From Candidatus Woesearchaeota archaeon (GTDB lineage Archaea; Nanobdellota; Nanobdellia; Pacearchaeales; GW2011-AR1), in contig CAZETU010000002.1 in the NCBI GenBank assembly GCA_964514585.1, positions 129,486 through 193,485 on the forward strand: a stretch of 64,000 nucleotides of DNA, written 5' to 3'. This document shows, piece after piece, positions 1 through 64,000 of the stretch. How positions within the stretch are numbered: the first letter of the stretch is position 1; each line of letters starts with the position of its first letter. The notes under the pieces were generated by a model. The model did not search any database and had not been told where the DNA came from. It saw only the letters and a program-made list of their open reading frames with translations. A program made the translations under genes and the position numbers.

Positions 1-235
1 TGCCGCGTCCGTATCCTAGTAATTCTTTTTTTAAGTTTGGGCCGTCGATTTCTGCCATTCCGCAAAATCCTGCTTTGTCTGAAGTTCCTGTTATTTCTAT
101 TTCGTAACCTGTTAAATCTTCAGAAATTTCTTTTCCGTCTATTTTGTCGCCAATTGAGTATCCAACTAGCTTTTCGTCTTCAGTCTCGACTTTGAATGTT
201 TTTCCCTTATGTGATACATTTATTTTGAATGCCAT
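1..235 (-). CDS. rps6e: 30S ribosomal protein S6e, N-terminal part (gene runs off the left edge)
   Basis: Not in the ORF track (partial). Own translation of the reverse strand from ATG at 235: MAFKINVSHKGKTFKVETEDEKLVGYSIGDKIDGKEISEDLTGYEIEITGTSDKAGFCGMAEIDGPNLKKELLGYGRG. The ITG-SDK-GF block is typical of S6e. Confidence 0.75.
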   Translation of the reverse strand, partial: MAFKINVSHKGKTFKVETEDEKLVGYSIGDKIDGKEISEDLTGYEIEITGTSDKAGFCGMAEIDGPNLKKELLGYGRG

Positions 236-316
236 TTTGTTTTAAGTTTTCCGAGGGTCTTTGGAACAGTGTCCTATCCTCAGCATATAACTGTATAATT
301 TGATGGAAATTTGGGT

Positions 317-577
317 TTAAAAGCGTTGGGGTTGGTAGAAATATGGAGCGTATGTTGGATCTGGGCACGAGCTTAATGTTTCCATTATTGATCTATATAC
401 AGGTTCTTCCCTTGCCCCCTTTTCTTTGAAGTGGTCTATTAGACAGTCTACTGCCATTGCTCTGAATGTATTAAATATACCAGCAGTATTGACGGTTATT
501 TCTGTTCTTTGTTCTCTTGTTAGGCCTAAGGATCTTAGGTCTCTTACTCTTTGTGAAAAGGTGGGGTTTATTTTCAT
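317..577 (-). CDS. hypothetical protein (86 aa)
   Basis: ORF track only. No motif recognised. Confidence 0.4.
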   Translation of the reverse strand: MKINPTFSQRVRDLRSLGLTREQRTEITVNTAGIFNTFRAMAVDCLIDHFKEKGAREEPVYRSIMETLSSCPDPTYAPYFYQPQRF

Positions 578-621
578 AAATATTTTTGTTTGAGGTCTTT
601 TATATTAATTGTTGTAGTGAA

Positions 622-1173
622 TTAGGCTACCTTTAGGAGGTTGTGGTATACTTGGGCTGTTATGTGGCAGTCGGCTAGGGCGTCGTGGGCTTTTGTGTAA
701 TCGATTTCGAAGAATTCTGCGACTGTTTGGAGGTTGCTTCGGAGGCCGCATGGGATGTTGCCTTGTCTCTGGAGGTTTCGCCAGATATACATTGTGTCTT
801 CGTGTTGGTGGTGGAATTTTGAGAATGATTCGCCTTGGTCGAAGAGGGCTGAGAGGAATCCTTTGTCGAAGTGTAGATTGTGGCCGATGAGTGGAGTTTC
901 GTGGAGGGAATTATTTTCGATAAAGTTGTTGATTTGGTTGCAGGCTTTGCAGGGTAGAATTGCGATTTTGTCGTGTTCTTCTAAATTTATTCCGTTTACT
1001 TTTAGGGCTGATCTTGAGGCGTTGTAATTGTCGTGTTTTATGAAAATGTGGTTTTCGCCTAGGATTTTTAGGTGTTTTCTTTCGACGTCTATTAGAAGCA
1101 TTCCGACTGTTAGAGTTTTGTTAAAGCGTGGAGAGAGTCCTGTTGTTTCTGTGTCTATCACCAATCTTTTCAT
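622..1173 (-). CDS. DEDDh-type 3'-5' exonuclease (DnaQ/epsilon-like)
   Basis: Exo motifs in order: VIDTETTGL (ExoI), IGHNLHFDKGFL (ExoII), HDALADCH (ExoIII, H-x4-D). Confidence 0.8.
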   Translation of the reverse strand: MKRLVIDTETTGLSPRFNKTLTVGMLLIDVERKHLKILGENHIFIKHDNYNASRSALKVNGINLEEHDKIAILPCKACNQINNFIENNSLHETPLIGHNLHFDKGFLSALFDQGESFSKFHHQHEDTMYIWRNLQRQGNIPCGLRSNLQTVAEFFEIDYTKAHDALADCHITAQVYHNLLKVA

Positions 1174-1262
1174 TGTAAGAAATATTGGGTTGGGTTTATA
1201 TGGATTGTTGTTCGAAACTGCATTATAATTATTTTTATAAAGGGATTTTGTTTTAGGGTAAT

Positions 1263-1706
1263 ATGGATGAAGGGCATAAAGAAACTGCGATGAGTAGGAA
1301 AGCTAGAGAGATAATTGGGGAGTTGGCTCATCCGGATTCGCCGATGGGGAAGAGAGTGTCTACCTTAAGATATGATGAAAGGTTGAGAGATAGGGTTTTT
1401 CCTAGCGGAGAGGCTTCTTCTGTTGCTTTAGCGGAAATGTTTGACAGGTTTAGTTATCCTGTGGATTTTTTGCCTTGTTGTATTAACTTAAATTTAACAG
1501 AGGCGGATGTAGAGGGGATGTTTCAGGTTCATTATAGAAACATGTTTGTTCAGAGGGAAAGTATTACTACAGCAAGGAGATTGTATACAAGAGATTGTAA
1601 ATTGTTTGGCATTCTGCCAAGTGACGATTTCCCCGATTGGGGTGATTGGAGAGAATCCATGAGAGAAGATAATACGTTTTTTGATGAGCTTATTGATCTA
1701 CTTTAG
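1263..1706 (+). CDS. hypothetical protein (147 aa)
   Basis: ORF track. 3' end overlaps the convergent infB stop by 4 nt. No motif recognised. Confidence 0.45.
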   Translation: MDEGHKETAMSRKAREIIGELAHPDSPMGKRVSTLRYDERLRDRVFPSGEASSVALAEMFDRFSYPVDFLPCCINLNLTEADVEGMFQVHYRNMFVQRESITTARRLYTRDCKLFGILPSDDFPDWGDWRESMREDNTFFDELIDLL

Positions 1707-3415
1707 ATTCCCCAGGTTGGATTTTCTCTTCTTTTGATTTGGGCTATTTCTTGGATGACTGATTTTTCTTCGGCCGAGAGTAGGTCTTTGTGTTGTTTGA
1801 ATTTTCGGAATTCTGTTTCTGAGAGGTTTGTGTAGAGGGGTTCTCCTACTGTTAGTTGTCTTTCGAAGTTTACTCCTGGGATTGAGACTGCGACTTCTTG
1901 TCCTTTTGTTGCTTCTTGGACGTTGTTTTTTTCGTGTTGGATTTCTTTTATTTGTCCGATTTTTGTGTCGTCTTTATTTATGAAACGTTCTCGTGTTTTT
2001 AATTTTCCGCCTGAAATTTCTACTCCGAATACAGCTGGGGATGAATTTCTGAATACGAAATCTAGAATTGTTATTTTGCAAATTCTTGGGAGTTCTTCTA
2101 ATTTTTTTCTTTCGATTTCTTTTAGTTTTTCAGTTTTGAATTTTTCGAGGTTTTCGATTAGTTTGTAGACGACTGGGTCTGTTAGGATTTTTACGTCTTT
2201 TAATTCATCGACTTGGGAATCTTCTGCTAGGTCGACGTTGAATCCTAGAATTATTTTGTCTTCTTCGGGGAGGGCGTTTGCTGTGTAGATGTCTTTTTTT
2301 GTGATTGGGCCGATTCCAGCTTTTATGACTCGGATTTGTTTTTGTTGAAGGAGAACAAGTAAAGCTTCTAGTGAACCTAGTGAATCTGCTTTTGCTACTA
2401 TTCCTGTTTGGTCGGTCTGAATTTCTTCAGATATTTCTTCTTCGAATTCTTCAGATATTTCTTCTAGGTTGTTGTTGATTATTTGGAAAGGCATTCCTGG
2501 AAGGATTTCATCTTTTGAGACGATTTGGATTCTTAGTCCTGAGGCTGCTTCGACTTCTGATTTTGTTTCAAAGCCCTTGTTTAGAGGACGAGCTTCTTGC
2601 ATATTCCTAATTTTTGTTACGACTGGGTCGCCTTCCATTGATGCGATTGCAATTTCGTCTGTGTTTTTTAGTTTGCCGTCGTAGAGGATGCATTCTAGGA
2701 AGTTTACTGCTTTGTCTTTTTTGACTTCGAGGATTACGCCCTTTCCTTGGTCTTTGATTTGAATTCTGTCTGTCAAGAATTTTTGAGAGAGAGCCGTTAT
2801 CATTGCTAGGATTTCGTTTATTCCTTCGCCGGTCTGGGCTGAGCATGGGACGATTGCGATTGATTTTGTGAAGTCTTCTATTTTTGAATACATGTCTGCT
2901 GTGAATCCGTGTGAGTGGAGAGCTCCGATGATTGTGTAGAATTTTTCTTCGAAGTTTTGTTTGACGTTTGTTGCTTGGTTGTCGACTCCGGTGTTTTGTT
3001 GCCAGCCTGAAACGTTGTCGATTTTGTTTAAGGCGATAATGAATGGGGTCTTGTTTGTTTTTAGAATTTGGAGGACTTCGGCTGTTTGGGGCTTGATCCC
3101 GTCGTTGATGTCGATTACTAGGACTGCGATGTCGGCTAGGGAGCCTCCTCGTTTTCGAAGGTTTGTGAATGCTGCGTGGCCTGGAGTGTCGATGAAAAGT
3201 AGGCCTGGGATTTCTAAAGGGATTTTGAATTGTTCAAGGATTGTTCCGGCTCGGGTTTGGATATTTTCTTTTGGTAGGGTTGTGAATGAAATTTTTTGGG
3301 TGATTCCACCAGCCTCGCCTTCTTGGATAGAGGTTCCTCTAATTTTGTCGAGTATGCTTGTTTTTCCATGGTCGACGTGTCCTGCCACTGTCACAATTGG
3401 TTGTCTTATTTTCAT
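1703..3415 (-). CDS. infB: translation initiation factor aIF5B (archaeal IF-2)
   Basis: N-terminal GTPase (AGHVDHGKTSILD, DTPGH, NKID) followed by the typical aIF5B beta-barrel and helical domains. Length is 570 aa. Confidence 0.9.
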   Translation of the reverse strand: MKIRQPIVTVAGHVDHGKTSILDKIRGTSIQEGEAGGITQKISFTTLPKENIQTRAGTILEQFKIPLEIPGLLFIDTPGHAAFTNLRKRGGSLADIAVLVIDINDGIKPQTAEVLQILKTNKTPFIIALNKIDNVSGWQQNTGVDNQATNVKQNFEEKFYTIIGALHSHGFTADMYSKIEDFTKSIAIVPCSAQTGEGINEILAMITALSQKFLTDRIQIKDQGKGVILEVKKDKAVNFLECILYDGKLKNTDEIAIASMEGDPVVTKIRNMQEARPLNKGFETKSEVEAASGLRIQIVSKDEILPGMPFQIINNNLEEISEEFEEEISEEIQTDQTGIVAKADSLGSLEALLVLLQQKQIRVIKAGIGPITKKDIYTANALPEEDKIILGFNVDLAEDSQVDELKDVKILTDPVVYKLIENLEKFKTEKLKEIERKKLEELPRICKITILDFVFRNSSPAVFGVEISGGKLKTRERFINKDDTKIGQIKEIQHEKNNVQEATKGQEVAVSIPGVNFERQLTVGEPLYTNLSETEFRKFKQHKDLLSAEEKSVIQEIAQIKRRENPTWGI

Positions 3416-3465
3416 GTATATTCGAGTTATGAAGGATTTTTAAATATATATTTCTTGTTTGTTTT

Positions 3466-3729
3466 ATGAATTATACTATTGCGAATTTGGAGAAGGATTA
3501 CGAGCTGGAGCTGGAGCGTGTTGTGGGCGAGGTTCGGAAATCTGGGGCTGAGACGGTTTTGTTGCAGTTGCCTGATGGGCTGAAGCCGTGGGGTCCTGCG
3601 ATTAGTGATTATTTGTCTGAGAAATGCGAGGTTGAGATATCGATTTGGCTTGGTGAATGTTTTGGGGCTTGTGATTTGCCGAATAGTGATGCTGATTTGG
3701 TTGTGCAATTTGGGCATGCGGCTTGGTGA
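3466..3729 (+). pseudogene. dph2: truncated diphthamide synthase Dph2 (N-terminal 87 aa only)
   Basis: LLQLPDGLK ... GECFGACDL ... ADLVVQFGHAAW matches the first quarter of archaeal Dph2 (about 330 aa) and then stops. The rest of the gene is not present downstream. Confidence 0.6.
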
Positions 3730-3922
3730 TTAGGAATCTTTTTTGAATTCATCCCCCCTGTTTTTATATCTATAAAATGCTTTTGATACACTTCTTTTAT
3801 CTCTTGTAGAATTTCCGTTATGAAATCTTTGGTTTATTTCTTCTGCTATGTTTTGTGCATGTATTCTACTTTTTCTTTGATAAAGGGGATCTTGGGCCAA
3901 TTCGCAAAGAGTTCTTATCTCG

Positions 3923-4408
3923 TCATTTGACCAGGGTGTGTCCTTGTTCTAATATTCCTTTTTGTCCTGCTTTATGTTTTTCTATATAACTCATTGCATG
4001 TACGCCAGTTTTTCTTTCTAGGGTTAATTGCCCTGATTTGTAACCTACTTCTTTTCCAAGTTTCCTTCCCTGTTCTACGTGGTGTTCTTCGGATATTCTG
4101 GTGTAGTCTTCTGGTTCCATTAGACCCTCATAAAATATTTCTTTGAACATTTCCCAGTCTCCTCTGTAGCCTCTTAATGCATAAGTTACTGCCATTTGAG
4201 CTGTACTATGACTTATCCCAAATTTTTCTTCGAAGTTATGTTCTTCTACAATTTCTCTTAAAGATTTTCCGTCTCTGAAATCTTCTTCAATTCCTGGATG
4301 TTGTGTTTGTAATATTATTCCTAGATATATGCCATGTCTTATTGCTGCTTTTTGAGAAGGTTCTAAATTTGTTTCGAAGATTCCTGGTAGGATAAATTTG
4401 TTTGCCAT
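3923..4408 (-). CDS. hypothetical protein (161 aa)
   Basis: ORF track. It occupies the position where the rest of dph2 would be expected. No motif recognised. Confidence 0.5.
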   Translation of the reverse strand: MANKFILPGIFETNLEPSQKAAIRHGIYLGIILQTQHPGIEEDFRDGKSLREIVEEHNFEEKFGISHSTAQMAVTYALRGYRGDWEMFKEIFYEGLMEPEDYTRISEEHHVEQGRKLGKEVGYKSGQLTLERKTGVHAMSYIEKHKAGQKGILEQGHTLVK

Positions 4409-4537
4409 CTTTGGGCATGTCTTTGGTGGAAGGGGGTATAACGGTAGAAAGTTCTCAGGGGTTTATAAGAATTCTGTTTTGCGATGTTCATGTTTTTGTA
4501 TATAAATATTTATAACGGGATTTTTCTGTTTGGGGGG

Positions 4538-6151
4538 ATGGTGAAATATATTTTTGTTACGGGGGGTGTAATTTCTGGTGTTGGGAAGGGTGTGGCGACG
4601 GCTTCTGTTGGTCGTATTTTGAAAGAGTATGGCTATTCTGTGACGGCGGTTAAGATTGATCAGTATATTAATTGTGATGCTGGAACTTTGAGGCCGACGG
4701 AACATGGTGAAGTTTGGGTGACTGAGGATGGCGGTGAAATTGATCAGGATCTTGGTAATTATGAAAGATTTTTAGAGGTTCCTCTTTTTAAAAAAAATGC
4801 GATAACTACGGGGAAGATTTATCAAAGTTTGATTGAAAAAGAAAGACGTGGAGATTTTCTTGGTAAGACTGTTGAGATTATTCCTCATTTTCCTAATGAA
4901 GTTAATTCTAAGATTAAAGAAGCTGCTGAGGGTTATGATATCTGTATGGTTGAGATCGGTGGCACAATTGGAGAGTATCAGCATTTGCCATATATGTTTG
5001 CTGCGAAAAGTTTAGAGTTAGAGTTGGGTAGGGATAATGTTTGTCATATTATGGTTAGTTATTTACCTATTCCGAGCCATATTAATGAAATGAAAACTAA
5101 GCCAACTCAGATGGCTATTGGGATGCTTCGTGAATCTGGAATTCAGCCTGATTTTATTTTTTGTCGTGGGAGGACTCCTTTAGATGAGCCTAGAAAGAAG
5201 AAGCTTGAAATCTATGCTAATGTTCCATTTTCGCATATTATTTCTACCCCTGATGTTGTTGGCGAGGGGACTGCTGACACGATTTATGTTGTTCCTTTAA
5301 ATCTTGAGAAAGAAGGATTTGGTGACAAAATTCTAACTAGATTGAAACTTGCAAAGTTGAAGAATCCTGAGTGGGATGCTTGGGCGAACATGGTTGCTAA
5401 GAGTACAACCGCAGAAAGGAGTGTTGAAATTGCTTTAGTAGGAAAATATTTGGATATTGGGGATTTTCAATTGACGGATACATATTTGTCAGTTGCGGCG
5501 GCCTTGAATCATGCTGGAGCTAAGAATAATTTGAAAGTGAATATTAATTGGGTTGATTCGAAAAAGATTGAAGATGGTCGTATTGACTTGTCTCAATTTG
5601 ATGGGATACTTGTTCCTGGCGGTTTTGGTGGTAGTGGAGTTGAGGGTAAGATTTTGGCGATTAAGTTTGCTCGGGAAAATAATATTCCTTATTTGGGTCT
5701 TTGTTATGGAATGCAATTGGCGGTTGTTGAGTTTGCTCGAAATATTTGTGGATTGGATGCTCATTCGACTGAGATTGATAGTAAGGTTGAGCATAAGGTG
5801 ATTGATATTTTGCCGGAGCAGGTTGGTATTAGTGATAAGGGTGGGACGATGAGGCTTGGGGCGTATCCTGCGGTTTTGAAGGTGGGGTCTAAGATTGCTG
5901 ATATTTATGGTGTTGAGGAAGTGAGTGAGCGGCATCGGCATCGATATGAGGTTAATCCTGAGTATCATGATGTTTTGGAAGATAATGGCTTGGTGATTTC
6001 TGGGAAGAGTCCGAATGGGAAGTTGGCTGAGTTTATTGAGTTGCCTGATCATAAATTTTTTGTGGCGACGCAGGCGCATCCTGAGTTTAAGAGTTATCCT
6101 ATGAAGCCGAGTCCTTTGTTTGATGCTTTTGTTAGGGCGTGTTTGAACTGA
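4538..6151 (+). CDS. pyrG: CTP synthase
   Basis: MVKYIFVTGGVISGVGKG N-terminus and the C-terminal glutamine amidotransferase (GLCYGMQ, HRHRYEVN). Start moved from 4484 to the ATG at 4538, which restores the canonical N-terminus. Confidence 0.92.
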   Translation: MVKYIFVTGGVISGVGKGVATASVGRILKEYGYSVTAVKIDQYINCDAGTLRPTEHGEVWVTEDGGEIDQDLGNYERFLEVPLFKKNAITTGKIYQSLIEKERRGDFLGKTVEIIPHFPNEVNSKIKEAAEGYDICMVEIGGTIGEYQHLPYMFAAKSLELELGRDNVCHIMVSYLPIPSHINEMKTKPTQMAIGMLRESGIQPDFIFCRGRTPLDEPRKKKLEIYANVPFSHIISTPDVVGEGTADTIYVVPLNLEKEGFGDKILTRLKLAKLKNPEWDAWANMVAKSTTAERSVEIALVGKYLDIGDFQLTDTYLSVAAALNHAGAKNNLKVNINWVDSKKIEDGRIDLSQFDGILVPGGFGGSGVEGKILAIKFARENNIPYLGLCYGMQLAVVEFARNICGLDAHSTEIDSKVEHKVIDILPEQVGISDKGGTMRLGAYPAVLKVGSKIADIYGVEEVSERHRHRYEVNPEYHDVLEDNGLVISGKSPNGKLAEFIELPDHKFFVATQAHPEFKSYPMKPSPLFDAFVRACLN

Positions 6152-6182
6152 GTATAATAATTCTTAAATATCTTGGAGTGTT

Positions 6183-6839
6183 TTGTATTTGATGGAAGGG
6201 AGAAGGTCTCTTGAGGAAATTAGGGAATCTGCTGCTGCTAAGATTGAGAAAATTGATCGACTTAGAGATTTACTTGATGATGATCGTGCTGAATCAGCAA
6301 GGTTAGTGAAGGCAGGAGTAAGAAGTTTAGATTCTGCTGGCGACCTATTGAATCGTTATCGAGTTATCAATGAGAAATATATTGATCCATATAGAAGTTT
6401 GGTTTTTCAAATTGAGGAGAGGGAGGGAGAAGAGATTTTGGTTTTTGAAACTTTGATTGATGGGGGCGTAGTTAATTTTGATCTTAGGTATGGCACTCTG
6501 AGGGGGGATGTTATTTTTGATGCTGGAGATGGCACAATTGAAATTCCTGTGAGAGGAAAATATCATTGGGTTATGAGTGGGAAGAGTGATTCAAAAGTGA
6601 ATCTTTTTCATGAGAAATGGTTTGAGAGAAGAGGTTCTATAATCCGACCGATTCAGAGTTTAGTTCATTTAATGTTTGAGTGTCCTGAAGAGGTGGTCCG
6701 TCGTTTTTGTGGAGATATTTCAAGAAATACTAGTGCGATTTATTTGGGTGGTAAGGTAGACGGGCATATGATTACAGTTCATGGTGGAGTAGAGGCTTAT
6801 CGGGCGGTTGGGGAATTGCTTTCTGATGAGAATCCGTAA
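6183..6839 (+). CDS. hypothetical protein (218 aa)
   Basis: ORF track. No motif recognised. Confidence 0.5.
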   Translation: MYLMEGRRSLEEIRESAAAKIEKIDRLRDLLDDDRAESARLVKAGVRSLDSAGDLLNRYRVINEKYIDPYRSLVFQIEEREGEEILVFETLIDGGVVNFDLRYGTLRGDVIFDAGDGTIEIPVRGKYHWVMSGKSDSKVNLFHEKWFERRGSIIRPIQSLVHLMFECPEEVVRRFCGDISRNTSAIYLGGKVDGHMITVHGGVEAYRAVGELLSDENP

Positions 6840-6885
6840 CTAGTTTCACCTTAATGTTTTTAAATCTTAATTATTTGGGATTGTT

Positions 6886-7938
6886 ATGAAGAAAGTATTT
6901 TTGATGCTTGTGTTTTTGCTTAGCTTGACTTTTGTTGCAGCTGTGCCCGAGACGAATGTTTCGTATTTTTATTCGATTGGGTGTACTCATTGTGCGACAG
7001 TTTTGGATAGTGGGATTTTGGATGAGGTGGCGGTTATGGAGGGTGTTAATTTTGAGAAATATGAGACGACTACGACTCAAGTTGCTCGCGATAAGTTTTT
7101 GAGTTTTGTTGATGATTTTGGAATTGAGAGAGCGGGGGTTCCCTTTTTGGTTGTGGAGCGTGATGGTATGTATTCTTATTTGATGGGGGATGAGCCGATT
7201 ATTAATCATGCTGTTGATTCGATTGAAAATTTTAGGGGGGTTTCTTTTGATAAGAATACTGATGAGCCTTTTATTGGGAGCTTGAGTTTGGGGGTTGTTA
7301 TTGTTGCGGCTTTGATTGATTCTATTAATCCTTGTGCGTTTGGGGTTTTGCTTTTCTTGATGGCCGTTATGCTTTCTTTGGGTTCTAATAAACGTGCTCT
7401 TAGGTCTGGGCTTATTTATACTGTGGTTATTTTCTTTGTTTACTTGTTGGCTGGGCTTGGGATTATGAAGTTGATTAATTCTTTTTCGATTTTGAATTAT
7501 GTGAGTATGGTTGTTGGTGTTGTGGTTTTGATTGGGGGGATTATTGAGTTGAAGGATTTCTTCTGGGAAGGTAAGGGGATTAGTTTGAAGATTCCTGTTG
7601 GTGCGAAGCCTTTGTTGGAGAAGTATATTAGGAAGGGGACGTTGCCTGCAATGTTTGTTTTGGGGGCTTTGGTTGCTTTGGTTGAGTTGCCTTGTACTGG
7701 TGGGATTTATTTGGCGATTTTGAGTTTGATTTCAAATAGTGGGGGCGAGGGAATTGTTTATCTTTTGATTTATAATTTTATTTTTGTTTTGCCTTTGTTT
7801 TTATTGACTTTTATGATTTATAGAGGTATGAAGGTCGAGGGGATTAATGATTGGGTTCAGAACAACAAGAAGTTTATGAGACTTGCTGCTGGTTTGATTA
7901 TGCTCTTTTTGGCGTTTACTTTGTTGGGTGTTCTGTAA
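6886..7938 (+). CDS. thioredoxin-like domain fused to a CcdA/DsbD-type thiol-disulfide transporter membrane domain
   Basis: Signal/TM segment, CxxC (GCTHCA) in the N-terminal domain, then DSINPCAFGVL and ELPCTGGIYL, the two conserved P-C helices of CcdA/DsbD. Confidence 0.75.
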   Translation: MKKVFLMLVFLLSLTFVAAVPETNVSYFYSIGCTHCATVLDSGILDEVAVMEGVNFEKYETTTTQVARDKFLSFVDDFGIERAGVPFLVVERDGMYSYLMGDEPIINHAVDSIENFRGVSFDKNTDEPFIGSLSLGVVIVAALIDSINPCAFGVLLFLMAVMLSLGSNKRALRSGLIYTVVIFFVYLLAGLGIMKLINSFSILNYVSMVVGVVVLIGGIIELKDFFWEGKGISLKIPVGAKPLLEKYIRKGTLPAMFVLGALVALVELPCTGGIYLAILSLISNSGGEGIVYLLIYNFIFVLPLFLLTFMIYRGMKVEGINDWVQNNKKFMRLAAGLIMLFLAFTLLGVL

Positions 7939-7977
7939 TATCTAAAAATTTATAATGGGCTTATATGTTGTTTTATT

Positions 7978-8721
7978 ATGGGAATAGTAGATTGGGTTAA
8001 GGGACTGGGAAGTAATACGCTTTATTATCCTGGATGCTTGACGAAGGGAGTTTTATCTAAGGAATTTGATAATTATAAGGAAATTTTTAATCGACTGAAG
8101 ATGGACTTTATTCTTTTGGGAGATAAAGAAGTTTGTTGTGGTTTGCCGGTTTTGAATGCGGGGTATCGAAAGGATGTTCGAAAGTTGGCGCAGAAGAATT
8201 ACGATTTATTTAAGAAGCATTCTGTTGGGAAGATAATTACGAATTGTCCGTCTTGTTATCATACATTTAGTGAGGTTTATCCGAAGTTGGTTCGTGAATG
8301 GGATATTGAGGTTGAGCACGCGACGGTTAGTATACTTAATGCCTTGAAGAAACGGAGAATTAAGTGGAAGGGGATGGAGGCTGATCGGGAGTTGGTTAGT
8401 TATCATGATCCTTGTCATCTTGGGCGTTATTCTGGGATTTATGAGGAGCCGCGAGAAGTGATTGAATTATTGGGTGGAAAGATTTTGGAGTATGGAGTAA
8501 ATAGGGAAAATGCTTTTTGTTGTGGTGGCGGTGGCGGAATGCGGGCTAATTTTCCTGAAGTTGCGAAGAAGATTGCATCGATGAAAGTGAAGCATACTCC
8601 TGAAGAATCTAAGAAGATAATTTCTCCTTGTGGGCTTTGTTATTCTAATATTAAATCTGCTAGTGATAAGAGTACTGAGTTTTCGACTTTTGTTTTGGGG
8701 CGACTTAGGGGGATGCAATGA
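7978..8721 (+). CDS. CCG-type cysteine-rich (Fe-S) oxidoreductase subunit, GlcF/LutA C-terminal-half-like
   Basis: Two CCG-like cysteine motifs: CCGLPV...CPSCYHTF and CCGGGGG...CGLCY, plus HDPCHLGR. Overlaps the next gene by 4 nt. Confidence 0.75.
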   Translation: MGIVDWVKGLGSNTLYYPGCLTKGVLSKEFDNYKEIFNRLKMDFILLGDKEVCCGLPVLNAGYRKDVRKLAQKNYDLFKKHSVGKIITNCPSCYHTFSEVYPKLVREWDIEVEHATVSILNALKKRRIKWKGMEADRELVSYHDPCHLGRYSGIYEEPREVIELLGGKILEYGVNRENAFCCGGGGGMRANFPEVAKKIASMKVKHTPEESKKIISPCGLCYSNIKSASDKSTEFSTFVLGRLRGMQ

Positions 8722-9836
8722 ATAAGAATTTGATGAAGGTTTATGAGACTGATGCTTCGCAGTTGAAGGGTAGGGCTTTGGATGTGGTTTTCCCGACGAC
8801 GATTATGGAGGTTCGGAATTTTGTTGCTAAGTCTAAGAGGGTTGTTCCGAGGGGCGCTGGGACTGGTTTGAGTGGAGGTTGTGTTCCTCAGCATGGTTTG
8901 GATGTTGTTTTGGATTTATCTAAGTTGACTTCTATTAGTGAATTTGATAAGGAGCGTATGATTGTTGAGGTTGAGGCTGGTGTTATTTTGGATGAGTTGC
9001 AGGCTTATTTGGCTAGGCATGGTTTGGAGTTTCCTGTTAATCCTTCGAGTCATGCGGTTGCTACGATTGGGGGCATGATTGCGACTAATGCTGTTGGGAG
9101 TCGGGCTGTCAAGTACGGGAAGACTTCTGATTGGGTTAAGTGGGTTGAGGTTGTTGACGGGCATGGTAATTTGTATCGTAAGGGTGTGACGGAGCTTTCT
9201 GATTATGCTGGGATGGAAGGGATTACTGGCGTGATTGTTAAGGCTTGTTTGAAATTGTCGCCTTTGAAGAAGAGGACAGCGTCGCTGGTTCCTTTGACTA
9301 GTATTTCTAAAGTTATTGAAGTTGTTAGGGGATTGAAAAGGGATTCTTCGGTTTCGATGATTGAGTTTTTGGATAAGAAAATTTCTAAGGGGCTGGAGAT
9401 GGATGAGAAATATCATTTGCTTATTGAGTATGAGAATGATTCTGGGTTTTTGAAGGGTGAGGAATATGAGGCGGTTTTGGCATTGAGGGATAAGGTTTAT
9501 CCTTTTGCTGCTGGAGAAGGGTATGTTAGGATTGAGGATCCTAAGATTTTGTTGGATAGGTTTGAGAAGTTGATGACTTGGTTGGAGGTGCATGAGATTC
9601 CGGTTTTTGGTCATTTGGGTGTTGGTATACTTCATCCTTGTTTTAATCATAATCAGGAGAAGTTGGTTCCGGAGATGATGAAAGTTGTGAAGCGGCTTAG
9701 TGGGCAAATTACTGGTGAGCATGGGATCGGGATATTGAAGAGGCCTTTTGTCGAGGCTAATGATAAGAAGATTTTGATTAATGTGAAGAAGAGGACGGAT
9801 GTTTTGGATAAATTTAATGTGGGGAAGGTGATATGA
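8718..9836 (+). CDS. FAD-linked oxidase (GlcD / D-lactate dehydrogenase family)
   Basis: PRGAGTGLSGG FAD-binding motif. C-terminal GEHGIG typical of the family. Confidence 0.8.
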   Translation: MNKNLMKVYETDASQLKGRALDVVFPTTIMEVRNFVAKSKRVVPRGAGTGLSGGCVPQHGLDVVLDLSKLTSISEFDKERMIVEVEAGVILDELQAYLARHGLEFPVNPSSHAVATIGGMIATNAVGSRAVKYGKTSDWVKWVEVVDGHGNLYRKGVTELSDYAGMEGITGVIVKACLKLSPLKKRTASLVPLTSISKVIEVVRGLKRDSSVSMIEFLDKKISKGLEMDEKYHLLIEYENDSGFLKGEEYEAVLALRDKVYPFAAGEGYVRIEDPKILLDRFEKLMTWLEVHEIPVFGHLGVGILHPCFNHNQEKLVPEMMKVVKRLSGQITGEHGIGILKRPFVEANDKKILINVKKRTDVLDKFNVGKVI

Positions 9837-10312
9837 GCGAAATAAATTGGAAAGATAAATGTTGGGTAACTACTATTTATTTGGTTAGAGAGGATGGAAA
9901 GCTTTTACTTACATGGAATAAGAATATGAAGACATGGATTCCTGTTGGTGGACATCTTGAATTGGGAGAGACGCCTGAAGAAGCGATTTCTAGAGAAGTA
10001 GAGGAAGAAACGGGGTTTGATTTTGATTTTTTTGATAATGCTTCTTATGAAGATGGTGAAGATGTTAAAATAATTAAACCGTATAGGATTCAGATTGAGA
10101 AAGTTCCTCATCATGGGTCGCATATGAATTTTGTTTTTATGGGTAAGTGTTTGAGTTATTCTGAGCGTGATGAGAATGATGATAATGAAAAATTGAGGTG
10201 GTTTTCTGAGAAAGAATTATTTGAAGAACGAGGAGATTTTTTGGAGAGTGTTTGGAATTTGTCTATTATTGCTGTGAATAAATTTAAGGGGAATCATAAT
10301 GGAAAGATTTAA
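9833..10312 (+). CDS. NUDIX hydrolase
   Basis: Nudix box GGHLELGETPEEAISREVEEETGF. Confidence 0.8.
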   Translation: MSEINWKDKCWVTTIYLVREDGKLLLTWNKNMKTWIPVGGHLELGETPEEAISREVEEETGFDFDFFDNASYEDGEDVKIIKPYRIQIEKVPHHGSHMNFVFMGKCLSYSERDENDDNEKLRWFSEKELFEERGDFLESVWNLSIIAVNKFKGNHNGKI

Positions 10313-10387
10313 ATATATTTGGGGGTTTGTATAGGTATTACATCCCCGGTATGACGTAAGGAATGCCGGGAGTCTTTATTTTCTAAA

Positions 10388-10945
10388 ATGGTTAAGAAAC
10401 GTGCTATTGTTTTTGTTGACGGCAATAATTGGTATCATAATGTGAAGTCTGTTGTCGAAAAACCGCGGGCTATTGATTTTCAGAAGTTGGCGACTATGAT
10501 TGGCGAGCATTTTGATTTGGATATTGCTGGTATTCGTTATTATAATTCTACTCCGGACATAGGCTTGGGGGATGATAATTATTATAAGCATATGGTTTTT
10601 TTGGCGGGATTGAAGAAGAAGGGTTTTGAGGTTAATACGAATAAGTTGAAGAAGATTAAGGTGAACGGGAAAGTTGTTCGGGTTGAGAAGGGGATTGATG
10701 TTATGATTGCGACGGATATGATTAGTAAGACTTTGGTTGAGAGTGAGTGTGATTGTTGTGTTTTGATTTCTGGGGATAGTGACTTTGTTCCGGTTATGAG
10801 GTTGATTAAGAAATTTGGGAAGGAAGTTTTGACGGCTTCGGTTTTGAGGGGTTATGCTAGAGAGTTGTTGCAGGGTGAGTTTAGGTTTTGGATTTTGAAA
10901 AAGCAGGATGTGGTTAAAAGTTTTGGAGGGTATGATGGAAAGTGA
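10388..10945 (+). CDS. NYN/LabA-like (DUF88) domain protein
   Basis: IVFVDGNNWYH, GIDVMIATDM and ISGDSDFVPV are the acidic motifs of NYN/LabA nucleases. Confidence 0.75.
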   Translation: MVKKRAIVFVDGNNWYHNVKSVVEKPRAIDFQKLATMIGEHFDLDIAGIRYYNSTPDIGLGDDNYYKHMVFLAGLKKKGFEVNTNKLKKIKVNGKVVRVEKGIDVMIATDMISKTLVESECDCCVLISGDSDFVPVMRLIKKFGKEVLTASVLRGYARELLQGEFRFWILKKQDVVKSFGGYDGK

Positions 10946-11579
10946 AGAAATTAAAAAAGAAGAAACAGGGAATGAAGAAATTGAGAAAGAAATGGAGCAG
11001 GAAGTTGAGAAAGTTATAGAGAACGAGGAAGTGAAGGAGCAAGTTGAAGAAGTTGAGATGGATGAGAAGGCTATGGAAGCTGTTAAGGAAAAGGTTGTGG
11101 AGACTGTTGAGAAGATTGAGAAGAAGGTTGAGGAAGTTAAGAAAAAAGTTGCGAAGATTGAGAAGGTTAGAGCTAACTCTAAGAGGCCGAGTGAGCAGGA
11201 AAGAATAGAGGCTGATAATTTATTGGAGGAAGCGAGTGAGATTTTTGAGGGGTGTATAAAGTGCGGGATGTGTAAGTCGCTTTGTCCGGTTTTCAAGGCG
11301 TTGAGGGAGGAGTCGGTTAGTCCGAGGGGCCATGCGATTTTATTGTCGGATAAGATTTTGGATAAGGTTATTTTTGAGTGTAATTTGTGTCGGGCTTGTG
11401 AGAGGAAATGTCCTTTGAATATTAAAGTTTGTGAGGCTGTTTTGAAAGCTCGTGAGGCTGCTGTTTTGAAGGGGAAGGGTCTGAAGGAGAATGAGGAGAT
11501 GATTGAGAATATTCGTAAATCTGGAAATCCGTTTGGGGAAGGTGAAGTTAAGGATTTGGATAAGCTTTATTGTTGTTGA
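10932..11579 (+). CDS. 2x[4Fe-4S] ferredoxin-domain protein with a Glu/Lys-rich N-terminal extension (GlcF N-terminal-half-like)
   Basis: CIKCGMCKSLCP and CNLCRACERKCP cluster motifs, preceded by about 95 aa of E/K/V repeats. Start placed at the ATG at 10932 rather than 10908 to reduce overlap with the NYN gene. Confidence 0.65.
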   Translation: MMESEEIKKEETGNEEIEKEMEQEVEKVIENEEVKEQVEEVEMDEKAMEAVKEKVVETVEKIEKKVEEVKKKVAKIEKVRANSKRPSEQERIEADNLLEEASEIFEGCIKCGMCKSLCPVFKALREESVSPRGHAILLSDKILDKVIFECNLCRACERKCPLNIKVCEAVLKAREAAVLKGKGLKENEEMIENIRKSGNPFGEGEVKDLDKLYCC

Positions 11580-11950
11580 AGTGTTCTTATTTCTTGTTCA
11601 TGTTCTTCGAGTGCGGTATACCAAGGTTTGGATAATCTTTTGCCTATTGCTGGTAGGCATTGCCTGATGATTTCATATGCATGTTTTTCTGGTCCTTCAT
11701 CTCCTGTGTCTATTGCTCCATATGACATACCATCTAGAAATATCGAACATCTTTTTTCTGGGAGCATCTCAAGAATAGTTTCACAATTATGTCTATCATG
11801 TGGAGGTAATCCGTTCATTTCAATATCTATTAAATTTTCTTTGCTTTCTGCTAGTAGGTACACGGCTTCGAGGACTTCGCTTCTTGTGAATTCCCCTCCT
11901 TTTATGCCCTTGTCTAAATGTCTACTTATTTGTACAATTTTGCTTGTCAT
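11567..11950 (-). CDS. hypothetical protein (127 aa)
   Basis: ORF track only. Confidence 0.45.
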   Translation of the reverse strand: MTSKIVQISRHLDKGIKGGEFTRSEVLEAVYLLAESKENLIDIEMNGLPPHDRHNCETILEMLPEKRCSIFLDGMSYGAIDTGDEGPEKHAYEIIRQCLPAIGKRLSKPWYTALEEHEQEIRTLQQQ

Positions 11951-12102
11951 TTGAATTTAGAAGATTTATTGTACTTAAGTCTTTCTGTTTGTAGTTTTCT
12001 AGAGTAGTAACAATTTTATGTTAATTAATTGTGTGGTTTTGTGTTTGATAATGTATACTGCAGGATAATAATATTTATAACATTTCATTAGTGGTTGTTT
12101 TA

Positions 12103-12543
12103 ATGGCAAAGTATAAAGTTGTTTATGCTGATGGGGATTCTCAGAATGGATTGAAAGAGGCTGTTATGAGTGGATTGTCTGGTCCTTTTGATGTTGAATT
12201 TGCTGAAGAATTAACCTCGAGATTGGTTGATGATCTTCTGAGTCGCGATGAACTATTTGGGTTGGTTACTCATTTCCCAATTGGTGTACAAGGTGTTCTT
12301 ATGCCTTTTGGAGAGGGGGAAGCTAGTTCTTATGCAGGAGCTGCGCATTTGATAAGGACTTTACGGTGTGGTATATTGGGACCTATTGTTGTTTATACTG
12401 GTGCTGGAGGAGGTACTGGTGATGACTTTATGAAAGGTTTGATTACTGGTTCTGGAGCTAATGATATTGTGTTTAAGAATAATCTTGAGACAGATGTTTG
12501 GGAAATTAGGAGTAAAATGCTCGAATTAACAAGACGGTCTTAA
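12103..12543 (+). CDS. hypothetical protein (about 146 aa)
   Basis: ORF track. ATG at 12103 (MAKYKV) preferred over GTG at 12091. Confidence 0.45.
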   Translation: MAKYKVVYADGDSQNGLKEAVMSGLSGPFDVEFAEELTSRLVDDLLSRDELFGLVTHFPIGVQGVLMPFGEGEASSYAGAAHLIRTLRCGILGPIVVYTGAGGGTGDDFMKGLITGSGANDIVFKNNLETDVWEIRSKMLELTRRS

Positions 12544-14228
12544 TTATGTGCGAACCAGAATTCTAATTTGTTTTTGTATTTTTTGTGTAGTCTTACGAAA
12601 CCGAATCTTTCGAATTGGATTGTTGTTCCGATTTTGAGCTTTTCTAGTTCGTGTTCTCCGGTTCCTTTTATGATTTCTCCGTTGGTCATCATGATTTCTA
12701 CTAGGATATTTTTGTCTGAGACTGGGAGCCAGTGGATGAATTTTGTTTCTAACTTATTATCTGGTTCTTCGGATGTGAATGAATAGATTCGTGGTTTTAG
12801 TCTGTCGATTTTTTCAGATTTGAAATTTAATAGATGCATTAATCTGTAGTTTCCGTCTATCATATTTTCCGCGTCTTGTCCTGCGATTAGGAAATCTTGC
12901 ATTGTTTTGTATGTCCTGTGTCCTAGTTTGCCATTTGGGTGGAGTGGGAGTTTTGCGGTTAGGGCTGGGCATCCACTGATGTGTATTTTTAGAGGGTTTT
13001 CTACGAAGAAATATCTGGGGGATTCTTCGAGGATTTTTTTGTTTAAAGTATAGAGGACGTCAATTGGTACTTTGATGCTCGTTTTTTTAATTCCCATGTT
13101 TAGGATGAATTGCCTGATTGCTTCTGGTGAGATTCCTCGGTCTCTTAGAGATTGTATTGACCAAGTTCTGGGGTCATTCCATCCGGTGTAGGTTCCAGAG
13201 TTTACTTCTTGGGCGCCTTTTGATTTTGAGATTTTTACGCCTTCTAATGCAAAGTGGCCGTTGTAGATGACTTCTGGATGATCCCAACCGAAAATGTCCC
13301 AGATGAATTTTTCGACTCTTGTCTCGATTGCTAATTCCATTCCTCTGAGGATGTGGGTAATCCCAAGTAGGTGGTCGTCGATTGCCCATGAGAAATCTAG
13401 AAGTGGGTATACTCTGTATTTTGTTCCGAGTTTTGCGTGAGGTCTGTCTGAAATTCTGAACATGATTCTGTCTCTGAATGCTGGGTCTGAATCTTGTATA
13501 TTTGTTTTGAGCCTGACACACATTGAGCCTTCTGGAGCTTTGAACATTTCCTTCCATCTATTAAATTGTTTTTCTTCATCGAATTGTCGACAAGAGCATT
13601 CAATACCTAGTGCCTTATTTTCTCTCATTTTCTCTTGTTCGCAATCGCAAACGTACATATAGCCTTTTTTTATCATTTCTTCTGCGTAGGAATAATATTT
13701 TTCGATTCGGTCTGATTTATAAATTATTTTTTTATCGTGCTTCACTTCGAGCCAGTTTATTGCTTCTTCGATTAATTTGTAGGCTTTTGGTTCGATTGGT
13801 TTTGCGATGGAGCCGATTGTGTCGTCCATTACTATTATTAGTTTCCCGTCGTATGTTTTGCAGTATTCGTCGTTTAGAAGTAGAGTTCTGGCGTTTCCGA
13901 TGTGTAAGGGGCCCGAGGGGAATGGGGCAAATCGCATTACGACTTTTCCTTCTTTTGCGTTGGGTAAATCTGGAAGACCGTCTCTGATTTCTCTTTTGCT
14001 TGGTTTTCTTTCGACTTTAATGAATTCTTTTTTTTGTTTTTCTAAATCCATTGAGTTTACTTCTCTGATAACTTGCTGGATTTTTTGGATGTAGTCTTTG
14101 ATTTCGGATTTTTGTAAACCTTCTGCGAAGAGGCCTGCTAGGACTGCGTTTTGGTTTGCGGTGCCGTTGTACTTGATTGCGTTTTCTAGTGCGTAGGCTT
14201 TGATGGTTTCGTAAGGTATTTCTAGCAT
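12540..14228 (-). CDS. gltX: glutamyl-tRNA synthetase, archaeal/eukaryal type
   Basis: HIGH-type motif (PSGPLHIGNAR) and KMSKS-type motif (VKISKSKG). The 562-aa length and C-terminal beta-barrel region are typical of archaeal GluRS. Confidence 0.9.
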   Translation of the reverse strand: MLEIPYETIKAYALENAIKYNGTANQNAVLAGLFAEGLQKSEIKDYIQKIQQVIREVNSMDLEKQKKEFIKVERKPSKREIRDGLPDLPNAKEGKVVMRFAPFPSGPLHIGNARTLLLNDEYCKTYDGKLIIVMDDTIGSIAKPIEPKAYKLIEEAINWLEVKHDKKIIYKSDRIEKYYSYAEEMIKKGYMYVCDCEQEKMRENKALGIECSCRQFDEEKQFNRWKEMFKAPEGSMCVRLKTNIQDSDPAFRDRIMFRISDRPHAKLGTKYRVYPLLDFSWAIDDHLLGITHILRGMELAIETRVEKFIWDIFGWDHPEVIYNGHFALEGVKISKSKGAQEVNSGTYTGWNDPRTWSIQSLRDRGISPEAIRQFILNMGIKKTSIKVPIDVLYTLNKKILEESPRYFFVENPLKIHISGCPALTAKLPLHPNGKLGHRTYKTMQDFLIAGQDAENMIDGNYRLMHLLNFKSEKIDRLKPRIYSFTSEEPDNKLETKFIHWLPVSDKNILVEIMMTNGEIIKGTGEHELEKLKIGTTIQFERFGFVRLHKKYKNKLEFWFAHN

Positions 14229-14259
14229 AGTATAGAGAAGATGTCGGGGGTTTTAAATT

Positions 14260-14619
14260 TTACCAACCGATTAGTCCTGGGCTTGATTCTGAGGGTTTAT
14301 TTACATCCAGTTTTCTTTCGAGAAGTTCGATTCTTTGTTCGAGTTTGTAGATTTTGTTATCGAGTGTAGTCATCTTGGCGTCGACTTCTCTTTTGTTGTA
14401 GCCGTCTGATTGTGTAGAGAATGAGTTTTCGGTTGGGGTCATGTTGAATAGTTCTGCGTTTGACGATGTTTCTGGTTGTGGGTTTTGAGATGTTGCGCCT
14501 AATTCTACGAATCCGTTGTCGTCTGTTGAAACTACAATGTCTTTTTTTGGGATTCTTACGACGCCTCTTCTTTGGAGTTCTCTAACGTCGATCATTCTTT
14601 TTTTCTTGCCGAAGATCAT
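14260..14619 (-). CDS. hypothetical protein with a C-terminal coiled coil (119 aa)
   Basis: ORF track. Heptad-like LDNKIYKLEQRIELLERKL at the C-terminus. Confidence 0.5.
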   Translation of the reverse strand: MIFGKKKRMIDVRELQRRGVVRIPKKDIVVSTDDNGFVELGATSQNPQPETSSNAELFNMTPTENSFSTQSDGYNKREVDAKMTTLDNKIYKLEQRIELLERKLDVNKPSESSPGLIGW

Positions 14620-14690
14620 GGTTGGGTTAGAGTATCTATTTATTTAAAGTTTGGCGTTAATATTAAATACTGGTTTTGGATTGATATTTT

Positions 14691-16307
14691 ATGGGGTTAG
14701 AAGTTGAGGCTGATGATAGCGTGAAGGATATTAGGAATGCGATTAAGGAGGTTATGATGAAGGCTCATAAGTCTGGGGAGTTGGCTAAATCTGAGCAGTA
14801 TGATTTTGATTCTAATGGTTTTAAGCCGGTGAATTCTTTGAAGATGACTTTTGATTCGCAGCAGGCGCAGTTGGAGCCGATTTATTATTGGTTGTTGGAT
14901 TTTGTTCAGGATGCTGGTTGGAGCATGGAGAAGACAATTGATAATTTTATGTCGAGTCCGGGTGGTGGACATTTTTCTGAGATGGGAGGGAAGGCGACGC
15001 GGATGCAAGAAGAGGGAATGAAGATCCTTGGTGGTTTGAATCAGGTTGTGAAGTCGGCTTTGAATTTGGTTTATGATTTGAAGGAGTTTGAGATGAGACT
15101 TGAGCATTATGACGATGCTAAGAGTGAGAATAAGCAGAAGAAGGAGAATGGGATGTTGGCGTTGAAACAGATTTGGTTGGATAATGTTGACTTGAAGAGG
15201 GGACGTGGGTCGATTCATCAGATGGCGGCTGAACTTGGTTTTACGACGATAAGGGAGGCTTTTATGATGTCGGATTCTATCGAAGAATTGAAGAAGTTGA
15301 ATGACGACGATGAAGGTGGCATTATTAATGATCAGGTTATGAGAATTTTGCAGCCGCGGATTGATGAGTTTTTGAAGTGGGTTAGATATTCTGAGTCTGA
15401 GTTGCGTAAGAGGATGAAGATTGAGAAGAGTTATTTGAAGTCGCAGGTTGAGACGATAAAGATGTATTCGCAGTGGATGAAACCTTATTTGGAGGCGGCC
15501 GAGAAATTGAGGCAAAAGGGGTTTGATAAGAGTGCGGCTTTAGTGAATGCGTTTAGTACTTCGATGTTTCAGTTGCAACTTTTTGGGACAAAGAAATTTA
15601 AGATAGATGATTTGAGTTTGCCGGATAGGGATAGATTTGAGAAGTATGAGTCGCGGAGAAACTATAATCAGGTGATTGTGATTGGGTTTGTTTATCGAGG
15701 GCATGTTTCGCAGAGGGTGACTCAGAAAGGGGACTACGGGTTTGCGATGGGAGGAAGGATTGATATGACTTTTGATGCTTATGCTTTGAATGATGATGAG
15801 TTGGCTTTGGCTAAGAATAATATGGAGGAAGAAGATGTTTTGAAGAGCATGGAGTTTTCTGGGGATGTTGCAGCTGAGTCTTTGGCTGTGTTGAAAGAGG
15901 ATTTGGATTATTTTTTGAAGAGTGATGAGGAAAAGGAGAAAGACGAGGAGGAAAGGAAAAAGAAAGAAGGAGAAAAGAAAGAGGCGCAGAATATTGATCC
16001 GTTTAGTGCTTTGTTTGGTGTGTTTTTTAGGAAGAAAGATAAAAAGAAAAAGGGGAAGGATAAGGTGATTGAGAAACCGGAGGATATTGATAAGGATAAT
16101 TTTGTTGAGAAGATGATGAGGGCTAATGCGGCTAGTAGTGCTTCTGGTTGGTTGTATACTGTTTATGATATTTATAAGAAGGCTCACGGAATGGCTTCTG
16201 CTCCTGGGGAGGGTTTTGATGGTGCTGATATGGGAGTTTTGGAAGGAGAGAAAGAAGGTGGCGGTGTTGGATTTAAGGATATTTTTAAGGGTACACCTAA
16301 GGGTTAG
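14691..16307 (+). CDS. hypothetical protein (538 aa), K/E-rich C-terminal third
   Basis: Long clean ORF with backbone composition. No family recognised by eye. Confidence 0.6.
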   Translation: MGLEVEADDSVKDIRNAIKEVMMKAHKSGELAKSEQYDFDSNGFKPVNSLKMTFDSQQAQLEPIYYWLLDFVQDAGWSMEKTIDNFMSSPGGGHFSEMGGKATRMQEEGMKILGGLNQVVKSALNLVYDLKEFEMRLEHYDDAKSENKQKKENGMLALKQIWLDNVDLKRGRGSIHQMAAELGFTTIREAFMMSDSIEELKKLNDDDEGGIINDQVMRILQPRIDEFLKWVRYSESELRKRMKIEKSYLKSQVETIKMYSQWMKPYLEAAEKLRQKGFDKSAALVNAFSTSMFQLQLFGTKKFKIDDLSLPDRDRFEKYESRRNYNQVIVIGFVYRGHVSQRVTQKGDYGFAMGGRIDMTFDAYALNDDELALAKNNMEEEDVLKSMEFSGDVAAESLAVLKEDLDYFLKSDEEKEKDEEERKKKEGEKKEAQNIDPFSALFGVFFRKKDKKKKGKDKVIEKPEDIDKDNFVEKMMRANAASSASGWLYTVYDIYKKAHGMASAPGEGFDGADMGVLEGEKEGGGVGFKDIFKGTPKG

Positions 16308-16341
16308 AAAAGTAAATAAAGTTGGTTTCTATTAAATTATT

Positions 16342-17007
16342 ATGGATGAAGAAGAAAAGAAGGCTCTTGCTGATGAGTTGGCTAAGAAGTTAGTTGAGTC
16401 CCGAGGGGATGACTCTGGTGAGCCCGAAGAGAAGGGAGAGGAATTAGATGAGTCTGAGGAAGAGGAGTATAAGGATGAGTTTTTGGAAGAGCCCACGGAT
16501 GATGCTGATGAGTTTTTGGAAGAGCCCACGGATGATGTTAGTGATTTTTCTGTGACTGATACGATTTTGTCGTCGGGGGAGTCTAGTGAGGATTGGGGTC
16601 CTAGGGAATTGGAGGATGTTGTTGGTCGGGAGAAACTTGATAAGCATGATGATGATTCTAGGGGTGGGGATTTTTATAAGGAGGCTGCTGGCGGGGATTT
16701 TTATGATGCAACAGCGAATGGTACCAATGTATATTTAGAGGGAAGTCATGGAGGGGATTTTTATCAGGATTCTAGTAAGGGTAATGATTTGTATGGTCCT
16801 TCTGGTGGGCAGGAACTTTATAATGAAGGTAAAGGTGATGGTAAGTTTTATGATCCGAGAATTGAAGCTAGCGGGAGAGCTCATGACGAGGTTCGAAGTG
16901 CCGATAGGTCTAAACTTGAGATTACCGGTTTACAGAAGGGATTCGGGCGTATTGCGAAAGAGGGTGGGCGAGATAAAAGAGACAATGAATATCGTGCTGC
17001 AGCTTAG
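16342..17007 (+). CDS. acidic repeat protein (221 aa)
   Basis: DEFLEEPTDD duplicated. At least four GGDFY-like short repeats (GGDFY, GNDLY, GQELY, DGKFY). Confidence 0.55.
   Translation: MDEEEKKALADELAKKLVESRGDDSGEPEEKGEELDESEEEEYKDEFLEEPTDDADEFLEEPTDDVSDFSVTDTILSSGESSEDWGPRELEDVVGREKLDKHDDDSRGGDFYKEAAGGDFYDATANGTNVYLEGSHGGDFYQDSSKGNDLYGPSGGQELYNEGKGDGKFYDPRIEASGRAHDEVRSADRSKLEITGLQKGFGRIAKEGGRDKRDNEYRAAA
16474..16539 (+). repeat. 2 x 33 bp tandem duplication inside the acidic-protein gene
   Basis: gatgagtttttggaagagcccacggatgatgct followed directly by gatgagtttttggaagagcccacggatgatgtt. One mismatch. Confidence 0.9.
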
Positions 17008-17048
17008 TTAGTTTTAAATAATAATTATTGTTAATAGTTTTAGGTGAT

Positions 17049-18959
17049 ATGGCATACGGTACGAGTTATGAGAATTTTTATGATGGGGGTGTGACCTCTC
17101 TTAGTCCTGAGTATGGGAATTTTACTGGTTATAGAATGACGGCGAATCAGTTGGGATTTCCGGGGTCTGCTCAGACGGCGAATCAGTTGGGTGAGACTGT
17201 TAATGCTTTGAAACAGGGGGTTAAGGCTTTTGAGGTTACACTGGTTATGCCGGATACTGCGGAAGTTATTCCTAAACAGCATTTTAAAGAGATGCGGGCT
17301 TTAATGAAGCTTTCGGGGGTTAAACCTTCTGTCCACGGTCCAGTTGTCGATGCTTCTGGTTTTACTGAGAAAGGGTGGGGCGGAGATATTACTAGAGCTG
17401 ATAATGAGAGGCGTATGTTTGATGCAATTGAAAAGGCGAAAATCATAGATCCTAAGGGAAATATTCCGATTGTTTTTCATTCGACGAATGGGATTCCCGG
17501 GATGGAATATGTGCCTGGGGATGAGAAGAAAGGCGAGAAGAGATTTGAACCAGAGAAGACCTTTGCGATTAATCAAGAGACTAAACAGATGGCGCCCTTG
17601 GAGAAGGAGTATAAGTATCGGCCTGGTAAGGTTAGTACTTTGGATGCTAATGAGGGGAAGGGTAAGTTGTTTTCTTTGCCGGCTCAGTTGAATTCGATTA
17701 ATACTACGGAGTGGGAGAATAAGATGACAGAGCTGGCTACTTTTAATAAGCATGCAGATGAAGTAATTGGTCCTTCTGCGATTTCTTTGAGGGAGAAGTA
17801 TCAAAATGCGATTGCTTTGAAAGATGGGTTTTATGAGTATGATGAGAGAGGGATGCCTACTAAAAAGTTGGATGATCCTAATGATAGACAAAAGAGTGAT
17901 TATAATCGAATGAAAAAGGCAGATATTTTTCTAGATAATGTTGAGTTGAATTTTAATTCTGCTTTTCATAAGGCTTATAAATATGGTACTGGTAAGCAAA
18001 AAGATATGTTGAGAGAGTTGGCTAATAATTATGAAAAGGCGCAGGGGTCTTTGCATCCTGATGCTGTTTTGAATCCTTTTTTTAAGCGTGAGATTTTGAG
18101 TGGCGCTATTGAGAATTTACAGGAAATAACGAAGGAGAGGCGGATTATTAGAAATGGAAGGGCTATTGAAGATGAGGATTATGGGGCTCCTAAGATTTTT
18201 ATGGAGGTTGAGGATTTTGCTAAGGACAAGGCTGCGACTACTTTTGGGAATTTGGCGATGAGATCTTATAAGGAATATGGCGATAAGGCTCCGGTTATTG
18301 CTATTGAGAATATGTATCAGGGAATGGCTTTTTCTAAGGCTGATGATTTGAGGGAATTGGTTGAGAAGTCAAGGGATAAGTTTGCTAGTCAGTTGATTAA
18401 GGAAAAGGGTTTGACTGAAAGTGAGGCCAAGGAGGCTGCCGAGAAGCATTTGGGTGTTACTTGGGATGTTGGGCATTTGAATATTATGAAGAAGAAGGGT
18501 TTTACTGATAAGGATGTTGTCGAGGAGACTAAGAAGATTAGGCCGCTAGTTAAGCATATTCATTTGACTGATAATTTTGGTTTTGGGGATTCACATTTGG
18601 CGCCTGGGATGGGGAATGTTCCGTTTAAGGAAATTATGACAGAGCTTGAGAAGAATGGTGATTTTAAGAGTATGAGGAAGATTGTTGAGGCTCCGGGTTT
18701 TGTTCAGCATTTTAAGAAATCTCCGCATCCTTCGACGATGTCTGCTTTTGGTTCTGGGATTTATAGTATGAAGCAGGGGCCTACTTGGAATCAGGCGATG
18801 GATATTGTTGGACCGTATTTTGCTGGGTATGGGACTGTGGATCCTCAGCAACATCATTCGATGTACGGGTCGGGGTTTACTACTATGCCGGTTGAGTTTG
18901 GCGGGATGATGCCTGGTGCTGGTGGGCAGTCTAGATTTGGCGGGACGCCGATGGCTTAG
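17049..18959 (+). CDS. xylose-isomerase-like TIM-barrel (sugar phosphate isomerase/epimerase fold) protein with a large insertion
   Basis: VIAIENMYQG, WDVGHLN and HIHLTDNFGFGDSHLAPGMGNVPF resemble the metal-binding strands of the AP-endonuclease-2/xylose-isomerase-like fold. The N-terminal half of the barrel lies about 230 aa upstream. Start placed at the ATG at 17049. Confidence 0.6.
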   Translation: MAYGTSYENFYDGGVTSLSPEYGNFTGYRMTANQLGFPGSAQTANQLGETVNALKQGVKAFEVTLVMPDTAEVIPKQHFKEMRALMKLSGVKPSVHGPVVDASGFTEKGWGGDITRADNERRMFDAIEKAKIIDPKGNIPIVFHSTNGIPGMEYVPGDEKKGEKRFEPEKTFAINQETKQMAPLEKEYKYRPGKVSTLDANEGKGKLFSLPAQLNSINTTEWENKMTELATFNKHADEVIGPSAISLREKYQNAIALKDGFYEYDERGMPTKKLDDPNDRQKSDYNRMKKADIFLDNVELNFNSAFHKAYKYGTGKQKDMLRELANNYEKAQGSLHPDAVLNPFFKREILSGAIENLQEITKERRIIRNGRAIEDEDYGAPKIFMEVEDFAKDKAATTFGNLAMRSYKEYGDKAPVIAIENMYQGMAFSKADDLRELVEKSRDKFASQLIKEKGLTESEAKEAAEKHLGVTWDVGHLNIMKKKGFTDKDVVEETKKIRPLVKHIHLTDNFGFGDSHLAPGMGNVPFKEIMTELEKNGDFKSMRKIVEAPGFVQHFKKSPHPSTMSAFGSGIYSMKQGPTWNQAMDIVGPYFAGYGTVDPQQHHSMYGSGFTTMPVEFGGMMPGAGGQSRFGGTPMA

Positions 18960-19091
18960 AGTCAACATTTTTGCTGGTGAAAAAATCGTTGGGTGAGCTC
19001 TGTAGAGTTCGTAGGAATAATTTCCAAGGGTAAATCTTGTACGTTATCTTCATTGGGCGGGGAAGGTTTTATAAAATATAATTACTATTGA

Positions 19092-19958
19092 TTGGTGAAA
19101 GAGATGGTAGAAAAAAAGGAAAAGAAAGGTGTTTCTAAGAAGAAGTCTAAAGAGAAGAGTGCTTTTCCGACTTTGGGGCTTGTTGGGGAGCGTGAGATTG
19201 CTAGTGATTTTGCTTTGAAGGTTTATGAGAAATTTGATCAAATGATTAAATCTGTCGTTTTGTTTGGGTCTTCAGCTAAGAAGGTTTCGACACCTGATTC
19301 GGATATTGATATTGTGATTATTATTGATGATGTTTCTGTTGTGTGGGATCAGGAGTTGATTGCTTGGTATCGTGAAGAGTTAGGGAAATTGATTCAGGTA
19401 AATCCTTATCGGAAGTCGTTGCATATTAATTCCGTGAAGTTGTCGACGTGGTGGGATGATATGATGAGGGGAGATCCTGTCGTTATTAATATTTTGAGAT
19501 ATGGTGATGCGTTGATTGATTTTGGTGGTTTTTTTAATCCGTTGAGGGTTTTATTGAAACAGGGAAAAATTCGTTCTACTCCAGAATCGATTTATACTCT
19601 TTTGGAGAGGGCGCCGACTCATATGACTCGGGCTAGGCAGTCTATGTTGGCTGTTGTTGATGGGCTTTATTGGACGATGGTTGATAGTGCTCATGCGGCT
19701 TTGATTGCTGCTCAGATTATGCCTTCGTCGCCTGAGGAAATTCCCAAGGTTTTGAGTAGAGAGTTTGTTAAGATCAAGGTTTTGGATAAGAAGTATGTTA
19801 CTTATTATGAGGAGATTCATTCTGTTGCTAAGCAAATTATTCATGGGAAGTTGACGTCTATTCGAGGGAAGGATCTTGATGAAATGTTTGTTAAGGCTGA
19901 CGAATTTCTTAGAGAGATGTCAAAGTTAGTTGATGATTTGATTGATACTCAATCTTAG
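19092..19958 (+). CDS. Pol-beta-superfamily nucleotidyltransferase-domain protein
   Basis: LFGSSAKKVSTPDSDIDIVIIIDD (G-S ... D-x-D). The track start is TTG at 19092, and an ATG at 19104 is an alternative. Paralogous to the core of 37164..39023. Confidence 0.7.
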   Translation: MVKEMVEKKEKKGVSKKKSKEKSAFPTLGLVGEREIASDFALKVYEKFDQMIKSVVLFGSSAKKVSTPDSDIDIVIIIDDVSVVWDQELIAWYREELGKLIQVNPYRKSLHINSVKLSTWWDDMMRGDPVVINILRYGDALIDFGGFFNPLRVLLKQGKIRSTPESIYTLLERAPTHMTRARQSMLAVVDGLYWTMVDSAHAALIAAQIMPSSPEEIPKVLSREFVKIKVLDKKYVTYYEEIHSVAKQIIHGKLTSIRGKDLDEMFVKADEFLREMSKLVDDLIDTQS

Positions 19959-19984
19959 AATTCTTGGAAATAAAAAATAAAAAA

Positions 19985-20848
19985 TTAGGCAGCTGCTCTT
20001 TCTGCTATGGTCCTTATTGCATATGTTGCTACGTCTTGAGTTAATGGAGTTAAGTTTGCTGCGGCTGCGTGCTTTTCGTGTAGATCTTTCATTTCTTGTG
20101 TTAGTCCTGAAAGAATATCTGCTGTTTTAATCGCTGATAGTATTTTTCCCTTATTGTTCTTTTTTGCCATATCAATTCTTAGTTTTATTTTTTCTTCAAG
20201 AGATTCTTTTGCTGTGGAAAGCGCGTCTGCATGTTCTTTGAAATAGTTTCGTGTTGTTGTTATAAATTCTCCCGCTCCGTAGTGGAAAAGTGCGAGTGAT
20301 GCTCTTTCTTGGGCTTCTTCGTCTTCTATTCTTAAAAAGTGATCTGCGAAACGTACTATGTATGATCCCATAACTTTAGATTCATTTTTTATGGTTTCAG
20401 CTATGAATGTTTCTGGGGTGTTGGCTATTGTCTCCCTGGTTTTCTTTGACGTTTCTACAACTTCTATTACTTCATTGTATTTTCTGTTGCCTCCTTCGAT
20501 TTTTTCTGTTGGACAAGATTTGTATCCAATGTTAATTTGATCTGGTTCTTTTACTTCTTTTGTTACACTATAGAAATGTTTGTCCACATAAAGAGAAAGA
20601 TCTTCCTGTCCTCCATTTAATCTAGCGTCTCTTCTGTTGTCTAGCATTCTTGTTGAGTGTTCTGAGGGGTTGTCCCCTGTAAACGAAGCATAATCTCTTA
20701 TGCCAGCTGTAGTTGTAAGATCAAATTTTTCTAATTTATCTAGACCTGTTGCTGTGTCTGTCAAGTTTTCAGGTCTATATTTAGGACTAGCAACTTTCTT
20801 TCCTTGTTCTATTGTTGTTAGACTTCCTAAAATTGTATCTAATGCCAT
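19985..20848 (-). CDS. hypothetical protein (287 aa)
   Basis: ORF track only. Confidence 0.5.
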   Translation of the reverse strand: MALDTILGSLTTIEQGKKVASPKYRPENLTDTATGLDKLEKFDLTTTAGIRDYASFTGDNPSEHSTRMLDNRRDARLNGGQEDLSLYVDKHFYSVTKEVKEPDQINIGYKSCPTEKIEGGNRKYNEVIEVVETSKKTRETIANTPETFIAETIKNESKVMGSYIVRFADHFLRIEDEEAQERASLALFHYGAGEFITTTRNYFKEHADALSTAKESLEEKIKLRIDMAKKNNKGKILSAIKTADILSGLTQEMKDLHEKHAAAANLTPLTQDVATYAIRTIAERAAA

Positions 20849-20932
20849 ACTAAATATAGTGATAAAGGGTATATAAACTTTTCTATTTGTTGTATCTGAT
20901 GAGGGGTAACAGATTTAGACAAATAAAAATTA

Positions 20933-23524
20933 TTAACTAAAAATATCTTCTGCTCTTAGTTCTTTGTTTTGATTTTCTTTGGGCTTTTCTTCGACAATCT
21001 CAATGTCACTTTTAGGTTCTTTGAATGGCTTGACTTCTGCATTTTCAATTTCTTCCATTTTATTTTTTATTTCTTCCATTTCGCCTATTGGTTCTATTTT
21101 TGATTCGTGTTGTTCTTGAGGTTCTTCTTGTGTTGGTTCTTTGGCTTGAGCTTCTTCTTCTAACCCCTCCATTAAGTTTATTTCTGGTTTTTGAATTTTT
21201 GCAATATTTTCAGAGGTTATTTCTGGTTTTTCTTGAGCTTCTTCTTGGATTGGCTCGGGTTCTGGCTCATTAATGTTTTCACCATTTTCTAATTTTTGGA
21301 CTATCCGTGAAATTTCGTGTGCGGCGTCTGCGTTTACTGAGATTGAGTCTATTCCTTGTTTGATTAGAAATTCGACCATTTCTTTTTTGGAACCAGCTTG
21401 TCCGCAGATTGAGGTTTCGACGTTTTGTTTTTTACATTCTCTGATTACTCTTGAGATTTGTTTTAGGACTGCCCAGTTCATTTCGTCGTATACGTATTGG
21501 ACGTCTTCGTTTCCTCGATCTGTTGCTAGGGTATACTGTGTTAGGTCGTTTGTTCCAAATGAGATGAAGTCGATTCCTTCTTCGCAGATGTCTTTGATTA
21601 GGATTGATGCGGCTGGAGTTTCTATCATGACTCCGAATTTGACGTTGTCGATTTGCATTTCTTGGAAAATTGTTTTTGCTTGTTTTACTTCGTCTGTTGA
21701 AATTACTTGTGGGAACATGACTCCTAACTTGTGTCCTTTGTCGGCTAATTCTTTGACGGCTTGTAGTTCTGCTTTTAGAATTTTTGGATGTTTTAGTGAA
21801 AATCTTATTCCGTGGTTTCCAAGCATTGGGTTTTTTTCTGTTTCTTTTGGGGCGCCTTCAAGGTTTGCATATTCGTCGCTTCTGATATCTGAAGTTCTGA
21901 CCCAGATTGGTTTTCCGATAAAGGCGTCTGCAATTTCTCCTAATCCTTTTTTTAACATTTCTTTATAGTCCTCTAATTTCCCTTCTTGTTCATAGGCGAT
22001 AGGGTGTTTGCCTGAATTGGCTATTATTCCTTCTAATCTTACGAGTCCGATTCCGTCAGCTTTGGTCCCGGCTGTTCTTTTGGAGAATTGTGGGAGGTCT
22101 AGCATGACTTTGATTTTTGTTTTTGTTTCGACTACTGGTAAGATTTCGACTTTTTTGTTTTGGGTTCGTCCTGTGAATACTTTTCCGTTGTATCCGTCTA
22201 CTGTTATTTCATCTCCGTCTTTTAGGACTTCGAGTGCGTTTTGTGCTCCGACGATTGCTGGTATACCCATTTCTCTTGAGACTATTGCTGCGTGTGCTGT
22301 GACGCCGCCTTCGGAAGTTACTATTGCTGAGGCTTTTTGCATTGATACGACCATGTCTGGGTTTGTCATTGTTGTTACTAAAATATCTCCTTGCTTGATT
22401 TTTCCTAGGTCTTTCATTGAGTGGATAATTTTTACTATACCTGAAGCGATTCCTGGCGAGGCGGCCATGCCTTGTGTTATGATTTGTCCGTCTAGTTCTT
22501 CTCTTTCTTTGGTTTCTTCTTTTAGGGTTGTTATTGGTCTTGTTTGTAAAATGTAGATATCGTCGTTTTCAATTGCGAATTCTATGTCTTGAGGGGCTTC
22601 GTAATGTTCTTCGATTTTTATTGCTAATTCTGCTAGTTGTTTTATCTCATAAGTTTTTAGGGTTCTTTTAGTTGATATTTCTGGAGTTAGTTGTATTGTT
22701 TTTGTAAGCCCGCCGGCTGTTCTCACGACTGCTAATTTTTTGTCTGAGATTTTTTCTTCTGTTATTTCTAGGTTTTTTGTGACTACATATTGATCGGGTT
22801 TGATTTTTCCTGAGACGATTCCCTCACCTTGTCCGAAGACTGCTTCGATTAATATTTCCTCGGTGTTTTTTATTGGGTGTTTTGAAAATATTACTCCTGA
22901 TTTGTCTGAGTTGACCATTTTTTGAACGATTACTGCGATGCTTACGAGGTCGTCGAATCCTTTTTTCTTTCGATAGTAGAGGGATCTTGCTGTGAAGATT
23001 GAGGCGAAGCATTGTTTGACTTTTTGGATTAGTTCTGGGTTTCCTTTGATGTTTATGTAGGAGTCTTGTTGTCCGGCGAAACTTGCTTCTTTTGTGTCCT
23101 CTGCTGTTGCTGAACTTCTGACTGAGACAAAGACTGGTTCTCGGGAAGATTTTAGAATTGCTAGAGCGCCTGGTGAGTCTTGGAGTCCCGTGAGGTCTAT
23201 ATTGAAGTGGTCGTATGCTTCTATTATTTCTGATTGGAGTTTTGTGGGCATTTCTGCATTTATTATTATTTCTCTTATTTCTTCGGATCTCTCTGTTAAT
23301 TTTTCTGTTTCGTCAACATTGATTCTGTTTAAGAGTTCTCTGATTTGACCCTGAATTTTTGTTTCTTTTAGGAAATATAAGAATGCGTCGGTTGTGATTA
23401 CGAAGGCTTGGGGAACTGGGAATTTTGCTCTGAACATTTCGCCGAGGTTTGCGCCTTTGCCGCCTGCGATTCCAGTGTCTTCTTTAGATAAGTTTGAGAG
23501 CCATTTGATGTAGTTGTCACCCAT
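20933..23524 (-). CDS. ppsA: phosphoenolpyruvate synthase (pyruvate, water dikinase) with an ~100-aa acidic C-terminal tail
   Basis: GGKGANLGEM ATP-grasp start, phospho-His domain GGVTAHAAIVSREMGIPAIVG and the C-terminal PEP-utilizer TIM barrel (FISFGTNDLTQ). A TTTATATA box lies about 27 nt upstream of the ATG. Confidence 0.9.
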   Translation of the reverse strand: MGDNYIKWLSNLSKEDTGIAGGKGANLGEMFRAKFPVPQAFVITTDAFLYFLKETKIQGQIRELLNRINVDETEKLTERSEEIREIIINAEMPTKLQSEIIEAYDHFNIDLTGLQDSPGALAILKSSREPVFVSVRSSATAEDTKEASFAGQQDSYINIKGNPELIQKVKQCFASIFTARSLYYRKKKGFDDLVSIAVIVQKMVNSDKSGVIFSKHPIKNTEEILIEAVFGQGEGIVSGKIKPDQYVVTKNLEITEEKISDKKLAVVRTAGGLTKTIQLTPEISTKRTLKTYEIKQLAELAIKIEEHYEAPQDIEFAIENDDIYILQTRPITTLKEETKEREELDGQIITQGMAASPGIASGIVKIIHSMKDLGKIKQGDILVTTMTNPDMVVSMQKASAIVTSEGGVTAHAAIVSREMGIPAIVGAQNALEVLKDGDEITVDGYNGKVFTGRTQNKKVEILPVVETKTKIKVMLDLPQFSKRTAGTKADGIGLVRLEGIIANSGKHPIAYEQEGKLEDYKEMLKKGLGEIADAFIGKPIWVRTSDIRSDEYANLEGAPKETEKNPMLGNHGIRFSLKHPKILKAELQAVKELADKGHKLGVMFPQVISTDEVKQAKTIFQEMQIDNVKFGVMIETPAASILIKDICEEGIDFISFGTNDLTQYTLATDRGNEDVQYVYDEMNWAVLKQISRVIRECKKQNVETSICGQAGSKKEMVEFLIKQGIDSISVNADAAHEISRIVQKLENGENINEPEPEPIQEEAQEKPEITSENIAKIQKPEINLMEGLEEEAQAKEPTQEEPQEQHESKIEPIGEMEEIKNKMEEIENAEVKPFKEPKSDIEIVEEKPKENQNKELRAEDIFS

Positions 23525-23570
23525 GTGTATTCTTAGGTCAAGGATTATATAAATGTTTTTGGGGAGATTC

Positions 23571-23685
23571 GTATGTTATGCAATATATATGTTGTGATAT
23601 AGTATATGCGAGTATATAGGTTCTTTGAAATAAAAAATGTATGTTAAGTATATAGTGTAATATAGTATATTGGAGTATATAGGTT
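23571..23685 (+). repeat. two imperfect ~50 bp direct repeats ending in ATATAGTATAT-NNN-GAGTATATAGGTT (orphan promoter-like modules)
   Basis: 23597-23622 atatagtatatgcgagtatataggtt versus 23660-23685 atatagtatattggagtatataggtt. The 13-mer GAGTATATAGGTT recurs at 56890-56902 within the TATA region of the gene starting at 56908. Confidence 0.8.
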
Positions 23686-23830
23686 TGGGCAGAAAAAAAG
23701 GACGGCTGCCTGACGGGGCGACATAGCTACTTTTGATGTCGCTTCCGGTAATGAACTTGATGTCTGTTGCGGTTGCGGTTGATGTTAGTGATGCGATGAC
23801 GATGGCTAGAATGATTGTAAGGTGTTTCAT
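23576..23830 (-). CDS. small secreted protein, probably truncated or fused at the block's left junction (84 aa as read)
   Basis: GAGGAG, then 6 nt, then ATG. N-terminal signal peptide MKHLTIILAIVIASLTSTATA. After about residue 45 the frame runs through a T7 tract into the AT-rich backbone repeats and simply translates them (PIYSNILYYTIY / PIYSHILYHNIY). Confidence 0.35.
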   Translation of the reverse strand: MKHLTIILAIVIASLTSTATATDIKFITGSDIKSSYVAPSGSRPFFLPKPIYSNILYYTIYLTYIFYFKEPIYSHILYHNIYIA

Positions 23831-23863
23831 GGTTTTCTCCTCTTCGAGTTTCGGACTTTTCGT

Positions 23864-23947
23864 TTACCAGGCAAACATACATATGATTGCCCAGATGGTT
23901 ATTACGGTAATAATTGCTATCCTGCAAGTTTCCTTCTTGTGATTCAT
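23864..23947 (-). CDS. micro-ORF, 27-aa single-TM peptide (MNHKKETCRIAIITVITIWAIICMFAW)
   Basis: Not in the track (<60 aa). AGAGGG, then 4 nt, then ATG. Hydrophobic core. Stop TAA at 23864-23866. Confidence 0.35.
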   Translation of the reverse strand: MNHKKETCRIAIITVITIWAIICMFAW

Positions 23948-24002
23948 TTTGCCCTCTTGCAAATTTTTTTGTGGGGTTGATAACGGCACATTACGACTTA
24001 CC

Positions 24003-24054
24003 ATTATATGGTATTAATGATAAATTGAAACATGTCGTTATGTGGGCTTGTCAA
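24003..24054 (-). promoter_or_regulatory. bacterial sigma70-like elements (exact TATAAT at 24008-24003, exact TTGACA at 24054-24049, spacing non-canonical)
   Basis: Both hexamers read on the minus strand between the 24063-24101 hairpin and the micro-ORF at 23947. They are 40 nt apart, so they cannot be one promoter pair. Confidence 0.3.
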
Positions 24055-24062
24055 TAAGGTAA

Positions 24063-24101
24063 GGCCCGCGAGCGGTGTTAGTGATGATTCGCTCGCGGGC
24101 C
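24063..24101 (-). terminator. GC-rich stem-loop just downstream of the 117-aa gene
   Basis: GGCCCGCGAGCG (24063-24074) pairs perfectly with CGCTCGCGGGCC (24090-24101). 12 bp stem, 15 nt loop. On the minus strand it is followed by TTACCTTATT. Confidence 0.5.
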
Positions 24102-24119
24102 TGATGTTGTGGGGGTGGT

Positions 24120-24473
24120 TTAGACTGTGACTGGTTTGCGACGGCGAGACTGGGTCGGTTCTCTGAGGACCGTTATCTTAACGCCACGTTCCTTCTGGAC
24201 GCTTCTGATTTGCCCGAGGGTTTTGCCGGCTCGGAAGTATGGGCCGTATATCTGGAGCAACTCTGTTGTAGCCGATACGGGTGGTTCATGTTTGGCTTCT
24301 GAGTTGTGATCTGTGGCCTGGACGACGACTGAGCAGTCTTCCCATGCTCTGAAAATGGGCATGTGCTCGACCTCCGGGTGGGTGGCTACTCGTTTTTTCA
24401 GGCATTCCAAATCTGTACTCACAATGTGTATGTTCCCGCTTCTTGCTACGAATATTTCTTTGATCGTTTCCAA
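24120..24473 (-). CDS. hypothetical protein (117 aa), TTG start
   Basis: AGGAG, then 8 nt, then TTG. Protein-like composition, unlike the overlapping 71-aa frame starting at 24501. Confidence 0.55.
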   Translation of the reverse strand: METIKEIFVARSGNIHIVSTDLECLKKRVATHPEVEHMPIFRAWEDCSVVVQATDHNSEAKHEPPVSATTELLQIYGPYFRAGKTLGQIRSVQKERGVKITVLREPTQSRRRKPVTV

Positions 24474-24479
24474 TTTTAT

Positions 24480-25436
24480 GCTCCTGACAATCCGTTAACA
24501 TTTCTCCTCCTCAACGTTTCATCTCAACGCAACACTTTTCTCAGAAACCTCCTTTCTGGCTATATTGCCGTTAGCGCTTGTGGGCCTTTCCACCTTTTAT
24601 TTCTTAAGTCTCTTACCCACCAGCTTGCCTTCCTATTTTTCTTTTTGGGTCGCCACCTTCTTCTTGTTCCTATTCTTTCCAGTGGCAACAACAACCCATG
24701 CTCCGACTCCTTACCTTTCATCACTCCATTCCTCCGATGTACTTCCTTTTCTTCTTTGAATCTTTTGAAAGCCCATGAGCGTGATATGAGTAGCCTCATG
24801 GGCTCATAGTGTTCTGGAGCTACTCTTGTCCTTCCTTTGCTATGCTACGCTGCCCGTGTTGCTCGTAAGGAAGCTGCCCTTCTTCGACAAGGTTCTTTCC
24901 TTTCCACCTCCCCTTTTCTGGTAATTTTTGGGGCAGTGTTATTTCTTCTCCTTGCCTTCAGAACTTCAATGAGTGGCGAGTTGCATGTTTTGCATCTGGT
25001 TGTTCTCGCCCTGTGTTCTCTTGTCCCGATGGGGCAATTTCCCTTTTCGTTCGAGCATTCTTTCAGCATAACTAGCGTCCTTTCGCATTCCGTTTCCATT
25101 GCGAGTTTTTTACGCTTTCTCTAGTGCAATCTAGCACTCTGTAGTGATACTCTCCTTTCTGTGCTCATTAATATGGCCGTTCACCGATTGGCCTTTTTTG
25201 GTTTTTTCTTCTTCGGATTCTTTCCGCTCCTAGCTCTTATTTCCGCTTTTGTCAGTGGTCTCTTCTTACACTTTCCTGACACTAGAGCTCCCCTTCAAAT
25301 CCGTTTTCCGTTCTAGTTCTCACTCTTAGTACAATCTAACACCCTTACAATTGACCTCCTTTCGTTATCTATGTTCTTTCTTGTTTTCACGTCCCCTTTT
25401 TGTTTACCTCCTTTCCGGGGTTGATGTTGATATGAA
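24480..25436 (-). other. ~0.95 kb purine-rich (gene strand) segment without a convincing ORF; carries four GAAAGGAG(G/A)-type motifs and a repeated TGTTA..GATTGT motif
   Basis: The plus strand is C+T-rich. ACCTCCTTTC occurs at 24547-24556, 25354-25363 and 25406-25415, and CTCTCCTTTC at about 25150-25159. See findings. Confidence 0.6.
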
Positions 25437-25512
25437 TCGGGGCGGAAGGATTCGAACCTTCGACCTCCAGCTTCTGCTAAGCTGACGCGCTACCAAACTG
25501 CGCTACGCCCCG
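25437..25512 (-). tRNA. tRNA-like gene with a 9-nt anticodon loop (isotype undetermined)
   Basis: Hand fold: CGGGGCG TA GCGC AGTTTGGTA GCGC G TCAGC [TTAGCAGAA] GCTGG AGGTC GAAGG TTCGAAT CCTTC CGCCCCG A. Every arm is canonical except the loop. Confidence 0.7.
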
Positions 25513-25568
25513 GGCTGCTGCGTTATGGTATGTTATTTTATTTGCAGCAGGTGATGCAGATGTTAGTG

Positions 25569-26027
25569 TTATTTTCTTGCTTCCCTTATCGTTAACTCGG
25601 TCATCTTGTATGTTTTGATCGCAATCAGTTTAGCTAAAGAAAGCGATCCGATGAGACCGAGAATGAAGATGTGTAAGGTGATATCTTTTGTGCTCTTGCT
25701 CTTGATTATACTTGGAATCTGGAGCAGCTCTTCTCCCATTCTTTGGTATATTGATGGGATGGACTCGGTACATCCTTGTATGGTAGCCATTAGTCCGTTT
25801 CCTAATCCGTTTATCCCGTTGATGGGGAATAGGATTAGGCTTAATAGTCCGACGAAGCAGAGCGTTCCGATGATTCCTTTTGGAAGCACTGATGCGATTT
25901 TCCACGAGATTATTATGTGAACAATCGCTGTTGCGACGAAGAATGCTTCCTGATTGATTTGTGAGAGTACAATCAGGCTCATGAGTGTTACCGCTGCCAA
26001 AACTCTCTTTATGTTCTCATTAGACAT
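25569..26027 (-). CDS. integral membrane protein (152 aa, about 4 TM)
   Basis: GAAAGGAAGAGG immediately before the ATG. Four long hydrophobic segments. Confidence 0.65.
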   Translation of the reverse strand: MSNENIKRVLAAVTLMSLIVLSQINQEAFFVATAIVHIIISWKIASVLPKGIIGTLCFVGLLSLILFPINGINGLGNGLMATIQGCTESIPSIYQRMGEELLQIPSIIKSKSTKDITLHIFILGLIGSLSLAKLIAIKTYKMTELTIREARK

Positions 26028-26110
26028 CCTCTTCCTTTCAAAATGGGGAAAAGGCGTCCGTGCCTGATTCTCAATCCGTTCCTATAACAACAACGAGAGG
26101 CAAAGAGAAA

Positions 26111-26512
26111 CTATTTCTTGCGCGCAAGGAAGTCCTGGGTGAGGGTCTGGATTTCCTCAGTAGACTTTCCTTGCTCGACGAGAGTCTTGATTAGGGAGGA
26201 TTTTGTTTTGACAATTTTCTCCCTGTGAGCCTGCTCGTTTCTTTCTTTCAAGGCCATTGTTTCTTGTGTGGCCTCGATGTGAGCCTGCTCGTTTCTTTCT
26301 GAGACGGTTCTGTTGAACCGCTCATTGGCTCTGTCGACCATTTCTTGTCCGCCGACAGCTACTTGTGCACCGGCGGTTTCGAGAGCAAGAACCTTGATGC
26401 CGTTTTTGTTGACTGTCAATCCAGAGAATTTGGTGCCTCCGGTTTGACCTGCGCAGCCAGTGAGGGCGGTGATTGCTACGAGTGCTACTGCGATGAGGAT
26501 TTGTCTTTTCAT
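26111..26512 (-). CDS. lipoprotein (133 aa) with a duplicated ERNEQAH segment
   Basis: Start moved to MKRQILIAVALVAITALTGCAG, a signal peptide with lipobox L-T-G-C. The longer track ORF (to 26572) adds an implausible leader. Confidence 0.65.
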   Translation of the reverse strand: MKRQILIAVALVAITALTGCAGQTGGTKFSGLTVNKNGIKVLALETAGAQVAVGGQEMVDRANERFNRTVSERNEQAHIEATQETMALKERNEQAHREKIVKTKSSLIKTLVEQGKSTEEIQTLTQDFLARKK

Positions 26513-26523
26513 CTTGTGAACCC

Positions 26524-26592
26524 TTAAGAATTGTTTCTTAGGTAGATGGTGATTAGCGTGAGGCCAATCCACAACAAAATGTCGTTTCCCAT
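26524..26592 (-). CDS. micro-ORF, 22-aa TM peptide (MGNDILLWIGLTLITIYLRNNS)
   Basis: Not in the track. GAAGGAGAA directly before the ATG, so the spacing is very short. Hydrophobic. Confidence 0.3.
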   Translation of the reverse strand: MGNDILLWIGLTLITIYLRNNS

Positions 26593-26665
26593 TTCTCCTT
26601 CTTTCCTTTGGGTTTCGTTTGTTCCCTTGGGTGCGCCGTAGTAAAAAGCATCACCTTTGAGATAA

Positions 26666-26749
26666 TGATAATAGAAGGAATCGAACCTCCATCTCCCCAC
26701 AGATCTGAATATGAAACGTGGGTGGCCCTACCAATTGGGCGATACTATC
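26666..26749 (-). tRNA. tRNA-like gene (84 nt) with a 19-nt anticodon loop / extended anticodon arm (isotype undetermined)
   Basis: Hand fold: GATAGTA TC GCCC AATTGGTA GGGC C ACCCA [CGTTTCATATTCAGATCTG] TGGGG AGAT GGAGG TTCGATT CCTTC TATTATC A. Confidence 0.6.
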
Positions 26750-26802
26750 TGCATACTTCTTCGTCATTTGGGTTATCTGAACGATGTTGGTTCAGAACGA
26801 TT

Positions 26803-27000
26803 CTAGCTGTTTCTCAACGAGAATGTTGCAGCAGCTAGGGTAATTCCTGCGATGAAACCAGGAACAAGAGCTTTTCTGATTAGTTCAAATCCCTGGAATA
26901 TATCTTGACCTACCGCTTTGCCTAGGTTGCAAAATGCAATCGCGCCAAAGAGTATTGCGATTGCGAACAAACTATATGTTACTTTTTGTTGCGTTCTCAT
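26803..27000 (-). CDS. small membrane protein (65 aa, 2 TM)
   Basis: GAGGAGGG, then 5 nt, then ATG at 27000 (MRTQQKVTYSLFAIAILFGAIAF...). The 131-aa track ORF's N-terminal extension looks non-coding. Confidence 0.55.
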   Translation of the reverse strand: MRTQQKVTYSLFAIAILFGAIAFCNLGKAVGQDIFQGFELIRKALVPGFIAGITLAAATFSLRNS

Positions 27001-27029
27001 TATGTCCCTCCTCGCGTTAAGGTTACTGG

Positions 27030-27224
27030 TTAATTTGTTGTTTTGCGAATCAGGATTCTTCTGATGACTAGGAGCGTTATTACTACTCCTACTCCAAGTA
27101 AGCTCCATCCTTCTTGTTGCATGAAGAGCTTTCTTGTGGCTTCTATTAGGAATATGGAAGCCGCTACTGTGGTTACTTTTGCCAAAACCTCCATCCACTC
27201 TTTTCTGTTTTGTCGTGCGGTCAT
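27030..27224 (-). CDS. small membrane protein (64 aa)
   Basis: GGGGAGAA, then 6 nt, then ATG at 27224 (MTARQNRKEW...). Two hydrophobic segments. Confidence 0.5.
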   Translation of the reverse strand: MTARQNRKEWMEVLAKVTTVAASIFLIEATRKLFMQQEGWSLLGVGVVITLLVIRRILIRKTTN

Positions 27225-27263
27225 CGGCGTTCTCCCCATTTAGTGATGGTTGGTGTTAACAAT

Positions 27264-27316
27264 AAACGTGGAGCCAGCCAGAGCAATGCTCTGTTCCAGA
27301 TGCTGGCTCCACGTTT
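27264..27316 (-). terminator. 15-bp perfect stem-loop followed by TTTATTGTT on the gene strand
   Basis: AAACGTGGAGCCAGC (27264-27278) pairs with GCTGGCTCCACGTTT (27302-27316). The loop contains its own 6-bp hairpin CAGAGC/GCTCTG. A second hairpin lies at 27325-27360. Confidence 0.5.
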
Positions 27317-27428
27317 GGAAGTATCAGATGCTTACCTTTGGTGGTATGAGGTAGCATCTGCGTTGATTGACTGGAGTTAATTCGCTAGTTGTAAATAGTG
27401 TTCAGCCCCGAGCCGTCGCTGTGATGGG

Positions 27429-27650
27429 TTATTCGTTGTTCGGGTCGGTGATTGTGATGGTAGGGGTGTCGTTGATCGTGGTGATTGGCAAGCTCTTTAT
27501 CCCTTCGCAGAGAAGAATAATGGCAATCCCGATGAGAACGAAATTTATCCCACAGGCGATTGCGAAGTTTTTTTCCTTGCCAATGATCATAACTATGCCC
27601 ATGGTTATTATTGTGAATGCGATGATGATTATGATTAGTGTCCAGGTCAT
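27429..27650 (-). CDS. small membrane protein (73 aa, 2 TM)
   Basis: GAGGAAGG, then 4 nt, then ATG at 27650 (MTWTLIIIIIAFTIITMGIVMII...). The 198-aa track ORF upstream part is rejected. Confidence 0.6.
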   Translation of the reverse strand: MTWTLIIIIIAFTIITMGIVMIIGKEKNFAIACGINFVLIGIAIILLCEGIKSLPITTINDTPTITITDPNNE

Positions 27651-27921
27651 AATACCTTCCTCTAATAGAGTGGTGGATTTGGTGAAAACGATAAAACACA
27701 GAACCGGTTTACTAAGTGGCGTGACTGCTTTCGTCAAAGTTGCCGGTGGCTTTGCGCTTGTTGTTGGAGGTGCGAACTGGGCCGTGATGCGGTCGTGTAA
27801 GTGTCGACCTGACCCAGTTCGCGAATGGCCTATCCCTTTGGAAGCGAACTTAGGGAGGATCCTTCTTTGCCCTAACTGTAAGCTAAGGGCCCAGGATTTT
27901 TTCGGCCACCATCGTAATGAA

Positions 27922-28203
27922 TCAGTTGTGGAGCTGAGTGACTGCGGCTTCAATCTTTTCCGGATCGAATTCACACCCCAGCATCTCCTGTCGGATTTTC
28001 TGGGGGTCAAGGCCGCACACTCCATTTATGGCCACCGCTATTTCTGCAAGTGTTGCGTTGCAGCCATTCTCTGAATGGAGTGTTTTGATGGCTACTTTTG
28101 TGGGAAAGGTTGTCATTAGGGTTTGCGCGATTTCCCTTGTTCCTTTCCCTTTCATCTCTTGCGCCATTCGTTGTGCTGCGTTATGCTTTGTTACTATATT
28201 CAT
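27922..28203 (-). CDS. hypothetical protein (93 aa)
   Basis: AAGGGAG, then 5 nt, then ATG at 28203 (MNIVTKHNAAQRM...). The track start at 28269 would overlap the tRNA-like gene. Confidence 0.55.
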   Translation of the reverse strand: MNIVTKHNAAQRMAQEMKGKGTREIAQTLMTTFPTKVAIKTLHSENGCNATLAEIAVAINGVCGLDPQKIRQEMLGCEFDPEKIEAAVTQLHN

Positions 28204-28263
28204 AACGACTCCCTTCTTGTAGGTTTTTTTCTGTGCTAAGATTTTTGTTCCATTTGTGAATAA

Positions 28264-28338
28264 GGCCAACGGAGGGAATCGAACCCTCGACTTCTGCTAT
28301 TGACTAAGCAGCACTCTACCAAACTGAGTTACGTTGAC
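28264..28338 (-). tRNA. tRNA-like gene with an 8-nt anticodon loop (isotype undetermined; GTC/TCA triplets in the loop)
   Basis: Hand fold: GTCAACG TA ACTC AGTTTGGTA GAGT G CTGCT [TAGTCAAT] AGCAG AAGTC GAGGG TTCGATT CCCTC CGTTGGC C. Confidence 0.7.
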
Positions 28339-28388
28339 CCTGCTGCTTACACCCCGTTATTGTCTTCTCTCCCGTGTTTTGGAGAGAT

Positions 28389-28634
28389 TTAAGCTACATG
28401 GAGTTCTGCCCTTGGTTCCATGATTTCTTGGGTGTATTCTATCACAAGGACTTCTTCGGTTTCGATTCTCTCGATTTCCTTGATGACTCTCGAAATTGTT
28501 CGTTCGAGCCCTTCTTTCAACTTTCCTCCTGACTCCCTTCTTATCTCTTGGATCATGATCTCCCGATTTCCTTTTGCTTCGGGTCCGTGTCCAAGTACCT
28601 CTATGGCGATTTTCTCGATTTGTTGATTTCTCAT
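28389..28634 (-). CDS. hypothetical protein (81 aa), E/K/I-rich
   Basis: AGGAGAAG, then 6 nt, then ATG. Confidence 0.55.
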   Translation of the reverse strand: MRNQQIEKIAIEVLGHGPEAKGNREIMIQEIRRESGGKLKEGLERTISRVIKEIERIETEEVLVIEYTQEIMEPRAELHVA

Positions 28635-28681
28635 TTGTTGCTTCTCCTATTGCTTGGTTCTGGTGCGAGCCGATTGTTGAA

Positions 28682-28755
28682 AACCAGCGGAAGGATTTGA
28701 ACCTTCAACCTTAGCTTTACGAAAGCCACGCTCTAACCAGTTGAGCTACGCTGAT
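28682..28755 (-). tRNA. tRNA-Thr (anticodon CGT), canonical
   Basis: ATCAGCG TA GCTC AACTGGTTA GAGC G TGGCT [TTCGTAA] AGCTA AGGTT GAAGG TTCAAAT CCTTC CGCTGGT T. 7-nt loop with T33 and A37. Confidence 0.85.
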
Positions 28756-28768
28756 TACTTGGCTGATT

Positions 28769-29419
28769 CTAGTGATGCAGTGAGGCCACCAACGCAGAGT
28801 TTTCCTGATTTGCTTTTGGCCTCTTCTCTTTCCCTTCCCTTGATTTTTCTATGAGATCGACCAAGGGTTGTATGTCTATGCTCATTTTTTCGGCCCAGCT
28901 TTTTGCGAGCATGATATCTATTCCATCAAAAAGGGGGTCTTGGGTTTTCATAGCCTCTTTGAGAAAATGGAGGACCATCAGCGGAGTTCCCATTGTCTTA
29001 ATCTCTTCTACCTCTTTTGAGATATCGAGACCAAGGCTATCCGCGTGTATTTCCGCTATTATCAGATCGGTTACCCATCCTCTTTCGCTCTTTAGTGCGA
29101 ATTTTCGAGCTTGTTTGAGAGAGGACGTCATTATATTTTGATGCCCAGTTTTTTCGATACCTCTTGTTTCTTCCGAGATATCGAGCCCAGTTTTTTTCGC
29201 AATGTTTTTGGCCAGTTCCAAATAGGTGACATAGATAATATCCCCCTTCGCTGCGAACTTTCGAGCTCCTTGGAGGTACTTGGTTATGGAAATTTGATTT
29301 TCTGTTGGGGCGGAGGTTTCGATGGGTTCTGTGCTTTTTTCCATCTGAGTGGGGGTGCAAATTCCTCCCAGAATCATGCCTATCAAAGCCAGTGTTACGA
29401 TAACTCTTTCGGTATTCAT
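28769..29419 (-). CDS. membrane-anchored or lipoprotein-like protein with three ~45-aa internal repeats (216 aa)
   Basis: N-terminal hydrophobic segment ending GGIC. Repeats: LQGARKFAAKG..GLDISEETRGIEKTG, LKQARKFALKS..GLDISKEVEEIKTMG and a third degenerate copy. Confidence 0.65.
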   Translation of the reverse strand: MNTERVIVTLALIGMILGGICTPTQMEKSTEPIETSAPTENQISITKYLQGARKFAAKGDIIYVTYLELAKNIAKKTGLDISEETRGIEKTGHQNIMTSSLKQARKFALKSERGWVTDLIIAEIHADSLGLDISKEVEEIKTMGTPLMVLHFLKEAMKTQDPLFDGIDIMLAKSWAEKMSIDIQPLVDLIEKSREGKEKRPKANQENSALVASLHH

Positions 29420-29451
29420 TCTCTTTTCCTTAACTAGGGGTTGGCTGTGAA

Positions 29452-29523
29452 AACCAGCGGAAGGATTCGAATCTTCAACCTTAGCTTTACGAAAGCTATG
29501 CTTTATTGTTGAGCCATGTTAGT
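29452..29523 (-). pseudogene. decayed copy of the tRNA-Thr(CGT) gene
   Basis: The 3' 55 nt are nearly identical to 28682-28736, including the TTCGTAA loop. The 5' acceptor and D arm are mutated (2-nt deletion; the acceptor no longer pairs). Confidence 0.6.
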
Positions 29524-29528
29524 ATAAT

Positions 29529-29627
29529 GTAGGACCCGGTTGCAGAGGAAGGAGAAATGCGCTTGGGGCAGCTGTCTCCATTGCGCCCTTGCAATGCTGC
29601 TCTCATGTGAGGAGAGCCGGGTCCTAC
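29529..29627 (-). ncRNA. candidate structured RNA (~99 nt) closed by an 11-bp helix
   Basis: GTAGGACCCGG (29529-29539) pairs with CCGGGTCCTAC (29617-29627). Internal hairpins are CTCTC/GAGAG, ATTGC/GCAAT and GCAGC/GCTGC. The strand is uncertain. Confidence 0.35.
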
Positions 29628-29640
29628 GTCTTGCGGAGAG

Positions 29641-29760
29641 CTAGATTGCGAAGGCTAGGATTGTGGCGAAACTCGCAAGGACTATTGTGACTACGAGTTT
29701 TAGGTTTTGTTCGCCTTCTTCTTCTGGTGGATTGAGACGTTCTACTTGATATCTTTCCAT
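29641..29760 (-). CDS. micro-ORF, 39-aa C-terminal-TM peptide (MERYQVERLNPPEEEGEQNLKLVVTIVLASFATILAFAI)
   Basis: Not in the track. ATG at 29760, TAG at 29641-29643. Weak RBS. The overlapping 62-aa track ORF is in another frame and is Arg/Ser/Thr-rich. Confidence 0.4.
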   Translation of the reverse strand: MERYQVERLNPPEEEGEQNLKLVVTIVLASFATILAFAI

Positions 29761-29869
29761 CTTGTTGTTCTTCTGTTTGGGTTGTTGACGGTGCATTGTG
29801 ACCTACCATCATATAGAATCAATGGTAGGCGGACGGCGAACCGTCTAGTTTGTGGGGTGTGTCGTTAGG

Positions 29870-31777
29870 TTAGTTGTTTTGCTCTTGGAGGAGTTGTTTG
29901 AGTTTTTCTGGATCAATTCTTGAAGGATCCACTCCTCTGAGCATCGTTTCGACGTCTTGGACTTTTTGCACGCGATCGACTTCTTCGTCGGTGATGGGTT
30001 TTGCTGCCTCGTAGCGTGCCTGCTCTGGGTGTTCTGCCCTTAGTTCCAGGGATATGATGTCGAAGGTTGAAACTGTGATTACCTTCTCTCTGGTTTCAGG
30101 GTATGACACCTTGACCATTTCGTCCGGTGCGATTGCAGCCACTTCTGGATTTCTGAGGGAATAGCTTGTTCTGAATATTTTGCTTATCCCTTCGAGACGG
30201 AATCCGTAGACGGCTTGGCCGTTCGTGAGACTTAGAAGATTGACGCTCACGATCCTTCTTGTTAGGTGGAGAATCTTGGCCGGCATAGCTCCAGGGATGT
30301 GTTGATCTTGGCCGGCGGTTGCGATTTTCTGGGCGTAGTTATCTAGGGCTTCTTCTACTGTCGTCCCTTTCGCCTTTAGGGTGTTTGTAATGTCTGCTAC
30401 CGAGTAGCCTATCATTTGGCTTTCTTGGCACATCGGCATGATGTAAGTCAGTCGTCCGTGTATATTGTACGGAACGAATAAAGCTGGGAGTACTCCCGGA
30501 GACTCTGGCCACAAGGCGTTGCCGGCTTGGTAGATTTCGTTTTCGGTTACACCTTGAGTACTGTAGAAGGTTGTTTCTCCTGTGCATGTGTCGCTGACGA
30601 TGAATCCGGTGAGCGCTAGATCGGACTCCATGCTTGTGAAGCCGCTGTACCATTTGGTTCGTTGGCTTTTGTGGTCGTAGACCATATACCAACCTTTGGT
30701 TGGCTGCTGGGATTTGTCGCTTTGCCATATGGTATACATCCAATCGGCGTTTCGGTACCAGCCCCATTTCTTGATGTTGGATTCGAGTACATCTATTGGC
30801 ATTGCCCGATCGACCCATTTCGGAAGCTCATCGATTGAGTGATGTTCATGTTCGCCGGTTACCAAGTTGAAGGCTACGATACCTGTGACTTGGCGGGCAC
30901 TCCAGCCGTGCTTTCTCTCTATCGTTGAGACGGTGTAGTAAGGGTTCCAGTTGTCGTCTACTTCGAAGGTCCAGTCTTCTAGTATAGTGAAGCGGTAACC
31001 TTCAGCGCGTAATTTGCGCTTTGCTTTATATCCCCAGCAGGCGCTATTGACGTACTTGATATGGATTTCCTCGCCCTGGGCATTATGCTGTACGGCCTGT
31101 CCTTCTTTGTAGGGATCTTCGGCCGAGACTCTGAGGAAGCCTGGAACTTGTGGGTCTCTACGCCATGTTTTCCATCCTTGGAATTCTACGGGGTAGATAT
31201 ACCAAAGATGTTGATTAACGAACTGGATGGTGGGTTCTTCCCCGATTTCGTATCTTGAGCCTGGCACGACATTGTTCGGCATCTTGAACTTGCTAAGGGC
31301 CGTTTGTGCCGCTTTGAATGCTCTTTCCGGGGGCACTTGCAGGATGTGAGCGTTGTCGGAGGGGGTAATGACTTCTGCGAGGTTGCCTTCTATGACTTTG
31401 ACTTCGCCGATTAGCCCCGCTTTTTGCTTGGCATTTGTGGCATCCCATGTTCCGGTGATTACAATCCATAATCCCCAGACGAGCAAGAGGATGATGCCGA
31501 GTGCACCACCTGCGCATCCCGCCGTATCTTCATGGTTTGTCAATGTCCCTATAAACCCGCCGATTATGCATCCGATGACAACTGACCAGAAGACGGGGGT
31601 AGGGCCATAGAAGCCGATTGCTCCGAAGTAATAGACGCAGGACAGTATCAACCCATAAATGGCTCCGCCCAAAACTCCTGCGATAATGGTTTTGCCGAAT
31701 TCCTTTTTCGAGCATACTGCTCCGAAGACGGCGGTTGTTGTGACTGTCGCGATACCGACGATCAATGCGATCCACAT
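29870..31777 (-). CDS. large orphan membrane protein (635 aa): N-terminal Gly-zipper-like TM bundle plus a ~520-aa extracytoplasmic domain
   Basis: GAGG, then 7 nt, then ATG. About 4 N-terminal TM helices rich in GxxxG (GGAIYG, GGFIGT, GCAGGALG). The remainder is W/Y-rich and soluble-looking. No family recognised. Confidence 0.8.
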   Translation of the reverse strand: MWIALIVGIATVTTTAVFGAVCSKKEFGKTIIAGVLGGAIYGLILSCVYYFGAIGFYGPTPVFWSVVIGCIIGGFIGTLTNHEDTAGCAGGALGIILLLVWGLWIVITGTWDATNAKQKAGLIGEVKVIEGNLAEVITPSDNAHILQVPPERAFKAAQTALSKFKMPNNVVPGSRYEIGEEPTIQFVNQHLWYIYPVEFQGWKTWRRDPQVPGFLRVSAEDPYKEGQAVQHNAQGEEIHIKYVNSACWGYKAKRKLRAEGYRFTILEDWTFEVDDNWNPYYTVSTIERKHGWSARQVTGIVAFNLVTGEHEHHSIDELPKWVDRAMPIDVLESNIKKWGWYRNADWMYTIWQSDKSQQPTKGWYMVYDHKSQRTKWYSGFTSMESDLALTGFIVSDTCTGETTFYSTQGVTENEIYQAGNALWPESPGVLPALFVPYNIHGRLTYIMPMCQESQMIGYSVADITNTLKAKGTTVEEALDNYAQKIATAGQDQHIPGAMPAKILHLTRRIVSVNLLSLTNGQAVYGFRLEGISKIFRTSYSLRNPEVAAIAPDEMVKVSYPETREKVITVSTFDIISLELRAEHPEQARYEAAKPITDEEVDRVQKVQDVETMLRGVDPSRIDPEKLKQLLQEQNN

Positions 31778-31856
31778 AATTCTACCTCTCTTTCTTGGAA
31801 GTGTGTGTTTTAGTTAGGACGATTGGTGTTATGTCGTTAGTTTGTGGGGGGTGGTG

Positions 31857-32039
31857 CTAAGGCGTCTTCTTTTCGGTGAGAACATGTCTTTTCATAATCC
31901 TCTTTGTTATTGTGTTTTGCCGTTTTGCCGATCCTTTATGCTTGGCTGTGATCAATGCACCAAAAATGCCTGCTGCCATTGCACTTTTTGGTATCAGCCC
32001 TTTTGCTTCTGAGCACCATACGGGGATTTTGTTGCTCAT
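31857..32039 (-). CDS. small basic protein (60 aa) with one hydrophobic segment
   Basis: AAAGGAGAA, then 5 nt, then ATG. Confidence 0.5.
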   Translation of the reverse strand: MSNKIPVWCSEAKGLIPKSAMAAGIFGALITAKHKGSAKRQNTITKRIMKRHVLTEKKTP

Positions 32040-32051
32040 GCCTGTTCTCCT

Positions 32052-32162
32052 TTACCAAAGAAGTATTGTGATGATGACTGGGAACGTGTGATAAGCTCTC
32101 CAGTTTTCTGCGACCTGTAGACAGAAAATCTGGATTACCCACTTATTGGGTTCTTTCTTCAT
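32052..32162 (-). CDS. micro-ORF, 36-aa peptide (MKKEPNKWVIQIFCLQVAENWRAYHTFPVIITILLW)
   Basis: Not in the track. GAGGAGAA, then 6 nt, then ATG at 32162. Its stop lies 12 nt before the next start. First gene of the array. Confidence 0.4.
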   Translation of the reverse strand: MKKEPNKWVIQIFCLQVAENWRAYHTFPVIITILLW

Positions 32163-32203
32163 GCTTGTTTCTCCTCATAGGCTATTCCGTGTTTTATCGT
32201 CGA

Positions 32204-32317
32204 CGAAATACCGTAAATCTGGGGTATTTCGATTGATTTCGCGTTTGCGAAGCTAAGAATTCTTCTTTGAAAAATACCTTATTTCACGAAATTTTTGGTT
32301 TTTCCGTGAGGTATTTT
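32204..32317. promoter_or_regulatory. two inverted-repeat pairs of a GAAATACC-like motif upstream of the block's first gene (operator or leader hairpins)
   Basis: CGAAATACC (32204-32212) with GGTATTTCG (32223-32231). AAAATACCT (32271-32279) with AGGTATTTT (32309-32317), plus inner CACG/CGTG. Confidence 0.4.
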
Positions 32318-32429
32318 CATGTTTTTCTTCCACGTTTTTGTTTGTATCTTGTATATCTAGAATTCAGGCATGAGGCTTGAATTGTTATGTAGTTATTTGT
32401 GGAAGAGGTAATGTATTTGTAAATATAAT

Positions 32430-34310
32430 TTATGATAGGCGGATTAGTTTTTTCCAGCCTTTTTCGTATTTAATCTCTTCAATTTTAATCAATCCTTTTT
32501 CTTCTAATTGTTTTTTTACGTTTGTTCCTTTTCTTGCAGAGAGTCCGATTTGTCGGTATACTTCCACTGTGCTCAAGGAGTGATTAGGTTTTTTTTGCAA
32601 GAATTCCATGAAGACTTGCTCGTCTGCATTCAGACTAATATTATTATGCGAATTTGACTTTTTAAGTGTTACTACTGGGGGGTTTCTAAAACTATCGATT
32701 GCGAGTTTTACATCTTCACTTTTGTAGTTTCCTTGTTCTTTACTTTCTTCTAAAATTCTTTCGATTTCTTGCAATTCTACTCCTGCTTCAATGTATCCTT
32801 TTACAAAATCGTGGAGAGTTTGTTGGACGTGATCTAAGGGAGTTTCTTTTGGTTTTTCTTGGATAGTTTCAACAGGTTTTGGTTTTTCAATTTGTTTATT
32901 GAATTCTGGGTCTACTTTGTTTGCGTATTCTCGGCTTGTCATCATTGCTTGCATTCGGAGTTTAATATCTTCGTCAGAAATATATATGTTTCTTGTTTCT
33001 GAATATGGGACTTCGATTAGGAATGGAGAGTTGTAACGTTCTGAGAGTTTTACGATTGCGCTTCCTACTTGGAGTTGTGAGAAGTAGTGTCGCTTTTCTC
33101 TTAGTTGCATGATGTCGCTTATGTCATTGATATCATCTGGTAATTGTTGTTGAAATGCGATGTGACATGCAGAGTTTCCTTTTACGGTGTCGGAAATTTT
33201 TGAGATATGTTGATCAAGACAGATTAGGCTTGTTCCGTATTCTCGCATTTCTCGGTAAATCATGTCGGTTACTGATTCGTTTGAAAAATTTGTTGGTTTT
33301 TTCAAGAAAATATTATGAGCTTCGTCAACTAAGATTGCGTGATCGAAACCGTGGCTTGCTTGATTTTGTCTTGCTTTTTTTAATTTGTATATGTATGTTA
33401 AAATAAATTCGCAGAAGAATTTTTTTTCTGTGTTTCCTAGGGCATTAAGTTCCATAACTACTTTTTTGTCTAGTAGTTCTTCGACGGTAAATGAGTTTTC
33501 TCCTTTGTAATTTACTGTTTTTCCGAATTCTCCGAATGTCATAACTGTTGCAATTCTTAGAGCTGATTCTAGCCAGCCAGCTTCTCGTCCTTGTCTGGCT
33601 TTATCCATTTTTTCTTCAAGCCGCCATTTGATGTGGTTCCATGTTGGGTAGTTTTCTGAGCCGTTATAGATGCCCCATTCTTTGAAGGATTCGTCTAGGG
33701 TTTCTAGGACGACTTTGTGGACACCGAATGATGCGGAGAAACTTTCTACTAATAGATCTGAAAGTACGTTGATCCATTCTTTTGGCGCGACGCCTTTTGG
33801 GGGTTGATTGATGTTTGTCTTGAATAAATTACTTACTTTTTCTTCGCCGATAGTGAATGCTAAAATATTGTTGTTCTTCGCTATTAGAGGTCTAAATGAT
33901 TTTTTCCAATCAAAGATTAGGAATGATTTGTTTTGGCTACTTAGAGCTTCGATTATTTTGAATGCGAATGTTGTTTTTCCTGATCCTGACATACCTGTGA
34001 CACAGACGTGCCGAGGCCAGTCTTGTTCTCTTAATTTGAATGGGAAAAGTTTTTTACCTGCGTAACTTATATCTGCTAAAGAATATTTTCCGTCGATTAG
34101 CTCTTCTCTTGGTGGTTCTAGTAAAACTTCGTTTCCTAATAGTTTGTTTAGATGTTTTTGGTAGAGTGCGTTAAGAATGTGAACTATTTCGTCTCTTTCT
34201 TCTCTTGAATCTGCTACGGTATACTGAAAATAAATCTCGTCTATTTTTTTCCCAAAGACAGGCCTAAGTTTGTTACATATTTCTTCTATTGTTAGTGGTC
34301 TTTGTATCAT
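32430..34310 (-). CDS. HerA/FtsK-like P-loop ATPase (DUF87-type) with a C-terminal winged-helix domain
   Basis: Walker A VTGMSGSGKTT and Walker B AILVDEAHN. C-terminal STVEVYRQIGLSARKGTNVKKQLEEKGLI resembles a wHTH. Confidence 0.7.
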   Translation of the reverse strand: MIQRPLTIEEICNKLRPVFGKKIDEIYFQYTVADSREERDEIVHILNALYQKHLNKLLGNEVLLEPPREELIDGKYSLADISYAGKKLFPFKLREQDWPRHVCVTGMSGSGKTTFAFKIIEALSSQNKSFLIFDWKKSFRPLIAKNNNILAFTIGEEKVSNLFKTNINQPPKGVAPKEWINVLSDLLVESFSASFGVHKVVLETLDESFKEWGIYNGSENYPTWNHIKWRLEEKMDKARQGREAGWLESALRIATVMTFGEFGKTVNYKGENSFTVEELLDKKVVMELNALGNTEKKFFCEFILTYIYKLKKARQNQASHGFDHAILVDEAHNIFLKKPTNFSNESVTDMIYREMREYGTSLICLDQHISKISDTVKGNSACHIAFQQQLPDDINDISDIMQLREKRHYFSQLQVGSAIVKLSERYNSPFLIEVPYSETRNIYISDEDIKLRMQAMMTSREYANKVDPEFNKQIEKPKPVETIQEKPKETPLDHVQQTLHDFVKGYIEAGVELQEIERILEESKEQGNYKSEDVKLAIDSFRNPPVVTLKKSNSHNNISLNADEQVFMEFLQKKPNHSLSTVEVYRQIGLSARKGTNVKKQLEEKGLIKIEEIKYEKGWKKLIRLS

Positions 34311-34326
34311 TTTGTTTAGATGTAAT

Positions 34327-34740
34327 TTAATCTGTTAGAATTTTTCCAAGCATATCTGCTCTGGACGTCTTTTCGCTTAGTTCTCTGGTTTGATCTCTTA
34401 GTTCTTTTTTCAAAAGTGCGATATCTCTCCAGCATCCTACTCTTTCGTTTAGTTGGAGTTCAGAAATATCTATTTGTTTTTTTCTTAATTCAGCTCTCTC
34501 TCTTGTAAATTCAGAATCATCTTCTCCTTTTGGTGCGTTTTCTAAAAGAAAATTGTGGATTTTTGTTTTCATTTTTTCACCTTCTTTTATGAAGTTTCCA
34601 CTGAGGTTGTTTCTTTCTTTTATTAGCATCCCAATTTCTTCTACGGTCTCTTTTATAGAGTCTACCTTTGCTTTTCCGACAGAATCGAAATTATTTGACG
34701 TATTCCAGGTATTCCCTTCAGGTATTTCGTTATCTTCCAT
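34327..34740 (-). CDS. coiled-coil protein (137 aa)
   Basis: ORF track. Heptad-rich and E/K/L-rich. Lies 16 nt upstream of the ATPase gene on the same strand. Confidence 0.5.
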   Translation of the reverse strand: MEDNEIPEGNTWNTSNNFDSVGKAKVDSIKETVEEIGMLIKERNNLSGNFIKEGEKMKTKIHNFLLENAPKGEDDSEFTRERAELRKKQIDISELQLNERVGCWRDIALLKKELRDQTRELSEKTSRADMLGKILTD

Positions 34741-34804
34741 GTTTATTTTAGTGGAATATCCTTTATAAACTTTTCTATTGTTGTTACTAAGTAGTTAGGA
34801 CACT

Positions 34805-35884
34805 TTATTGGAATACAATTATGTCTCGAGAAATGAATTGGTCTGGACGGGACTCTAGAATAGAATTTTGGGTGATTTTAAGATTTGTTTTGCTTGCTAT
34901 TTTTGCTGCGTCAACGTGAAGGTTTTGGATTACTGGGAATGTGATTGCTATTTTTGCTGTTGGTTTTTTTACTTTTTTGAGTCTTATTAAAATTGGGATA
35001 ATGAATGCTTCGAAATTTAAGATTATTTGTTTTGCTTCATTTTCGCTTGGTTTTTTTCTGAGGACTTTTCCTAGCGGGGTTTCCGTTGCTATTGCGGCGA
35101 ATTGTAGGTCTGGAGCTTTTCTTGAGTCATAATTTTCTATTTTGTATTTATTTTTAATACCATAGTTGTCTTTGAGCCATTTTAGGTTTTTTTCTGCGTC
35201 GATTGTTGCTTCTTTGTCTTTATCTATCCCGTGAGCGTTGATTTGTTTTAGGAGGGTTTCTTGAATGATTCCGCCTACGCCGCAGAAAGGGTCTAGTAGT
35301 AGATCGCGTGGTTTTGCTCCTGAGAGGTTGATTAGTATTTTTGAGAGTCTTGGGGATATTGCGAGATGTTCTCTTCTGGAGGGTTTTTGCATGTCTCGTT
35401 TTTTTACTTCTTCGTTGTTGTAATTTTGGGTTGCTGTGCCGAAGTATATTTTTTGTTTGAATTGGTGGAAGAATAGATTGAATTCTGCTTTTGGGAGTTC
35501 TTGTTTTGCGCCGTCTTGGAATTTGATTTGTTTTCGGCCGTGTTTGAGCATTCCTTTCTTTTTTTCGGATTTGAATTTATCTTTGAGGACTTGCGGGTCG
35601 AGGTTGCCGAATGTTGCGTATGAGAATTTGTCTGCTGGGATAATTTCGTTGGTGTTGAGGTATACTTCGAGTTCTTTTTGGTTTCCTTCGAATGTTATTG
35701 GACCCAATCTCATTGTTCCGCCAAGTTCTTGAATGTCGATTTTTTCTCCTTTGTTGGTTTCTAGGATTAGAAGGTTTTCGTCGAATGCGATTTCTTTGTG
35801 GGGTCGGTTTCGGGCTACTAAGTAGGATAAGATTTCTGCTCGGGAAAGTTCTGGGTTTCTGCCTAGTACGAAAAATATTTTCAT
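34805..35884 (-). CDS. THUMP-domain N2-guanine tRNA methyltransferase (Trm11/Trm14-like)
   Basis: N-terminal THUMP-like region and SAM motif I LLDPFCGVGGI. Confidence 0.75.
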   Translation of the reverse strand: MKIFFVLGRNPELSRAEILSYLVARNRPHKEIAFDENLLILETNKGEKIDIQELGGTMRLGPITFEGNQKELEVYLNTNEIIPADKFSYATFGNLDPQVLKDKFKSEKKKGMLKHGRKQIKFQDGAKQELPKAEFNLFFHQFKQKIYFGTATQNYNNEEVKKRDMQKPSRREHLAISPRLSKILINLSGAKPRDLLLDPFCGVGGIIQETLLKQINAHGIDKDKEATIDAEKNLKWLKDNYGIKNKYKIENYDSRKAPDLQFAAIATETPLGKVLRKKPSENEAKQIILNFEAFIIPILIRLKKVKKPTAKIAITFPVIQNLHVDAAKIASKTNLKITQNSILESRPDQFISRDIIVFQ

Positions 35885-35922
35885 AATGTTTAGAATTGGG
35901 AGAGGTTGTTAAATGTTTTGGG

Positions 35923-36213
35923 TTAGGATATTCTTTCGAGGCTTACTCCTCTTTGTTCTATTTTTTTTCTTGCTCTTTCTATACTGTATCTTTTTGAAGC
36001 GATAAAATAAAGAGTTCTTTTTGTTGTATGGCTGAAAGCTTCACCAGGTTGGTGTGTATGATCATGCCCTCTTTTTTCATGCATTAAAACTACAACGCCT
36101 TTATATGGGGTGTATAAAACAGAACCGTTAACTCTTCCTTGTCTTCCTGGTATGTGTATTTCTGGCAATTTACCATCGCCGCTCCCCCTTTGTTTATATT
36201 TTAATGCAAGCAT
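35923..36213 (-). CDS. hypothetical protein (96 aa)
   Basis: ORF track only. Confidence 0.4.
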   Translation of the reverse strand: MLALKYKQRGSGDGKLPEIHIPGRQGRVNGSVLYTPYKGVVVLMHEKRGHDHTHQPGEAFSHTTKRTLYFIASKRYSIERARKKIEQRGVSLERIS

Positions 36214-36256
36214 GGCTTGCTAAAATTTTTTGCCCTTTATAAGAATTTACGTTCCC

Positions 36257-36787
36257 CTACTTGAATGTTTGAGTTGAAACTTTGCAAGGGAGTCGTGCTT
36301 TTGCCGATCGGATTAATTTTCTTGCTTCAATTTCGTGTTTTGGAGTTTTGACTCCCAAGATAAAAAGAGTTTGATTTGGTTTTACTAAGGCTGCTCGTCC
36401 GACTGTTTTTCCGAAAGATCGGCTCATACCTGTTTGCATACGGTCGGCTCCTGCGCCAGTAAGCATTTTGTTTTCTCTCAAGATGTGATGTGGGTAAATT
36501 TTTACTTCAAGGTAGAATTCTTTTCCGACTTTTGTTTGAAGGAATCTATTGAAAAACTGTCTGACAGCTTCGATTGAGTTGTCTCGGACTTGACATTTTT
36601 CTTTTGAGATTACGTGGATTGAAATTGGGTATTCTTTTTTGTCGTAGCCCTTGATATCACCCATTTTGAATTTTACGATTCGTGAATTTGGGACTGTTTT
36701 GATGTAGGATTTTGTTCGTTTTTTGGACTTACGAGTGTATGGTCTTGCGTATCTTTTTGAGTAAGCTGATCCTTTTCTTAGTGCCAT
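36257..36787 (-). CDS. rpl10e: 50S ribosomal protein L10e (uL16)
   Basis: MALRKGSAYSKRYARPYTRKSK... and the MLTGAGADRMQTGM loop are characteristic. Confidence 0.9.
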   Translation of the reverse strand: MALRKGSAYSKRYARPYTRKSKKRTKSYIKTVPNSRIVKFKMGDIKGYDKKEYPISIHVISKEKCQVRDNSIEAVRQFFNRFLQTKVGKEFYLEVKIYPHHILRENKMLTGAGADRMQTGMSRSFGKTVGRAALVKPNQTLFILGVKTPKHEIEARKLIRSAKARLPCKVSTQTFK

Positions 36788-36788
36788 T

Positions 36789-37052
36789 TTAGTTTATTTC
36801 TACGTCGGTGCCGATTGCTTGTCCTGGCAATCCTTTTTCGAAGATTGCTCGAACGACGCCCTTGTTCCCGTGAGCCGAAGACACCTTGCCATTTATTTTT
36901 TTAGCATCTTTTCCGTTTGAAGTCCAGACTACATTTTTTCCTACGAATTTGGAAGCATCTTCTCGAGAGTTACTTTCTTCGATTTCTATTAGGAAGTGTC
37001 TAGGGGTGTAGTTTTTTCTTCCTCGTCTGAATTGTATAACTTTTGCTTTCAT
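36789..37052 (-). CDS. rpl35ae: 50S ribosomal protein L35Ae (eL33)
   Basis: 87 aa. RRGRKNYTPRHFLIEIE ... GKVSSAHGNKGVVRAIFEKGLPG pattern. Confidence 0.8.
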   Translation of the reverse strand: MKAKVIQFRRGRKNYTPRHFLIEIEESNSREDASKFVGKNVVWTSNGKDAKKINGKVSSAHGNKGVVRAIFEKGLPGQAIGTDVEIN

Positions 37053-37163
37053 TGTATTGTAAACTCAAAAAATCGACTCTCTTCAGGGTATGGTCTTCCA
37101 TAAAGATGGTTTTTAAGAGTAGTAATATTGTGGGAAATGGGTTTTTAAAGATTTGCGTTGGTT

Positions 37164-39023
37164 TTATTTGATTAATTCAAAATCACCGAAGATTTTTTTG
37201 AGAGTTTCTAGGGCCTTGAAGTCCATTTTTGTTTCTTTGTTTTTGTGAGCGACTAGCTGTTCTTGGAGTTCTTTTGGGTTTGAGGTGATTAATTTTTCTC
37301 CTGAGATTTTCTGAATTTTTGTTTCTTGAATTACAAAAGTGTTTGCTAGGAAGAATATTTCGGCGTTTGAATCTCGGCCTTTGATCGTGAACCGTGCTTT
37401 GTCGATTGAAACTAATTCGCATCTCTGGCCGTATTCTGTTATGGCTGTTGTGATTTCTGCTGCGAGTTTTCTTGCGTTGTCGACGTCTCTAGTTTGTTTT
37501 TGGCTTAGTTTGTCCTTTTTCTTTCCCTTAGCTTGCTTGACTTTTGTAATTTCTTTTTTTGTTTTTGTAATTTCTTTTAGACTAGCTAGGAATCTTGGTG
37601 GGAATATTCCTTCTTTGATGAATTCTTTGTCGAATGCTTTTATAATTGAAGTCTCTGATTTTTTCTTGAGTAAATTTCCTAGCATTTCGAACACATCTTT
37701 ATGTGTTGCTTCGATTGACTTTTCTTGGACTCGTGCTTCGATTTGAACTCTTAATTCATTGATTCTTTTCATGAAGTCAATTGCGTTATTTGAAAGCCTA
37801 TCTAGTTCTTTTCCGTCTATGTCGCCTGGTTTTAGTTTTCCATGTTCGTATTTTTTCCAGACTCCAATTATAATTTCTTCTAGAATGTCTGCGTATTTTT
37901 CTTCAACTATTTTTTCTTTTTCAACGAATATTTCTCTGAATAGTTTTACTGTTTCGTAAACGTTTGGAGGGGATTGTCCGTAAAGCATTAGAAGTCCTTG
38001 AGTTGGTGTTGAAATTCCCCAGAAAAGATCTAGTGTTGCGATGTCGAATATCCTTTTTTGAATGGTTTCTTTTAATTTGTTTCCTGAGGACATAAACATG
38101 TCAATTGCTTCTGGTGAGGGTTTGATTTTTCCCATTCGTAGGAGGGATTTCCATGGCAGAAAGGTTCCTCTGTCGTATAACGGGATTCCGTCTCGGATGA
38201 ATGTGAAGAAAACGGGGTGGGCGTCTTTTACTCCGTCCCAGAATTCTGTCATTAGCCAGATTTGAACGTTAAGTGTGTTTTTGTTTACACCGGCGATTGC
38301 TTCGGCTTCTTGAATATATGAATAGATTATTCCTCTTAGTTTTTCTCTAAGTTCGGCTCTTGGCATTCTTTTTACGTCGGTGTCGTCGATTATTATTGCT
38401 ACGTCTACATCAGAATCTTTTTTTGTTGTGCCCGTTGTCAGAGAGCCGCCCATTACATATGATGTTACGTATTTTTCGAATTTTTTTAAAACAAGGGATT
38501 TGTGAATTTGGGCAACTCGGACGTGACTTAAGATTCCTTTGTCTAGAATTGGGAAAGACATTGATAATGCTTCCATTATTTCAAATTTTGAGTCTAGACC
38601 GAGGTTCCAGATGTCGACTGGTGTCATGACGTGAACCCAAAATTTGTCGTTGATTTTTTTAGCTTCTGTTATCGCGCTTAACCTGATTTGTCCGATATTT
38701 TTGAATTGAGCTTCTGGGATAATTGCTAAGATGTGGATTAATCCTTTTTTCGCATCCTCCTCGGTGATTTCATATTCTTCTTCTATTTTTTTAGAAGCTT
38801 GTGCGGGGATTATTCCGATTGCTTCGATGAATTTATGTTTTTTTATGATTTCGTCTTTGAATTTTTCAATTTCTTTTTGGGTTTTGTCTGCTTTTTTCTT
38901 TAATGCTTCGTCTATTTGATTTGACATTGGTAGGTTGCCTAGTTTTGATTTTGGGACGTATGTTGGGGCCAAGTTTTGTTCGACCGATTTTTCTTGAGAA
39001 GCTGTTTTGTGGTTGCTTTCCAT
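37164..39023 (-). CDS. large nucleotidyltransferase-domain protein (619 aa)
   Basis: GGSLTTGTTKKDSDVDVAIIIDD. The region after it is colinear with 19092..19958 (W..D..PV...IRDG.PLYD.G.F.P...LL..GKI.PSPE.I). Confidence 0.65.
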   Translation of the reverse strand: MESNHKTASQEKSVEQNLAPTYVPKSKLGNLPMSNQIDEALKKKADKTQKEIEKFKDEIIKKHKFIEAIGIIPAQASKKIEEEYEITEEDAKKGLIHILAIIPEAQFKNIGQIRLSAITEAKKINDKFWVHVMTPVDIWNLGLDSKFEIMEALSMSFPILDKGILSHVRVAQIHKSLVLKKFEKYVTSYVMGGSLTTGTTKKDSDVDVAIIIDDTDVKRMPRAELREKLRGIIYSYIQEAEAIAGVNKNTLNVQIWLMTEFWDGVKDAHPVFFTFIRDGIPLYDRGTFLPWKSLLRMGKIKPSPEAIDMFMSSGNKLKETIQKRIFDIATLDLFWGISTPTQGLLMLYGQSPPNVYETVKLFREIFVEKEKIVEEKYADILEEIIIGVWKKYEHGKLKPGDIDGKELDRLSNNAIDFMKRINELRVQIEARVQEKSIEATHKDVFEMLGNLLKKKSETSIIKAFDKEFIKEGIFPPRFLASLKEITKTKKEITKVKQAKGKKKDKLSQKQTRDVDNARKLAAEITTAITEYGQRCELVSIDKARFTIKGRDSNAEIFFLANTFVIQETKIQKISGEKLITSNPKELQEQLVAHKNKETKMDFKALETLKKIFGDFELIK

Positions 39024-39192
39024 AATTGGGTTTCGTGATTTTGATATATAAATGTTGTTACTTTTGTCAGATTATAATTTGGGTTGGATTAGTAAGTTTT
39101 AAAAGTCGAGAGTTTCTTTGTTTTTTGTTCGGCTTCGTAGGCTAGAGTAACATTAGAAATGTTTCACGAATCCCACGTTGTCTTATAAATTC

Positions 39193-39263
39193 GGCCCCGT
39201 AGGCTAATGGTAGACCTTCTCGTTTACACCGAGATGGCCCAAGTTCGATTCTTGGCGGGGCCA
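39193..39263 (+). tRNA. tRNA-Val (anticodon TAC)
   Basis: GGCCCCG TA GGCT AATGGTA GACC T TCTCG [TTTACAC] CGAGA TGGC CCAAG TTCGATT CTTGG CGGGGCC A. The D stem has one mismatch. Confidence 0.8.
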
Positions 39264-39446
39264 TTAAGAATCTTCTTGTTCCAAGTTGCCAGGGCATAAC
39301 CCTTGTTTCATTCGGCCACGATTCTTGGCGGGCTATTTTTTAAATATTGTTTTTGCTTTTTGTTTTGAAATTTGGATAAAGTTTGTGTAAAATTATCCCG
39401 TTTTTGTCTTAATTTGTTAAATTTTCCCTAAATTTAAATAGTGTAA

Positions 39447-39758
39447 ATGTTGTTAATATTAATGGGTGTTATATTGGGGACTAGGACATCGGGAGAAGGG
39501 AAAATTGTTTTTGAGGTTGAATTGGATTATGAGGAGTCTTTGAAATTGAAGGGGTGTGTTAGAAATGTTCATATTTTTTCTGAGGATGCACTTGATATTG
39601 AGACTCATTTGTCTCAAAGGGGGACTAATGAGGCGACAAAGTATTTTCTTATTCCTAGGAGTTTGAGGGATAGTTTGGATTTTAGTAAGAACGTGAAGTG
39701 TCAGGAAATTGATACGGATAAAAAGAAGATATTTGTTTTTGCTGTTGATAAGGTTTAG
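39447..39758 (+). CDS. hypothetical protein (103 aa)
   Basis: ORF track only. Confidence 0.4.
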   Translation: MLLILMGVILGTRTSGEGKIVFEVELDYEESLKLKGCVRNVHIFSEDALDIETHLSQRGTNEATKYFLIPRSLRDSLDFSKNVKCQEIDTDKKKIFVFAVDKV

Positions 39759-39800
39759 TGGATAGGAAATTTTTATAAAGTGTAATTTATTTATGGTGTA

Positions 39801-40643
39801 ATGAAAAAGGTGTTTGTGTGTTTGATTTTCTTGATGTTGGTTGGTGGTGTCTTGGCTATGGAAGATTCTATTCGGGTTAAGACCGAGGCTGGGAATTCTG
39901 TGAAGCTTTATGCATGGACTGCTGGGAGTGGTCCGCTTTTGACTTCTGATAATGGTGTTGCTGATGAAAATGGAATTGTTGAAAAAACGTTTTTTACTTT
40001 GACCGTTCCGACTGCTAAGTTTCAGGTGATTGTTCTTAGCTCTTCGGGCAATAAAATTGCTGAGGGTAAGTTTGATAATTGGGCTACTTCTGATCCTATA
40101 GAGATTGATTGTACTTCTGGATATGATTGTACTATTTCTGTTTATACCGAGGAGGCTGCTGTGGCTAATGATTCTGTGATTGCAGATGAGAATGATAGTG
40201 CTGAAGAGAATTTGGAGGTTTTGGATTCTGTAAATTCAACATCTTCGAGTTTTGTTGAATTGTCTAAGGTTGGTGAATTTTTTAGTAAGAGAGTTTATTT
40301 TTATTGGGGCGTTGGTGTTTTGATTTTTTTGGTGATTGTGTTTTTGTTTTGGAAGAAAGGGTTTAGGGTTTCTGTGAATTCTGAGGAAAAAGAGTTGGAG
40401 GCGCTTGAACGGAAAATAAAGGAGCGGAAGGCTGAGATTGAGAGGGTTAGGAGTGCTAAGGATCGTAAGAAAAAGATTAGCGAGGCTAAGAGTAAATTGG
40501 CATCTGAAGAAAAGGAATTGGCTGGGTTGAAGAAAGATAGAGTTAGTGAGGCTAAGAGTAAGTTAGCTTCTGAGGAGAAGGAGTTGAAAGAGTTAGAGGG
40601 GAAGAAAGAGAATGAGGAAGAGGACGAGCATAAGGAAGAGTAG
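39801..40643 (+). CDS. secreted/membrane protein with a C-terminal coiled coil (280 aa)
   Basis: Signal peptide, a central TM (VYFYWGVGVLIFLVIVFLFW) and a duplicated SEAKSKLASEEKEL segment. Confidence 0.55.
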   Translation: MKKVFVCLIFLMLVGGVLAMEDSIRVKTEAGNSVKLYAWTAGSGPLLTSDNGVADENGIVEKTFFTLTVPTAKFQVIVLSSSGNKIAEGKFDNWATSDPIEIDCTSGYDCTISVYTEEAAVANDSVIADENDSAEENLEVLDSVNSTSSSFVELSKVGEFFSKRVYFYWGVGVLIFLVIVFLFWKKGFRVSVNSEEKELEALERKIKERKAEIERVRSAKDRKKKISEAKSKLASEEKELAGLKKDRVSEAKSKLASEEKELKELEGKKENEEEDEHKEE

Positions 40644-40779
40644 GGAAAGGCTTATATAGTGACTTTTTGATTTGATTGTGTAATAGTTTAGAGTTAAGCT
40701 CTGGTAGAGTCCTTGGACGGTTGTCGTGGGGACTTAATCGTTCAAGATATTTCTTGACAAATTATAGAGAATAGATAAA

Positions 40780-42180
40780 ATGGAAAAGTTCGAAAAGTTA
40801 GGACTTTGCGAGCATGTGTTGAAAGTGATTTCGGCCAAGAAGTTCGAGAAGCCTAGTGAAATACAGGAGAAGACGATCCCTTTGATTATGGAAGGGAAAG
40901 ATGTTATTGCTGGCTCTGCTACGGGGTCTGGGAAGACGTTGGCGTTTGGGTCTGGGATGATTAAGAATATTGAGAAGACTGGGAAAATTAGGGGTCTTGT
41001 TTTGACACCGACTCGAGAATTAGCTGAGCAAGTGAGTGGAGCCCTGCATGAGTTTTCTTATCATAAGGATTTGGAAATTGTTTCGGTATACGGTGGGGTT
41101 TCGATGAGTAATCAGGTTAAGAAATTGGCTTATGCTGATATTGTTGTTGCGACGCCTGGTCGACTTTTGGATCATTTGAATCATAATTCTATTGATTTGT
41201 CTGGTGTGAATTTTTTGGTTTTGGATGAGGCTGACAGAATGTGGGATATGGGTTTTAAGGATGATGTCGCTAAGATTGTTCGGAAATGTCCTACGAATAG
41301 ACAGACGCTTTTGTTTTCGGCGACGATTTCTGGGGATTTGGCGGATTTTGCTGAGAAATATATGAAGGCTCCGGTTGAGATTTCGGTTGAGAATTATGTT
41401 GATGCTAGTTTGTTGAAGCAGATTTATTATGATGTTCGGGATGATGAGAAGTTTTCGTTGTTGGTTCATTTGTTGAAGCATGAGGATTCTCATTTGGTTA
41501 TGATTTTTTGTAATACACGGAGGAATGTTGATTTTGTTGCTAAGAATTTGAATGAGAATGGCGTTGCTGCTCAGGCGATTCATGGTGGGATGGAGCAGAA
41601 TAAGCGGCAGAGAGTTTTGAAGGGTTTTGATAATTCGAAGGTGAATGTTTTGGTTTGTACTGATGTTGCGGCTCGGGGTCTTGATATTCAGGGGGTTAGC
41701 CATGTTTATAATTATGATATTGCGGCGGATGCGAAGGATTATATTCATCGGATTGGTCGGACTGCTCGGGCTGGTGCTGAGGGTATTGCGATTAATATTT
41801 TGGCTAGTCGGGATTATGATAATTTTGCTAATATGCAAAGGCGTAATCAGGGGCTTGTTGTTGATAGGGTTATGACGCCGAAGTTTGAGAAGGTATACGT
41901 GAAGTTTGATGAGCGGAAAGGTCGAGGTTTGCATGGGCGAGCTGCTCGTGATTCTGGTAGAGGCAGGAGTGGTTCTGGGCCGCGTAGAGATTCTAAGGGA
42001 CCAAGTCGTGGACCTTCGAGTGGACCGAGGAGAAGTAGTTCTGGACCTGCGAGAAGTAGACCTGATGGGCGAGGTAGACAGGATAGAGGTGAGAGGAATA
42101 AGCGAAGTAGTTCAAGTTCTAAGGATGGGTTTAGAGGTGGTGGAAGAGACACTCGAAGGAGAGTTGAACGCCATGGATAG
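40780..42180 (+). CDS. DEAD-box RNA helicase with an Arg/Ser/Gly-rich tail
   Basis: Motifs AGSATGSGKT, PTRELA, VLDEADRM (DEAD), SAT and HRIGRTARAG. The last ~90 aa are RG/RS-rich. Confidence 0.9.
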   Translation: MEKFEKLGLCEHVLKVISAKKFEKPSEIQEKTIPLIMEGKDVIAGSATGSGKTLAFGSGMIKNIEKTGKIRGLVLTPTRELAEQVSGALHEFSYHKDLEIVSVYGGVSMSNQVKKLAYADIVVATPGRLLDHLNHNSIDLSGVNFLVLDEADRMWDMGFKDDVAKIVRKCPTNRQTLLFSATISGDLADFAEKYMKAPVEISVENYVDASLLKQIYYDVRDDEKFSLLVHLLKHEDSHLVMIFCNTRRNVDFVAKNLNENGVAAQAIHGGMEQNKRQRVLKGFDNSKVNVLVCTDVAARGLDIQGVSHVYNYDIAADAKDYIHRIGRTARAGAEGIAINILASRDYDNFANMQRRNQGLVVDRVMTPKFEKVYVKFDERKGRGLHGRAARDSGRGRSGSGPRRDSKGPSRGPSSGPRRSSSGPARSRPDGRGRQDRGERNKRSSSSSKDGFRGGGRDTRRRVERHG

Positions 42181-42739
42181 GGAAGTAAATAATTATAGGG
42201 TTAGAGAAGGACTTTTGGAAAGGTCTGTTTCTAAAGTTAAAGGTTTTGGTAGGGCTGTTAAAGATGAGGTAACTTCGAAAGAATATTGGGTTGATACTTT
42301 GACTGGTACTTCTTTTTGGGCGCCGATGATGACGGTTAATGAAAAAATTTTTCAGGGTTGGCTTTATGATGATCCTTCCAGTTGGGATGAAATTGGTGCT
42401 GCTCGTTTGACTGGTTTTGGGATTGCTCTTCTTGTTAGCAGACGTCTTACTAGGTTTAGGGACTATTGGAAGGAGAAGGTTTTCAAAGTGAACAAGGATA
42501 GTTCTAAGATAAGAGATGTCGCTGCGGATTTGAGTCTGGCGTTGACGTTGATTCCTGGGATTTATACTACTAGTCTTTTGTTGGCTGGCGAAAGTTGGAG
42601 TGAAGTTGGTCAAATGGTTCCTACTGGAAGCGCTATTCAGGTGGGGGTGGCAATGGTTTATGTACGGTATTTGAATGCGTCTAGGCGATTTTTTGGGACG
42701 ACTCCGGATTATCTTTTGAATGAAAATGGGAAAGTTTAA
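42173..42739 (+). CDS. hypothetical membrane protein (188 aa)
   Basis: ATG at 42173 overlaps the helicase stop by 8 nt. The upstream part of the 277-aa track ORF is an out-of-frame shadow of the helicase tail. Confidence 0.5.
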   Translation: MDREVNNYRVREGLLERSVSKVKGFGRAVKDEVTSKEYWVDTLTGTSFWAPMMTVNEKIFQGWLYDDPSSWDEIGAARLTGFGIALLVSRRLTRFRDYWKEKVFKVNKDSSKIRDVAADLSLALTLIPGIYTTSLLLAGESWSEVGQMVPTGSAIQVGVAMVYVRYLNASRRFFGTTPDYLLNENGKV

Positions 42740-42763
42740 ATTTTAGTTTGTTGTTGGATTTTT

Positions 42764-43261
42764 ATGGTTAAGATAATTATTGTTGATGAGGATGATAATG
42801 AAATTGGTTTGAAGGAGAGAGGGACTTTGGATGATTCTGATATTTATCGGGTTTCGTCTTTGTGGATTGAGAATTCTAATGACGATATTCTTTTAGCACA
42901 AAGAAGTTTCTCAAAAAAGAAACATCCTGGAAAGTGGGGGCCGGCTGTTGCTGGGACTGTTGATGAGGGTGAGAGTTATGAGGATAATATAATCAAGGAA
43001 GCTGAGGAGGAAATAGGTTTGAAGGATGTTGAGTTTGTGAAGGGTCGAAAGGTAAGGGTTAGAGGAAAATATAATTATTTTAGGCAAATGTTTTTGTTTA
43101 CTACGGATATGAGTATCGATGAATTTGTTATTCAGGAGAATGAGGTTGAGAAAATTAGGTGGTTTAGTCGGGAGAAATTAAAGAAAGAGTTTGAGAAAAA
43201 TCCAGATAGTTTTATTGATGTGGTTGGGGAGCTTTTGAAAGATTCTACTGAATCACAATAA
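42764..43261 (+). CDS. NUDIX hydrolase
   Basis: Nudix box GTVDEGESYEDNIIKEAEEEIGL. Confidence 0.8.
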   Translation: MVKIIIVDEDDNEIGLKERGTLDDSDIYRVSSLWIENSNDDILLAQRSFSKKKHPGKWGPAVAGTVDEGESYEDNIIKEAEEEIGLKDVEFVKGRKVRVRGKYNYFRQMFLFTTDMSIDEFVIQENEVEKIRWFSREKLKKEFEKNPDSFIDVVGELLKDSTESQ

Positions 43262-43292
43262 TTCTTATAAAGATTTTTGGGCGTTTTTTGGG

Positions 43293-45011
43293 ATGAAGAA
43301 AGAGTTGATGAGGTTTGTGTTGGATAATGACTTAAGTCCGTTTAGTTCTGGAAAGAGTTTATTGAAGACAAAGGGTAATTCGATTTTTAAGACGCGGGAT
43401 GCTAAGGCGATTCATACAAAAGTTTTGGGGAAGATTTCTTCGAAGGTTGTTTTTAGTGAGACTAGTAATCTTTGGAATTATTTCAATTTTACTTCTGATT
43501 TTGGCGAAATTAAAAAGAGGCAGGAATTTTTTGGGAGTTTGATTAAGGGAGAAAATAGTTTTTTGAAAGAGTTGGAAAAGCCTAGGCGGACTTGGAAACC
43601 GCGTTATGATATCGTTGCTGTGACTGAGGATGAGTCGACTTTTGTACAGTTGAATGAGTTGGGGTGTAGTGTTCAGTTGTTGGTTTCGCAGAATGATGTT
43701 TTGGACTTGGAGCGGTATGATATTATTCAGGTTGTGGATTGTAGCGATTTTCGGATTTTGTTGGAGCGGTTGCCGCAGACGGTTTTTATTGATTCAGTTG
43801 AGAATGTTTATCTTGAGAGGTTTTTGGAGGAGTTATCTGGGTGGCGGGATAATTATCATGTGTTGAGGCAGGGTGGAGTTTCCGAGGCTGTTAAGAGATT
43901 TTTAGATGAGTTGGGGCCGATGTTTGATTTGTTGGATAATAAGGAGGGTAAGGTAATTAGTGAGAGTGAGGTTGAGCGGGTTTTGGAGGAGATTAACGAA
44001 AAGGTTTCGGAGAAGGTTAAGGAAATGACTATTTCTGGTGAGGGGTTGATGAAAATGTTGGCTGAGGGGAAGATGCCGTTGGCGATTTTGGAAGTTGTTC
44101 AGGGGGCGATTGAGGCGAGTGGCCTCAATGAGCATATTTTTAATTTGCAAGTTCCGGTGACGATTGATTATAAGGAGTTGGAGGATCAGATTAAGAGGCA
44201 GAGCGCTTCGGAGTTTACGGATTTGGCTGAGAGAGTGAAGCGGAGTAGCGAAAAATTGAAAGGTATACCTATTATTTTGAGTCGGCTTTCGGCTTTACTT
44301 TTGGTTGAAGATTTTTGTTTGGGGGTTAGTCAATATATCTCGGATGGGATGAAATTCCCTAGTGGGAGTGAGAATTTACATATGAGTGGGGCGCGGAATA
44401 TGTTTCTTTCTAAGGCGCAGCCGATAAGTTTTCAGTTAGATAATTTTAGTCGGTGTTCGATTTTGACGGGGGCGAATAGTGGGGGGAAGACGACGCTTTT
44501 GGAGCATGTGTTGCAGAATATTACTTTGTTTCAGATGGGGTTGCCCGTGAGTGGGGAGGTTCATATGCCGATTTTTTCTGATGTTTATTATTTTGCTAAG
44601 ACTAAAGGGAGTGCTTCGAAGGGGGCGTTTGAAACTTTGTTGTCGCAGATGTCGAATATTAAACCTGGTGTTAGAAGTTTAGTTTTGGCGGATGAGATTG
44701 AGGCTGTGACTGAGCCTGGTGTTGCTGGAAAGATAATTTCAGCGACGGCGGATTATTTTATTAAGAAGAATTGTTTTATGATTTTGGCGACGCATTTGGG
44801 TTATGAGATTCAGAAAACTTTGCCTGAGGGTGCGCGGATTGATGGGATTGAGGCGAAGGGGCTGGATGAAGGGTTTAATTTGATAGTTGACCATAATCCA
44901 GTTTTGGGGAGGCTTGCTCATTCGACTCCGGAATTGATTGTTGAGAGGATGGCGAGTGTTGAGAGCGGGAGTGATTATTTTAAGCATTTGAATGAGAGTT
45001 TGAAGAAGTGA
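43293..45011 (+). CDS. MutS-family ATPase (MutS2-like, no Smr domain seen)
   Basis: Walker A TGANSGGKTTLLE and Walker B LVLADEIEAVTEP. TH motif ATHL. Confidence 0.75.
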   Translation: MKKELMRFVLDNDLSPFSSGKSLLKTKGNSIFKTRDAKAIHTKVLGKISSKVVFSETSNLWNYFNFTSDFGEIKKRQEFFGSLIKGENSFLKELEKPRRTWKPRYDIVAVTEDESTFVQLNELGCSVQLLVSQNDVLDLERYDIIQVVDCSDFRILLERLPQTVFIDSVENVYLERFLEELSGWRDNYHVLRQGGVSEAVKRFLDELGPMFDLLDNKEGKVISESEVERVLEEINEKVSEKVKEMTISGEGLMKMLAEGKMPLAILEVVQGAIEASGLNEHIFNLQVPVTIDYKELEDQIKRQSASEFTDLAERVKRSSEKLKGIPIILSRLSALLLVEDFCLGVSQYISDGMKFPSGSENLHMSGARNMFLSKAQPISFQLDNFSRCSILTGANSGGKTTLLEHVLQNITLFQMGLPVSGEVHMPIFSDVYYFAKTKGSASKGAFETLLSQMSNIKPGVRSLVLADEIEAVTEPGVAGKIISATADYFIKKNCFMILATHLGYEIQKTLPEGARIDGIEAKGLDEGFNLIVDHNPVLGRLAHSTPELIVERMASVESGSDYFKHLNESLKK

Positions 45012-45057
45012 TATGTATCGCTATAAAGCTATTATTGCTATTTTGAATTAGTATTTT

Positions 45058-45693
45058 ATGAATTTGCAGGAATATTTTTATGATCATTATGATAGCTTGA
45101 TGCCTAAGATGTGTGACGGTTATGAGAGTTTTTTGGATGTTGCTGCTGGGGTGGTTCCGAGTGGAGTTCGAAGTGTTGCGGAGTTTGGGATTGGTACGGG
45201 GAATCTTAGTCAAAGGATCCAGGGCAGAATTCCTGGGATTGAAATTTATGGGGTTGATAAAAACGAAAAGACTTTGGCGATTTCTGCCTCAAAGCTTTCA
45301 AATTTTCATCCTTATTGTAGAGATTTTTTTGATGGTGATTTTCCGCCTGCTGATTGTTTTGTTACTTCTCTTGCAATGCATCATTTGTCGACGGGCAATA
45401 GGAGAAGTCAGTTATTATCTCTTGCTGAATCTTCTAATGTGTTTGTTAATTTTGATTTTGCTTTGTTTGACGGGAGGACATATGATGATGTTATAGTTTC
45501 TTCCATGAGACATTGTGCTAAAAGTTTTGGGACTGAACAGCTTGCTTTGATTGAGAGAGAGATGAGGGCTAATGATAATTATATGTCTTTAGCTGAGCAG
45601 GTTGAATTATTTGAGTCTGGTGGTTTTGAATTTAGAATTCATGAAGTTAGAGATCCTTTTATTGTTTATAGTGTTGTTTCTAAAAATTCTTGA
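45058..45693 (+). CDS. class I SAM-dependent methyltransferase
   Basis: Motif I VAEFGIGTGNLS. Confidence 0.7.
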   Translation: MNLQEYFYDHYDSLMPKMCDGYESFLDVAAGVVPSGVRSVAEFGIGTGNLSQRIQGRIPGIEIYGVDKNEKTLAISASKLSNFHPYCRDFFDGDFPPADCFVTSLAMHHLSTGNRRSQLLSLAESSNVFVNFDFALFDGRTYDDVIVSSMRHCAKSFGTEQLALIEREMRANDNYMSLAEQVELFESGGFEFRIHEVRDPFIVYSVVSKNS

Positions 45694-46388
45694 TTGTTTC
45701 TTATTATTTGAATAATTTCTTCTGGGTTTTTTATTAAAACGTTATGGTCGCCTTTGACGAATATTAATTTAAATTTTTTTATATAGTTTATTTCTTTTGA
45801 AATGTATTCTTTGTTAATTAATTTTTCTTCTTCTGATAAGATATAAAGTATCGGGATTTCTATGTTGTGGATTTTTTCTGGTTTTAAATTACGATATTCT
45901 TCGAAATGGTTTTTTATTGCTTCAATATTTGTTGTTTTTAATCCTATTCCGCTGATTTGATTGGAATCTAAATCTTTGAAGTTGTTGTAGTCTATTTCTT
46001 TTTGTTCTTCAAATATTTTTTTTGACATGTCTTCCATTGTTTTTCCCATAGCTTCCCAATCTATATCTGGGTTCGTTTCTTTTGGGTTTGACAAAGGGGA
46101 ATTTAGCATTATTATTGATTTTACGTTTTTACTTTCGATTGCATATTCAGTTGCGAGTGTTCCTCCGAATGAATTTCCGAATATGATTGGGTCGATGAGG
46201 TTTCTTTTTTTTATTTCTCTTCTTAGAAATTCTAATGGGTTTTCTATTTTCGTGTTTATTCCATGTCCTGGCAAGTCTAAAGAGAGAGTTTGAAAGTTAC
46301 TTTCTTCCAATTTTCTTCCAATTTTCTTAAAGATACTTTTGTTTTGAAAATCTCCATGTAAGAAAATTATTGTTTTTGGATTTTCCAT
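45666..46388 (-). CDS. alpha/beta hydrolase
   Basis: IIFLHGD, nucleophile elbow GNSFGG and a C-terminal GDHN. Confidence 0.7.
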   Translation of the reverse strand: MENPKTIIFLHGDFQNKSIFKKIGRKLEESNFQTLSLDLPGHGINTKIENPLEFLRREIKKRNLIDPIIFGNSFGGTLATEYAIESKNVKSIIMLNSPLSNPKETNPDIDWEAMGKTMEDMSKKIFEEQKEIDYNNFKDLDSNQISGIGLKTTNIEAIKNHFEEYRNLKPEKIHNIEIPILYILSEEEKLINKEYISKEINYIKKFKLIFVKGDHNVLIKNPEEIIQIIRNNQEFLETTL

Positions 46389-46455
46389 ATTAACTAATCA
46401 CTTTTACCAATATAAGCTTTTTGTTTAATGCCGGTATTTCTCTCTTGTTATTTTT

Positions 46456-47145
46456 ATGGGAAACTCTTTAAAACGCAATAAGCTTTTATTCGTCATGTGG
46501 GTTGCTAAGGTTCGTTTCGATGGTAGTACTTCTTTGTTTGGGAAGAATGCTAAAAAATATTCTGTTTCGTTGTCAGGATATCCAGTTTCTTATTATAAAT
46601 TTAGGGATCATATTCGAGTTTGTTTTGCTGGTTGTCTTTATGGGGGGGAAAGAAATAAGAAAGCTATGGAAAAGGCGCTGCGTAAGAGTTCTAGGATTTT
46701 TAATTTGGAGATAACTAATGATTTTATTTTAGGTGAGATTAGAGAGTCTTTGGAGTTTGATGCTGTTTATGAGTATAAATTAATTCATGTTGATCCAATT
46801 GTTGTTACTGAGGACGGTATTGAGTATTGGACATTGGGTAGTTGGAATAAAGATAATCTTCTTAATTTTCTTAATCTTGTTGAGAGAAAGTGTGATATTG
46901 AGTTGTTGGGAATTTTTCAGCGTAATATAGATAATTTTTCCATTTTATCTATTCAGCCAAGTTTGACTGATAAGCAAAAGCTTGCTATGGATCTTGCGAT
47001 AAAGCATGGATATTATGAATATCCTAGGAAATGCTCTGTCGAAATACTTGCGAGAATCTCGAAAATTTCTTTTTCTACTTTTCATGCTCATCTTAGAAAG
47101 GCTGAACAGAAGCTTTTGCCGTCGCTGTTTAGGAGGACGAAGTAG
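46456..47145 (+). CDS. Bat-type (HTH_10) transcriptional regulator
   Basis: C-terminal LTDKQKLAMDLAIKHGYYEYPRKCSVEILARISKISFSTFHAHLRKAEQKLL. The start may be the internal ATG at 46495. Confidence 0.7.
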   Translation: MGNSLKRNKLLFVMWVAKVRFDGSTSLFGKNAKKYSVSLSGYPVSYYKFRDHIRVCFAGCLYGGERNKKAMEKALRKSSRIFNLEITNDFILGEIRESLEFDAVYEYKLIHVDPIVVTEDGIEYWTLGSWNKDNLLNFLNLVERKCDIELLGIFQRNIDNFSILSIQPSLTDKQKLAMDLAIKHGYYEYPRKCSVEILARISKISFSTFHAHLRKAEQKLLPSLFRRTK

Positions 47146-47178
47146 TTTTTGGTGGGATACATATCGTTTATTGTCCTA

Positions 47179-47196
47179 GATATATATCGCCTGAAG
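47179..47196 (+). promoter_or_regulatory. 18-bp motif GATATATATCGCCTGAAG, copy 1
   Basis: Exact repeat of 47719-47736. Lies 45 nt upstream of the ATG at 47241. Confidence 0.6.
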
Positions 47197-47240
47197 TCTT
47201 ATATAATTTTGTATTTGTTATCTAATTTAGGTGATAACAA

Positions 47241-47696
47241 ATGGACGAAGCTTTAGATTTTTTGCAAAGAATGTATCTTCCGGGATATATGGTAGTTGAG
47301 GATTGTACTTGTTCTTCGGGGTCTGCTCGTTTTACTGCTAGGCCTGTTGAGCCTCAGGTTACGGCTCTTTCTGATGAATATCTTACTCCTCGAGGAGGTC
47401 ATATTATTTTGTCTCAAATGTTATACTTGGCTTTTCAGGATATGATGGTTGGAGAAGGTCGTCGTGATAATGGAGTTCTTGAAAATTTGGGATTTGCCGG
47501 ACAGTTAGTTTTGACTGGTTTAAATTATAGGTTTAAGAAAAAAATACCTCTTGATGAAAATATTCCTGGAGAAATAAGATTGACTCGATTTCGTCCGGGT
47601 AGCCATCCTGTATTTTATTATGATTTTGATCTTGCGAATGGTTCAGTAGTGGGGAGTACTAGGGGGATGGTGGCACCTCTAAGATCTGAGGGCTAA
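47241..47696 (+). CDS. hypothetical protein (151 aa)
   Basis: ORF track only. Confidence 0.5.
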   Translation: MDEALDFLQRMYLPGYMVVEDCTCSSGSARFTARPVEPQVTALSDEYLTPRGGHIILSQMLYLAFQDMMVGEGRRDNGVLENLGFAGQLVLTGLNYRFKKKIPLDENIPGEIRLTRFRPGSHPVFYYDFDLANGSVVGSTRGMVAPLRSEG

Positions 47697-47718
47697 CTAT
47701 ACAATTTGCCGAATAGGG

Positions 47719-47736
47719 GATATATATCGCCTGAAG
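47719..47736 (+). promoter_or_regulatory. 18-bp motif GATATATATCGCCTGAAG, copy 2
   Basis: Exact repeat of 47179-47196. Lies 31 nt upstream of the ATG at 47767. Confidence 0.6.
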
Positions 47737-47766
47737 CTATATCTATCTTAGTTTCTACTGTATTGC

Positions 47767-47949
47767 ATGGGAGATAAGGGTGTTATTGAGGAGCTTGGGA
47801 ATTCTATTGACGGCTTGATGCATCTTGTTGATTTTGGGGTTAAGTTTTCAGCAAAGGAATTTTCTTTGTTGGTTAGTTGTTTTGAATGTCTTGATCGTCG
47901 TGTTCTTGGGAGCATTGAGTTTAATGGGTTGTTGGATGTAAGGGGTTGA
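47767..47949 (+). CDS. small hypothetical protein (60 aa)
   Basis: ORF track. Sits behind the second copy of the 18-bp motif. Confidence 0.35.
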   Translation: MGDKGVIEELGNSIDGLMHLVDFGVKFSAKEFSLLVSCFECLDRRVLGSIEFNGLLDVRG

Positions 47950-47990
47950 TTTTTGACAACCTTTATAAAATTCTTTGTTATGTTATTTTA

Positions 47991-50405
47991 ATGAGAGGTA
48001 TTGCGTTAATTTTTTCTTTAATTTTTTCTTTAATTGTAATTGTTTTTGGTGTTTGGTTTATAGGTGGGGATTCTGATAATCGTTTTTTGGAGGATCCTGA
48101 TATAGTGAGTTTTGATTTGAATGAAAACGAAGATGTGGCTTATGTCAAATTTAATTTGGATGAGAATAAAGGAGTGCCTAATAAAATTAAGTTTATTTTT
48201 AGAGATGGTGTTAATGATTTTGTTTATGAGACTGATTTTGATGGAAATGGATTTTTTTATGAAGGTAAGGAGTATGATTATTTGATTTCTTTGAGTGATT
48301 TGAGTGTTACCTCTTTTGATTCTTTTGATTCTCTGGAAGTTCTTTTTGGTTATGTGGACGAAAGTGACGAAAGTGAGAGTGATAAAAATGAAGTTGTGGT
48401 TTTTGATAAATCAGATAGTTCGGGTGGCACTACTAGTTCTGGAGGTTCGGGTAATTCTGGAGGTTCTAATGATATTAAAGAGAGCGATGACTGTGTTGTG
48501 GACTGCGAAAATAAAAGTTGTGGCGACGATGGTTGTGATGGGAGTTGTGATGAGTGTAATTCTAGTTTTGTTTGTGACTTTTCTGGTAGTTGTGTTTTGG
48601 AGGATTTGTGTAATGATACTTGTTCTAGTATTGGAAGAGAGTGTGGTTTTTATGAGATTTGTGGTGTACGGGAAGATTGTGGACCTTGTAATGATGGGTA
48701 TAGTTGTGACGAGGGTGTTTGTGTTAAGGAGGTTACTCCGCCCGTTTGTGTTCCTAATGTTTGTAGTACAACTGACTGTGGTGTTATTAGTGACGGTTGC
48801 GACTCTGTGATTGATTGTGGGGATTGTGAAGTTATTTTGGGTGATGTTTTTTATGTTTCTGTTGGTGGAAGCGGGAATCGTGATGGTTCTAGTATTGGCA
48901 ATTCTATGAGTATTGGGTCTTCGCAGAGTTATGCTTCGAATAATCCGTCGACGGCTTTAATATTTATTTTGGCTGGTGGTAATTATGGAGATTTGATTTT
49001 TTCTGGAGTTCAGAGGAGTGCGTGGGCAACGTGGATGACAAATGGTGGTGCTAGTCTTAGGTTTACTAGGTTGAAGGTTGAAAATTCTGAGGGTGCTTAC
49101 TTGAGATTTGTTGGTTTGAATATTGAGCATCCTGTGCCTAGTCCGATGCCGGCTGATGATGGGCATAGGCATTATAGTGCTTTGGGTGATTTAGTTGAGT
49201 TTAGGGATTCGAGTTATGTTGAGTTGAAGGATAGTTTGATTAAGGGTTACAATAAGTATCTTTCTCAGATGGGTGTGGAAATTTATAATTCTGATTATAT
49301 TACTGTTGAGGATTGTGAAGTGACTAATACTGTTCGAGGGTTTATGATTCAGGGAGGGAGTAATAATGCGCGGATTATTGGTAATTATTTGCATCATGTT
49401 TCTGAGGGTTCTGGTATAAGATTCCAAAGTGGGAGTGATGGTGGGATTGCGGTTGGTAATATTCTTTATTATCAACAGGGTAGTGGGAATGAGCCATACT
49501 TTCCTGATAATGATAATGTTGTTTGGCATCCTGGTAGTGCGATTTCTATTCGATCTGATGGGTTGACGATTGTTAATAATGTGATTCATGGTGGATATTC
49601 TCAAGGGTTAATGTTTTATACGGATGGTCAGGCGACTTATGATAATATGTTGGTTGAAGGAAATGTTTTTTATGATACTGGGAGGATTGCTTTGTATCAG
49701 TGTGGTAGGAATGTAACGGTTCGTGATAATACGATTATTGGGGATGTTCGACTTGATAGGTTGACTAATTGGCCTAGCGTTAGACAAAGGTATGATGCTG
49801 CTGGGGCGTATTTGTCTGTTATGACGAGGGGTGGAAGTGATCTTTCTACAATTAGTGTTTATAATAATCTTGGAATGGCCGTTAGACATCCTGATGGTTC
49901 TACTTTTGGGAGGAACATTAAATGGGGCTGTGCGAGCGGAAGTGACTTTTTTGTTTTTTGTTATGATGGCTCGAAATATCATGGTTATCCTAATTTCTAT
50001 GAAGATACGGGATTTTATTGGGGCACTCCTGAGTGGAATTATGCCGATGATGGTTTGCAACAATTGTTTGTCGACGATGATGTTGGGTATTGTTATGGGA
50101 CTTCTTGTGGTGGTGATGAGTTTAAGACTTTTGATTTTAGGCCGTTGATTACTTCGGTTGTTTGTAATGGGGGATATTTGCATGGGGATAGGGTTTTGAG
50201 TTGGGCTGTTCCTGGGGAGGTTGCTAGTGGGGCATTGAGTTGTGCTTGTAGGGCGACTAGTGAGTGTGTTGAGGTTTTGGGAAGTGGGTATACTTGTGAT
50301 TCTAGTGGAAGTTGTGTTGGTGGTGTGCCCGTGACTGGGAATGTTGTTTGGGAAATTGAAGATGGATTTTCTTTGATTGAATGGGTTAAGGGGTTGATTC
50401 GGTAG
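47991..50405 (+). CDS. large secreted protein: Cys-rich module plus a right-handed parallel beta-helix domain
   Basis: MRGIALIFSLIFSLIVIVFGVWFIG signal/anchor. A ~130-aa Cys/Asp/Gly-rich stretch. Repeats such as IIGNYLHHVSEGSGIRF and VNNVIHGGYSQGLMF are typical of beta-helix proteins. A TTTATAAAA box lies 25 nt before the ATG at 47991. Confidence 0.7.
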   Translation: MRGIALIFSLIFSLIVIVFGVWFIGGDSDNRFLEDPDIVSFDLNENEDVAYVKFNLDENKGVPNKIKFIFRDGVNDFVYETDFDGNGFFYEGKEYDYLISLSDLSVTSFDSFDSLEVLFGYVDESDESESDKNEVVVFDKSDSSGGTTSSGGSGNSGGSNDIKESDDCVVDCENKSCGDDGCDGSCDECNSSFVCDFSGSCVLEDLCNDTCSSIGRECGFYEICGVREDCGPCNDGYSCDEGVCVKEVTPPVCVPNVCSTTDCGVISDGCDSVIDCGDCEVILGDVFYVSVGGSGNRDGSSIGNSMSIGSSQSYASNNPSTALIFILAGGNYGDLIFSGVQRSAWATWMTNGGASLRFTRLKVENSEGAYLRFVGLNIEHPVPSPMPADDGHRHYSALGDLVEFRDSSYVELKDSLIKGYNKYLSQMGVEIYNSDYITVEDCEVTNTVRGFMIQGGSNNARIIGNYLHHVSEGSGIRFQSGSDGGIAVGNILYYQQGSGNEPYFPDNDNVVWHPGSAISIRSDGLTIVNNVIHGGYSQGLMFYTDGQATYDNMLVEGNVFYDTGRIALYQCGRNVTVRDNTIIGDVRLDRLTNWPSVRQRYDAAGAYLSVMTRGGSDLSTISVYNNLGMAVRHPDGSTFGRNIKWGCASGSDFFVFCYDGSKYHGYPNFYEDTGFYWGTPEWNYADDGLQQLFVDDDVGYCYGTSCGGDEFKTFDFRPLITSVVCNGGYLHGDRVLSWAVPGEVASGALSCACRATSECVEVLGSGYTCDSSGSCVGGVPVTGNVVWEIEDGFSLIEWVKGLIR

Positions 50406-50435
50406 ATATTTAATGTGAGTTTTGTTTTTGTTTCT

Positions 50436-51440
50436 ATGAGAGTTCGTTATAGTTTTGGGTCGCGGCATACTGGTCGGATTGCGAATATTAAGAAGCAGCG
50501 GGGGAAGTATCCGGATGTTATGAAGGATGTAGTTAGAATTTCGGATATTGTTTTGGAGATTTTGGATGCGCGGTATATTGAGGAGACGCGGAATTTGGAG
50601 GTTGAGGCGGATGTTTTGGCGAAGGGGAAGAAGTTGATTTATATTTTGAATAAAGTTGATTTGGTTGATTCTAGGAAGCTGGAGATTGAATTGCCGAGGG
50701 AGATGAAGCCTTATGTTTTTGTTTCGGCGACTAAGGGGATTGGGCTTGGCGAGATTAAGTCGCGGATTAAGATGGAGGCGAAGAGGATTTTGAGTGTTAG
50801 GAAGAATGATGAGGTTGAGGTTGAGAAAGTAGTCAAGAAGAAGAAAGAGGAGAAGGGAGCTAAGAAGAAAAAAGACGAGAGCGTTGTTAAGGATATGAGG
50901 GGAGCTAAGCGGGTTCACGTTGGGGTTATTGGGTATCCGAATGCGGGGAAGTCTTCTGTGATTAATTTTATAACTCGGCGTGGTGTGGCTAAGACGGCGA
51001 AACAGGCGGGTTTTACGAGGGGGATGCAGAAGATTCGGATGAGTGAGGATATTTTGATTTTGGATACGCCGGGGGTTATTCCTGATGCTAAGTATTCGAC
51101 TGAGGTGAAAACTTTTGCGAGGGATGTGAAAGTTGGGGCGCGGACTTATAGTGATGTGAAGGATCCTGATGATATGATTGCTTATTTGATGACGGCGCCT
51201 GAGCCCGAAGATGCGGAGAATGTGACGGATGAGGAGAAGAAGGCGGTAAAGGAAGCTGAGAAGAATGCGAAGGCGATTGAGGAATTTTATGGGATTGATG
51301 CTAAGGGAGATAGTGAGGTTTTGATTGAGAAGTTGGGACGGCGGAAGAATTTTTTGAAGAAAGGTGGGGTTATTGATACTGATAGAGCGGCTCGGTTGGT
51401 TTTGAGGGATTGGCAAGAAGGGGCGATTAAGGTTAGGTGA
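50436..51440 (+). CDS. circularly permuted GTPase (YlqF/RbgA-Nug-like) with a K/E-rich insert
   Basis: G4 LNKVDLV precedes G1 GYPNAGKSSVIN and G3 DTPGV. Confidence 0.75.
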   Translation: MRVRYSFGSRHTGRIANIKKQRGKYPDVMKDVVRISDIVLEILDARYIEETRNLEVEADVLAKGKKLIYILNKVDLVDSRKLEIELPREMKPYVFVSATKGIGLGEIKSRIKMEAKRILSVRKNDEVEVEKVVKKKKEEKGAKKKKDESVVKDMRGAKRVHVGVIGYPNAGKSSVINFITRRGVAKTAKQAGFTRGMQKIRMSEDILILDTPGVIPDAKYSTEVKTFARDVKVGARTYSDVKDPDDMIAYLMTAPEPEDAENVTDEEKKAVKEAEKNAKAIEEFYGIDAKGDSEVLIEKLGRRKNFLKKGGVIDTDRAARLVLRDWQEGAIKVR

Positions 51441-51640
51441 TGGTCGAGGAAGAGATTGGGCAGAGAGTTTTTGAACAAGTTATGAATATCTGGGCTATTC
51501 CAGAAATGGAAAAGAGAAGGAAAGATGGAATATTAAAGGATGGATTTGAAATTAGGAGGGTTCAAGTTATTTTTACATTAGGTAAATCTCCAGAGATTAA
51601 ATTTAATGGAGATGTGGTGTTACAGCAATGGCTAAGGTAA
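51437..51640 (+). CDS. small hypothetical protein (67 aa)
   Basis: GTGATG start overlaps the GTPase stop. Overlaps the next ORF by 13 nt in another frame. Confidence 0.4.
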   Translation: MMVEEEIGQRVFEQVMNIWAIPEMEKRRKDGILKDGFEIRRVQVIFTLGKSPEIKFNGDVVLQQWLR

Positions 51641-52155
51641 CTAGAGATATTATTAAAGGCGAAGAAGTAAAGTATTCAGATATTGAAAATATTGAGAAAT
51701 TTATTGTTGATTATCCTTCTGATTCAGGACATATAACTTTGTTTAGATTTTTGGATAGGTGGATTATTATCTTTGATGCTAGATATAATAAAGAAAGAAT
51801 AAAGGAATTAATTAAACGTTCTAAGGAATATTATGAAAGTGCAAAATCTGATTTAAATAAAAATAGATTAAGGCCTTTTTATGAAAATTGTTGGAATTCG
51901 GCAGAGCTGTCTGCTGTCTGTCATTCATTGGGTATTGGTGGAAAGATTGAGGGTCATGGAAAAAATATAAAGAATTTTGTCAAGTGGAGTGAATTAAAAA
52001 ATGTAGATAAAAAACATGCAGATATTTTATCTCGATTAAATAATCTAAGGAGATTAAAATATGATTGTTCGACGGGAACCGAAGAAGACCCAGAGATATT
52101 TTTGAAATCTACAGAGAAGATGATTGAAGAAGTGGAGAAGACGATAAGAGACTGA
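51628..52155 (+). CDS. hypothetical protein (175 aa), possibly a HEPN-like helical C-terminal half
   Basis: Low-GC ORF. The helical region SKEYYESAKSDL...NSAELSAVCHSLG...LNNLRRLKYD is only weakly HEPN-like. Confidence 0.45.
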   Translation: MAKVTRDIIKGEEVKYSDIENIEKFIVDYPSDSGHITLFRFLDRWIIIFDARYNKERIKELIKRSKEYYESAKSDLNKNRLRPFYENCWNSAELSAVCHSLGIGGKIEGHGKNIKNFVKWSELKNVDKKHADILSRLNNLRRLKYDCSTGTEEDPEIFLKSTEKMIEEVEKTIRD

Positions 52156-52202
52156 GATTGGGAGATGGAATAATTTAAATAGTTGTTTTTATATTTTATT
52201 TT

Positions 52203-52469
52203 ATGGAATTATCTTGGAATGATGTCAATCTTAAAAAAGTTAATATTATAGTTTCTAAGTCTCAAATGAACTCTTTTGTTGAAGTTGTAGGAAATAGTGT
52301 AGGAAAAGATGAGTTTATTTTAACGGAGAATGGAAAAAAATTAAAGACTACTCAGAATAAAGAGGGGATTAAACTTAATCAATTGGGAAGTCTCTCTTCT
52401 GGGTCTAAGAATTTTATTACGCGAAATATAGCTGATTATTCTGAATTTATTGCAAAGAAGAGGTCTTAG
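52203..52469 (+). CDS. hypothetical protein (88 aa)
   Basis: ORF track. Low GC. Confidence 0.4.
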   Translation: MELSWNDVNLKKVNIIVSKSQMNSFVEVVGNSVGKDEFILTENGKKLKTTQNKEGIKLNQLGSLSSGSKNFITRNIADYSEFIAKKRS

Positions 52470-52475
52470 TTTGAG

Positions 52476-53408
52476 ATGGAACCAGGCTCTTTTTTTGCGG
52501 GACTTTCTGCTTTAAGGGGCATTTGGAATAAATTAAAGGGAACGCCGAAGATACAAAAGATTGATGCTAAATTATTTTCTAATAATAAATTAAGAAAGAA
52601 TTTTTTGAAGAAGAATAAGAATGCAATTTTTCTACAGTTTAATGGGGATATTAAGGGTGATGTTTATCTTGGTGATTTGACAAAAATGCCAGATGAGAAA
52701 AAAGAAGAATTAAAAGAGTCGTTTGATGGGAATGAAGAAAAAAATGAGATAGACATTGTAGATACTGACTTTTATTTTAGGGTAAAAAAATGGAAAAATG
52801 ATTATGGGGATTTTTCTAAAATCGAAAAATATCTTCCTTGTTTAGATGAGGATGTGGGTAGTATATTAAAACTTTCAACATATGCTGAAAAACTTTTTCA
52901 GAAGAAGGATATTGGAGAAGCGGAGTCTGTTAGGAATGATATTGGATATAAGTATAAGAAATGGGGAAGAAAACTTTCTAATCTTTATTTGTCGGGATAT
53001 GTAAATGGAGTTTTGGAATATTTGCTTCTTACATGTGATGGTGATGCAAAAGAAATGCGTTCTAGAATAAATAAAGAAATAATATATTTTGTCAATCATT
53101 CTGAAAATATTTATTTTGTTTATGAGGGGGTGAGTGTAGATGAAACCACTTCTTCAATTAAAGCAAAAATCGATTTATCAAAACCATATATTGCAGTTCA
53201 TGCTGCTGGAAGAAATATAGAGATATCTAAAGATATAATGAATGGAGTTAGGGAGTATGCTCTTGATGCTGATTATAAAGTTGAAGAAGAAAAGAAGAAA
53301 GGTGTTTCGGGTGTCAATCTTTTTTATTCTTATTTCATAAAAAAGAAAAAGGATGATAAAGCTCCGCCAAAAATAGAACTTCCAGATTTACACGAGCGTA
53401 GCGATTAA
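52476..53408 (+). CDS. hypothetical protein (310 aa)
   Basis: ORF track. Low GC and K/E/N-rich. Confidence 0.5.
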   Translation: MEPGSFFAGLSALRGIWNKLKGTPKIQKIDAKLFSNNKLRKNFLKKNKNAIFLQFNGDIKGDVYLGDLTKMPDEKKEELKESFDGNEEKNEIDIVDTDFYFRVKKWKNDYGDFSKIEKYLPCLDEDVGSILKLSTYAEKLFQKKDIGEAESVRNDIGYKYKKWGRKLSNLYLSGYVNGVLEYLLLTCDGDAKEMRSRINKEIIYFVNHSENIYFVYEGVSVDETTSSIKAKIDLSKPYIAVHAAGRNIEISKDIMNGVREYALDADYKVEEEKKKGVSGVNLFYSYFIKKKKDDKAPPKIELPDLHERSD

Positions 53409-53575
53409 ATTTTCTAGGTTGCACGAGCGGAGCGATTTGTGTTGCTAATTGAGACTATAATAATTCTTATAAAGTGTGTTTTTGTGGGGCTGGGATGCGA
53501 GATGAGGGTTTGGATGCGCAGATAGAAAGGGTTTTTGGTGAGTTGGGAATATGTGATGAGTAGAAGGGTTCGATT

Positions 53576-54145
53576 TTGGCGTTTACGAATGTTCTTAGGG
53601 TAAAGGATGTTGCGTCTTGGGAGCATTCGGCTAGGGTTGGGTTGAAGAATGTTGATGTTGGGAGGTATACGCATATTGATGATCCGAGAGCTTGGTTTTA
53701 TATTGGATTTATGCATGATGTTGGGAAGACTTTGACTGATTCGGGGTCTTTGAAGAAGGCTAGTGGTTTTGGGCCGGCGGATAAGAGGGAGTTGGATAAG
53801 CATGTTGTGGATGGGGCTAGGATGGTTAGGGGGAAGTTTAATTTTACTGCGGCTGGGCTGATTTGGCATCATTATTTTTCTGGGGGGTATCCTTCTAAGA
53901 GGATGATGCCTGATTTGGGTGTTGAATTTTCTGAGGCTACTGAATTGAAGGCGATGTATCTTGGGAGGTTAACTGGGGTTGTTGATTTTTATGATGCGAT
54001 AACTAGTAGGAAGAATGATAAGTTTAGTACTGATGGGTCGCCATGTCTTCCTTCGAGGGAGCAGGCACGAGAGATTATGGTGAAGTGTAATCCTGATCAG
54101 AGATATTTTATTGGACAGTTATATGATTCTGGGATTTTTGAGTAG
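53576..54145 (+). CDS. HD-domain phosphohydrolase
   Basis: HSARVG ... GFMHDVGK (H...HD). TTG start per the track, so the true start is uncertain. Confidence 0.7.
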   Translation: MAFTNVLRVKDVASWEHSARVGLKNVDVGRYTHIDDPRAWFYIGFMHDVGKTLTDSGSLKKASGFGPADKRELDKHVVDGARMVRGKFNFTAAGLIWHHYFSGGYPSKRMMPDLGVEFSEATELKAMYLGRLTGVVDFYDAITSRKNDKFSTDGSPCLPSREQAREIMVKCNPDQRYFIGQLYDSGIFE

Positions 54146-54808
54146 TTAGAATTTGAAGTTGATGGAGTAGATATGGTTTTTATTGACTCCTTGTGTTATC
54201 CATTCTTCAAGGAAGAGGTTTCCAAGTTTGCCTAATTCAATGAGGTTTTTTTGAACTGTTTCTATGTTTTCAATTTCTCTTTGCATTTGTCCTTCTTCTC
54301 CACAGCAAATTCTTAGTAATGAAGAGCCGGTACTGGTCTCATTTAATCTTGCTTGATAAGCCCATCCTGCGTCGCTTTCTCTCTCTATTCCTAGAAGTTC
54401 TGGGTTCTGAATTTTAAATGTGAAAGGGTCGCTTTCTATTGTGTATTCTACTTCTGTTCTTTCTTTGTATCCTCTTTGGATTTCTTTTTGTTTTTTAAGA
54501 TGCTTTGTATATTCTGTTTCGAAATATTCTGGGAAATTCTTGAAATCTTCTGTGGCTCCTACAATTCCCATTGATACTGCATAGTGTTTTCCCTTAACTT
54601 TAATTCTCGTTATTAATTCTCGTTTGTTAAATAAATCAATTTTGGAGTCTAGGACTTGTGTTGAGGGGCCTATGGGTTCATCCCCATCATCCTCATCACT
54701 GTCATCATCTGTGCAAACCATGCTTTCCCCGTAATCTTGTTGCCTGTGAGATATCATTAGCATTTCATTATAGACATCATCTAAATTAGAAATAACTGCG
54801 CCACCCAT
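54146..54808 (-). CDS. hypothetical protein (220 aa)
   Basis: ORF track only. Confidence 0.5.
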   Translation of the reverse strand: MGGAVISNLDDVYNEMLMISHRQQDYGESMVCTDDDSDEDDGDEPIGPSTQVLDSKIDLFNKRELITRIKVKGKHYAVSMGIVGATEDFKNFPEYFETEYTKHLKKQKEIQRGYKERTEVEYTIESDPFTFKIQNPELLGIERESDAGWAYQARLNETSTGSSLLRICCGEEGQMQREIENIETVQKNLIELGKLGNLFLEEWITQGVNKNHIYSINFKF

Positions 54809-54863
54809 ATGCTTTCTTATGCGGATTTAACTTTATAACGGATTATATTCTGGGATGTATATG

Positions 54864-55430
54864 TTAGAGAATATGTTTTGTTTTTTTGTCGACTTTTTCG
54901 ATTTGTTCGAGGATGTTTTCGATGAGGTCGTATTGTTTGGCCTCGGCCAAAGTGACCCATGCGTGCTGTGTTAGTTCGTCTTCTTTTAGTGTGACTTTGC
55001 CGCTGTCGTGGTCGGCGTGGAGTGAGATGATTATTGTTGAGAGGCCGTTTGGTCTGATGAATGCGAGGTTTGAAACGTAGCCGATATTTTTTATTGTGAG
55101 GTTTGTTTCTTCTTTGACTTCTCTTCTTAGGACTTTTTCGAAGATGTCGAGCCAGTGGTCTTTAGTATCTTTTGGGGTGTTGATGAAATCTGTTGTTTCA
55201 ACTTTTCCGCCTGGGACGCACCATTTGTTTGAGAATGCCTTTTCATTTGGGGAACGTTTGCAGATTAGATATTTATCTTCGGAGTTTTTTATTATTCCTG
55301 TGACGGCGATGTAATGGATTTTTTGTTCGTCGATTTTTTTTGGTTGTTCTAGAGAGGGAAATGCTTGAATTTCTTTTATCATTTGGTGGGTTTCTTTTAT
55401 GGATTCTATTTTTTGGGTTATGTCGTTCAT
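54864..55430 (-). CDS. NUDIX hydrolase
   Basis: GGKVE ... VLRREVKEETNL (Nudix box with an insertion). Confidence 0.75.
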   Translation of the reverse strand: MNDITQKIESIKETHQMIKEIQAFPSLEQPKKIDEQKIHYIAVTGIIKNSEDKYLICKRSPNEKAFSNKWCVPGGKVETTDFINTPKDTKDHWLDIFEKVLRREVKEETNLTIKNIGYVSNLAFIRPNGLSTIIISLHADHDSGKVTLKEDELTQHAWVTLAEAKQYDLIENILEQIEKVDKKTKHIL

Positions 55431-55858
55431 ATTTCTAGGCCTGTATATTTAATTAGGATTCTGATGTCTCTTTCTACTTGGTCAGGGTCTGAAGCGTGGA
55501 CTATTGTGTGTGGTGTTTCGTATGGTCCCCATTTTCCTCTTATCGTCCATGATGGATTGTCTTCATATTTCGTGGGGCCGGCGAGTCGTTTTACTATTGT
55601 TGCGATGTTTTTCCCTGTGGGGACTGTGAATGCGATTGGTTTTCCCGCGAAGTCTGATATCATAGTTTCGTATATTTCAGGATAGCCTTCTTCAACGTGT
55701 TCGTAGAATTTTCCCCATCCTTCTCGTGGCATTGTGGTTATTCTTTGTGTTGGGATTGTGGCGTTGGTTTGTTCTCTTAGGTATTGGAATATTTCGTCGG
55801 CGAAGGGTAGGTGTTCGTGTTTTACAAAAAGGAGTGTTCTATCTGTTGTGGTATCCAT
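55427..55858 (-). CDS. ndk: nucleoside diphosphate kinase-like protein
   Basis: DRTLLFVKHEHL, TIRGKWG and TIVHASD align with the ERT..IKPD, TIRGDFG and N.IHGSD motifs of NDK. Confidence 0.65.
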   Translation of the reverse strand: MDTTTDRTLLFVKHEHLPFADEIFQYLREQTNATIPTQRITTMPREGWGKFYEHVEEGYPEIYETMISDFAGKPIAFTVPTGKNIATIVKRLAGPTKYEDNPSWTIRGKWGPYETPHTIVHASDPDQVERDIRILIKYTGLEI

Positions 55859-55909
55859 TTTAGAGTATATGAGTTTTTATATATAAATAGTTCCTCAAAA
55901 AATTTGACT

Positions 55910-56503
55910 ATGGAGCGGGAAATTTTGGAACAGTTTTTGTATGCGAGTAAGTTGCGGTTTAATGAGATTGAGAAGGCTTTGGGAGTGCGGTCTAATAAGT
56001 TGAATTATCATTTGCAGAAGTTGGTATCTAAAGGTATACTTGTTAGAATCGGGGATTTTTATGAGCTTAGTGAGTCGTCGGAGTATATGATTCCTTATTT
56101 GTCTAGTAAGAAACATGTGCTTAGTGTTTTGTTGGTTCACGTCGGTAATTCTAGGGAAGCGTTTTTGATTGAGAGAAAGAAGCGGCCGTATCGGGGGAAA
56201 TTGAGTTTGCCTGGGGGTCGGTTGGTGATGGGTGAGTCGATTGAAGAAGGAGCTGTTCGGATTATGAAGAAGTTTGGGGTTGATGCGAAGTTTAAGGGCG
56301 TGAAGTCTGTTTCGTTGGAGCATTTGGAAAAGAAAGGAAAGGTGGTTGCTACTTATTTGTTGGTTTATGTGACTGTGAGTGCTGATGTCGATTTGGTTGA
56401 TTTGAAGAAGAATAGGCCTGAGATAATCGAGAGTGATTATTTGTTGATGACTGGGGACTTTGGGAAGAGATCAAAAATTAATATAATAAATTCTGTTGTT
56501 TAG
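55910..56503 (+). CDS. winged-helix (ArsR-like) domain fused to a degenerate NUDIX domain
   Basis: ASKLRFNEIEKALGVRSNKLNYHLQKLVSKGIL, then LSLPGGRLVMGESIEEGAVRIMKKFGV. Start placed at the ATG at 55910. Confidence 0.65.
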   Translation: MEREILEQFLYASKLRFNEIEKALGVRSNKLNYHLQKLVSKGILVRIGDFYELSESSEYMIPYLSSKKHVLSVLLVHVGNSREAFLIERKKRPYRGKLSLPGGRLVMGESIEEGAVRIMKKFGVDAKFKGVKSVSLEHLEKKGKVVATYLLVYVTVSADVDLVDLKKNRPEIIESDYLLMTGDFGKRSKINIINSVV

Positions 56504-56559
56504 ATTCGTGTCTAAAGGCCTTGTAGGCAGTCATAGATCGAAAGAGTTTTTTCATTGGA

Positions 56560-56706
56560 TTATCTTCTAGCTATCCAACCGTTGTCGCTGGATTCCCAAG
56601 CTGCACCGTTCATTGCTCTATCAATCGCACGAATCACGGAGTCGCCGAGTTGTCCTCGTTCTATTGGCTTTCCGTTTTCTGATTCGAATTGTAGTTTAAC
56701 TATCAT
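56560..56706 (-). CDS. SD-led micro-ORF (48 aa: MIVKLQFESENGKPIERGQLGDSVIRAIDRAMNGAAWESSDNGWIARR)
   Basis: Not in the track. AAGGAGGT, then 5 nt, then ATG at 56706. C-containing, balanced composition unlike its neighbours. Confidence 0.45.
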   Translation of the reverse strand: MIVKLQFESENGKPIERGQLGDSVIRAIDRAMNGAAWESSDNGWIARR

Positions 56707-56907
56707 TTTTTACCTCCTTATAATGTTTAGAATGTTTTTTTCTTTATATAGAAATATGAATTGGGAAGTATATTTGGTATCATAATTTGCTTTATATAGC
56801 GTTTGACTTGCGAGTGATGCTACTTAATTTTGGAGTAGTAGTGGCTTAACTTCAAGTTGATTTGGAGTCATCGTTTTATTTATATAGTAGAGTATATAGG
56901 TTGTTTT

Positions 56908-57501
56908 ATGGACGATAAACACATACTTGTGTCGCTTGGGGATGAGAAAGTTAAGCATATTGGTGAGGTAATTGGGAATAAATCTTGTAATCGAATTTTG
57001 GATTTTTTGGCTGAGGAGGATGGGACGGTTAGTGATATTTCTAGGAAGTTGAAAATGCCGTTGAATACTGTTGATTATAATGTTAAGAAATTAGTTGAGT
57101 CTGGATTGATTGAAAAGGCGTCGCATTGGTGGAGTGTTAAAGGGAAGAAGATGCCGATATATCGTGTTTCGAATAGGAAGATAATTATTTCGCCGAAGAA
57201 GTCTATCTCTAGAGTTTTTGCTTGGGCTATTGGTTTGACTGGATTGGCGGCTTTGACGATTCGGAGTTTTATGGATAAGAGTGGTCCTCGCTTGGTGAAT
57301 ACGGCTATTGTTATGGAAGAAGCTGTTTTTGATGCCGCTCCTAAGGCTATGGCTATGAATGATGTTGCGGTTGGCGTGGTTTCTTCTCAGAGTTTTTGGG
57401 CTGGGGTTAGTTCTTGGGAATGGTTTTTGTTTGGGGCTTGGTTTGCGATTTTGATATTTTTTGTAACAACATTAATAAATGATAAGAGGCATAAGTTATA
57501 A
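56908..57501 (+). CDS. ArsR-family winged-helix regulator with C-terminal TM segments
   Basis: NRILDFLAEEDGTVSDISRKLKMPLNTVDYNVKKLVESGLI, plus two hydrophobic segments. A TATA region lies 20-35 nt upstream of the ATG at 56908. Confidence 0.7.
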   Translation: MDDKHILVSLGDEKVKHIGEVIGNKSCNRILDFLAEEDGTVSDISRKLKMPLNTVDYNVKKLVESGLIEKASHWWSVKGKKMPIYRVSNRKIIISPKKSISRVFAWAIGLTGLAALTIRSFMDKSGPRLVNTAIVMEEAVFDAAPKAMAMNDVAVGVVSSQSFWAGVSSWEWFLFGAWFAILIFFVTTLINDKRHKL

Positions 57502-59636
57502 TGGCGAGGTGGGTTTCGATTGTGTTTTTGTTTGTGTTGATTGTAGCTGCTATTGTTGGATTGATTGTGTTTTCGGGGCAGGGGGATTTGTCTGATGACA
57601 TTGATTCTGATTTGAAGAAATTTAATTCGGAGGAAGAGTTTAGGGAATTTGTTGAGGATAGTGGAAGTTATGGAGGGTATAATAGAATGTTTTCTGGTAG
57701 TGGCGCTAATGCGATGAGGATGGAAACGGCGACTATGGATGTGGGTTCTGATTCGCTTTCGGCTCCGACTTCTAAGGAGGCTTCGGATTATTCTACTACT
57801 AATATTCAGGTTGAGGGAGTTGACGAGGCTGATATTGTGAAGAATGATGGGGAGTATATTTATGTGGTTAGTGGGCGGAAGGTTGTGATTTTGGATGCGT
57901 TCCCTGCTGATGAGATGAAGATTTTGTCGGAGATTAATTTTAGTGGAAGTGTTAATGAGATTTTTATTAATGAAGATAAGTTGGTTGTTTTTGGTAATGG
58001 GATAGTTGAGAGTCTTCGAGAGGAGAGTGAAGAGGAGAAAGATTTGAAGATGGTGGAGAGCGCGATTTCTTCGTATTATTACCCTCGGAACTATGATCCT
58101 GCGATTTTGACTTATGACATTAGCGACAAGGGTAATCCGGTTCTTGAGAATAGTGTTGTTCTTGAGGGGAACTATGTTGATTCGAGGATGATTGGGGACT
58201 ATGTTTATGTTGTGAGTAATAAGTATGTTTATGCTGATGTCCAGCTTCCGATTTATTTTGTTAATGGGATTGAGCGGACTGTTGGTTTTGGAGATATTTA
58301 TTATCCGACGTTTAGAGACAATAATTATCAGTTTACTTCTGTTTCGGTTGTGAATTTGAAGACGGGGGAATTTGATACTGAGACTTATTTGCTTGGGACT
58401 TCGTATACGATGTATGTTTCTGAGAATAATATTTATTTGACTCAGTTTAAGAGTGCGAGTTATGAGGAATCGATGGAGATTATGATTGAGGATGTTTATA
58501 TGGAGATTCTTCCTGGGGAGTATAAGGATAGGCTTGAAAAGATTCAGGAGATGGATGAGTATTATGATAAGGATAGGGCGATTAGTGATTTGATGAATGA
58601 GTGGATGAAGAGCATGGAGGGTCAGGAAGTTGGTGACCTTGAGGAGCAGATGAGTGAGTTTATGGAGAAGGCTTCTGTTAAGATTGCGAAGTTGCAGGGG
58701 ACTGCTATTTACAAGGTTGAGTTGGATGATATGGATATTGAGTATGTGGAGAATGGTTTTGTTCCGGGTCGACTTTTGGATCAGTTTTCGATGGATGAGT
58801 ATGAGGGGAATTTGAGAGTTGCTGTGACTACTGGGCAAAGTTGGTGGGGGTCTCGTGTTGATACTTTGAATCATATGTATGTTTTGGATGAGGAGTTGGA
58901 GATTATTGGAAGTGTTGAAGATTTGGCTGAGGGTGAGCGAATTTTTTCTTCGAGATTTATGGGGGACAAGGCTTACATGGTGACGTTTAGGCAGGTTGAT
59001 CCTTTGTTTGTTGTTGACTTGAGTGACCCTGAGAATCCGGAAGTTATGGGTGAGTTGAAGATTACTGGTTTTAGTGAGTATCTACATCCTTATGATGAAG
59101 ATCATCTTATTGGGATTGGGAAGGAGGCTACTGAGGAAGGTCGTGCTCAGGGTTTGAAGGTTTCGTTGTTTGATGTTAGCGATGTTACTAATCCGATTGA
59201 GGTTGCTAAGATTGAGATTGGAGACAGGGGGACTAATAGTGATGCGCTTAATGATCATAAGGCTGTCTTATTTGATAAGGAGAAGAACTTGTTGGTTTTG
59301 CCTGTTGATTTGTATGAGATTAATAAGAGTTCTGATAGGACGTGGGGTGAGTTTGTTTGGCAGGGAGCTATGGTTTTGGATATTAGTCCTGAGGGGATTA
59401 AAGAAAGAGGGCGGATTAGTCATAGGGATGATGAGGCTGATGAAGATGGTTATTGGAAGCAGTATAAGAGTTCGATAAGTAGGAGTTTATATATGGATGA
59501 TGTGCTTTATACGGTGTCGCAGGCTAAGGTGAAGGCTAATGATTTGGATAGTTTGAATGAGATTAGGGAAGTTGTGATTTCTGAGGCTGAAAATGATAAT
59601 ATTCGTGTTCTTCCTGGGATTGATTTGGATTTTTGA
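57501..59636 (+). CDS. secreted beta-propeller-domain protein (711 aa)
   Basis: N-terminal TM/signal. FSSRFMGDKAYMVTFRQVDPLFVVDLSDPENPEVMGELKITGFSEYLHP resembles the conserved core of the secreted Beta_propel-type family, recognised from memory. Confidence 0.65.
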   Translation: MARWVSIVFLFVLIVAAIVGLIVFSGQGDLSDDIDSDLKKFNSEEEFREFVEDSGSYGGYNRMFSGSGANAMRMETATMDVGSDSLSAPTSKEASDYSTTNIQVEGVDEADIVKNDGEYIYVVSGRKVVILDAFPADEMKILSEINFSGSVNEIFINEDKLVVFGNGIVESLREESEEEKDLKMVESAISSYYYPRNYDPAILTYDISDKGNPVLENSVVLEGNYVDSRMIGDYVYVVSNKYVYADVQLPIYFVNGIERTVGFGDIYYPTFRDNNYQFTSVSVVNLKTGEFDTETYLLGTSYTMYVSENNIYLTQFKSASYEESMEIMIEDVYMEILPGEYKDRLEKIQEMDEYYDKDRAISDLMNEWMKSMEGQEVGDLEEQMSEFMEKASVKIAKLQGTAIYKVELDDMDIEYVENGFVPGRLLDQFSMDEYEGNLRVAVTTGQSWWGSRVDTLNHMYVLDEELEIIGSVEDLAEGERIFSSRFMGDKAYMVTFRQVDPLFVVDLSDPENPEVMGELKITGFSEYLHPYDEDHLIGIGKEATEEGRAQGLKVSLFDVSDVTNPIEVAKIEIGDRGTNSDALNDHKAVLFDKEKNLLVLPVDLYEINKSSDRTWGEFVWQGAMVLDISPEGIKERGRISHRDDEADEDGYWKQYKSSISRSLYMDDVLYTVSQAKVKANDLDSLNEIREVVISEAENDNIRVLPGIDLDF

Positions 59637-59674
59637 TTGATTACTTTTATAAGGTTTGAACTTGTATTGTTAAT

Positions 59675-60424
59675 ATGGGATTTTGGCCGGTTGTTATGAA
59701 TGTTCTTCGGAATAGTGATATTGTGTTGTTGTTAGTGGATGCTCGGATGCCTGAGATTTCGCGGAATAGTGAGATTGTCGAGAAGGTTGAGGGGATGAAG
59801 GGGAAGCGGATTGTGATTGTTTTTAATAAGAGTGATTTGGTTGGGTTGAAGGATATTAATAAATTGAAAAAGGAATATCCTGGGGCGTTTTTTGTTTCGG
59901 CGACTAAGAGGACGGGGGTTAAGGATTTGAAGGGAGTTTTGGAAAATATGGCGGAGAATTGGAATCGGCCGAGTTTGAGAGTTGGGTTGGTTGGGTATCC
60001 GAATATTGGGAAGTCGACTTTGATTAATTTGCTTGTGCCGGGGGCTAAGGCTAAGGTGAGTTCTATGTCGGGGACGACTAAGAAAACGCAGTGGGTTCGC
60101 TCTGGTAAGCTTAGAATTATGGATTCACCCGGGGTTATACCTTTTGGGGACAGGAAGGTTCAGATTGGGATGACGGCGGCGAAGGATCCGCATAAGATTA
60201 AGAATCCGGAGAAGGTTGCGTTGAGGATAATTGATTTTATGATGAAGCGTGAGGGGAACTTGTTGAAGAGGTATTATGGGGCGTCGGGGAAGGATGAGTA
60301 TGAGGCGTTTGAGGATATTGCGATGAAGAAGGGGTTTTTGGTTAAGGGTGGTGAGGTTGATGAACATCGGACGGCGATTAAGGTTATTGACGATTGGCAG
60401 CGCGGTAGGATTAAATTGAATTAG
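59675..60424 (+). CDS. circularly permuted GTPase (YlqF/RbgA-like)
   Basis: G4 FNKSDLV precedes G1 GYPNIGKSTLIN and G3 DSPGV. Confidence 0.8.
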   Translation: MGFWPVVMNVLRNSDIVLLLVDARMPEISRNSEIVEKVEGMKGKRIVIVFNKSDLVGLKDINKLKKEYPGAFFVSATKRTGVKDLKGVLENMAENWNRPSLRVGLVGYPNIGKSTLINLLVPGAKAKVSSMSGTTKKTQWVRSGKLRIMDSPGVIPFGDRKVQIGMTAAKDPHKIKNPEKVALRIIDFMMKREGNLLKRYYGASGKDEYEAFEDIAMKKGFLVKGGEVDEHRTAIKVIDDWQRGRIKLN

Positions 60425-60470
60425 CTCTACTTTGAAATGGTAACAATTGGAAAAGTTTAAAAGAACGTTT
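60421..60470 (+). promoter_or_regulatory. conserved intergenic module, copy 1 (stop-TAG + CTCTACTTTGAAATGGTAACA ... GTTTAAAAGA box)
   Basis: About 38/50 identity by hand alignment with 61048-61097. The TTTAAAAG box centre lies about 26 nt before the ATG at 60485. Confidence 0.6.
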
Positions 60471-60484
60471 TTATTTGTGAGCGA

Positions 60485-61051
60485 ATGGTTATTAAGGAAG
60501 AAGGAACGATTTATACTTGCGGTATTTGCAAAGAAAGGTTTCTAGAAATGTCAGGTGCTCAGGGATGTGAGTTGAAGGGAGGTGGGACTTCGGATATTCG
60601 AGCTGGAGAGGTTTTTAGGAAAATTGATTATGGTGGGCCTGGTGGTTTAGAGAATGAGCGAGCAGTTTTGTTTTTAAAAGATGTTAGTGGTGATAAGGAT
60701 TATAGGGGTCTTGTGACGCATTTTCCGTATTGGAGGGTTTCTTCATTTAATATTAATGTTCCTAAATATAAGGTGAATTTACTTAGGGTTGATGAAATTG
60801 ATCCTAGGGCTTATCGTGAGATGAGTGAAGCTGAATTTGCTCGAGCTAAAGAAATTTTTTTTAAGGCGGGGTCTGTTGGCAAATTTTTAGAGTGTAGTGT
60901 TGACGAAATTGTTAAGGGGGAACGAGAACATCTTCGTTCAGGCAATAGTCATTTGCAAAGATTGTTGTATAGGGCGGTGGCGGATGAGAATTATGAGGCT
61001 GCTGCAGTATTGAAGGGCAAGTTGATAGAGGGTCAGACTAGGTTGAAATAG
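60485..61051 (+). CDS. hypothetical protein with an N-terminal CxxC and a C-terminal UVR-like motif
   Basis: YTCGICKERF. YRAVADENYEAAAVLKGKL resembles the UvrB/UvrC (UVR) motif. Confidence 0.5.
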   Translation: MVIKEEGTIYTCGICKERFLEMSGAQGCELKGGGTSDIRAGEVFRKIDYGGPGGLENERAVLFLKDVSGDKDYRGLVTHFPYWRVSSFNINVPKYKVNLLRVDEIDPRAYREMSEAEFARAKEIFFKAGSVGKFLECSVDEIVKGEREHLRSGNSHLQRLLYRAVADENYEAAAVLKGKLIEGQTRLK

Positions 61052-61097
61052 TTCTACTGTGGAATAGTAACACATAGAAAGGTTTAAAAGAGTATTT
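61048..61097 (+). promoter_or_regulatory. conserved intergenic module, copy 2
   Basis: TAG + TTCTACTGTGGAATAGTAACA ... GTTTAAAAGA. The box centre lies about 30 nt before the ATG at 61115. Confidence 0.6.
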
Positions 61098-61114
61098 TTT
61101 CTTGAGATGGTTCT

Positions 61115-61825
61115 ATGAAGATTGGAAAATATTTGGTAAATGCAGTAATGGTCGGAGCTTTAGCCGTGGCTGGGTGTGACAGAGAGGATGATGCAACGAT
61201 TCCTGGTTCCCTAGAGAGTGCTGTTAGTATTTCTACTAATATTGCTGGAGCTTTGTCTGGTAAAGATGCGAGGGTAATTGACCCGATTTTGGATAGTAGG
61301 ATTGTTTTAGATCCTGGTCATGGGGGCAGAGATCCTGGGGCCTGTGCTTATGGAATTGAAGAAGAAGATATTACTTTATTGCAAGCTCGGAAGGCTAAGC
61401 AAATATTGAGAGAGCATGGGTATAGGAATGTTGTAATGACTCGGAATGGAGACAAGTATGTTTCACTTGATGATAGGGTTGTTGCTGGTAAGGGTGCTGA
61501 TGTTTTTTTGAGTTTTCATTGTGATTCTTTTGATGGAGTAGCTTATGGTCAGACGACCTATATTTGTAATGGAGAGGGCTCAGAAGAATTTGGAAAGATT
61601 GTGCAGGCTAAGTTAATTGAAAAAATTGGTTCTAAGTTTAGGGTTTTGGACAGAGGAGTTAGGAAGGCTGATTATAGAGTTTTGACAAGTGATACTTGTA
61701 GTGCTTTGATGGAGATAGGATATATTGATAATAGTTCTGATAATAATGATTTGAGAAAGAATACTTGGTTTGTTGGGAAAGCTGCTTATGAAGGGATTGA
61801 TCAATTTTTGAGAAGTCGTAATTAG
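61115..61825 (+). CDS. N-acetylmuramoyl-L-alanine amidase (Amidase_3 family) with a lipoprotein-type signal peptide
   Basis: MKIGKYLVNAVMVGALAVAGCD (lipobox A-V-A-G-C). IVLDPGHGGRDPGA and DVFLSFHCDSF match the Zn-ligand regions of Amidase_3. Confidence 0.8.
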   Translation: MKIGKYLVNAVMVGALAVAGCDREDDATIPGSLESAVSISTNIAGALSGKDARVIDPILDSRIVLDPGHGGRDPGACAYGIEEEDITLLQARKAKQILREHGYRNVVMTRNGDKYVSLDDRVVAGKGADVFLSFHCDSFDGVAYGQTTYICNGEGSEEFGKIVQAKLIEKIGSKFRVLDRGVRKADYRVLTSDTCSALMEIGYIDNSSDNNDLRKNTWFVGKAAYEGIDQFLRSRN

Positions 61826-61831
61826 TTTATG

Positions 61832-63055
61832 TTAATTGTTTTTCTTGATTAAATAAATTATTGCTATGAAGAATATTATTGCGAGGTATACCCATTTGTT
61901 TGAGATTGTTTGGCCGAAAAGTAGGGTTGATTTTGCGGCGTTGATTTGGTAGTGGAGTGGGAGTGCTTGGCCGATCCATTGGACGAATTTTGGTAGGACT
62001 TGGGTTGGAAAGAAAATTCCTGAGACGAGCATTAGAGGGAATGATATCATTAAGGAAAAAAGGACTGCGATGCCTTCATTGTTTGCAATGAGTCCGATTA
62101 AGAAACCTAAGAGTGTGTCGATTATTCCGATGAATAAAATTAGTTGGATTAGTCCTGTTATTGGGAGTGCGTATTTTGCTCCGCTTAACATAAAGAGACC
62201 GAGGATGATTAAGAATTGGATTAAGACTAGTCCTGTGAAGAATACCGTTTTTGCTGTGATGTATGAGATTGGCGAGGCTGATGCCTTTACTCTTGTGATG
62301 AATCCTACGTTTTTGTCGTATATGATTGAAGTCGATGCGAGCATCAGGGTGATGAAAATTGCGAGAATTGGAAAGATGTAAACTATGCCTGCGTCTTTTT
62401 TGAGGTCTTCGTTGTAAATTGGGGTTTTGTCTGTCCAAATTGGGTTTACTAGGAATTCGGTTTCCATATCTTCGATTGTTTTTAGTTCTTTGTCGGCCGC
62501 TAAGACTTTTTTATCAACGTAACTTACTAGATCTAGTTGGTATACTACATCAATTCCATCTCGGATTGTCGAGACTTTTCCTGATAATTCTTCGTTTAGA
62601 GAATCTACTATTTGTCTTTTAAAGGGGATTAGTGCTTGGTCGACTTTCCATGAGATTAAATTTGTGAATGCGATGTCGGTGTTGTCGTAGTACACCTTTA
62701 GTTTTGATTGTTCTAGTTTTTCTATATTTTCTTTGAAGCCTTGGCCAATTTCAATTCCGAGATCGAGTTTTCCTGATTTGATTTGGGACTGTAAATTTTC
62801 TAGGCAGTTTTCTTGTTCGAGAATTATCGGGTTGAATCCATCTAGGTTATTGAATGAATTTTGTGAGATGTCGGTTTGATCGAAGTCGCAAATACCGACG
62901 CTGATGTTGTAATCTTTAGGATTTAGGGCAAATAAAAAAAGGCTTGCAATTACTAAGGGGAGTAGGATAAATAAGTAGAGATACTTTTTTCTTTTGTAGA
63001 GGAGCATGGCGTCTTTTTTTAGATAGCCGTAGAATCTTCTAGTTTGGGTTCTCAT
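61832..63055 (-). CDS. ABC-2-type transporter permease
   Basis: N-terminal TM, a large external loop and a C-terminal bundle of about 5 TM helices. Sits in an operon with an ABC ATPase. Confidence 0.7.
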   Translation of the reverse strand: MRTQTRRFYGYLKKDAMLLYKRKKYLYLFILLPLVIASLFLFALNPKDYNISVGICDFDQTDISQNSFNNLDGFNPIILEQENCLENLQSQIKSGKLDLGIEIGQGFKENIEKLEQSKLKVYYDNTDIAFTNLISWKVDQALIPFKRQIVDSLNEELSGKVSTIRDGIDVVYQLDLVSYVDKKVLAADKELKTIEDMETEFLVNPIWTDKTPIYNEDLKKDAGIVYIFPILAIFITLMLASTSIIYDKNVGFITRVKASASPISYITAKTVFFTGLVLIQFLIILGLFMLSGAKYALPITGLIQLILFIGIIDTLLGFLIGLIANNEGIAVLFSLMISFPLMLVSGIFFPTQVLPKFVQWIGQALPLHYQINAAKSTLLFGQTISNKWVYLAIIFFIAIIYLIKKNN

Positions 63056-63435
63056 TTTAATTTTTCTTTTAGTTTATTTATATTTTTTACATATGTAGTT
63101 TGTTTCTCATAATCTTTTGGGTTTATTCTTGTTATATTGAAATTTTTTATTTGTTTATTATACGAATACTGATCTCTCTCACCTTTTTTTGCGTCTACAT
63201 TAACTTCGTATACGTATCCTGACTTCGGTTTTTCCTCTCCTAATATTATTAATTTTTTTGGAGTTACTGCAAAAGAGGTTTTTCCTTTCAGGGTTTTTCC
63301 TATTGCGTAAAGGGCAGCATGATTTAATGTTTTACATAAAAAAATTGTTTTTTGGTTTTCAAATTCAGTTAATCCTTTTGCTTTTGATGGTTTAATTATT
63401 GTCAATTTTTTTGGTGATCCGTGATAAAGTTTCAT
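63052..63435 (-). CDS. hypothetical Lys-rich protein (127 aa)
   Basis: Overlaps both ABC genes by 4 nt. Begins MKLYHGSP. Confidence 0.45.
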   Translation of the reverse strand: MKLYHGSPKKLTIIKPSKAKGLTEFENQKTIFLCKTLNHAALYAIGKTLKGKTSFAVTPKKLIILGEEKPKSGYVYEVNVDAKKGERDQYSYNKQIKNFNITRINPKDYEKQTTYVKNINKLKEKLK

Positions 63436-64000
63436 GCTTTAAGAAATATTTCGTCGAGGTTTGGTTCTCTGAAGCTGACCTCTTTGAATTTTAGATTTAA
63501 TTTTTCTAGTAATTTTATAAGGGTGTTTTTTTCTCGTCCAGAGTTAAGTCCAAACATTAGATATTTTTCGTAAGAGTCTAGGATTTTGAGATCTTTGTAG
63601 GCGCAGTATTTTTTTATTTTTTCGAAGCTTTCTTTTGAGAGATATGTGAATCGAATTTCGAATATGTAGTTCATTTTTAATTTTTCTTTTAATTTTTCTA
63701 GGTTACCGGAGAAGAAAACTTGGGCGTCTTTTAGGATGATTAGTCTGCTGACGTGTTCTTGGGTTTCGGTTAGGAGATGGGATGTCAAGATTATTGACTT
63801 GCCCTTTTTTCTCATTGATTCGAGAAAGTGCCAGAGGAGTCTTCGGTTTAGGAAGTCGAGGCCGACGAAAGGTTCGTCGAGAATTAGGATTTTTGGGTCG
63901 TGGAGCAGGGAAAGAATAATGTTTAGTCTGACTTTTTGTCCGCCCGAAAGTTCGGTTGGTTTTTTGTTTATATCTTCGGATAGTTTCAACATTAACATTA
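63432..64000 (-). CDS. ABC transporter ATP-binding protein (C-terminal part; gene continues beyond the window)
   Basis: ABC signature LSGGQKVRL, Walker B ILILDEPFVGLD and H-loop TSHLL. The Walker A region lies outside the window. Confidence 0.8.
   Translation of the reverse strand, partial: MLMLKLSEDINKKPTELSGGQKVRLNIILSLLHDPKILILDEPFVGLDFLNRRLLWHFLESMRKKGKSIILTSHLLTETQEHVSRLIILKDAQVFFSGNLEKLKEKLKMNYIFEIRFTYLSKESFEKIKKYCAYKDLKILDSYEKYLMFGLNSGREKNTLIKLLEKLNLKFKEVSFREPNLDEIFLKA

Follow-up and report, generated by a model that had tools for sequence, protein, structure and literature searches.

A gene island of mosaic content at a conserved slot upstream of ppsA in Pacearchaeota

Results

Location and boundaries of the island

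The stretch of DNA that we analysed (64,000 nucleotides, hereafter the window) belongs to a Pacearchaeota (DPANN) chromosome and contains an 8.7 kb island at 23700..32430, distinguished by raised GC, by genes with Shine-Dalgarno (SD) sites on one strand (minus) and by tRNA-like genes, and delimited by GC and tetranucleotide profiles together with the loss of homology. Its edges (~23,700 and ~32,430) are defined as the points where nucleotide homology to related archaea is lost, which lie at ~23,699-23,703 on the ppsA side and at 32,443 on the side of a HerA-like gene. The left flank is ppsA (20933..23524, minus strand), encoding a phosphoenolpyruvate synthase of 863 aa (Pfam PPDK_N, PEP-utilizers and PEP-utilizers_C) whose best named homologues are Pacearchaeota, Nanoarchaeota and 'archaeon' proteins with 70-79% amino acid identity. 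Its upstream region carries two copies, 63 nt apart, of a 46-nt AT-rich repeat (family D3; 23577..23685), the 26-nt core of which occurs exactly twice in the window against 0 occurrences expected by chance. The repeat is also kept upstream of ppsA in the related contigs L014, L033 and L034, and the pair is conserved backbone that lies outside the island. The right flank (32430..34310, minus strand) encodes a HerA/FtsK-superfamily ATPase (DUF87, a weak Pfam match) with a C-terminal winged-helix part, 72% identical in amino acids to the protein of L032 and weakly matching the HerA, mad8, CedD and TraC models.

A first-pass annotation, made from the sequence alone, had left an assembly artefact among its options. 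This reading is excluded because at least seven independent assemblies, from different samples and pipelines (ENA, JGI, Logan), agree exactly at both junctions; in addition, L014 and L030 have a homologue of the island's 635-aa protein in the same slot. The block is thus a real gene island at a fixed chromosomal site.

Gene content of the island

All plausible ORFs of the block and its five matches to the tRNA model are on the minus strand, as first reported, and are described here from the HerA-proximal edge towards ppsA. Between the stop codon of the HerA-like gene and the first ORF of the island lies a leader (32163..32429; inverted repeats I25 and I10). Sequence reading makes it a candidate island promoter: at ~32415-32437 it is AT-rich and TATA-like, and it contains repeated copies of the motif GAAATACC together with a hairpin (32204-32231). 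Two small SD-led ORFs follow, one of 36 aa (32052..32162), the first of the island, and one of 60 aa (31857..32039).

The largest gene (29870..31777) encodes a membrane protein of 635 aa, a member of a Patescibacteria (CPR) protein family. It has four helices at its N-terminus, an outer domain rich in beta structure and a part resembling an OB fold. Homologues align over the full length with 35-55% identity; in a set of genomes from 185,579 species, full-length relatives were found almost only in CPR, where they are chromosomal. The protein retains all 48 family-invariant residues, and its AlphaFold model (pLDDT 81.7) has no global match in the PDB. Archaeal copies nest among CPR proteins in a neighbour-joining tree, the only tree computed and a poorly resolved one. 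The homologues in the same slot of the archaeal contigs L014 and L030 are 55% and 43% identical, respectively.

Beyond this gene lie a 51-aa ORF (29641..29796; a weak call) with a C-terminal hydrophobic segment and a structured element of ~100 nt (29529..29627, minus strand) that is closed by a perfect 11-bp stem (inverted repeat I13) and has a fold energy of -43.7 kcal/mol (z = -3.6). The second-largest ORF (28769..29419) encodes a 216-aa protein in which three repeats of ~50 aa follow a hydrophobic segment at the N-terminus. The repeat family to which it belongs has 40 representative homologues, a pairwise alignment being further evidence, and all three of the homologue contexts examined (L052, L053 and L054) are DPANN-like archaeal chromosomes.

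The array continues with an 81-aa charged soluble ORF (28389..28634), a 93-aa soluble ORF (27922..28203) having only weak helix-turn-helix-like Pfam matches, and two hydrophobic ORFs of 73 aa (27429..27650) and 65 aa (26803..27000), each with two apparent membrane helices by reading, the latter led by the strongest SD of the block, GAGGAGGG. These are followed by a 133-aa lipoprotein-like ORF (26111..26512) with a coiled-coil-like tail and an internal 54-nt repeat (D6), and by a 152-aa ORF (25569..26027) with predicted membrane-spanning segments (about four by sequence reading; hydropathy scan at set level). Two products had been credited with Cys-terminated signal peptides: the LTGC lipobox of the 133-aa ORF stands, and the ILGGIC of the 216-aa protein is no canonical lipobox.

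The ppsA-proximal part shows decay. About 1 kb (24480..25430) has no credible ORF on the coding strand in an SD-anchored ORF scan; it contains only ORFs of at most 54 aa, except for a 71-aa ORF at its very edge (24286-24501), and it carries repeat D14 and orphan SD-like motifs GAAAGGAGGT at 25394-25415 and 25342-25363. This stretch probably consists of decayed genes. Next comes a 117-aa soluble ORF (24120..24473; GC3 56%) with a TTG start, an alternative ATG at 24362 with a strong SD, and no homologue found. The last ORF (23576..23830) is a truncated gene that retains a signal peptide and ~20 further residues before it crosses the island edge into the backbone repeats, where backbone homology begins at ~23,700; residues 2-41 align with the N-terminus of a 246-aa protein of the L014 island (36% identity, pairwise E = 2e-4). 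The earlier proposal that this ORF was cut at the junction is borne out. Apart from this 5' fragment and the 635-aa and 216-aa proteins, no homologue was detected for the block ORFs. A membrane or signal-like segment is present in 64% of the block proteins compared with 18% of backbone proteins, the corresponding values in the islands of relatives being 41-91% vs 0-17%.

tRNA-like genes

The five tRNA-like genes described initially all match the tRNA model, but one is a degenerate copy and just one, Thr(CGU) (28681..28756; Rfam 63.4 bits and sequence reading), has the canonical 7-nt anticodon loop, together with an unusual A1-U72 pair. The degenerate copy of this gene (29452..29523; repeat D2) is a pseudo-tRNA that shares 91% identity with it across 58 nt of the 3' part; its acceptor stem is broken, and its Rfam score of 40.8 bits includes mismatched pairs. 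'Thr-AGU' (28263..28339; Rfam 50 bits, ARAGORN) has an anticodon loop of 8 nt, or of 7 nt with C37 and a mismatched stem. The gene at 26666..26749 (Rfam 44.4 bits) has a 17-nt anticodon loop, which ARAGORN, run with the intron option, interprets as Glu(UUC) carrying 10 inserted nt past position 38. 'Cys-GCA' (25437..25512; Rfam 60.4 bits, ARAGORN and sequence reading) forms a good cloverleaf with a C1-G72 pair, discriminator A73 and an anticodon loop of 9 nt, or of 7 nt with A33; upstream of it, at 25516-25542, lies a degenerate copy of the first 27 nt of the 93-aa ORF (repeat D8). Odd or redundant tRNA genes also occur in the islands of relatives, with a 6-nt anticodon loop in L032, a CUA anticodon in L014 and two Val-UAC genes in L038 in addition to the backbone copy.

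Composition and expression signals

The block had been described as balanced in composition within differently composed flanks. GC per kb is indeed raised to 44-50% at 24-32 kb compared with 35-39% in the flanks, and GC3 of the block ORFs is 44-62% (36% in one ORF) compared with 31-36% in adjacent minus-strand backbone genes. The skews do not set the block apart: GC skew is near zero and AT skew negative both in the block and in the flank genes (20-23.5 kb and 32.4-39 kb), which likewise lie on the minus strand, and the whole plus strand of the window is G+T-rich. The sole compositional contrast between the block and its immediate flanks is GC%. In CPR genomes, too, genes of the 635-aa family exceed their surroundings in GC, and the signal therefore belongs in part to the gene itself. 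A GC rise is not general to such islands, being absent from L042, L033 and L034.

The SD-like sites noted before block starts are present as GGAG, GAGG or AGGAG motifs, and a duplex energy of -6 kcal/mol or lower, calculated with an assumed generic anti-SD tail (the 3' tail of the host 16S lies outside the window), was obtained for 10 of 13 block starts and 7 of 38 backbone starts (Fisher p = 0.0003). Also as noted, TATA-type upstream regions belong to the flanks: a TATA-like box at -38..-20 precedes 18 of 38 backbone starts and 0 of 14 block starts (p = 0.0009). The exact TATAAT and TTGACA hexamers lost their significance, with 12 sigma-70-type pairs in the block against 11.1 +/- 3.0 expected. 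Of the GC-rich hairpins said to follow stop codons, two strong ones remain, other terminator-like matches being mostly on the non-coding strand. One is a perfect 13-bp hairpin 18 nt past the stop of ORF 24120-24473 (24062..24102, minus strand; inverted repeat I8), and the other (27264..27316, minus strand; inverted repeat I3) is a perfect 15-bp hairpin in which a 6-bp one is nested, with TTTATTGTT after it.

Discussion

A phage or mobile-element origin of the block was weighed on several lines. In agreement with the first-pass annotation, no flanking direct repeats were found, and comparison of ten ORFs with Pfam and PHROGs gave no integrase, transposase, replication, capsid or terminase domain. 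Mobility genes were absent from every frame (on either strand, the stop-to-stop segments of 45 aa or more gave 0 Pfam families), and PADLOC gave no match on the block. Neither the block DNA nor eight of its ORFs besides that of the 635-aa protein (216-93 aa) had a phage match. A prophage, an integron (attC) and a chimera were each tested as readings of the block, and all three failed.

The view of the block as bacterial or phage-style genes in an archaeal backbone is correct for one gene. A real cross-domain acquisition, from the ultra-small CPR bacteria, holds for the gene of the 635-aa membrane protein and not for the entire block. An origin of the block as one contiguous piece of bacterial or phage DNA is rejected, since the 216-aa family is found in DPANN-like archaea, phage matches are absent, and the 635-aa family has no match in IMG/VR. 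The idea of a remnant of a larger element is supported for parts only, as decay in the truncated ORF, the pseudo-tRNA and the ORF-free ~1 kb at 24.48-25.43 kb. What remains is a mosaic of one CPR-bacterial gene, one gene of a DPANN-like archaeal family, several orphans, extra tRNA-like genes and decayed stretches. Overall, the first-pass observation is partly confirmed and its interpretation partly supported.

Comparison with relatives places this mosaic in a slot that is fixed upstream of ppsA in Pacearchaeota and that, in this sub-lineage, lies between the HerA-like ATPase gene and ppsA. At least eight related genomes have different one-directional arrays of small genes between these two genes. 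The order in L032 and L037/L038 is L35Ae, L10e, UPF0020, a 137-aa gene, the HerA-like gene, a 3-4 kb island and ppsA; in L030 the HerA-like gene is directly upstream of the 635-aa homologue, as in the window, and in L014 that homologue is followed by the junction repeat and ppsA. One-directional arrays upstream of ppsA are also present in L033, L034, L041 and L042, with SD sites at 61-80% of starts compared with 0-22% downstream. The possibility had been raised that the block is core and syntenic in related archaea; synteny of the slot extends across Pacearchaeota, but the genes in it are not conserved and are replaced from one genome to the next, which indicates a lineage-wide flexible island and not a one-off insertion. 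Contigs with this exact island are all identical and content varies only between species-level relatives, so replacement within a population was not observed.

Island genes are for the most part small, run in one direction, encode membrane or secreted proteins more often than the backbone does, and use SD sites without the TATA-box, leaderless layout of the backbone; the version in the window is GC-richer than its genome. The SD signal need not mean bacterial origin because the islands of relatives have it too, irrespective of their GC, and it agrees with polycistronic transcription in an archaeon that is otherwise leaderless. We envisage that transcription of the array would proceed towards ppsA from the HerA-proximal edge, giving one or a few long transcripts with leaders, that each cistron would be translated through its own SD site, and that transcripts would end at the two strong hairpins and also at the T7 run of the ppsA edge. 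The tRNA-like genes, which appear not to be ordinary decoders, may be relics of captured DNA. Alternatively, they may be RNase P or RNase Z processing sites that cut the long transcript, an idea that would account for conserved acceptor, D and T arms alongside anticodon loops whose length ranges from 6 to 17 nt.

Turnover of content could proceed by recombination in the conserved flanks together with piecemeal gain, duplication and decay, and the products might give an episymbiotic archaeon a more varied cell surface. With the slot conserved and its content differing between genomes, we lean towards regarding the block as this genome's version of a flexible genomic island of the replacement type, mosaic in content and rich in surface proteins.

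Conserved site and exchangeable content of the island

The block of minus-strand genes between a HerA-like ATPase gene and ppsA is best explained as a flexible genomic island, rich in genes for envelope proteins, that occupies a conserved site of Pacearchaeota chromosomes. DNA homology between the window and its relatives ends at about 23,700 and at 32,443, and the island was therefore defined as 23,700-32,430; because the left-hand homology runs to about 23,700, the repeats spaced 63 nt apart at 23,577-23,685 belong to the conserved upstream region of ppsA. Among the contigs compared with the window, L032 and L037/L038 show the slot bordered by the same two genes, in the order L35Ae, L10e, UPF0020, a 137-aa gene, the HerA-like gene and ppsA, with 3-4 kb of small, unrelated genes separating the last two; L014 shows the ppsA side only and L030 the HerA-like side only. 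It is thus one and the same slot, lying between conserved orthologues. The L014 contig ends in the N-terminus of ppsA, where its DNA is 79% identical to that of the window, has the same AT-rich repeat in front of ppsA and carries a homologue (55% identity) of the 635-aa protein encoded in the island (ORF 29870-31777). In L030 a 635-aa homologue (43% identity) lies directly downstream of the HerA-like orthologue, which is 58% identical to the window gene over the ATPase part and has the C-terminal winged-helix part in common with it.

The AT-rich repeats just upstream of ppsA, a pair of about 46 nt each with the core ATATAGTATATKSGAGTATATAGGTT, are conserved in several Pacearchaeota (23577-23685 in the window, 11838-11886 in L014, 9724-9963 in L033 and 9874-9917 in L034) and may serve ppsA as a promoter or in its regulation. 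At the opposite border, the conserved flank gene (32430-34310) encodes a HerA/FtsK-superfamily ATPase with a C-terminal winged-helix part and is always preceded by the gene of a 137-aa coiled-coil-like protein (34327-34740). Models of CedD (a DNA-translocating ATPase), TraC, mad8 and HerA match this ATPase weakly, and a putative role in DNA transfer or defence beside the variable island is possible.

What the slot contains differs between relatives and is mostly non-homologous. The window has only the 635-aa gene and one N-terminal fragment in common with the L014 and L030 islands, and its island genes have nothing in common with those of L032-L044. The first-pass annotation had proposed that a block both core and syntenic in related archaea would speak against an insertion; the slot is indeed syntenic, but its content is replaced from one relative to another. 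One-directional arrays of small ORFs extend for at least 10 kb upstream of ppsA in L033, L034, L041 and L042, with SD (Shine-Dalgarno) sites at 61-80% of the ORFs versus 0-22% of the genes downstream; the ppsA locus of L044 is without such an array. Raised GC is confined to the window and L014, the islands of L042, L033 and L034 having SD sites without a GC shift. A hydropathy scan, which is a crude predictor, finds membrane or signal-like segments in 64% of island proteins versus 18% of backbone proteins in the window, and in 41-91% versus 0-17% in the relatives, so that by this measure genes for the envelope and exposed structures are enriched.

The sister islands contain clearly bacterial-type genes, namely those of CsrA, PEP-CTERM proteins, a protein with a pilin-like N-terminus bearing Glu at +5 and a multihaem cytochrome, and islands of this type accordingly collect accessory genes from various sources into a mosaic and are not a bacterial fragment. 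In L030 the stretch 6411-10231 encodes three secreted proteins of the PEP-CTERM type, paralogues of one another, together with a PilX_N/DUF7305 protein and a multihaem c-type cytochrome, each gene led by a near-identical TTGAAAGGAG leader. A genuine CsrA gene occurs in four Pacearchaeota islands (L032 8668-8868, L033 8695-8880, L037 8556-8723 and L038 8890-9057), about 1.1-1.3 kb upstream of ppsA, and its score of 95.7 bits is well above the NCBIfam equivalog cut-off (73); CsrA is a bacterial regulator that binds GGA/SD regions and is unexpected amid the SD-led genes of an archaeon. At the ppsA-proximal island end of L014 (10790-11844) and L034 (9367-9884), successive small ORFs are followed by terminator-like hairpins made up of an A-tract, a GCCC/GGAC stem, the conserved loop TCTTCRT..TTTGAAT and a T-tract. 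Literature searches on this locus and on SD-led islands in DPANN archaea gave nothing specific.

Backbone and assembly

The GC content of the 64-kb window is 35-43%, and its flank genes include those of ribosomal proteins L35Ae and L10e, a class-Ic aminoacyl-tRNA synthetase and ppsA. The nearest named homologues of ppsA (70-79% amino acid identity) come from genome bins labelled Candidatus Pacearchaeota, Nanoarchaeota or 'archaeon', which identifies the backbone as a DPANN (Pacearchaeota) chromosome; it is assembled in contigs of up to 448 kb. An assembly chimera of bacterial and archaeal reads, one of the options first offered for the block, would agree with the abrupt GC steps at both of its edges, but the same gene set is also present on ENA contigs ERZ27315495, ERZ27315522, ERZ27315768, ERZ27315822 and ERZ27315536, on contigs of JGI 3300005932 and 3300025669 and on Logan contigs of SRR5581655 and SRR7528417, and those that are sufficiently long cross one or both island junctions. 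The left junction is identical base by base in the alignment with one short contig, both junctions recur in contigs of at least seven samples and three assembly pipelines, and all contigs bearing the window's island are identical to one another. Since the junctions are the same across assemblies and since L014 and L030, which are other archaeal contigs, hold homologues of the 635-aa gene in the same slot, we ruled the chimera out and assign it a negligible probability.

Composition and expression signals

GC calculated per kb is 44-50% at 24-32 kb versus 35-39% on either side, and GC3 is 44-62% in the block ORFs (with one exception at 36%) versus 31-36% in adjacent minus-strand backbone genes. 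The balanced composition reported for the block comes down to this difference in GC%, because its GC skew near zero and negative AT skew are equally found in the minus-coding neighbours at 20-23.5 kb and 32.4-39 kb; GC and AT skew were for this reason discarded as a block contrast. Symmetrised tetranucleotide profiles set the block apart, but they also set the whole minus-strand stretch of 20-40 kb apart from the rest. The plus strand of the window is G+T-rich throughout, regardless of gene orientation, with a GC skew of +0.4 to +0.6 at plus-strand genes and of about 0 to +0.1 at minus-strand genes; AT skew is negative throughout and there is no skew switch in the 64 kb. These skews point to an unusually strong strand bias of the replication type, superimposed on purine-rich coding strands.

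As the first-pass annotation had described, every credible ORF of the block and all five tRNA-model hits lie on the minus strand, and GGAG, GAGG or AGGAG precedes the starts that it listed. With a generic anti-SD tail, which may not be that of the host, the SD duplex energy is -6 kcal/mol or lower at 10 of 13 block starts versus 7 of 38 backbone starts (p = 0.0003), while a TATA-like box lies 20-38 nt upstream of 18/38 backbone genes versus 0/14 block genes (p = 0.0009). The reported contrast in expression signals therefore persists in both respects. We consider that the SD signal of the block is best explained by polycistronic expression, not by bacterial origin. The TATAAT and TTGACA hexamers cited in favour of such an origin did not hold up, since sigma-70-type hexamer pairs occur at chance level (12 versus 11.1 +/- 3.0 expected), and sigma-70 promoters were rejected as a mark of it. 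Hairpins had been reported after stop codons; two strong ones exist (24062-24102 and 27264-27316), both perfect GC-rich stems followed by T-rich tracts, but most intergenic spacers have no hairpin and the terminator-like hits are mostly on the non-coding strand. Directly upstream of a pseudo-tRNA (29452-29523) there is in addition an element of about 100 nt on the minus strand (29529-29627) with a perfect 11-bp closing stem, which folds far more stably than shuffled controls (z = -3.6) and matches no Rfam family.

The 635-aa membrane protein

Full-length homologues of the 635-aa protein (P0002-P0032) are 35-55% identical to it over 91-100% of its length. Among 185,579 species-representative genomes, the family occurs almost only in CPR (Patescibacteria), across many CPR classes, the matches being in Komeilibacteria, Saccharimonas, SR1, Paceibacterota, Magasanikiibacteriota, Falkowbacteria, Nomurabacteria and other Patescibacteria, with weaker matches in one Cloacimonadota bin and in Clostridium oryzae. 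The CPR copies have ordinary chromosomal surroundings, beside secE-nusG-rplK-rplA or fur/nifU. A neighbour-joining tree of poor resolution groups the window and L014 sequences with each other among those of CPR, and gives L030 a CPR sequence as its neighbour. Full-length homology and the retention of all 48 of the 48 family-invariant residues make the window protein a member of the CPR family, and it is probably functional. Its structural model is confident and comprises a membrane part of four helices, an outer domain rich in beta structure and a part that resembles an OB fold; Foldseek gave no global structural match, the resemblance to LysRS N-domains being confined to the OB fold (TM scores near 0.1), and a PDB sequence-profile search, Pfam and NCBIfam gave no match. 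In one Komeilibacteria contig (L013), genes for a reverse transcriptase and bAvd (2542-3945), the hallmark pair of diversity-generating retroelements, lie about 6 kb from the family gene.

Distant relatives (25-28% identity over 50-80% of the length) are encoded on Firmicutes plasmids and in temperate Lactobacillus and Enterococcus phages, in the latter within accessory regions; the 11 phage records with relatives contain distant ones only (22-26%), and the family has no match in IMG/VR. One of the plasmid relatives is annotated as DUF3981. DUF3981 membrane proteins are distantly homologous, the Bacillus and 635-aa proteins both having an N-terminal membrane region followed by a large domain, but the Pfam model (PF13139) is matched only by the distant Bacillus homologue and by neither the window protein nor any of 18 family members, the CPR relatives included.

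The possibility of a real cross-domain acquisition was thus borne out for the 635-aa gene, whose family is centred on CPR and whose archaeal copies nest within it, but not for the block as a whole, which is a mosaic. By sequence comparison, one gene transfer from CPR to an archaeon is well supported. These data also bear on whether the block could be a native archaeal operon with no foreign DNA, in which the SD sites would be those of internal cistrons and the rise in GC would be gene-specific. Consistent with such an operon, G-rich SD-like motifs also stand upstream of operon-internal backbone genes (e.g. starts at 8718 and 9833), three of the related islands are SD-led at unshifted GC, the examined homologues of a second island protein of 216 aa are in DPANN-like archaeal chromosomes, and wherever the 635-aa family occurs its GC is higher than that of the surroundings. 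A native operon nevertheless conflicts with a 635-aa family whose distribution is centred on CPR, and also with the GC3 shift, which extends over the block and places nearly all of its ORFs, not the 635-aa gene alone, 10-25 points above their neighbours. The nesting of the archaeal copies inside CPR sequences, the differing content of related islands and the presence in sister islands of CsrA (above the equivalog cut-off), PEP-CTERM proteins and a pilin-like N-terminus count against it as well, and we regard it as improbable.

Other ORFs and signs of decay

In contrast to the 635-aa protein, the repeat protein of 216 aa (28769-29419) points to archaea: there are about 40 representative homologues, and the three with a readable context are all in archaeal DPANN-like chromosomes, with genes for archaeal-type L10/P0, eIF-1A, S8e, L37e, LSM, thermosome and Hjc as neighbours; one of the three has a TATA box at leaderless distance. 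In two of these three contigs a tyrosine recombinase gene is located within 3-5 kb of the homologue (L052 1827-2657 and L054 10561-11391). A cluster look-up for this family returned no names, and Pfam scans of the homologues returned only sub-threshold noise. No relatives of the remaining block ORFs were detected in families or related islands. A defence island was also considered and rejected, as PADLOC identified nothing among the nine block proteins scanned.

The leftmost ORF had been interpreted as cut at the junction, and comparison agrees with this, since it retains only the first 40 or so residues of a gene whose L014 version encodes 246 aa. The interval 24.48-25.43 kb has SD-like motifs without a credible ORF. 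The first 27 nt of a 93-aa ORF, start codon included (28174-28200), recur as a degenerate copy at 25516-25542, immediately upstream of a Cys-like tRNA gene, which suggests a past rearrangement at the tRNA-like genes.

tRNA-like genes and mobile-element explanations

Four of the five tRNA-like genes, Cys (25437-25512), Glu (26666-26749), Thr-AGU (28263-28339) and Thr(CGU) (28681-28756), score 44-63 bits against Rfam RF00005 and form cloverleaves with acceptor, D and T arms. The fifth (29452-29523; 40.8 bits) is a degenerate copy of Thr(CGU) with a broken acceptor stem. Only Thr(CGU) and this pseudo-copy have the 7-nt anticodon loop with U33 and a purine at 37 expected of a canonical decoder, and Thr(CGU), despite its standard loop, has an A1-U72 pair. 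The remaining three deviate, each in either of two possible folds: in Cys the loop has 9 nt, or 7 nt with A33; in Thr-AGU it has 8 nt, or 7 nt with C37 on a stem containing a mismatch; and in Glu it has 17 nt, or 7 nt if 10 nt are taken as an insert. The partial Thr(CGU) copy duplicates 58 nt of the 3' part and lies 770 nt from the intact gene, upstream of it; this is the sole tRNA duplicate pair and is internal to the block. Aberrant or surplus tRNA genes also occur in the islands of relatives: L032 has one whose anticodon loop is 6 nt long, L014 has a well-formed one (9296-9367; 60.6 bits) in which position 37 is a pyrimidine and the anticodon, CUA, would decode amber codons, and L038 has two extra tRNA-Val(UAC) genes (7574-7646 and 8261-8332), whose sequences are unlike the backbone copy (248-318), the orthologue of the window Val gene at 39193-39263. 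The tRNA-like genes of these islands may be decoders, relics or sites of RNA processing.

No mobility, replication or virion domain was found among the block ORFs with Pfam and PHROGs, nor with Pfam in stop-to-stop segments of at least 45 aa on both strands, and a search for direct repeats bounding the block was also blank, in agreement with the first-pass annotation. The features of a prophage (integrase, replication and structural genes, and terminal att repeats of which one lies inside a tRNA gene) are absent from the block, and a BLAST search of phage records returned no match to the block DNA or to eight of its smaller ORFs. A phage or prophage was rejected on the lack of PHROG matches, of phage-record matches for DNA and small ORFs, of an IMG/VR relative of the 635-aa protein and of any hallmark domain. 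The likeness to tRNA regions of large phages that was remarked on at first is real insofar as tRNA genes lie amid tiny SD-led ORFs on one strand; it goes no further, as the block as a whole has no phage gene and no phage or IMG/VR match, its flanks are chromosomal and syntenic in relatives, and most of its tRNA-likes are non-canonical.

Decayed remnants of one or more integrative elements (provirus or plasmid) that inserted at tRNA genes and afterwards shed integrase and core genes alike would account for the five tRNA-like genes with the 58-nt Thr(CGU) duplicate, the leftover ORF start beside the Cys-like tRNA, the truncated gene with about 1 kb lacking any ORF, the extra tRNA genes in relatives' islands and the occurrence of distant 635-aa relatives in phage accessory regions and on Firmicutes plasmids. 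The partial tRNA copy, however, is upstream of the intact gene and integration would leave it downstream; integrase, replication and structural domains are missing in every frame, as are direct repeats at the block ends; phage matches are lacking for the DNA and the eight smaller ORFs and remote for the 635-aa protein, whose close relatives are chromosomal in CPR; and none of the many relatives with an occupied slot has an integrase there. We consider a remnant rather unlikely: of this option, first raised from the sequence, the decay is evident in the truncated gene, the pseudo-tRNA and the ORF-free kilobase, but hallmark genes and att repeats of a mobile element are not. 'Gene capture' next to tRNA genes is known in Sulfolobus chromosomes. 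Such tRNA-adjacent elements resemble the block in having tRNA genes and partial copies within an island of foreign, decaying genes; the block differs in having no integrase halves or att repeats, a partial copy on the wrong side and, in place of 3' fragments, tRNA-likes with a complete cloverleaf whose anticodon loop is altered.

Integrons have been reported from archaea, including Nanoarchaeota, mostly as CALINs (PMC9668308), and the block resembles such a cassette array without integrase in being a one-directional series of short, promoterless, SD-led ORFs with hairpins after some of them, hypervariable in content at a fixed site and including a cross-domain gene. Nevertheless, a scan for attC core motifs (AAC/GTT cores) found no RYYYAAC/GTTRRRY pairs 40-150 nt apart with complementary R boxes on either strand, and the integron explanation was rejected on this result. 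The two strong hairpins are perfect and GC-rich with T-rich tracts, unlike the imperfect attC fold, and have no AAC/GTT cores; most spacers have no hairpin at all, tRNA-likes are interspersed among the ORFs, there is no IntI-like domain, and no Phage_integrase domain was found in a six-frame scan of the block or among the called flank genes. We give a CALIN very little credence.

Significance and comparison with flexible islands

We also propose, as a speculative and in its entirety improbable extension of the flexible island, that Pacearchaeota may keep, at a fixed site beside the DNA-translocase-like HerA ATPase, a dedicated platform for gene capture and expression. DNA of any origin, including that of co-resident CPR, would be stacked there in one direction without integrase or attC, and the stacked genes would be expressed as long transcripts with bacterial-style SD translation. 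The tRNA-like elements would punctuate these transcripts, their sole job being to be cut by RNase P or RNase Z, and anticodon loops could therefore drift between 6 and 17 nt; in some members a captured bacterial CsrA would bind the SD regions and regulate expression.

DPANN archaea and CPR bacteria have tiny genomes and are thought to live attached to other cells, and little is known of the ways in which they acquire and diversify functions of the cell surface. The flexible island bears on this as a concrete, repeatedly observed site of envelope-gene swapping in a Pacearchaeota lineage, including at least one CPR-derived gene. It also provides, within one genome, a clean split between leaderless backbone genes and SD-led island genes, which makes it testable how such archaea express foreign genes and whether non-canonical tRNA-likes act in RNA processing versus decoding. 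Cross-domain transfer and flexible islands are already known in general, so the value of the locus is that of a well-defined example with unusual tRNA-likes, not of a new principle.

Flexible ('replacement') islands, including cell-envelope islands, have been described in Prochlorococcus, Alteromonas and Haloquadratum. The island described here differs from those of free-living prokaryotes in that its host is a DPANN archaeon, it contains aberrant tRNA-like genes, at least one of its genes has crossed domains, its genes switch from a leaderless TATA layout to SD-led translation, and its variation is seen between relatives, the contigs that carry the window's own island being identical. It agrees with them in the fixed slot between conserved genes, the unrelated content in related genomes, the deviating composition (in this window), the enrichment in envelope and secreted proteins and the independence from an integrase.

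What the first reader, a model, noticed from the sequence alone, without database searches (positions are those of the whole stretch)
25437..25512. tRNA-like gene 1: perfect cloverleaf arms but a 9-nt anticodon loop
Hand folding gives a 7-bp Watson-Crick acceptor stem (CGGGGCG/CGCCCCG), D arm GCGC-AGTTTGGTA-GCGC, a 5-nt variable region AGGTC and T arm GAAGG-TTCGAAT-CCTTC. All are canonical and align position-for-position with bacterial tRNAs. The anticodon stem TCAGC/GCTGG encloses UUAGCAGAA, which is 9 nt. If two extra U-A pairs form, the result is a 7-bp stem with a 5-nt loop AGCAG. No 7-nt reading gives U33, an anticodon and purine 37 with a paired stem.

Expanded anticodon loops are otherwise known from frameshift-suppressor (quadruplet-decoding) tRNAs. 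Alternatively this could be a non-decoding tRNA mimic, for example a decoy or resistant substitute for anticodon nucleases, or a primer or tag. I cannot tell which.
Basis: partly seen in the sequence, partly recalled or inferred. Interest (0 to 1): 0.75.

Follow-up and report, generated by a model that had tools for sequence, protein, structure and literature searches.

The report
Bacterial-type tRNA-Pro gene, broken anticodon loop
A real, perfectly folded tRNA gene of bacterial proline type sits in foreign DNA inside a tiny archaeon's chromosome, but its anticodon loop has 9 bases instead of 7, so it is most likely a tRNA that can no longer decode, not a natural reader of longer codons.

Summary
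On the minus strand at 25437-25512 lies a tRNA gene (Rfam 60.4 bits) with flawless acceptor, D and T arms and a 9-nt anticodon loop, UUAGCAGAA. The sequence is identical in six independent assemblies. Its body is bacterial tRNA-Pro. All 128 or more genes sharing its 5' half have normal 7-nt proline loops.

The host is a Pacearchaeota-like DPANN archaeon. The gene lies in a roughly 8.4-kb, higher-GC, hypervariable slot between a HerA-like ATPase gene and PEP synthase. In three of seven related genomes that slot holds tRNA-like genes. Most have abnormal anticodon loops of 5, 6, 8, 9 or 17 nt.

The 9-nt loop equals a neighbouring tRNA's arm minus 7 nt between TAG repeats. No frameshift site in the window matches it, and the ProRS anticodon determinants G35 and G36 are absent.

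Best reading: a decoding-dead tRNA carried in mobile or foreign cargo, with a body that is still processable. Function as a longer-codon reader is not excluded but is unsupported. Moderate interest.

The parts
25437..25512 (-). The tRNA-like gene in question (t1). It has a bacterial tRNA-Pro body (C1:G72, A73) and a 9-nt anticodon loop.
   Evidence: Rfam 60.4 bits. ARAGORN. Identical in six assemblies. The 3' part matches real tRNA-Pro genes at 28 of 30 positions.
25472..25480 (-). The 9-nt anticodon loop UUAGCAGAA. It keeps the canonical frame, UU...AA, with five bases inside instead of three.
   Evidence: Direct reading. Rfam shows the insertion here only. The fold energies do not decide between readings.
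25467..25485 (-). The whole anticodon arm, UCAGC-UUAGCAGAA-GCUGG. The stem differs by one base (C27 to U) from the CCAGC/GCUGG stem of some bacterial tRNA-Pro(GGG) genes. The 12-mer GCUUAGCAGAAG equals the arm of t2 minus 7 nt.
   Evidence: 7 of 5000 shuffles reach the observed collinear match.
28264..28338 (-). Neighbouring tRNA-like gene t2. Its stems are perfect and its anticodon loop is 8 nt (UAGUCAAU). G-1 (at 28339) and C73 give a His-like 8-bp acceptor stem.
   Evidence: Rfam 50 bits. RNAfold cloverleaf, z = -3.7. ARAGORN has to accept a mismatched stem.
26666..26749 (-). Neighbouring tRNA-like gene t3. It has 17 nt between the anticodon stem halves. ARAGORN with intron detection reads it as tRNA-Glu(UUC) with a 10-nt intron. 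The insert contains the tandem UUCAUA/UUCAGA.
   Evidence: Rfam 44.4 bits. ARAGORN -i.
28682..28755 (-). t4, the only fully canonical tRNA in the cluster, tRNA-Thr(CGU).
   Evidence: Rfam 63.4 bits. ARAGORN.
29452..29523 (-). t5, a degenerate copy of t4. It shares a 58-nt, 91% identical 3' portion with t4 (an att-like direct repeat, 28678-28735 and 29448-29505). Its acceptor and D arms are broken.
   Evidence: Rfam 40.8 bits with mismatches. Repeat family D3. The fold is no better than shuffled sequence.
23850..32250 (.). The hypervariable, higher-GC slot (0.43-0.53 against about 0.36-0.40 in the flanks). It holds all five tRNA-like genes, ORFs with no known family, and the 635-aa protein.
   Evidence: Composition. 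No Pfam or PHROG hits. One ORF has no homologue in 5.8 billion proteins. Synteny with relatives.
29870..31777 (-). A 635-aa membrane protein of the slot. Its homologues, where named, are from CPR bacteria. It has one full-length structural match to an unnamed viral protein.
32430..34310 (-). A conserved HerA/mad8/CedD-like ATPase gene that bounds the slot on one side.
   Evidence: Conserved in L146, L148 and L150.
20933..23524 (-). The PEP synthase gene that bounds the slot on the other side. It served as the anchor for finding orthologous loci.

Best explanation
This is a genuine tRNA-derived gene. It is a bacterial-type tRNA-Pro whose 7-nt proline anticodon loop has been replaced by the 9-nt UUAGCAGAA, while the rest of the molecule stayed intact.

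It is part of foreign or mobile cargo filling a hypervariable slot between a HerA-like ATPase gene and PEP synthase in the chromosome of a Pacearchaeota-like DPANN archaeon.

Most likely it is a decoding-dead tRNA.
- Inferred: it can still be transcribed with its co-directional neighbours, trimmed by RNase P and tRNase Z, and given a CCA tail, because everything those enzymes read is canonical.
- Inferred from the published identity rules: it cannot be charged by ProRS, because G35 and G36 are missing, and no other synthetase's identity set fits.
- Inferred: it cannot present a normal triplet after a U33 turn.
- Shown as a sequence relationship, with the direction inferred: the loop arose by a small local rearrangement, not by design.

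Whether the intact body reflects recent arrival or selection for a structural role is not resolved.
For: Real gene, not an artefact.

Bacterial tRNA-Pro origin. The 25-nt acceptor and D-arm body occurs unchanged in at least 120 GTDB bacterial genomes and 8 viral contigs. Every one of these is tRNA-Pro (GGG, CGG or UGG) with a 7-nt loop, and 127 of 128 have C1. The independent 3' part matches at 28 of 30 positions. The best phage and plasmid hits are all 74-nt tRNA-Pro.

Archaeal host. The aIF-2, archaeal GluRS and L35ae models score above their curated cut-offs. The nearest PEP synthases are named Pacearchaeota, Nanoarchaeota or 'archaeon'.

Foreign and variable context. GC is raised. The ORFs have no known family. 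The 635-aa protein is otherwise from CPR bacteria and one virus. Orthologous loci in L008, L146, L148 and L150 keep the backbone but have entirely different slot contents.

Pattern across the slot. Of 8 slot tRNA-likes in 3 genomes, 5 have loops that are not 7 nt (5, 6, 8, 9 and 17 nt). One is degenerate, one is suppressor-like (CUA with C37 and A8) and one is normal. All 4 host tRNAs outside the slot are canonical.

Loop origin. GCT-TAG-CAGAAG in t1 equals GCT-TAG-TCAA-TAG-CAGAAG in t2 minus 7 nt. Only 7 of 5000 shuffles match as well. The t3 insert contains a tandem duplication.

No decoding need found. Candidate 4- or 5-base codons give 0-2 frame junctions, against a background of 4.5 and 0.9.

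Identity rules. E. coli ProRS needs G35, G36, A73 and G72 (PMC10404621).

Precedent. Archaeal tRNA clusters are linked to mobile elements, and almost all contain tRNA pseudogenes (PMC6333295).
Against: The body shows no decay at all. All 21 stem pairs and all tertiary positions are intact, and the same is true of t2 and t3.

If indels fell at random, three of them all landing in a 7-nt loop of a roughly 75-nt gene would have a probability of about (7/75)^3, or roughly 1e-3 (my estimate). So something preserves the body, or favours changes in the loop.

The loop keeps the canonical U32-U33 and A37-A38 frame around five bases. That is the layout of engineered quintuplet decoders (from memory: Anderson, Magliery and Schultz 2002).

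No expression data were available. No relative carrying the same gene was found, so conservation could not be tested. Only 64 kb of the genome was searched for frameshift sites.
Confidence: 0.5

Rival explanations
1. A non-decoding but functional tRNA-shaped RNA. The cloverleaf is kept because it serves the cargo genes. For example, it could act as an RNase P / tRNase Z cleavage signal that cuts the co-directional run of small ORFs into separate mRNAs. It could also be a decoy or binding platform. The anticodon loop is then free to drift.
For: All five tRNA-likes are on the same strand as the ORFs and alternate with them at 14-150 nt spacing. The bodies are intact while the loops vary in both directions across three genomes. 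Loop-only defects are far from random (my estimate of about 1e-3).
Against: There is no direct evidence of co-transcription or cleavage. Some slot tRNA-likes (t5, L008_b, L146_a) also have acceptor or T-loop defects that would impair RNase P/Z recognition. That looks like ordinary decay. tRNAs interspersed with small ORFs are also typical of ordinary phage tRNA regions.
Confidence: 0.2
2. A working extended-anticodon tRNA. The 9-nt loop UU-AGCAG-AA reads a 4- or 5-base codon (UGCU, CUGC or CUGCU) and shifts the frame, like laboratory frameshift suppressors. The 8-nt-loop neighbour would be a quadruplet reader.
For: The body is perfect and the loop frame is canonical. tRNA-Pro derivatives with an extra loop base are classic +1 suppressors (sufA6, sufB2; from memory). 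Mutants with 9- and 10-nt loops frameshift in E. coli, and a sponge mitochondrial tRNA-Gly with a 9-nt loop matches its shift site (PMC5009743). CUG is 5.7-fold enriched in slot genes compared with host genes.
Against: No matching frame junction was found in the window. The one +1-overlapping ORF pair has no matching codon. No plausible charging route exists, because ProRS needs G35 and G36 and there is no G3:U70, no U73 and no long variable arm. Sibling slot genes have 5- and 6-nt loops, which cannot decode. The loop looks like a deletion product.
Confidence: 0.08
3. A triplet decoder with an unusual arm. It would have a 6-bp (or slid 5-bp) anticodon stem, the 7-nt loop U-A-GCA-G-A, and anticodon GCA (Cys codons). 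It would be a hybrid-identity, mistranslating tRNA in the manner of tRNAProX, which also has A33.
For: ARAGORN's call is tRNA-Cys(GCA). tRNAProX tRNAs combine C1:G72 and A73 with non-proline anticodons and the rare A33, and they are active (PMC10404621). TGC is 4.5-fold enriched in slot genes. G37 fits archaeal tRNA-Cys (from memory).
Against: The other tRNAProX hallmarks are absent. The gene has A21 not G21, and G15:C48 not A15:A48 (direct reading). No ProRSx gene lies nearby. CysRS needs U73 (from memory), and this gene has A73. An extra stem pair or a 2-nt junction would misplace the anticodon relative to the acceptor end. A33 was found in 0 of about 264 background tRNAs.
Confidence: 0.05
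4. An assembly or sequencing artefact, or a chimeric contig that joins bacterial and archaeal DNA.
For: None was found. The hypothesis arises only from the bacterial-type gene sitting in an archaeal contig.
Against: Six assemblies made from different samples with different assemblers have the identical 76 nt and identical junctions on both sides, inside contigs of up to 448 kb.
Confidence: 0.01

Closest known systems
Bacterial tRNA-Pro (isoacceptors GGG, CGG, UGG)
   Same: C1:G72 and A73. The 25-nt acceptor and D-arm sequence is identical, and the 3' part matches at 28 of 30 positions. The anticodon stem is one base away from CCAGC/GCUGG.
   Different: The loop is UUAGCAGAA (9 nt), not UUNGGGW (7 nt). 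There is no G35, G36 or G37. The gene sits in an archaeal chromosome.
tRNAProX family of Streptomyces and Kitasatospora (tRNAProA, ProT, ProN; PMC10404621)
   Same: A tRNA-Pro body carrying a non-proline anticodon region. The bases AGC occur in the loop. One reading of the loop gives A33.
   Different: Those tRNAs have 7-nt loops, G21, A15:A48 and A34, and lie next to a ProRSx gene. None of these features is present here. They are shown to be charged and to mistranslate. Nothing of the kind is shown here.
Frameshift-suppressor tRNAs with enlarged loops. These include sufA6 and sufB2 (tRNA-Pro, 8 nt; from memory), 9- and 10-nt loop mutants in E. coli, engineered quintuplet decoders, and the sponge mitochondrial tRNA-Gly (PMC5009743).
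   Same: An enlarged loop on an otherwise intact tRNA. The canonical flanking bases are kept.
   Different: Those tRNAs keep their synthetase identity and have known target sites. Here the anticodon identity elements are lost and no target site was found.
Yeast mitochondrial tRNAThr(UAG) with an 8-nt loop, derived from tRNAHis (PMC3113583)
   Same: A natural tRNA with an enlarged loop that arose by insertion into another isotype's body. The window's neighbour t2 has a His-like body and an 8-nt loop containing UAG.
   Different: The yeast tRNA is conserved across 10 species, is charged by a dedicated ThrRS, and reads triplets. Here there is no conservation and no dedicated enzyme.
tRNA pseudogenes in mobile-element-linked tRNA gene clusters of archaea and bacteria (PMC6333295)
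   Same: A cluster of tRNA genes mixed with hypothetical ORFs in a variable region. A HerA-type gene lies nearby. Many members are defective. Bacterial-type tRNAs in an archaeon have been suspected before.
   Different: Here the defects are concentrated in the anticodon loop while the bodies stay perfect. Both insertion junctions are also secured inside long archaeal contigs, which the earlier study could not show.

Membership tests
tRNA (Rfam RF00005), canonical elongator | Cloverleaf scoring above the family's gathering score | tested here: met
   60.4 bits against 29, E=1.3e-10
tRNA (Rfam RF00005), canonical elongator | 5-bp anticodon stem, 7-nt loop, U33, purine 37 | tested here: not met
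   The loop is 9 nt. The only 7-nt readings give A33 and distort the junctions. None of about 264 background tRNAs shows this.
Bacterial tRNA-Pro | C1:G72 and A73, and body sequence | tested here: met
   Direct reading. At least 128 exact 25-nt body matches, all tRNA-Pro. The 3' part matches at 28 of 30 positions.
Bacterial tRNA-Pro | NGG anticodon (G35, G36) with G37 | tested here: not met
   The loop UUAGCAGAA contains no GG. The determinants are as described in PMC10404621.
tRNAProX (mistranslating tRNAs with a Pro body) | Rare elements G21, A15:A48, A33 and A34 in a 7-nt loop | tested here: not met
   The gene has A21, G15:C48 and a 9-nt loop. A33 appears only in the slid reading.
tRNAProX (mistranslating tRNAs with a Pro body) | An adjacent ProRSx gene | tested here: not met
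   No ProRS domain lies within 10 kb on either side (gene table).
Frameshift-suppressor or extended-anticodon tRNA | Enlarged anticodon loop on an intact body | tested here: met
Frameshift-suppressor or extended-anticodon tRNA | Cognate 4- or 5-base sites that restore a reading frame | tested here: not met
   0-2 candidate junctions against a background of 4.5 and 0.9. This covers the 64-kb window only.
Frameshift-suppressor or extended-anticodon tRNA | Aminoacylation and suppression activity | not testable with these tools
   This needs in vitro charging and reporter assays.
Intron-containing archaeal tRNA (bulge-helix-bulge) | An insert able to form two 3-nt bulges around a 4-bp helix | tested here: not met
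   A 2-nt insert cannot form the motif. ARAGORN with intron detection calls no intron in t1, although it does in t3.
tRNA pseudogene or relic in a mobile-element-linked tRNA cluster | Clustered with other tRNA genes and hypothetical ORFs in a compositionally atypical, variable region | tested here: met
tRNA pseudogene or relic in a mobile-element-linked tRNA cluster | Defects spread over the molecule, as expected of neutral decay | tested here: not met
   The defect is confined to the loop and all stems are intact. Compare t5, which is decayed throughout.
tRNA pseudogene or relic in a mobile-element-linked tRNA cluster | No expression, or no aminoacylation | not testable with these tools
   No transcriptome data were available.

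The most novel reading that the evidence does not exclude
The 9-nt-loop gene (UU-AGCAG-AA) and its 8-nt-loop neighbour are working extended-anticodon tRNAs carried by a mobile element of DPANN archaea. That would make them natural quintuplet and quadruplet decoders, used either to express recoded element genes located elsewhere or to perturb host translation.
Probability: 0.07. Interest if true: 0.9.

Novelty: new member of a known kind. Interest (0 to 1): 0.4.

Why it matters
Natural tRNAs with enlarged anticodon loops are very rare (PMC5009743). They bear on how fixed the triplet code is. If this one decoded, it would be a natural counterpart to engineered quadruplet and quintuplet systems.

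On the more likely reading, two things still matter:
- It is a secure case of a bacterial-type tRNA gene embedded in a DPANN archaeal chromosome. Both junctions are confirmed in six assemblies. An earlier survey of archaeal tRNA clusters could not separate such cases from contamination (PMC6333295).
- It identifies a syntenic hypervariable slot, beside a defence-type ATPase and methyltransferase pair, where tRNA-shaped genes with damaged anticodon loops but intact bodies recur. That pattern asks whether foreign tRNAs are selectively disarmed on arrival, or whether the cloverleaf is reused for something other than decoding.

It is also a practical warning. ARAGORN labels this gene tRNA-Cys and its neighbour tRNA-Thr, and both labels would corrupt any inference of tRNA complement for such genomes.

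Tried and rejected
- **Close relatives in deposited phages:** none.
- **Exact and degenerate patterns of t1 and t2 in IMG/VR:** none.
- **Loop plus T-loop pattern in JGI metagenomes:** 3 hits, none inside a cloverleaf, so they are chance matches. That collection evidently does not hold the window's own contig.
- **Related islands through the slot proteins.** The 635-aa family is chromosomal in CPR bacteria, with no odd tRNAs nearby. The 216-aa ORF has no homologue. The family is absent from IMG/VR.
- **Strain variation for covariation analysis:** all assemblies are 99.8-100% identical. The 43 differences in L003 lie at its contig end.
- **Alternative genetic code or read-through in the purine-rich 1 kb downstream:** one frame has fewer stops, but its translation is low-complexity, so this is not convincing.
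- **Programmed frameshift between ORFs 27922-28203 and 27429-28025 (+1 relation):** the overlap contains no matching codon, and the downstream ORF has its own start and ribosome-binding site.
- **att repeats at the slot borders:** none of 11 nt or longer.
- **Integrase or transposase within 10 kb either side:** none.
- **Sigma-70 promoter and intrinsic terminator scan:** promoters no more frequent than in shuffles, terminator-like hairpins somewhat more frequent but mostly on the non-coding strand. It was uninformative.
- **Integron-like cassette idea** (each ORF followed by a structured site): considered and dropped, because there is no integrase and no attC-type core motifs.
- **2-nt intron:** rejected, because it cannot form the splicing motif.
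- **Codon-usage matching:** CTG, TGC and ACC are enriched in the slot, but no reading fits the identity rules.
- **Isotype origin of t2 and t3 by blastn:** no clear answer.
- **Fold of the 635-aa protein against the PDB:** only partial OB-fold-like matches.

Full report
**1. Observation**

The feature is real and lies on the minus strand at 25512..25437. Read 5' to 3' it is:

CGGGGCG UA GCGC AGUUUGGUA GCGC G UCAGC [UUAGCAGAA] GCUGG AGGUC GAAGG UUCGAAU CCUUC CGCCCCG A

- Rfam's tRNA model scores it at 60.4 bits (gathering score 29, E=1.3e-10). The only misfit is two extra bases in the anticodon loop. ARAGORN also calls it.
- The 76 nt are identical in six independent assemblies of the same population, from ENA, JGI and Logan, and both flanks are identical too. 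An assembly error or a chimaera is therefore excluded for practical purposes.

**2. Can the loop be read as 7 nt?**

Only by distortion.
- ARAGORN's 'tRNA-Cys(GCA)' slides the stem to CAGCU/AGCUG. That leaves two bases between the D and anticodon stems and a 6-nt variable region, and gives the loop U-A-GCA-G-A with A33.
- In about 264 bacterial and phage tRNA calls used as a baseline, none lacked U33 and none had a loop other than 7 nt.
- Nearest-neighbour energies prefer closing two U-A pairs, giving a 7-bp stem and a 5-nt loop (-7.2 against -4.0 kcal/mol). The same model also over-closes the loops of the normal tRNA-Thr and of a real tRNA-Pro, so energy does not decide.
- What the sequence shows is the canonical loop frame, UU...AA, with five bases inside instead of three.

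**3. What the gene derives from**

The acceptor and D-arm 25-mer occurs unchanged in at least 120 GTDB genomes, all bacterial and from many phyla, and in 8 viral contigs. Every one of these genes is tRNA-Pro (GGG, CGG or UGG) with a 7-nt loop. The 3' part, which was not used in that search, matches the best of them at 28 of 30 positions. Even the anticodon stem is one base away from the CCAGC/GCUGG stem seen in some of them. Sensitive searches of deposited phages and plasmids return only 74-nt tRNA-Pro genes. So this is a bacterial tRNA-Pro in which essentially only the loop has been changed.

**4. Host and setting**

- The window is an archaeal chromosome. The aIF-2, archaeal-type GluRS and L35ae models score above their curated cut-offs. 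The closest PEP synthases are named Candidatus Pacearchaeota, Nanoarchaeota or 'archaeon'. The host is therefore a DPANN archaeon.
- The gene lies in a block of about 8.4 kb (roughly 23.85-32.25 kb) with higher G+C, 0.43-0.53 against 0.36-0.40 in the flanks.
- That block holds five co-directional tRNA-like genes that alternate with small ORFs:

| Name | Coordinates (minus strand) | Anticodon region |
|---|---|---|
| t1 | 25437-25512 | 9-nt loop |
| t2 | 28264-28338 | 8-nt loop, His-like G-1/C73 acceptor |
| t3 | 26666-26749 | 17 nt between stem halves; ARAGORN: tRNA-Glu(UUC) + 10-nt intron |
| t4 | 28682-28755 | normal Thr(CGU) |
| t5 | 29452-29523 | degenerate copy of t4, sharing a 58-nt, 91% repeat |

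- The ORFs match no Pfam or PHROG family, and one has no homologue in 5.8 billion proteins.
- The largest, at 635 aa, has homologues of 35-55% identity that, where named, come from CPR bacteria. It also has one full-length structural match to an unnamed viral protein: E=5e-31, TM about 0.65.
- No integrase, transposase or att repeat marks the borders.

**5. Comparative evidence**

- Locus L008 proved to be the orthologous locus of a related archaeon. Its PEP synthase is 76% identical, a 44-nt upstream element is 93% identical, and the 635-aa gene is 55% identical, all in the same order.
- Further relatives (L146, L148 and the sibling species L150-L156 from the same lake) share the backbone: L35Ae, L16, UPF0020 methyltransferase, a small ORF, the HerA-like ATPase, about 4-6 kb of unrelated small ORFs, then PEP synthase. 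The block is thus a hypervariable slot.
- The slot lies beside a conserved methyltransferase and ATPase pair that weakly resembles the defence components mad2 and mad8/HerA.
- tRNA-like genes occur in the slot in three of seven genomes. L008 has one with anticodon CUA, C37 and A8, and one with a 5-nt loop and a defective T-loop. L146 has one with a 6-nt loop.
- The slot tRNA-likes are no more alike than any two tRNAs, at 55-68% identity, so each genome acquired its own.
- The tally: five of eight have loops that are not 7 nt, one is degenerate, one is suppressor-like, and one is normal. The four host tRNAs seen outside the slot are canonical, one with an ordinary 88-nt intron.

**6. How the loop arose**

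The 12-mer GCUUAG-CAGAAG that spans t1's loop equals t2's arm, GCU-UAG-UCAA-UAG-CAGAAG, after removal of 7 nt between the two UAG repeats. Only 7 of 5000 shuffles of the arm reach that collinear match. The insert in t3 contains the tandem UUCAUA/UUCAGA. These are signatures of slippage or short-repeat deletion, not of a designed anticodon.

**7. Tests of decoding**

- E. coli ProRS needs G35, G36, A73 and G72 (PMC10404621). The loop has no GG.
- From general knowledge of identity rules, the gene also lacks G3:U70 (Ala), U73 (Cys) and a long variable arm (Ser, Leu).
- I searched the window for places where reading a matching 4- or 5-base codon would join two long open frames. The candidates for t1 gave 0-2 sites, against a background of 4.5±4.9 per 4-mer and 0.9±1.3 per 5-mer.
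- The one +1-overlapping ORF pair contains no matching codon.
- Slot genes are enriched in CTG, TGC and ACC relative to host genes, but no anticodon reading agrees with the identity elements.

**8. Interpretation**

The best-supported account is a decoding-dead tRNA carried in foreign or mobile cargo (confidence about 0.5).
- **Shown:** the bacterial tRNA-Pro origin, the archaeal host, the variable slot, the recurrence of loop-defective tRNA-likes there, the sequence relationship of the loop to t2, and the absence of matching recoding sites in 64 kb.
- **Inferred:** that the RNA is still transcribed and end-processed, that it is not charged, and that it does not decode.

The main difficulty is that the body is untouched, in t1, t2 and t3 alike. 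Three random indels all falling in the anticodon loop would be about a 1-in-1000 event. So either arrival was very recent and the loops were already abnormal in the donor, or foreign tRNAs are selectively disarmed at the loop, or the cloverleaf is kept for a structural role.

The structural role is the main rival, at about 0.2. Cleavage signals for RNase P and tRNase Z between the small ORFs would be one example.

Active extended-codon reading (about 0.08) and a tRNAProX-like triplet mistranslator (about 0.05) remain possible. Both fail the membership features that could be tested.

**9. Comparison with what is known**

Natural enlarged loops are known from yeast mitochondrial tRNAThr (8 nt, derived from tRNAHis; PMC3113583), from a sponge mitochondrial tRNAGly (9 nt), from one phage group, and from laboratory suppressors (PMC5009743). 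Archaeal tRNA clusters linked to mobile elements and rich in pseudogenes have been described. Bacterial-type clusters in archaea were suspected, but contamination could not be excluded (PMC6333295).

This case fits the last category. It adds secure junctions and a loop-specific pattern of damage. I file it as a new member of a known kind and rate it of moderate interest.

Noticed in passing
window 28264-28338 (-), G-1 at 28339: A second perfect cloverleaf with an 8-nt anticodon loop, UAGUCAAU. G-1 and C73 give a His-like 8-bp acceptor stem. ARAGORN mislabels it tRNA-Thr(AGU) by accepting a mismatched stem. This echoes the yeast mitochondrial tRNAThr, which has an 8-nt loop and derives from tRNAHis.
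   Followed up: partly
window 26666-26749 (-): A tRNA-like gene with 17 nt between the anticodon stem halves. ARAGORN with intron detection reads it as tRNA-Glu(UUC) with a 10-nt intron, which is near the lower size limit for archaeal introns. The insert contains the tandem UUCAUA/UUCAGA, and any bulge-helix-bulge motif would be weak.
   Followed up: partly
window 28678-28735 and 29448-29505: A 58-nt direct repeat (91% identical) covering the 3' part of tRNA-Thr(CGU) and of a degenerate copy 770 bp away. It looks like the att scar of an old integration into that tRNA.
   Followed up: partly
window 23577-23685 and 23656-23699; L008 11838-11881: A 63-nt AT-rich tandem repeat lies upstream of PEP synthase. 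A 44-nt element within it is 93% conserved in a relative whose PEP synthase DNA is only 79% identical. It is probably a regulatory element.
   Followed up: no
window 39319-39332: A 14-nt partial repeat (CGATTCTTGGCGGG) of the 3' end of the host tRNA-Val (39193-39263) lies 56 nt downstream of that gene. It may be a remnant of an integration or excision event.
   Followed up: no
window 32430-34310 and 34805-35884 (-): A conserved ATPase (mad8 E=2e-14; HerA; CedD E=6e-16) and a methyltransferase (mad2 E=9e-10) flank the variable slot in several relatives. All scores are below family cut-offs. They may form a methylation-associated defence module or a DNA-translocation module.
   Followed up: partly
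window 24500-25430 (minus strand): About 1 kb of strongly purine-rich sequence lies just downstream of the tRNA and has no clean ORF. One frame has only 7 stops in about 300 codons, but its translation is low-complexity and rich in K, R and E.
   Followed up: partly
L008 9296-9367 and 10423-10490; L146 7346-7415: Related archaea carry other odd tRNA-likes in the same slot. One is an amber-suppressor-type tRNA (CUA) with C37 and A8. One has a 5-nt loop and a defective T-loop. One has a 6-nt loop.
   Followed up: partly
window 29870-31777 (-): A 635-aa membrane protein with four N-terminal helices and beta-rich domains (mean pLDDT 77.7). Its family is otherwise found in CPR bacteria. The only full-length structural match is the unnamed viral protein A0A6G5YLZ4.
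   Followed up: partly
whole window: GC skew is extreme and uniformly positive, at 0.2-0.58 in most 2-kb windows, with negative AT skew. The cumulative skew rises steadily across all 64 kb. This suggests a very strong replication-strand bias on top of purine loading of the coding strands.
   Followed up: no
window 25513-25530 and 28339-28360 (minus strand leaders): The 5' leaders of the 9-nt-loop and 8-nt-loop genes both contain ATAACG...GCAGCAG just before position 1. This may be a shared promoter or processing element, or a trace of a common origin.
   Followed up: no
window 40477-40608: A 66-nt tandem repeat inside ORF 39801-40643 encodes a repeated SEAKSKLASEEKEL coiled-coil-like segment.
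   Followed up: no

Follow-up and report, generated by a model that had tools for sequence, protein, structure and literature searches.

A tRNA-like fold can act as a processing signal, as in the tRNA punctuation of mitochondrial transcripts and in the element upstream of haloarchaeal 5S rRNA that is cut by tRNase Z. For RNase P and tRNase Z, the required parts are the acceptor stem and the T arm. Frameshift-suppressor or quadruplet tRNAs combine a normal body with an expanded anticodon loop of 8 nt. In phages, acquired tRNAs whose anticodon loops differ systematically from those of host tRNAs, with the tRNA body kept, evade anticodon nucleases; the loops of these variants are 7 nt long and still decode (van den Berg et al. 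2023, PMC10264068). Co-oriented tRNA genes that lie among hypothetical ORFs, deviate in GC content, and include many non-canonical members are known from clusters on mobile elements (Morgado and Vicente 2019, PMC6333295) and from bacterial tRNA arrays. The definition of such a cluster calls for 10 or more genes with no fewer than 2 per kb, tRNA pseudogenes are common in the archaeal clusters tied to mobile elements, and the clusters are not reported from DPANN archaea (PMC6333295). Another departure from the usual anticodon loop is the archaeal intron at position 37/38, which is recognized through a bulge-helix-bulge (BHB) or a bulge-helix-loop (BHL) motif. In the canonical archaeal pre-tRNA, the central helix of the BHB includes the first two anticodon bases (PMC4090602).

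Here, we describe a tRNA-like gene of 84 nt with a strongly expanded anticodon loop, found in a 64,000-nt stretch of DNA (the window). From its gene content, the host is a DPANN archaeon of the Woesearchaeota: ribosomal protein L35Ae, which occurs only in archaea and eukaryotes, is encoded among the neighbours, and the PEP synthase is 70–79% identical to those of Candidatus Woesearchaeota metagenome-assembled genomes. The gene lies in an island of foreign DNA. Atypical and pseudo-tRNA genes in acquired DNA are already known, and the 84-nt gene belongs among them. Like the phage tRNAs, it is acquired, keeps its body, and belongs to a set whose loops differ systematically from those of host tRNAs. 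Unlike them, it has a loop of 17–19 nt, and nothing here points to a virus or to a defence that targets tRNAs.

A cloverleaf with an oversized anticodon loop

The gene occupies positions 26666–26749 of the minus strand (window coordinate 26750-i for tRNA position i) and is recovered by the Rfam tRNA model, by a model of our own (R1), by ARAGORN with introns allowed (-i), and as a cloverleaf in the minimum-free-energy (MFE) fold. Its RNA reads GAUAGUA UC GCCC AAUUGGUA GGGC C ACCCA CGUUUCAUAUUCAGAUCUG UGGGG AGAU GGAGG UUCGAUU CCUUC UAUUAUC A. All pairs of the acceptor (7/7, one G-U), D (4/4), and T stems (5/5, one G-U) are formed, and in the Rfam register the anticodon stem has four of its five pairs, with a mismatch between A27 and G43, for a total of 20 of the 21 model pairs. 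Direct reading of the sequence also confirms the full set of tertiary-contact bases (U8, A14, G18-G19, A21, U54-U55-C56, A58, and G53-C61). The score against Rfam RF00005 is 44.4 bits end to end, above the gathering score of 29 and with an E-value of 3.4e-6 for the whole window, which makes the gene a member of this family; the score against R1, which derives from other tRNAs of related loci, is 40.2 bits. The MFE structure given by RNAfold is the cloverleaf (-26.3 kcal/mol, z = -2.1). The cloverleaf is far beyond chance.

The arms are those of the tRNA class, namely a 7-bp acceptor stem, a 4-bp D stem with G18-G19, and a 5-bp T stem with a UUCRAUU loop; the variable region is 4–5 nt long. The anticodon loop departs from the class, in which it is 7 nt long, position 33 is U, and position 37 is a purine. 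Between ACCCA (26719–26723) and UGGGG (26695–26699) lie 19 nt, CGUUUCAUAUUCAGAUCUG (26700–26718, minus strand), and the model alignment also gives a loop of 19 nt, of which Rfam treats 18 nt as an insert. In the alternative register CCCAC/GUGGG the loop is 17 nt long, and extension of the stem by a C-G and a G-U pair leaves 15 nt. The loop includes an imperfect tandem hexamer, UUCAUA followed by UUCAGA (tRNA positions 35–46; 26704–26715, minus strand), evident on direct inspection. An earlier note on this DNA had described regular acceptor, D, and T arms around an oversized anticodon loop, the two-pair extension to a 15-nt loop, and two heptads, UUUCAUA and AUUCAGA, in which U precedes UCA; the description is borne out in each of these respects. 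The heptads overlap by a single A, and both are explained by the duplication of the hexamer.

With default settings ARAGORN misses the gene, and once introns are permitted it calls a tRNA-Glu(ttc) whose 10-nt intron is placed at position 40. Taken by itself, the gene is a trap for annotation: finders on default settings pass over it, and those that admit introns return a tRNA-Glu with a 10-nt intron that is structurally unsupported.

The sequence of the gene is the same in seven independently assembled metagenome contigs, which rules out an assembly error; identical contigs come from JGI 3300005932, from ENA ERZ27315495 and related ERZ samples, and from SRR5581655 and SRR7528417. These seven were compared with the window out of 13 contigs that carry the 635-aa protein of the island (see below), and they show no difference in cargo or tRNA-like genes except one SNP in one contig, at 30522 within the gene for that protein. 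Since all copies are identical, neither constraint nor decay is measurable for the 84-nt gene itself. Exact and gapped DNA patterns of the gene found nothing in IMG/VR, nor did a pattern search of the JGI metagenome collection, and blastn against 50,697 phage records returned just a 21-nt match to the T arm.

The cargo slot and its relatives

The gene lies in a slot of 8.9 kb (23525–32429, minus strand) between an ATPase and the PEP synthase, delimited by composition, synteny, and ORFs without homologues or families. GC content is 0.45–0.50 at 24–32 kb versus 0.36–0.41 (about 0.38) in the flanks and most of the window. The slot contains orphan ORFs for small membrane proteins or lipoproteins together with five tRNA-like genes, and all of these are encoded on the minus strand. 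The ATPase (32430–34310, minus strand) is a conserved HerA/FtsK-type protein of 626 aa with DUF87 and Zot matches and weak CedD-, TraC-, HerA-, and terminase-like matches; its gene marks the upstream edge of the slot in many Woesearchaeota. The downstream edge is the conserved host gene for PEP synthase (20933–23524, minus strand). Within the island, a multi-pass membrane protein of 635 aa (29870–31777, minus strand) has homologues of about 40% identity, mostly chromosomal genes of CPR bacteria, on chromosomes that lack tRNA arrays. Two ORFs flank the 84-nt gene. Upstream, at a distance of 53 nt, lies the end of a membrane ORF of 65 aa (26803–27000, minus strand; from gene calls on identical contigs); downstream, after 153 nt, begins the ORF for a putative lipoprotein of 133 aa (MKRQILIAVALVAITALTGC...; 26111–26512, minus strand), which has no homologue among 5.8 billion proteins.

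A related set of 80 metagenome loci was recovered through the ATPase (52–86% identity). In the relatives L010–L012, as in the window, the order is methyltransferase gene (34805–35884 in the window), a gene for a 137-aa protein, ATPase, 3–9 kb of mutually unrelated DNA, and PEP synthase. In L014, the methyltransferase gene abuts that for PEP synthase and the whole interval corresponding to 23525–34804, with cargo, ATPase, and the 137-aa gene, is missing. The cargo is swapped for unrelated content in L007 and L010–L012; L007, in which the PEP synthase gene is 78% identical in DNA, shares only the 635-aa membrane protein with the island of the window, at 55% identity. This synteny identifies 23525–32429 as a variable cargo slot. 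A virus or integrative element was considered as its identity and is not supported, as no integrase, capsid, or other hallmark gene was found and the matches of the ATPase are only weak. Integrases, transposases, and recombinases were sought in the island and in ten cargo proteins sampled from other loci, and none was found.

The four other tRNA-like genes of the island are also on the minus strand. A nominal tRNA-Cys (25437–25512) has a 9-nt loop, UUAGCAGAA, all 21 pairs, and A as its discriminator, versus the U73 expected for tRNA-Cys. A nominal tRNA-Thr (28263–28339) has an 8-nt loop, UAGUCAAU, and again 21 of 21 pairs. The anticodon arms of these two genes had no match in IMG/VR. A canonical tRNA-Thr(CGU) with the 7-nt loop UUCGUAA and 21 of 21 pairs lies at 28681–28756. 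A decayed duplicate of it (29452–29523; 40.8 bits with Rfam) has a normal 7-nt loop and 17 of 21 pairs, and over the last 58 nt at its 3' end it matches 28678–28735 at 91% identity (direct repeat D2). Loops are thus expanded in three of the four well-paired genes of the island. All five genes sit in short intergenic gaps, 12–153 nt from the neighbouring ORFs. In its deviant GC content, horizontally acquired DNA, and tRNA pseudogenes, the slot resembles the mobile-element clusters described in PMC6333295. It differs in density, with five genes in 4.1 kb (25437–29523), or 1.2 per kb, in the concentration of its defects in the anticodon loop, and in that mobility genes were not found.

The same pattern recurs across the related loci. 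A covariance model built from 15 of their class-I tRNAs was used to search 1.19 Mb, the matches were aligned, and the anticodon arms were read. Counting distinct sequences, the anticodon loop is non-canonical in 15 of 21 cargo tRNA-like genes versus 1 of 17 genes outside the cargo (Fisher p = 4.9e-5). The one exception outside is an Asn gene with C33, and most of the genes there are tRNA-Val(UAC) beside a conserved nucleotidyltransferase gene. In length, the abnormal cargo loops range from 5 nt (L007:10423-10490) through 8 nt (GUUUUCAA in L036/L037; UAUACAAU in L067) and 12 nt (L027:12501-12581) to 17 nt (L076:4760-4841). Others are abnormal at single positions: A33 in L029/L079 and in L027:13896-13986 and L066:20297-20371, C33 with the anticodon UCA in L058, G33 in L010/L040/L041, and C37 in L071 and, with the anticodon CUA, in L007. 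Most cargo tRNA-like genes form 19–21 of 21 stem pairs, and some copies form 17. Only the loop is abnormal, with 20–21 pairs, in the 84-nt gene, the nominal Cys and Thr genes with 9- and 8-nt loops, L036, L058, L076, and both L027 genes (12501-12581 and 13896-13986). Without exception, cargo tRNA-like genes share the strand of the ATPase and the cargo ORFs. The related cargo also holds mini elements or remnants made up solely of acceptor stem and T arm (L048:5855-5898, L036:4682-4721, and L066:13563-13612).

The 84-nt gene is therefore the extreme of a class and not an isolated oddity. In one conserved slot of many Woesearchaeota, abnormal loops are far commoner among acquired tRNA genes, which keep the cloverleaf, than among host tRNAs. 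Homology between the 84-nt gene and the 17-nt-loop gene of L076 was considered and rejected: the identity of their bodies is at background level, and the best match of the 84-nt gene to any other tRNA is 62%.

Readings of the insert

The reading that we prefer, at a probability of roughly one half, is that the 84-nt gene genuinely derives from a tRNA, arrived with foreign DNA, and has ceased to decode, having been disabled by an insertion of 10–12 nt in the anticodon loop. The ancestral tRNA probably had the loop G-U-UUC-A-N, nominally that of Glu(UUC), and would have reached the Woesearchaeota genome by horizontal transfer. An insertion immediately 3' of the anticodon, in part a duplication of the hexamer, would have expanded the 7-nt loop to 17–19 nt, and the anticodon arm would now be a long irregular hairpin. 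This reading draws on the intact body combined with an abnormal loop, on the lack of a BHB in any register that yields a tRNA, on the foreign and variable island with its orphan ORFs, and on the frequency of loop defects, both among the well-paired genes of the window and in cargo versus non-cargo genes. It also draws on the apparent series of decay formed by the copies with 17 of 21 pairs, the homologous pair L027:13896-13986 and L066:20297-20371, and the acceptor-plus-T-arm remnants, and on L036:5405-5479, a cargo tRNA of the similar G32-U33-UUC type that is broken by a different insertion (loop GUUUUCAA). Against neutral decay speaks the fact that stems are kept while loops, about 10% of the gene, are hit, which suggests either selection on the body or a loop-specific mutational process.

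It seems quite improbable that the gene is instead a functional tRNA-Glu(UUC) from which a broad-specificity DPANN endonuclease, acting on a degenerate bulge-helix-loop, cuts a 10-nt mini-intron, UAUUCAGAUC, at 37/38. The host is an archaeon, the insert lies directly 3' of a possible anticodon, where an archaeal intron would lie, and ARAGORN -i predicts exactly this excision: with the stem CCCAC/GUGGG, the loop reads G-U-UUC-A, then the 10-nt insert, then U38, and removal of the insert leaves a 74-nt product with the 7-nt loop GUUUCAU. The earlier note had pointed out that a sensible mature loop requires this shifted register and this excision, and had doubted a BHB motif. ARAGORN arrives at the same solution, and the doubt proves justified. 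By the criterion of a 4-bp central helix, two flanking 3-nt bulges, and splice sites after the second base of each bulge, an exhaustive enumeration found no BHB geometry with a tRNA as its product, in agreement with a manual check of all three anticodon-stem registers; the top-scoring 'BHB', a long helix of positions 32–40 with 49–60, is rejected since it destroys the anticodon stem and its product is not a tRNA. One helix alone stands at the canonical place (G33·U47, U34-A46, U35·G45, and U36-A44). In it, mature positions 32–35, and with them anticodon bases one and two, pair with the 3' portion of the insert, as the canonical BHB requires (PMC4090602). However, two of its pairs are G-U and two are A-U, and it gains no stability (-23.1 kcal/mol versus -23.4 for the open loop), and would form with a random 10-nt insert with P = 0.19. 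Its 3' bulge has 2 nt, whereas two 3-nt bulges are needed for a BHB and one for the relaxed BHL/HBh' forms, so a strict two-nucleotide ruler would cut one base off register and leave a loop of 6 or 8 nt, not 7. The 5' site falls within a 7-nt hairpin loop, and the inner helix is absent, 10 nt being too short for a second helix. The product would carry G32 and would have its D and anticodon stems separated by two bases, and the AU-rich acceptor stem and the foreign island speak against a host housekeeping tRNA. Inspection found no BHB in the 17-nt loop of L076:4760-4841 or the 12-nt loop of L027:12501-12581, and the neighbouring 8- and 9-nt loops cannot be introns. What supports the ARAGORN call is the position of the insert. 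A counterpoint to a disabled tRNA is that some archaeal endonucleases cleave BHL and other relaxed motifs (PMC3241643; PMC4033280) and that DPANN splicing endonucleases are reported with an extra loop, L3, associated with more disrupted tRNA genes (PMC5829648), which keeps an unusual intron in view. A recoding tRNA, whether a UGA suppressor working through a U-UCA heptad or an expanded-loop tRNA for frameshift or multi-base decoding, is largely refuted. The earlier note hinted at UGA reading by the two heptads, and relatives carry suppressor-type anticodons in their cargo (CUA at L007:9296-9367 and UCA at L058:18331-18405), but the hint fails on several grounds: by inspection and BHB enumeration neither heptad has a closing 5-bp stem that would place UCA in a closed 7-nt loop, and the gene has no tRNA-Sec architecture, with a variable region of 4–5 nt in place of a long variable arm and with an acceptor stem of 7 bp and a D stem of 4 bp that are not extended. 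Stop-codon reassignment in the island is likewise ruled out, as recoding of TGA, TAG, or TAA fuses no ORFs. A +1 frameshift suppressor has an 8-nt loop of the form N-U-NNNN-R-N. The expanded loop on a normal body recalls such tRNAs, and the 8- and 9-nt loops at 28263–28339, 25437–25512, and L036:5405-5479 fit them better; the loop of the 84-nt gene is far longer, and U33 is missing from its usual position in most of the odd cargo loops. Moreover, a loop of 15–19 nt on an elongated arm does not allow an anticodon to be placed in the normal geometry.

Selection offers another reading, in which the gene encodes a non-decoding tRNA-like RNA whose anticodon loop is free to vary or has been deliberately altered; we regard it as unlikely but as the strongest of the rivals. 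The top half of the molecule, recognized by RNase P, tRNase Z, and the CCA-adding enzyme, would cut and stabilize the co-oriented transcripts of the island in the manner of tRNA punctuation, or the RNAs would be decoys or resistant variants against tRNA-targeting nucleases. Many cargo tRNA-like genes are abnormal in the loop only, and a tRNA shape in short gaps between co-oriented genes is what known processing elements show; for these, the acceptor and T-arm half alone would probably suffice, and well-formed mini elements of this kind exist in L048, L036, and L066. Nevertheless, co-orientation is expected anyway where nearly all genes are on one strand, and the 84-nt gene, unlike such elements, keeps a perfect D arm too, with putative processing at its sites. 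Phage tRNAs are documented to escape anticodon nucleases through altered anticodon loops, although the loops of these variants stay at 7 nt (PMC10264068). The pair L027:13896-13986 and L066:20297-20371 shows one compensatory change in the T stem, from U50-A64 to C50-G64, which argues for selection and counts against a disabled relic, whereas several cargo tRNA-like genes are visibly decaying, with 17 of 21 pairs. No homologue of the 84-nt gene was found in IMG/VR, the JGI metagenomes, the phage records, or the cargo tRNAs. An antisense role of the loop is ruled out, since matches to its complement in the window are not above chance (5 versus 4.8 expected). A site-specific recombination scar is about as improbable as the mini-intron; in this reading, elements that target tRNA genes would have built the island through repeated integration and excision, and the extra loop bases would be a crossover footprint such as a target duplication. 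The scar would account for the imperfect 6-nt tandem duplication and, as a loop-specific mutational process, for loops being hit first; the 58-nt direct repeat of the 3' part of tRNA-Thr(CGU) resembles an att duplication, and extra copies of the host-type tRNA-Val(UAC) occur in the cargo of L010, L040, and L041. Yet the island and the ten sampled cargo proteins yielded no enzyme for it, collapse of the duplication still leaves 11 nt and not 7, and the two halves of the gene pair perfectly with each other, unlike those of a hybrid of two different tRNAs.

Probable loop loss and decay in the cargo

Under the reading of a disabled acquired tRNA, the RNA of the 84-nt gene is probably unspliced and non-decoding, and the gene would be a neutral or tolerated relic rather than the source of a selected RNA. 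More speculatively, the flexible islands of Woesearchaeota could carry an undescribed class of tRNA-shaped RNAs, in which the arms are maintained and the loop is deliberately non-decoding (5, 8, 9, 12, or 17–19 nt long, or lacking U33), for RNase P/tRNase Z punctuation or as nuclease decoys; the 84-nt gene would be its most extreme member, but we consider such a class rather unlikely. Were these RNAs expressed and processed, they would indicate a non-decoding role of tRNA-shaped RNAs in archaeal flexible islands. The loop pattern affects the tRNA inventories of DPANN archaea, which are often reported as incomplete, and it provides a natural series for the silencing or reuse of foreign tRNA genes.

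It appears that in such islands the anticodon loop is lost first and general decay follows. Candidates for the later stages are the Thr copy at 29452–29523 and the homologous pair L027:13896-13986 and L066:20297-20371. The members of this pair have one aberrant loop in common, and after their divergence one copy gained a 17-nt insert in the D loop, and the other acquired an additional base as well as a mismatch in the T stem.

The variable slot and its boundaries

The stretch that separates the methyltransferase gene from the PEP synthase gene (window 23525-34804) is missing from one relative, L014. Its downstream part (window 23525-32429; GC 0.45-0.50) differs in content among relatives, and these contents are mutually unrelated. 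This downstream part is a flexible-island slot adjoining the gene for a HerA/CedD-like, DNA-translocase-type ATPase.

Within the slot, a direct repeat of 58 nt (91% identity; window 28678-28735 and 29448-29505) spans the 3' portion of tRNA-Thr(CGU). In the copy of this tRNA that lies upstream (window 29452-29523) the 5' half is decayed, and only a 216-aa ORF (window 28769-29419) lies between the two repeat copies. The repeat pair looks like an att-type duplication.

tRNA-like genes in the slot and in related loci

Two tRNA-like genes of the island, both on the minus strand, have expanded anticodon loops and complete cloverleaf pairing. The gene at window 25437-25512 (Rfam 60.4 bits) has a 9-nt anticodon loop, UUAGCAGAA, and a perfect cloverleaf with 21/21 pairs; ARAGORN calls it Cys(GCA), although its discriminator is A instead of U73. 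The gene at window 28263-28339, called Thr(AGU) by ARAGORN, has an 8-nt anticodon loop, UAGUCAAU, and likewise 21/21 pairs.

tRNA-shaped genes are also found in the cargo of related loci, and two of them carry stop-codon-reading anticodons: CUA in the loop CUCUACA (L007:9296-9367) and UCA in the loop CCUCAAA, with C33 (L058:18331-18405). A 91-nt tRNA-like gene (L027:13896-13986) has 21/21 stem pairs, A33 in the anticodon loop and a D loop extended to 26 nt by a 17-nt insert that its homologue at L066:20297-20371 lacks. Mini tRNA-like elements of 39-50 nt, composed of an acceptor stem and a T arm only, are sited in the cargo regions of three related loci and share the strand of the cargo genes there (L048:5855-5898, L036:4682-4721, L036:6570-6608 and L066:13563-13612).

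Membrane and probable cell-surface proteins of the cargo

The island encodes a 635-aa multi-pass membrane protein (window 29870-31777, minus strand) with homologues that are about 40% identical. Most of these homologues are encoded on chromosomes of CPR bacteria (Komeilibacteria, Paceibacterota), a distribution that suggests inter-domain transfer between the two groups of ultra-small symbionts. A homologue of this protein in L024 adjoins a gene for a protein with a PEP-CTERM sorting motif (L024:7109-8320), and further proteins with this motif are encoded in the cargo at L036:3137-3964 and L007:8028-8903. These PEP-CTERM proteins suggest that a large share of the variable DNA codes for cell-surface proteins.

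Strand composition and other repeats

Strand asymmetry is very strong in the whole window, with T exceeding A on the plus strand and a GC skew of +0.2 to +0.58 across most of its length. The skew is positive even at minus-strand genes, except within the island at 24-26 kb, where it falls to -0.06. An inverted repeat whose 15-nt arms, AAACGTGGAGCCAGC / GCTGGCTCCACGTTT, match perfectly and are separated by 23 nt (window 27264-27316) lies in the island upstream of a 65-aa ORF and the 84-nt tRNA-like gene with the oversized anticodon loop (window 26666-26749, minus strand); it could be a hairpin or a terminator-like element. Two direct repeats of 46 nt each (80% identity, 63 nt apart; window 23577-23685) lie within an 84-aa ORF immediately upstream of the PEP synthase gene, and a related ORF is kept at the equivalent position in L007.
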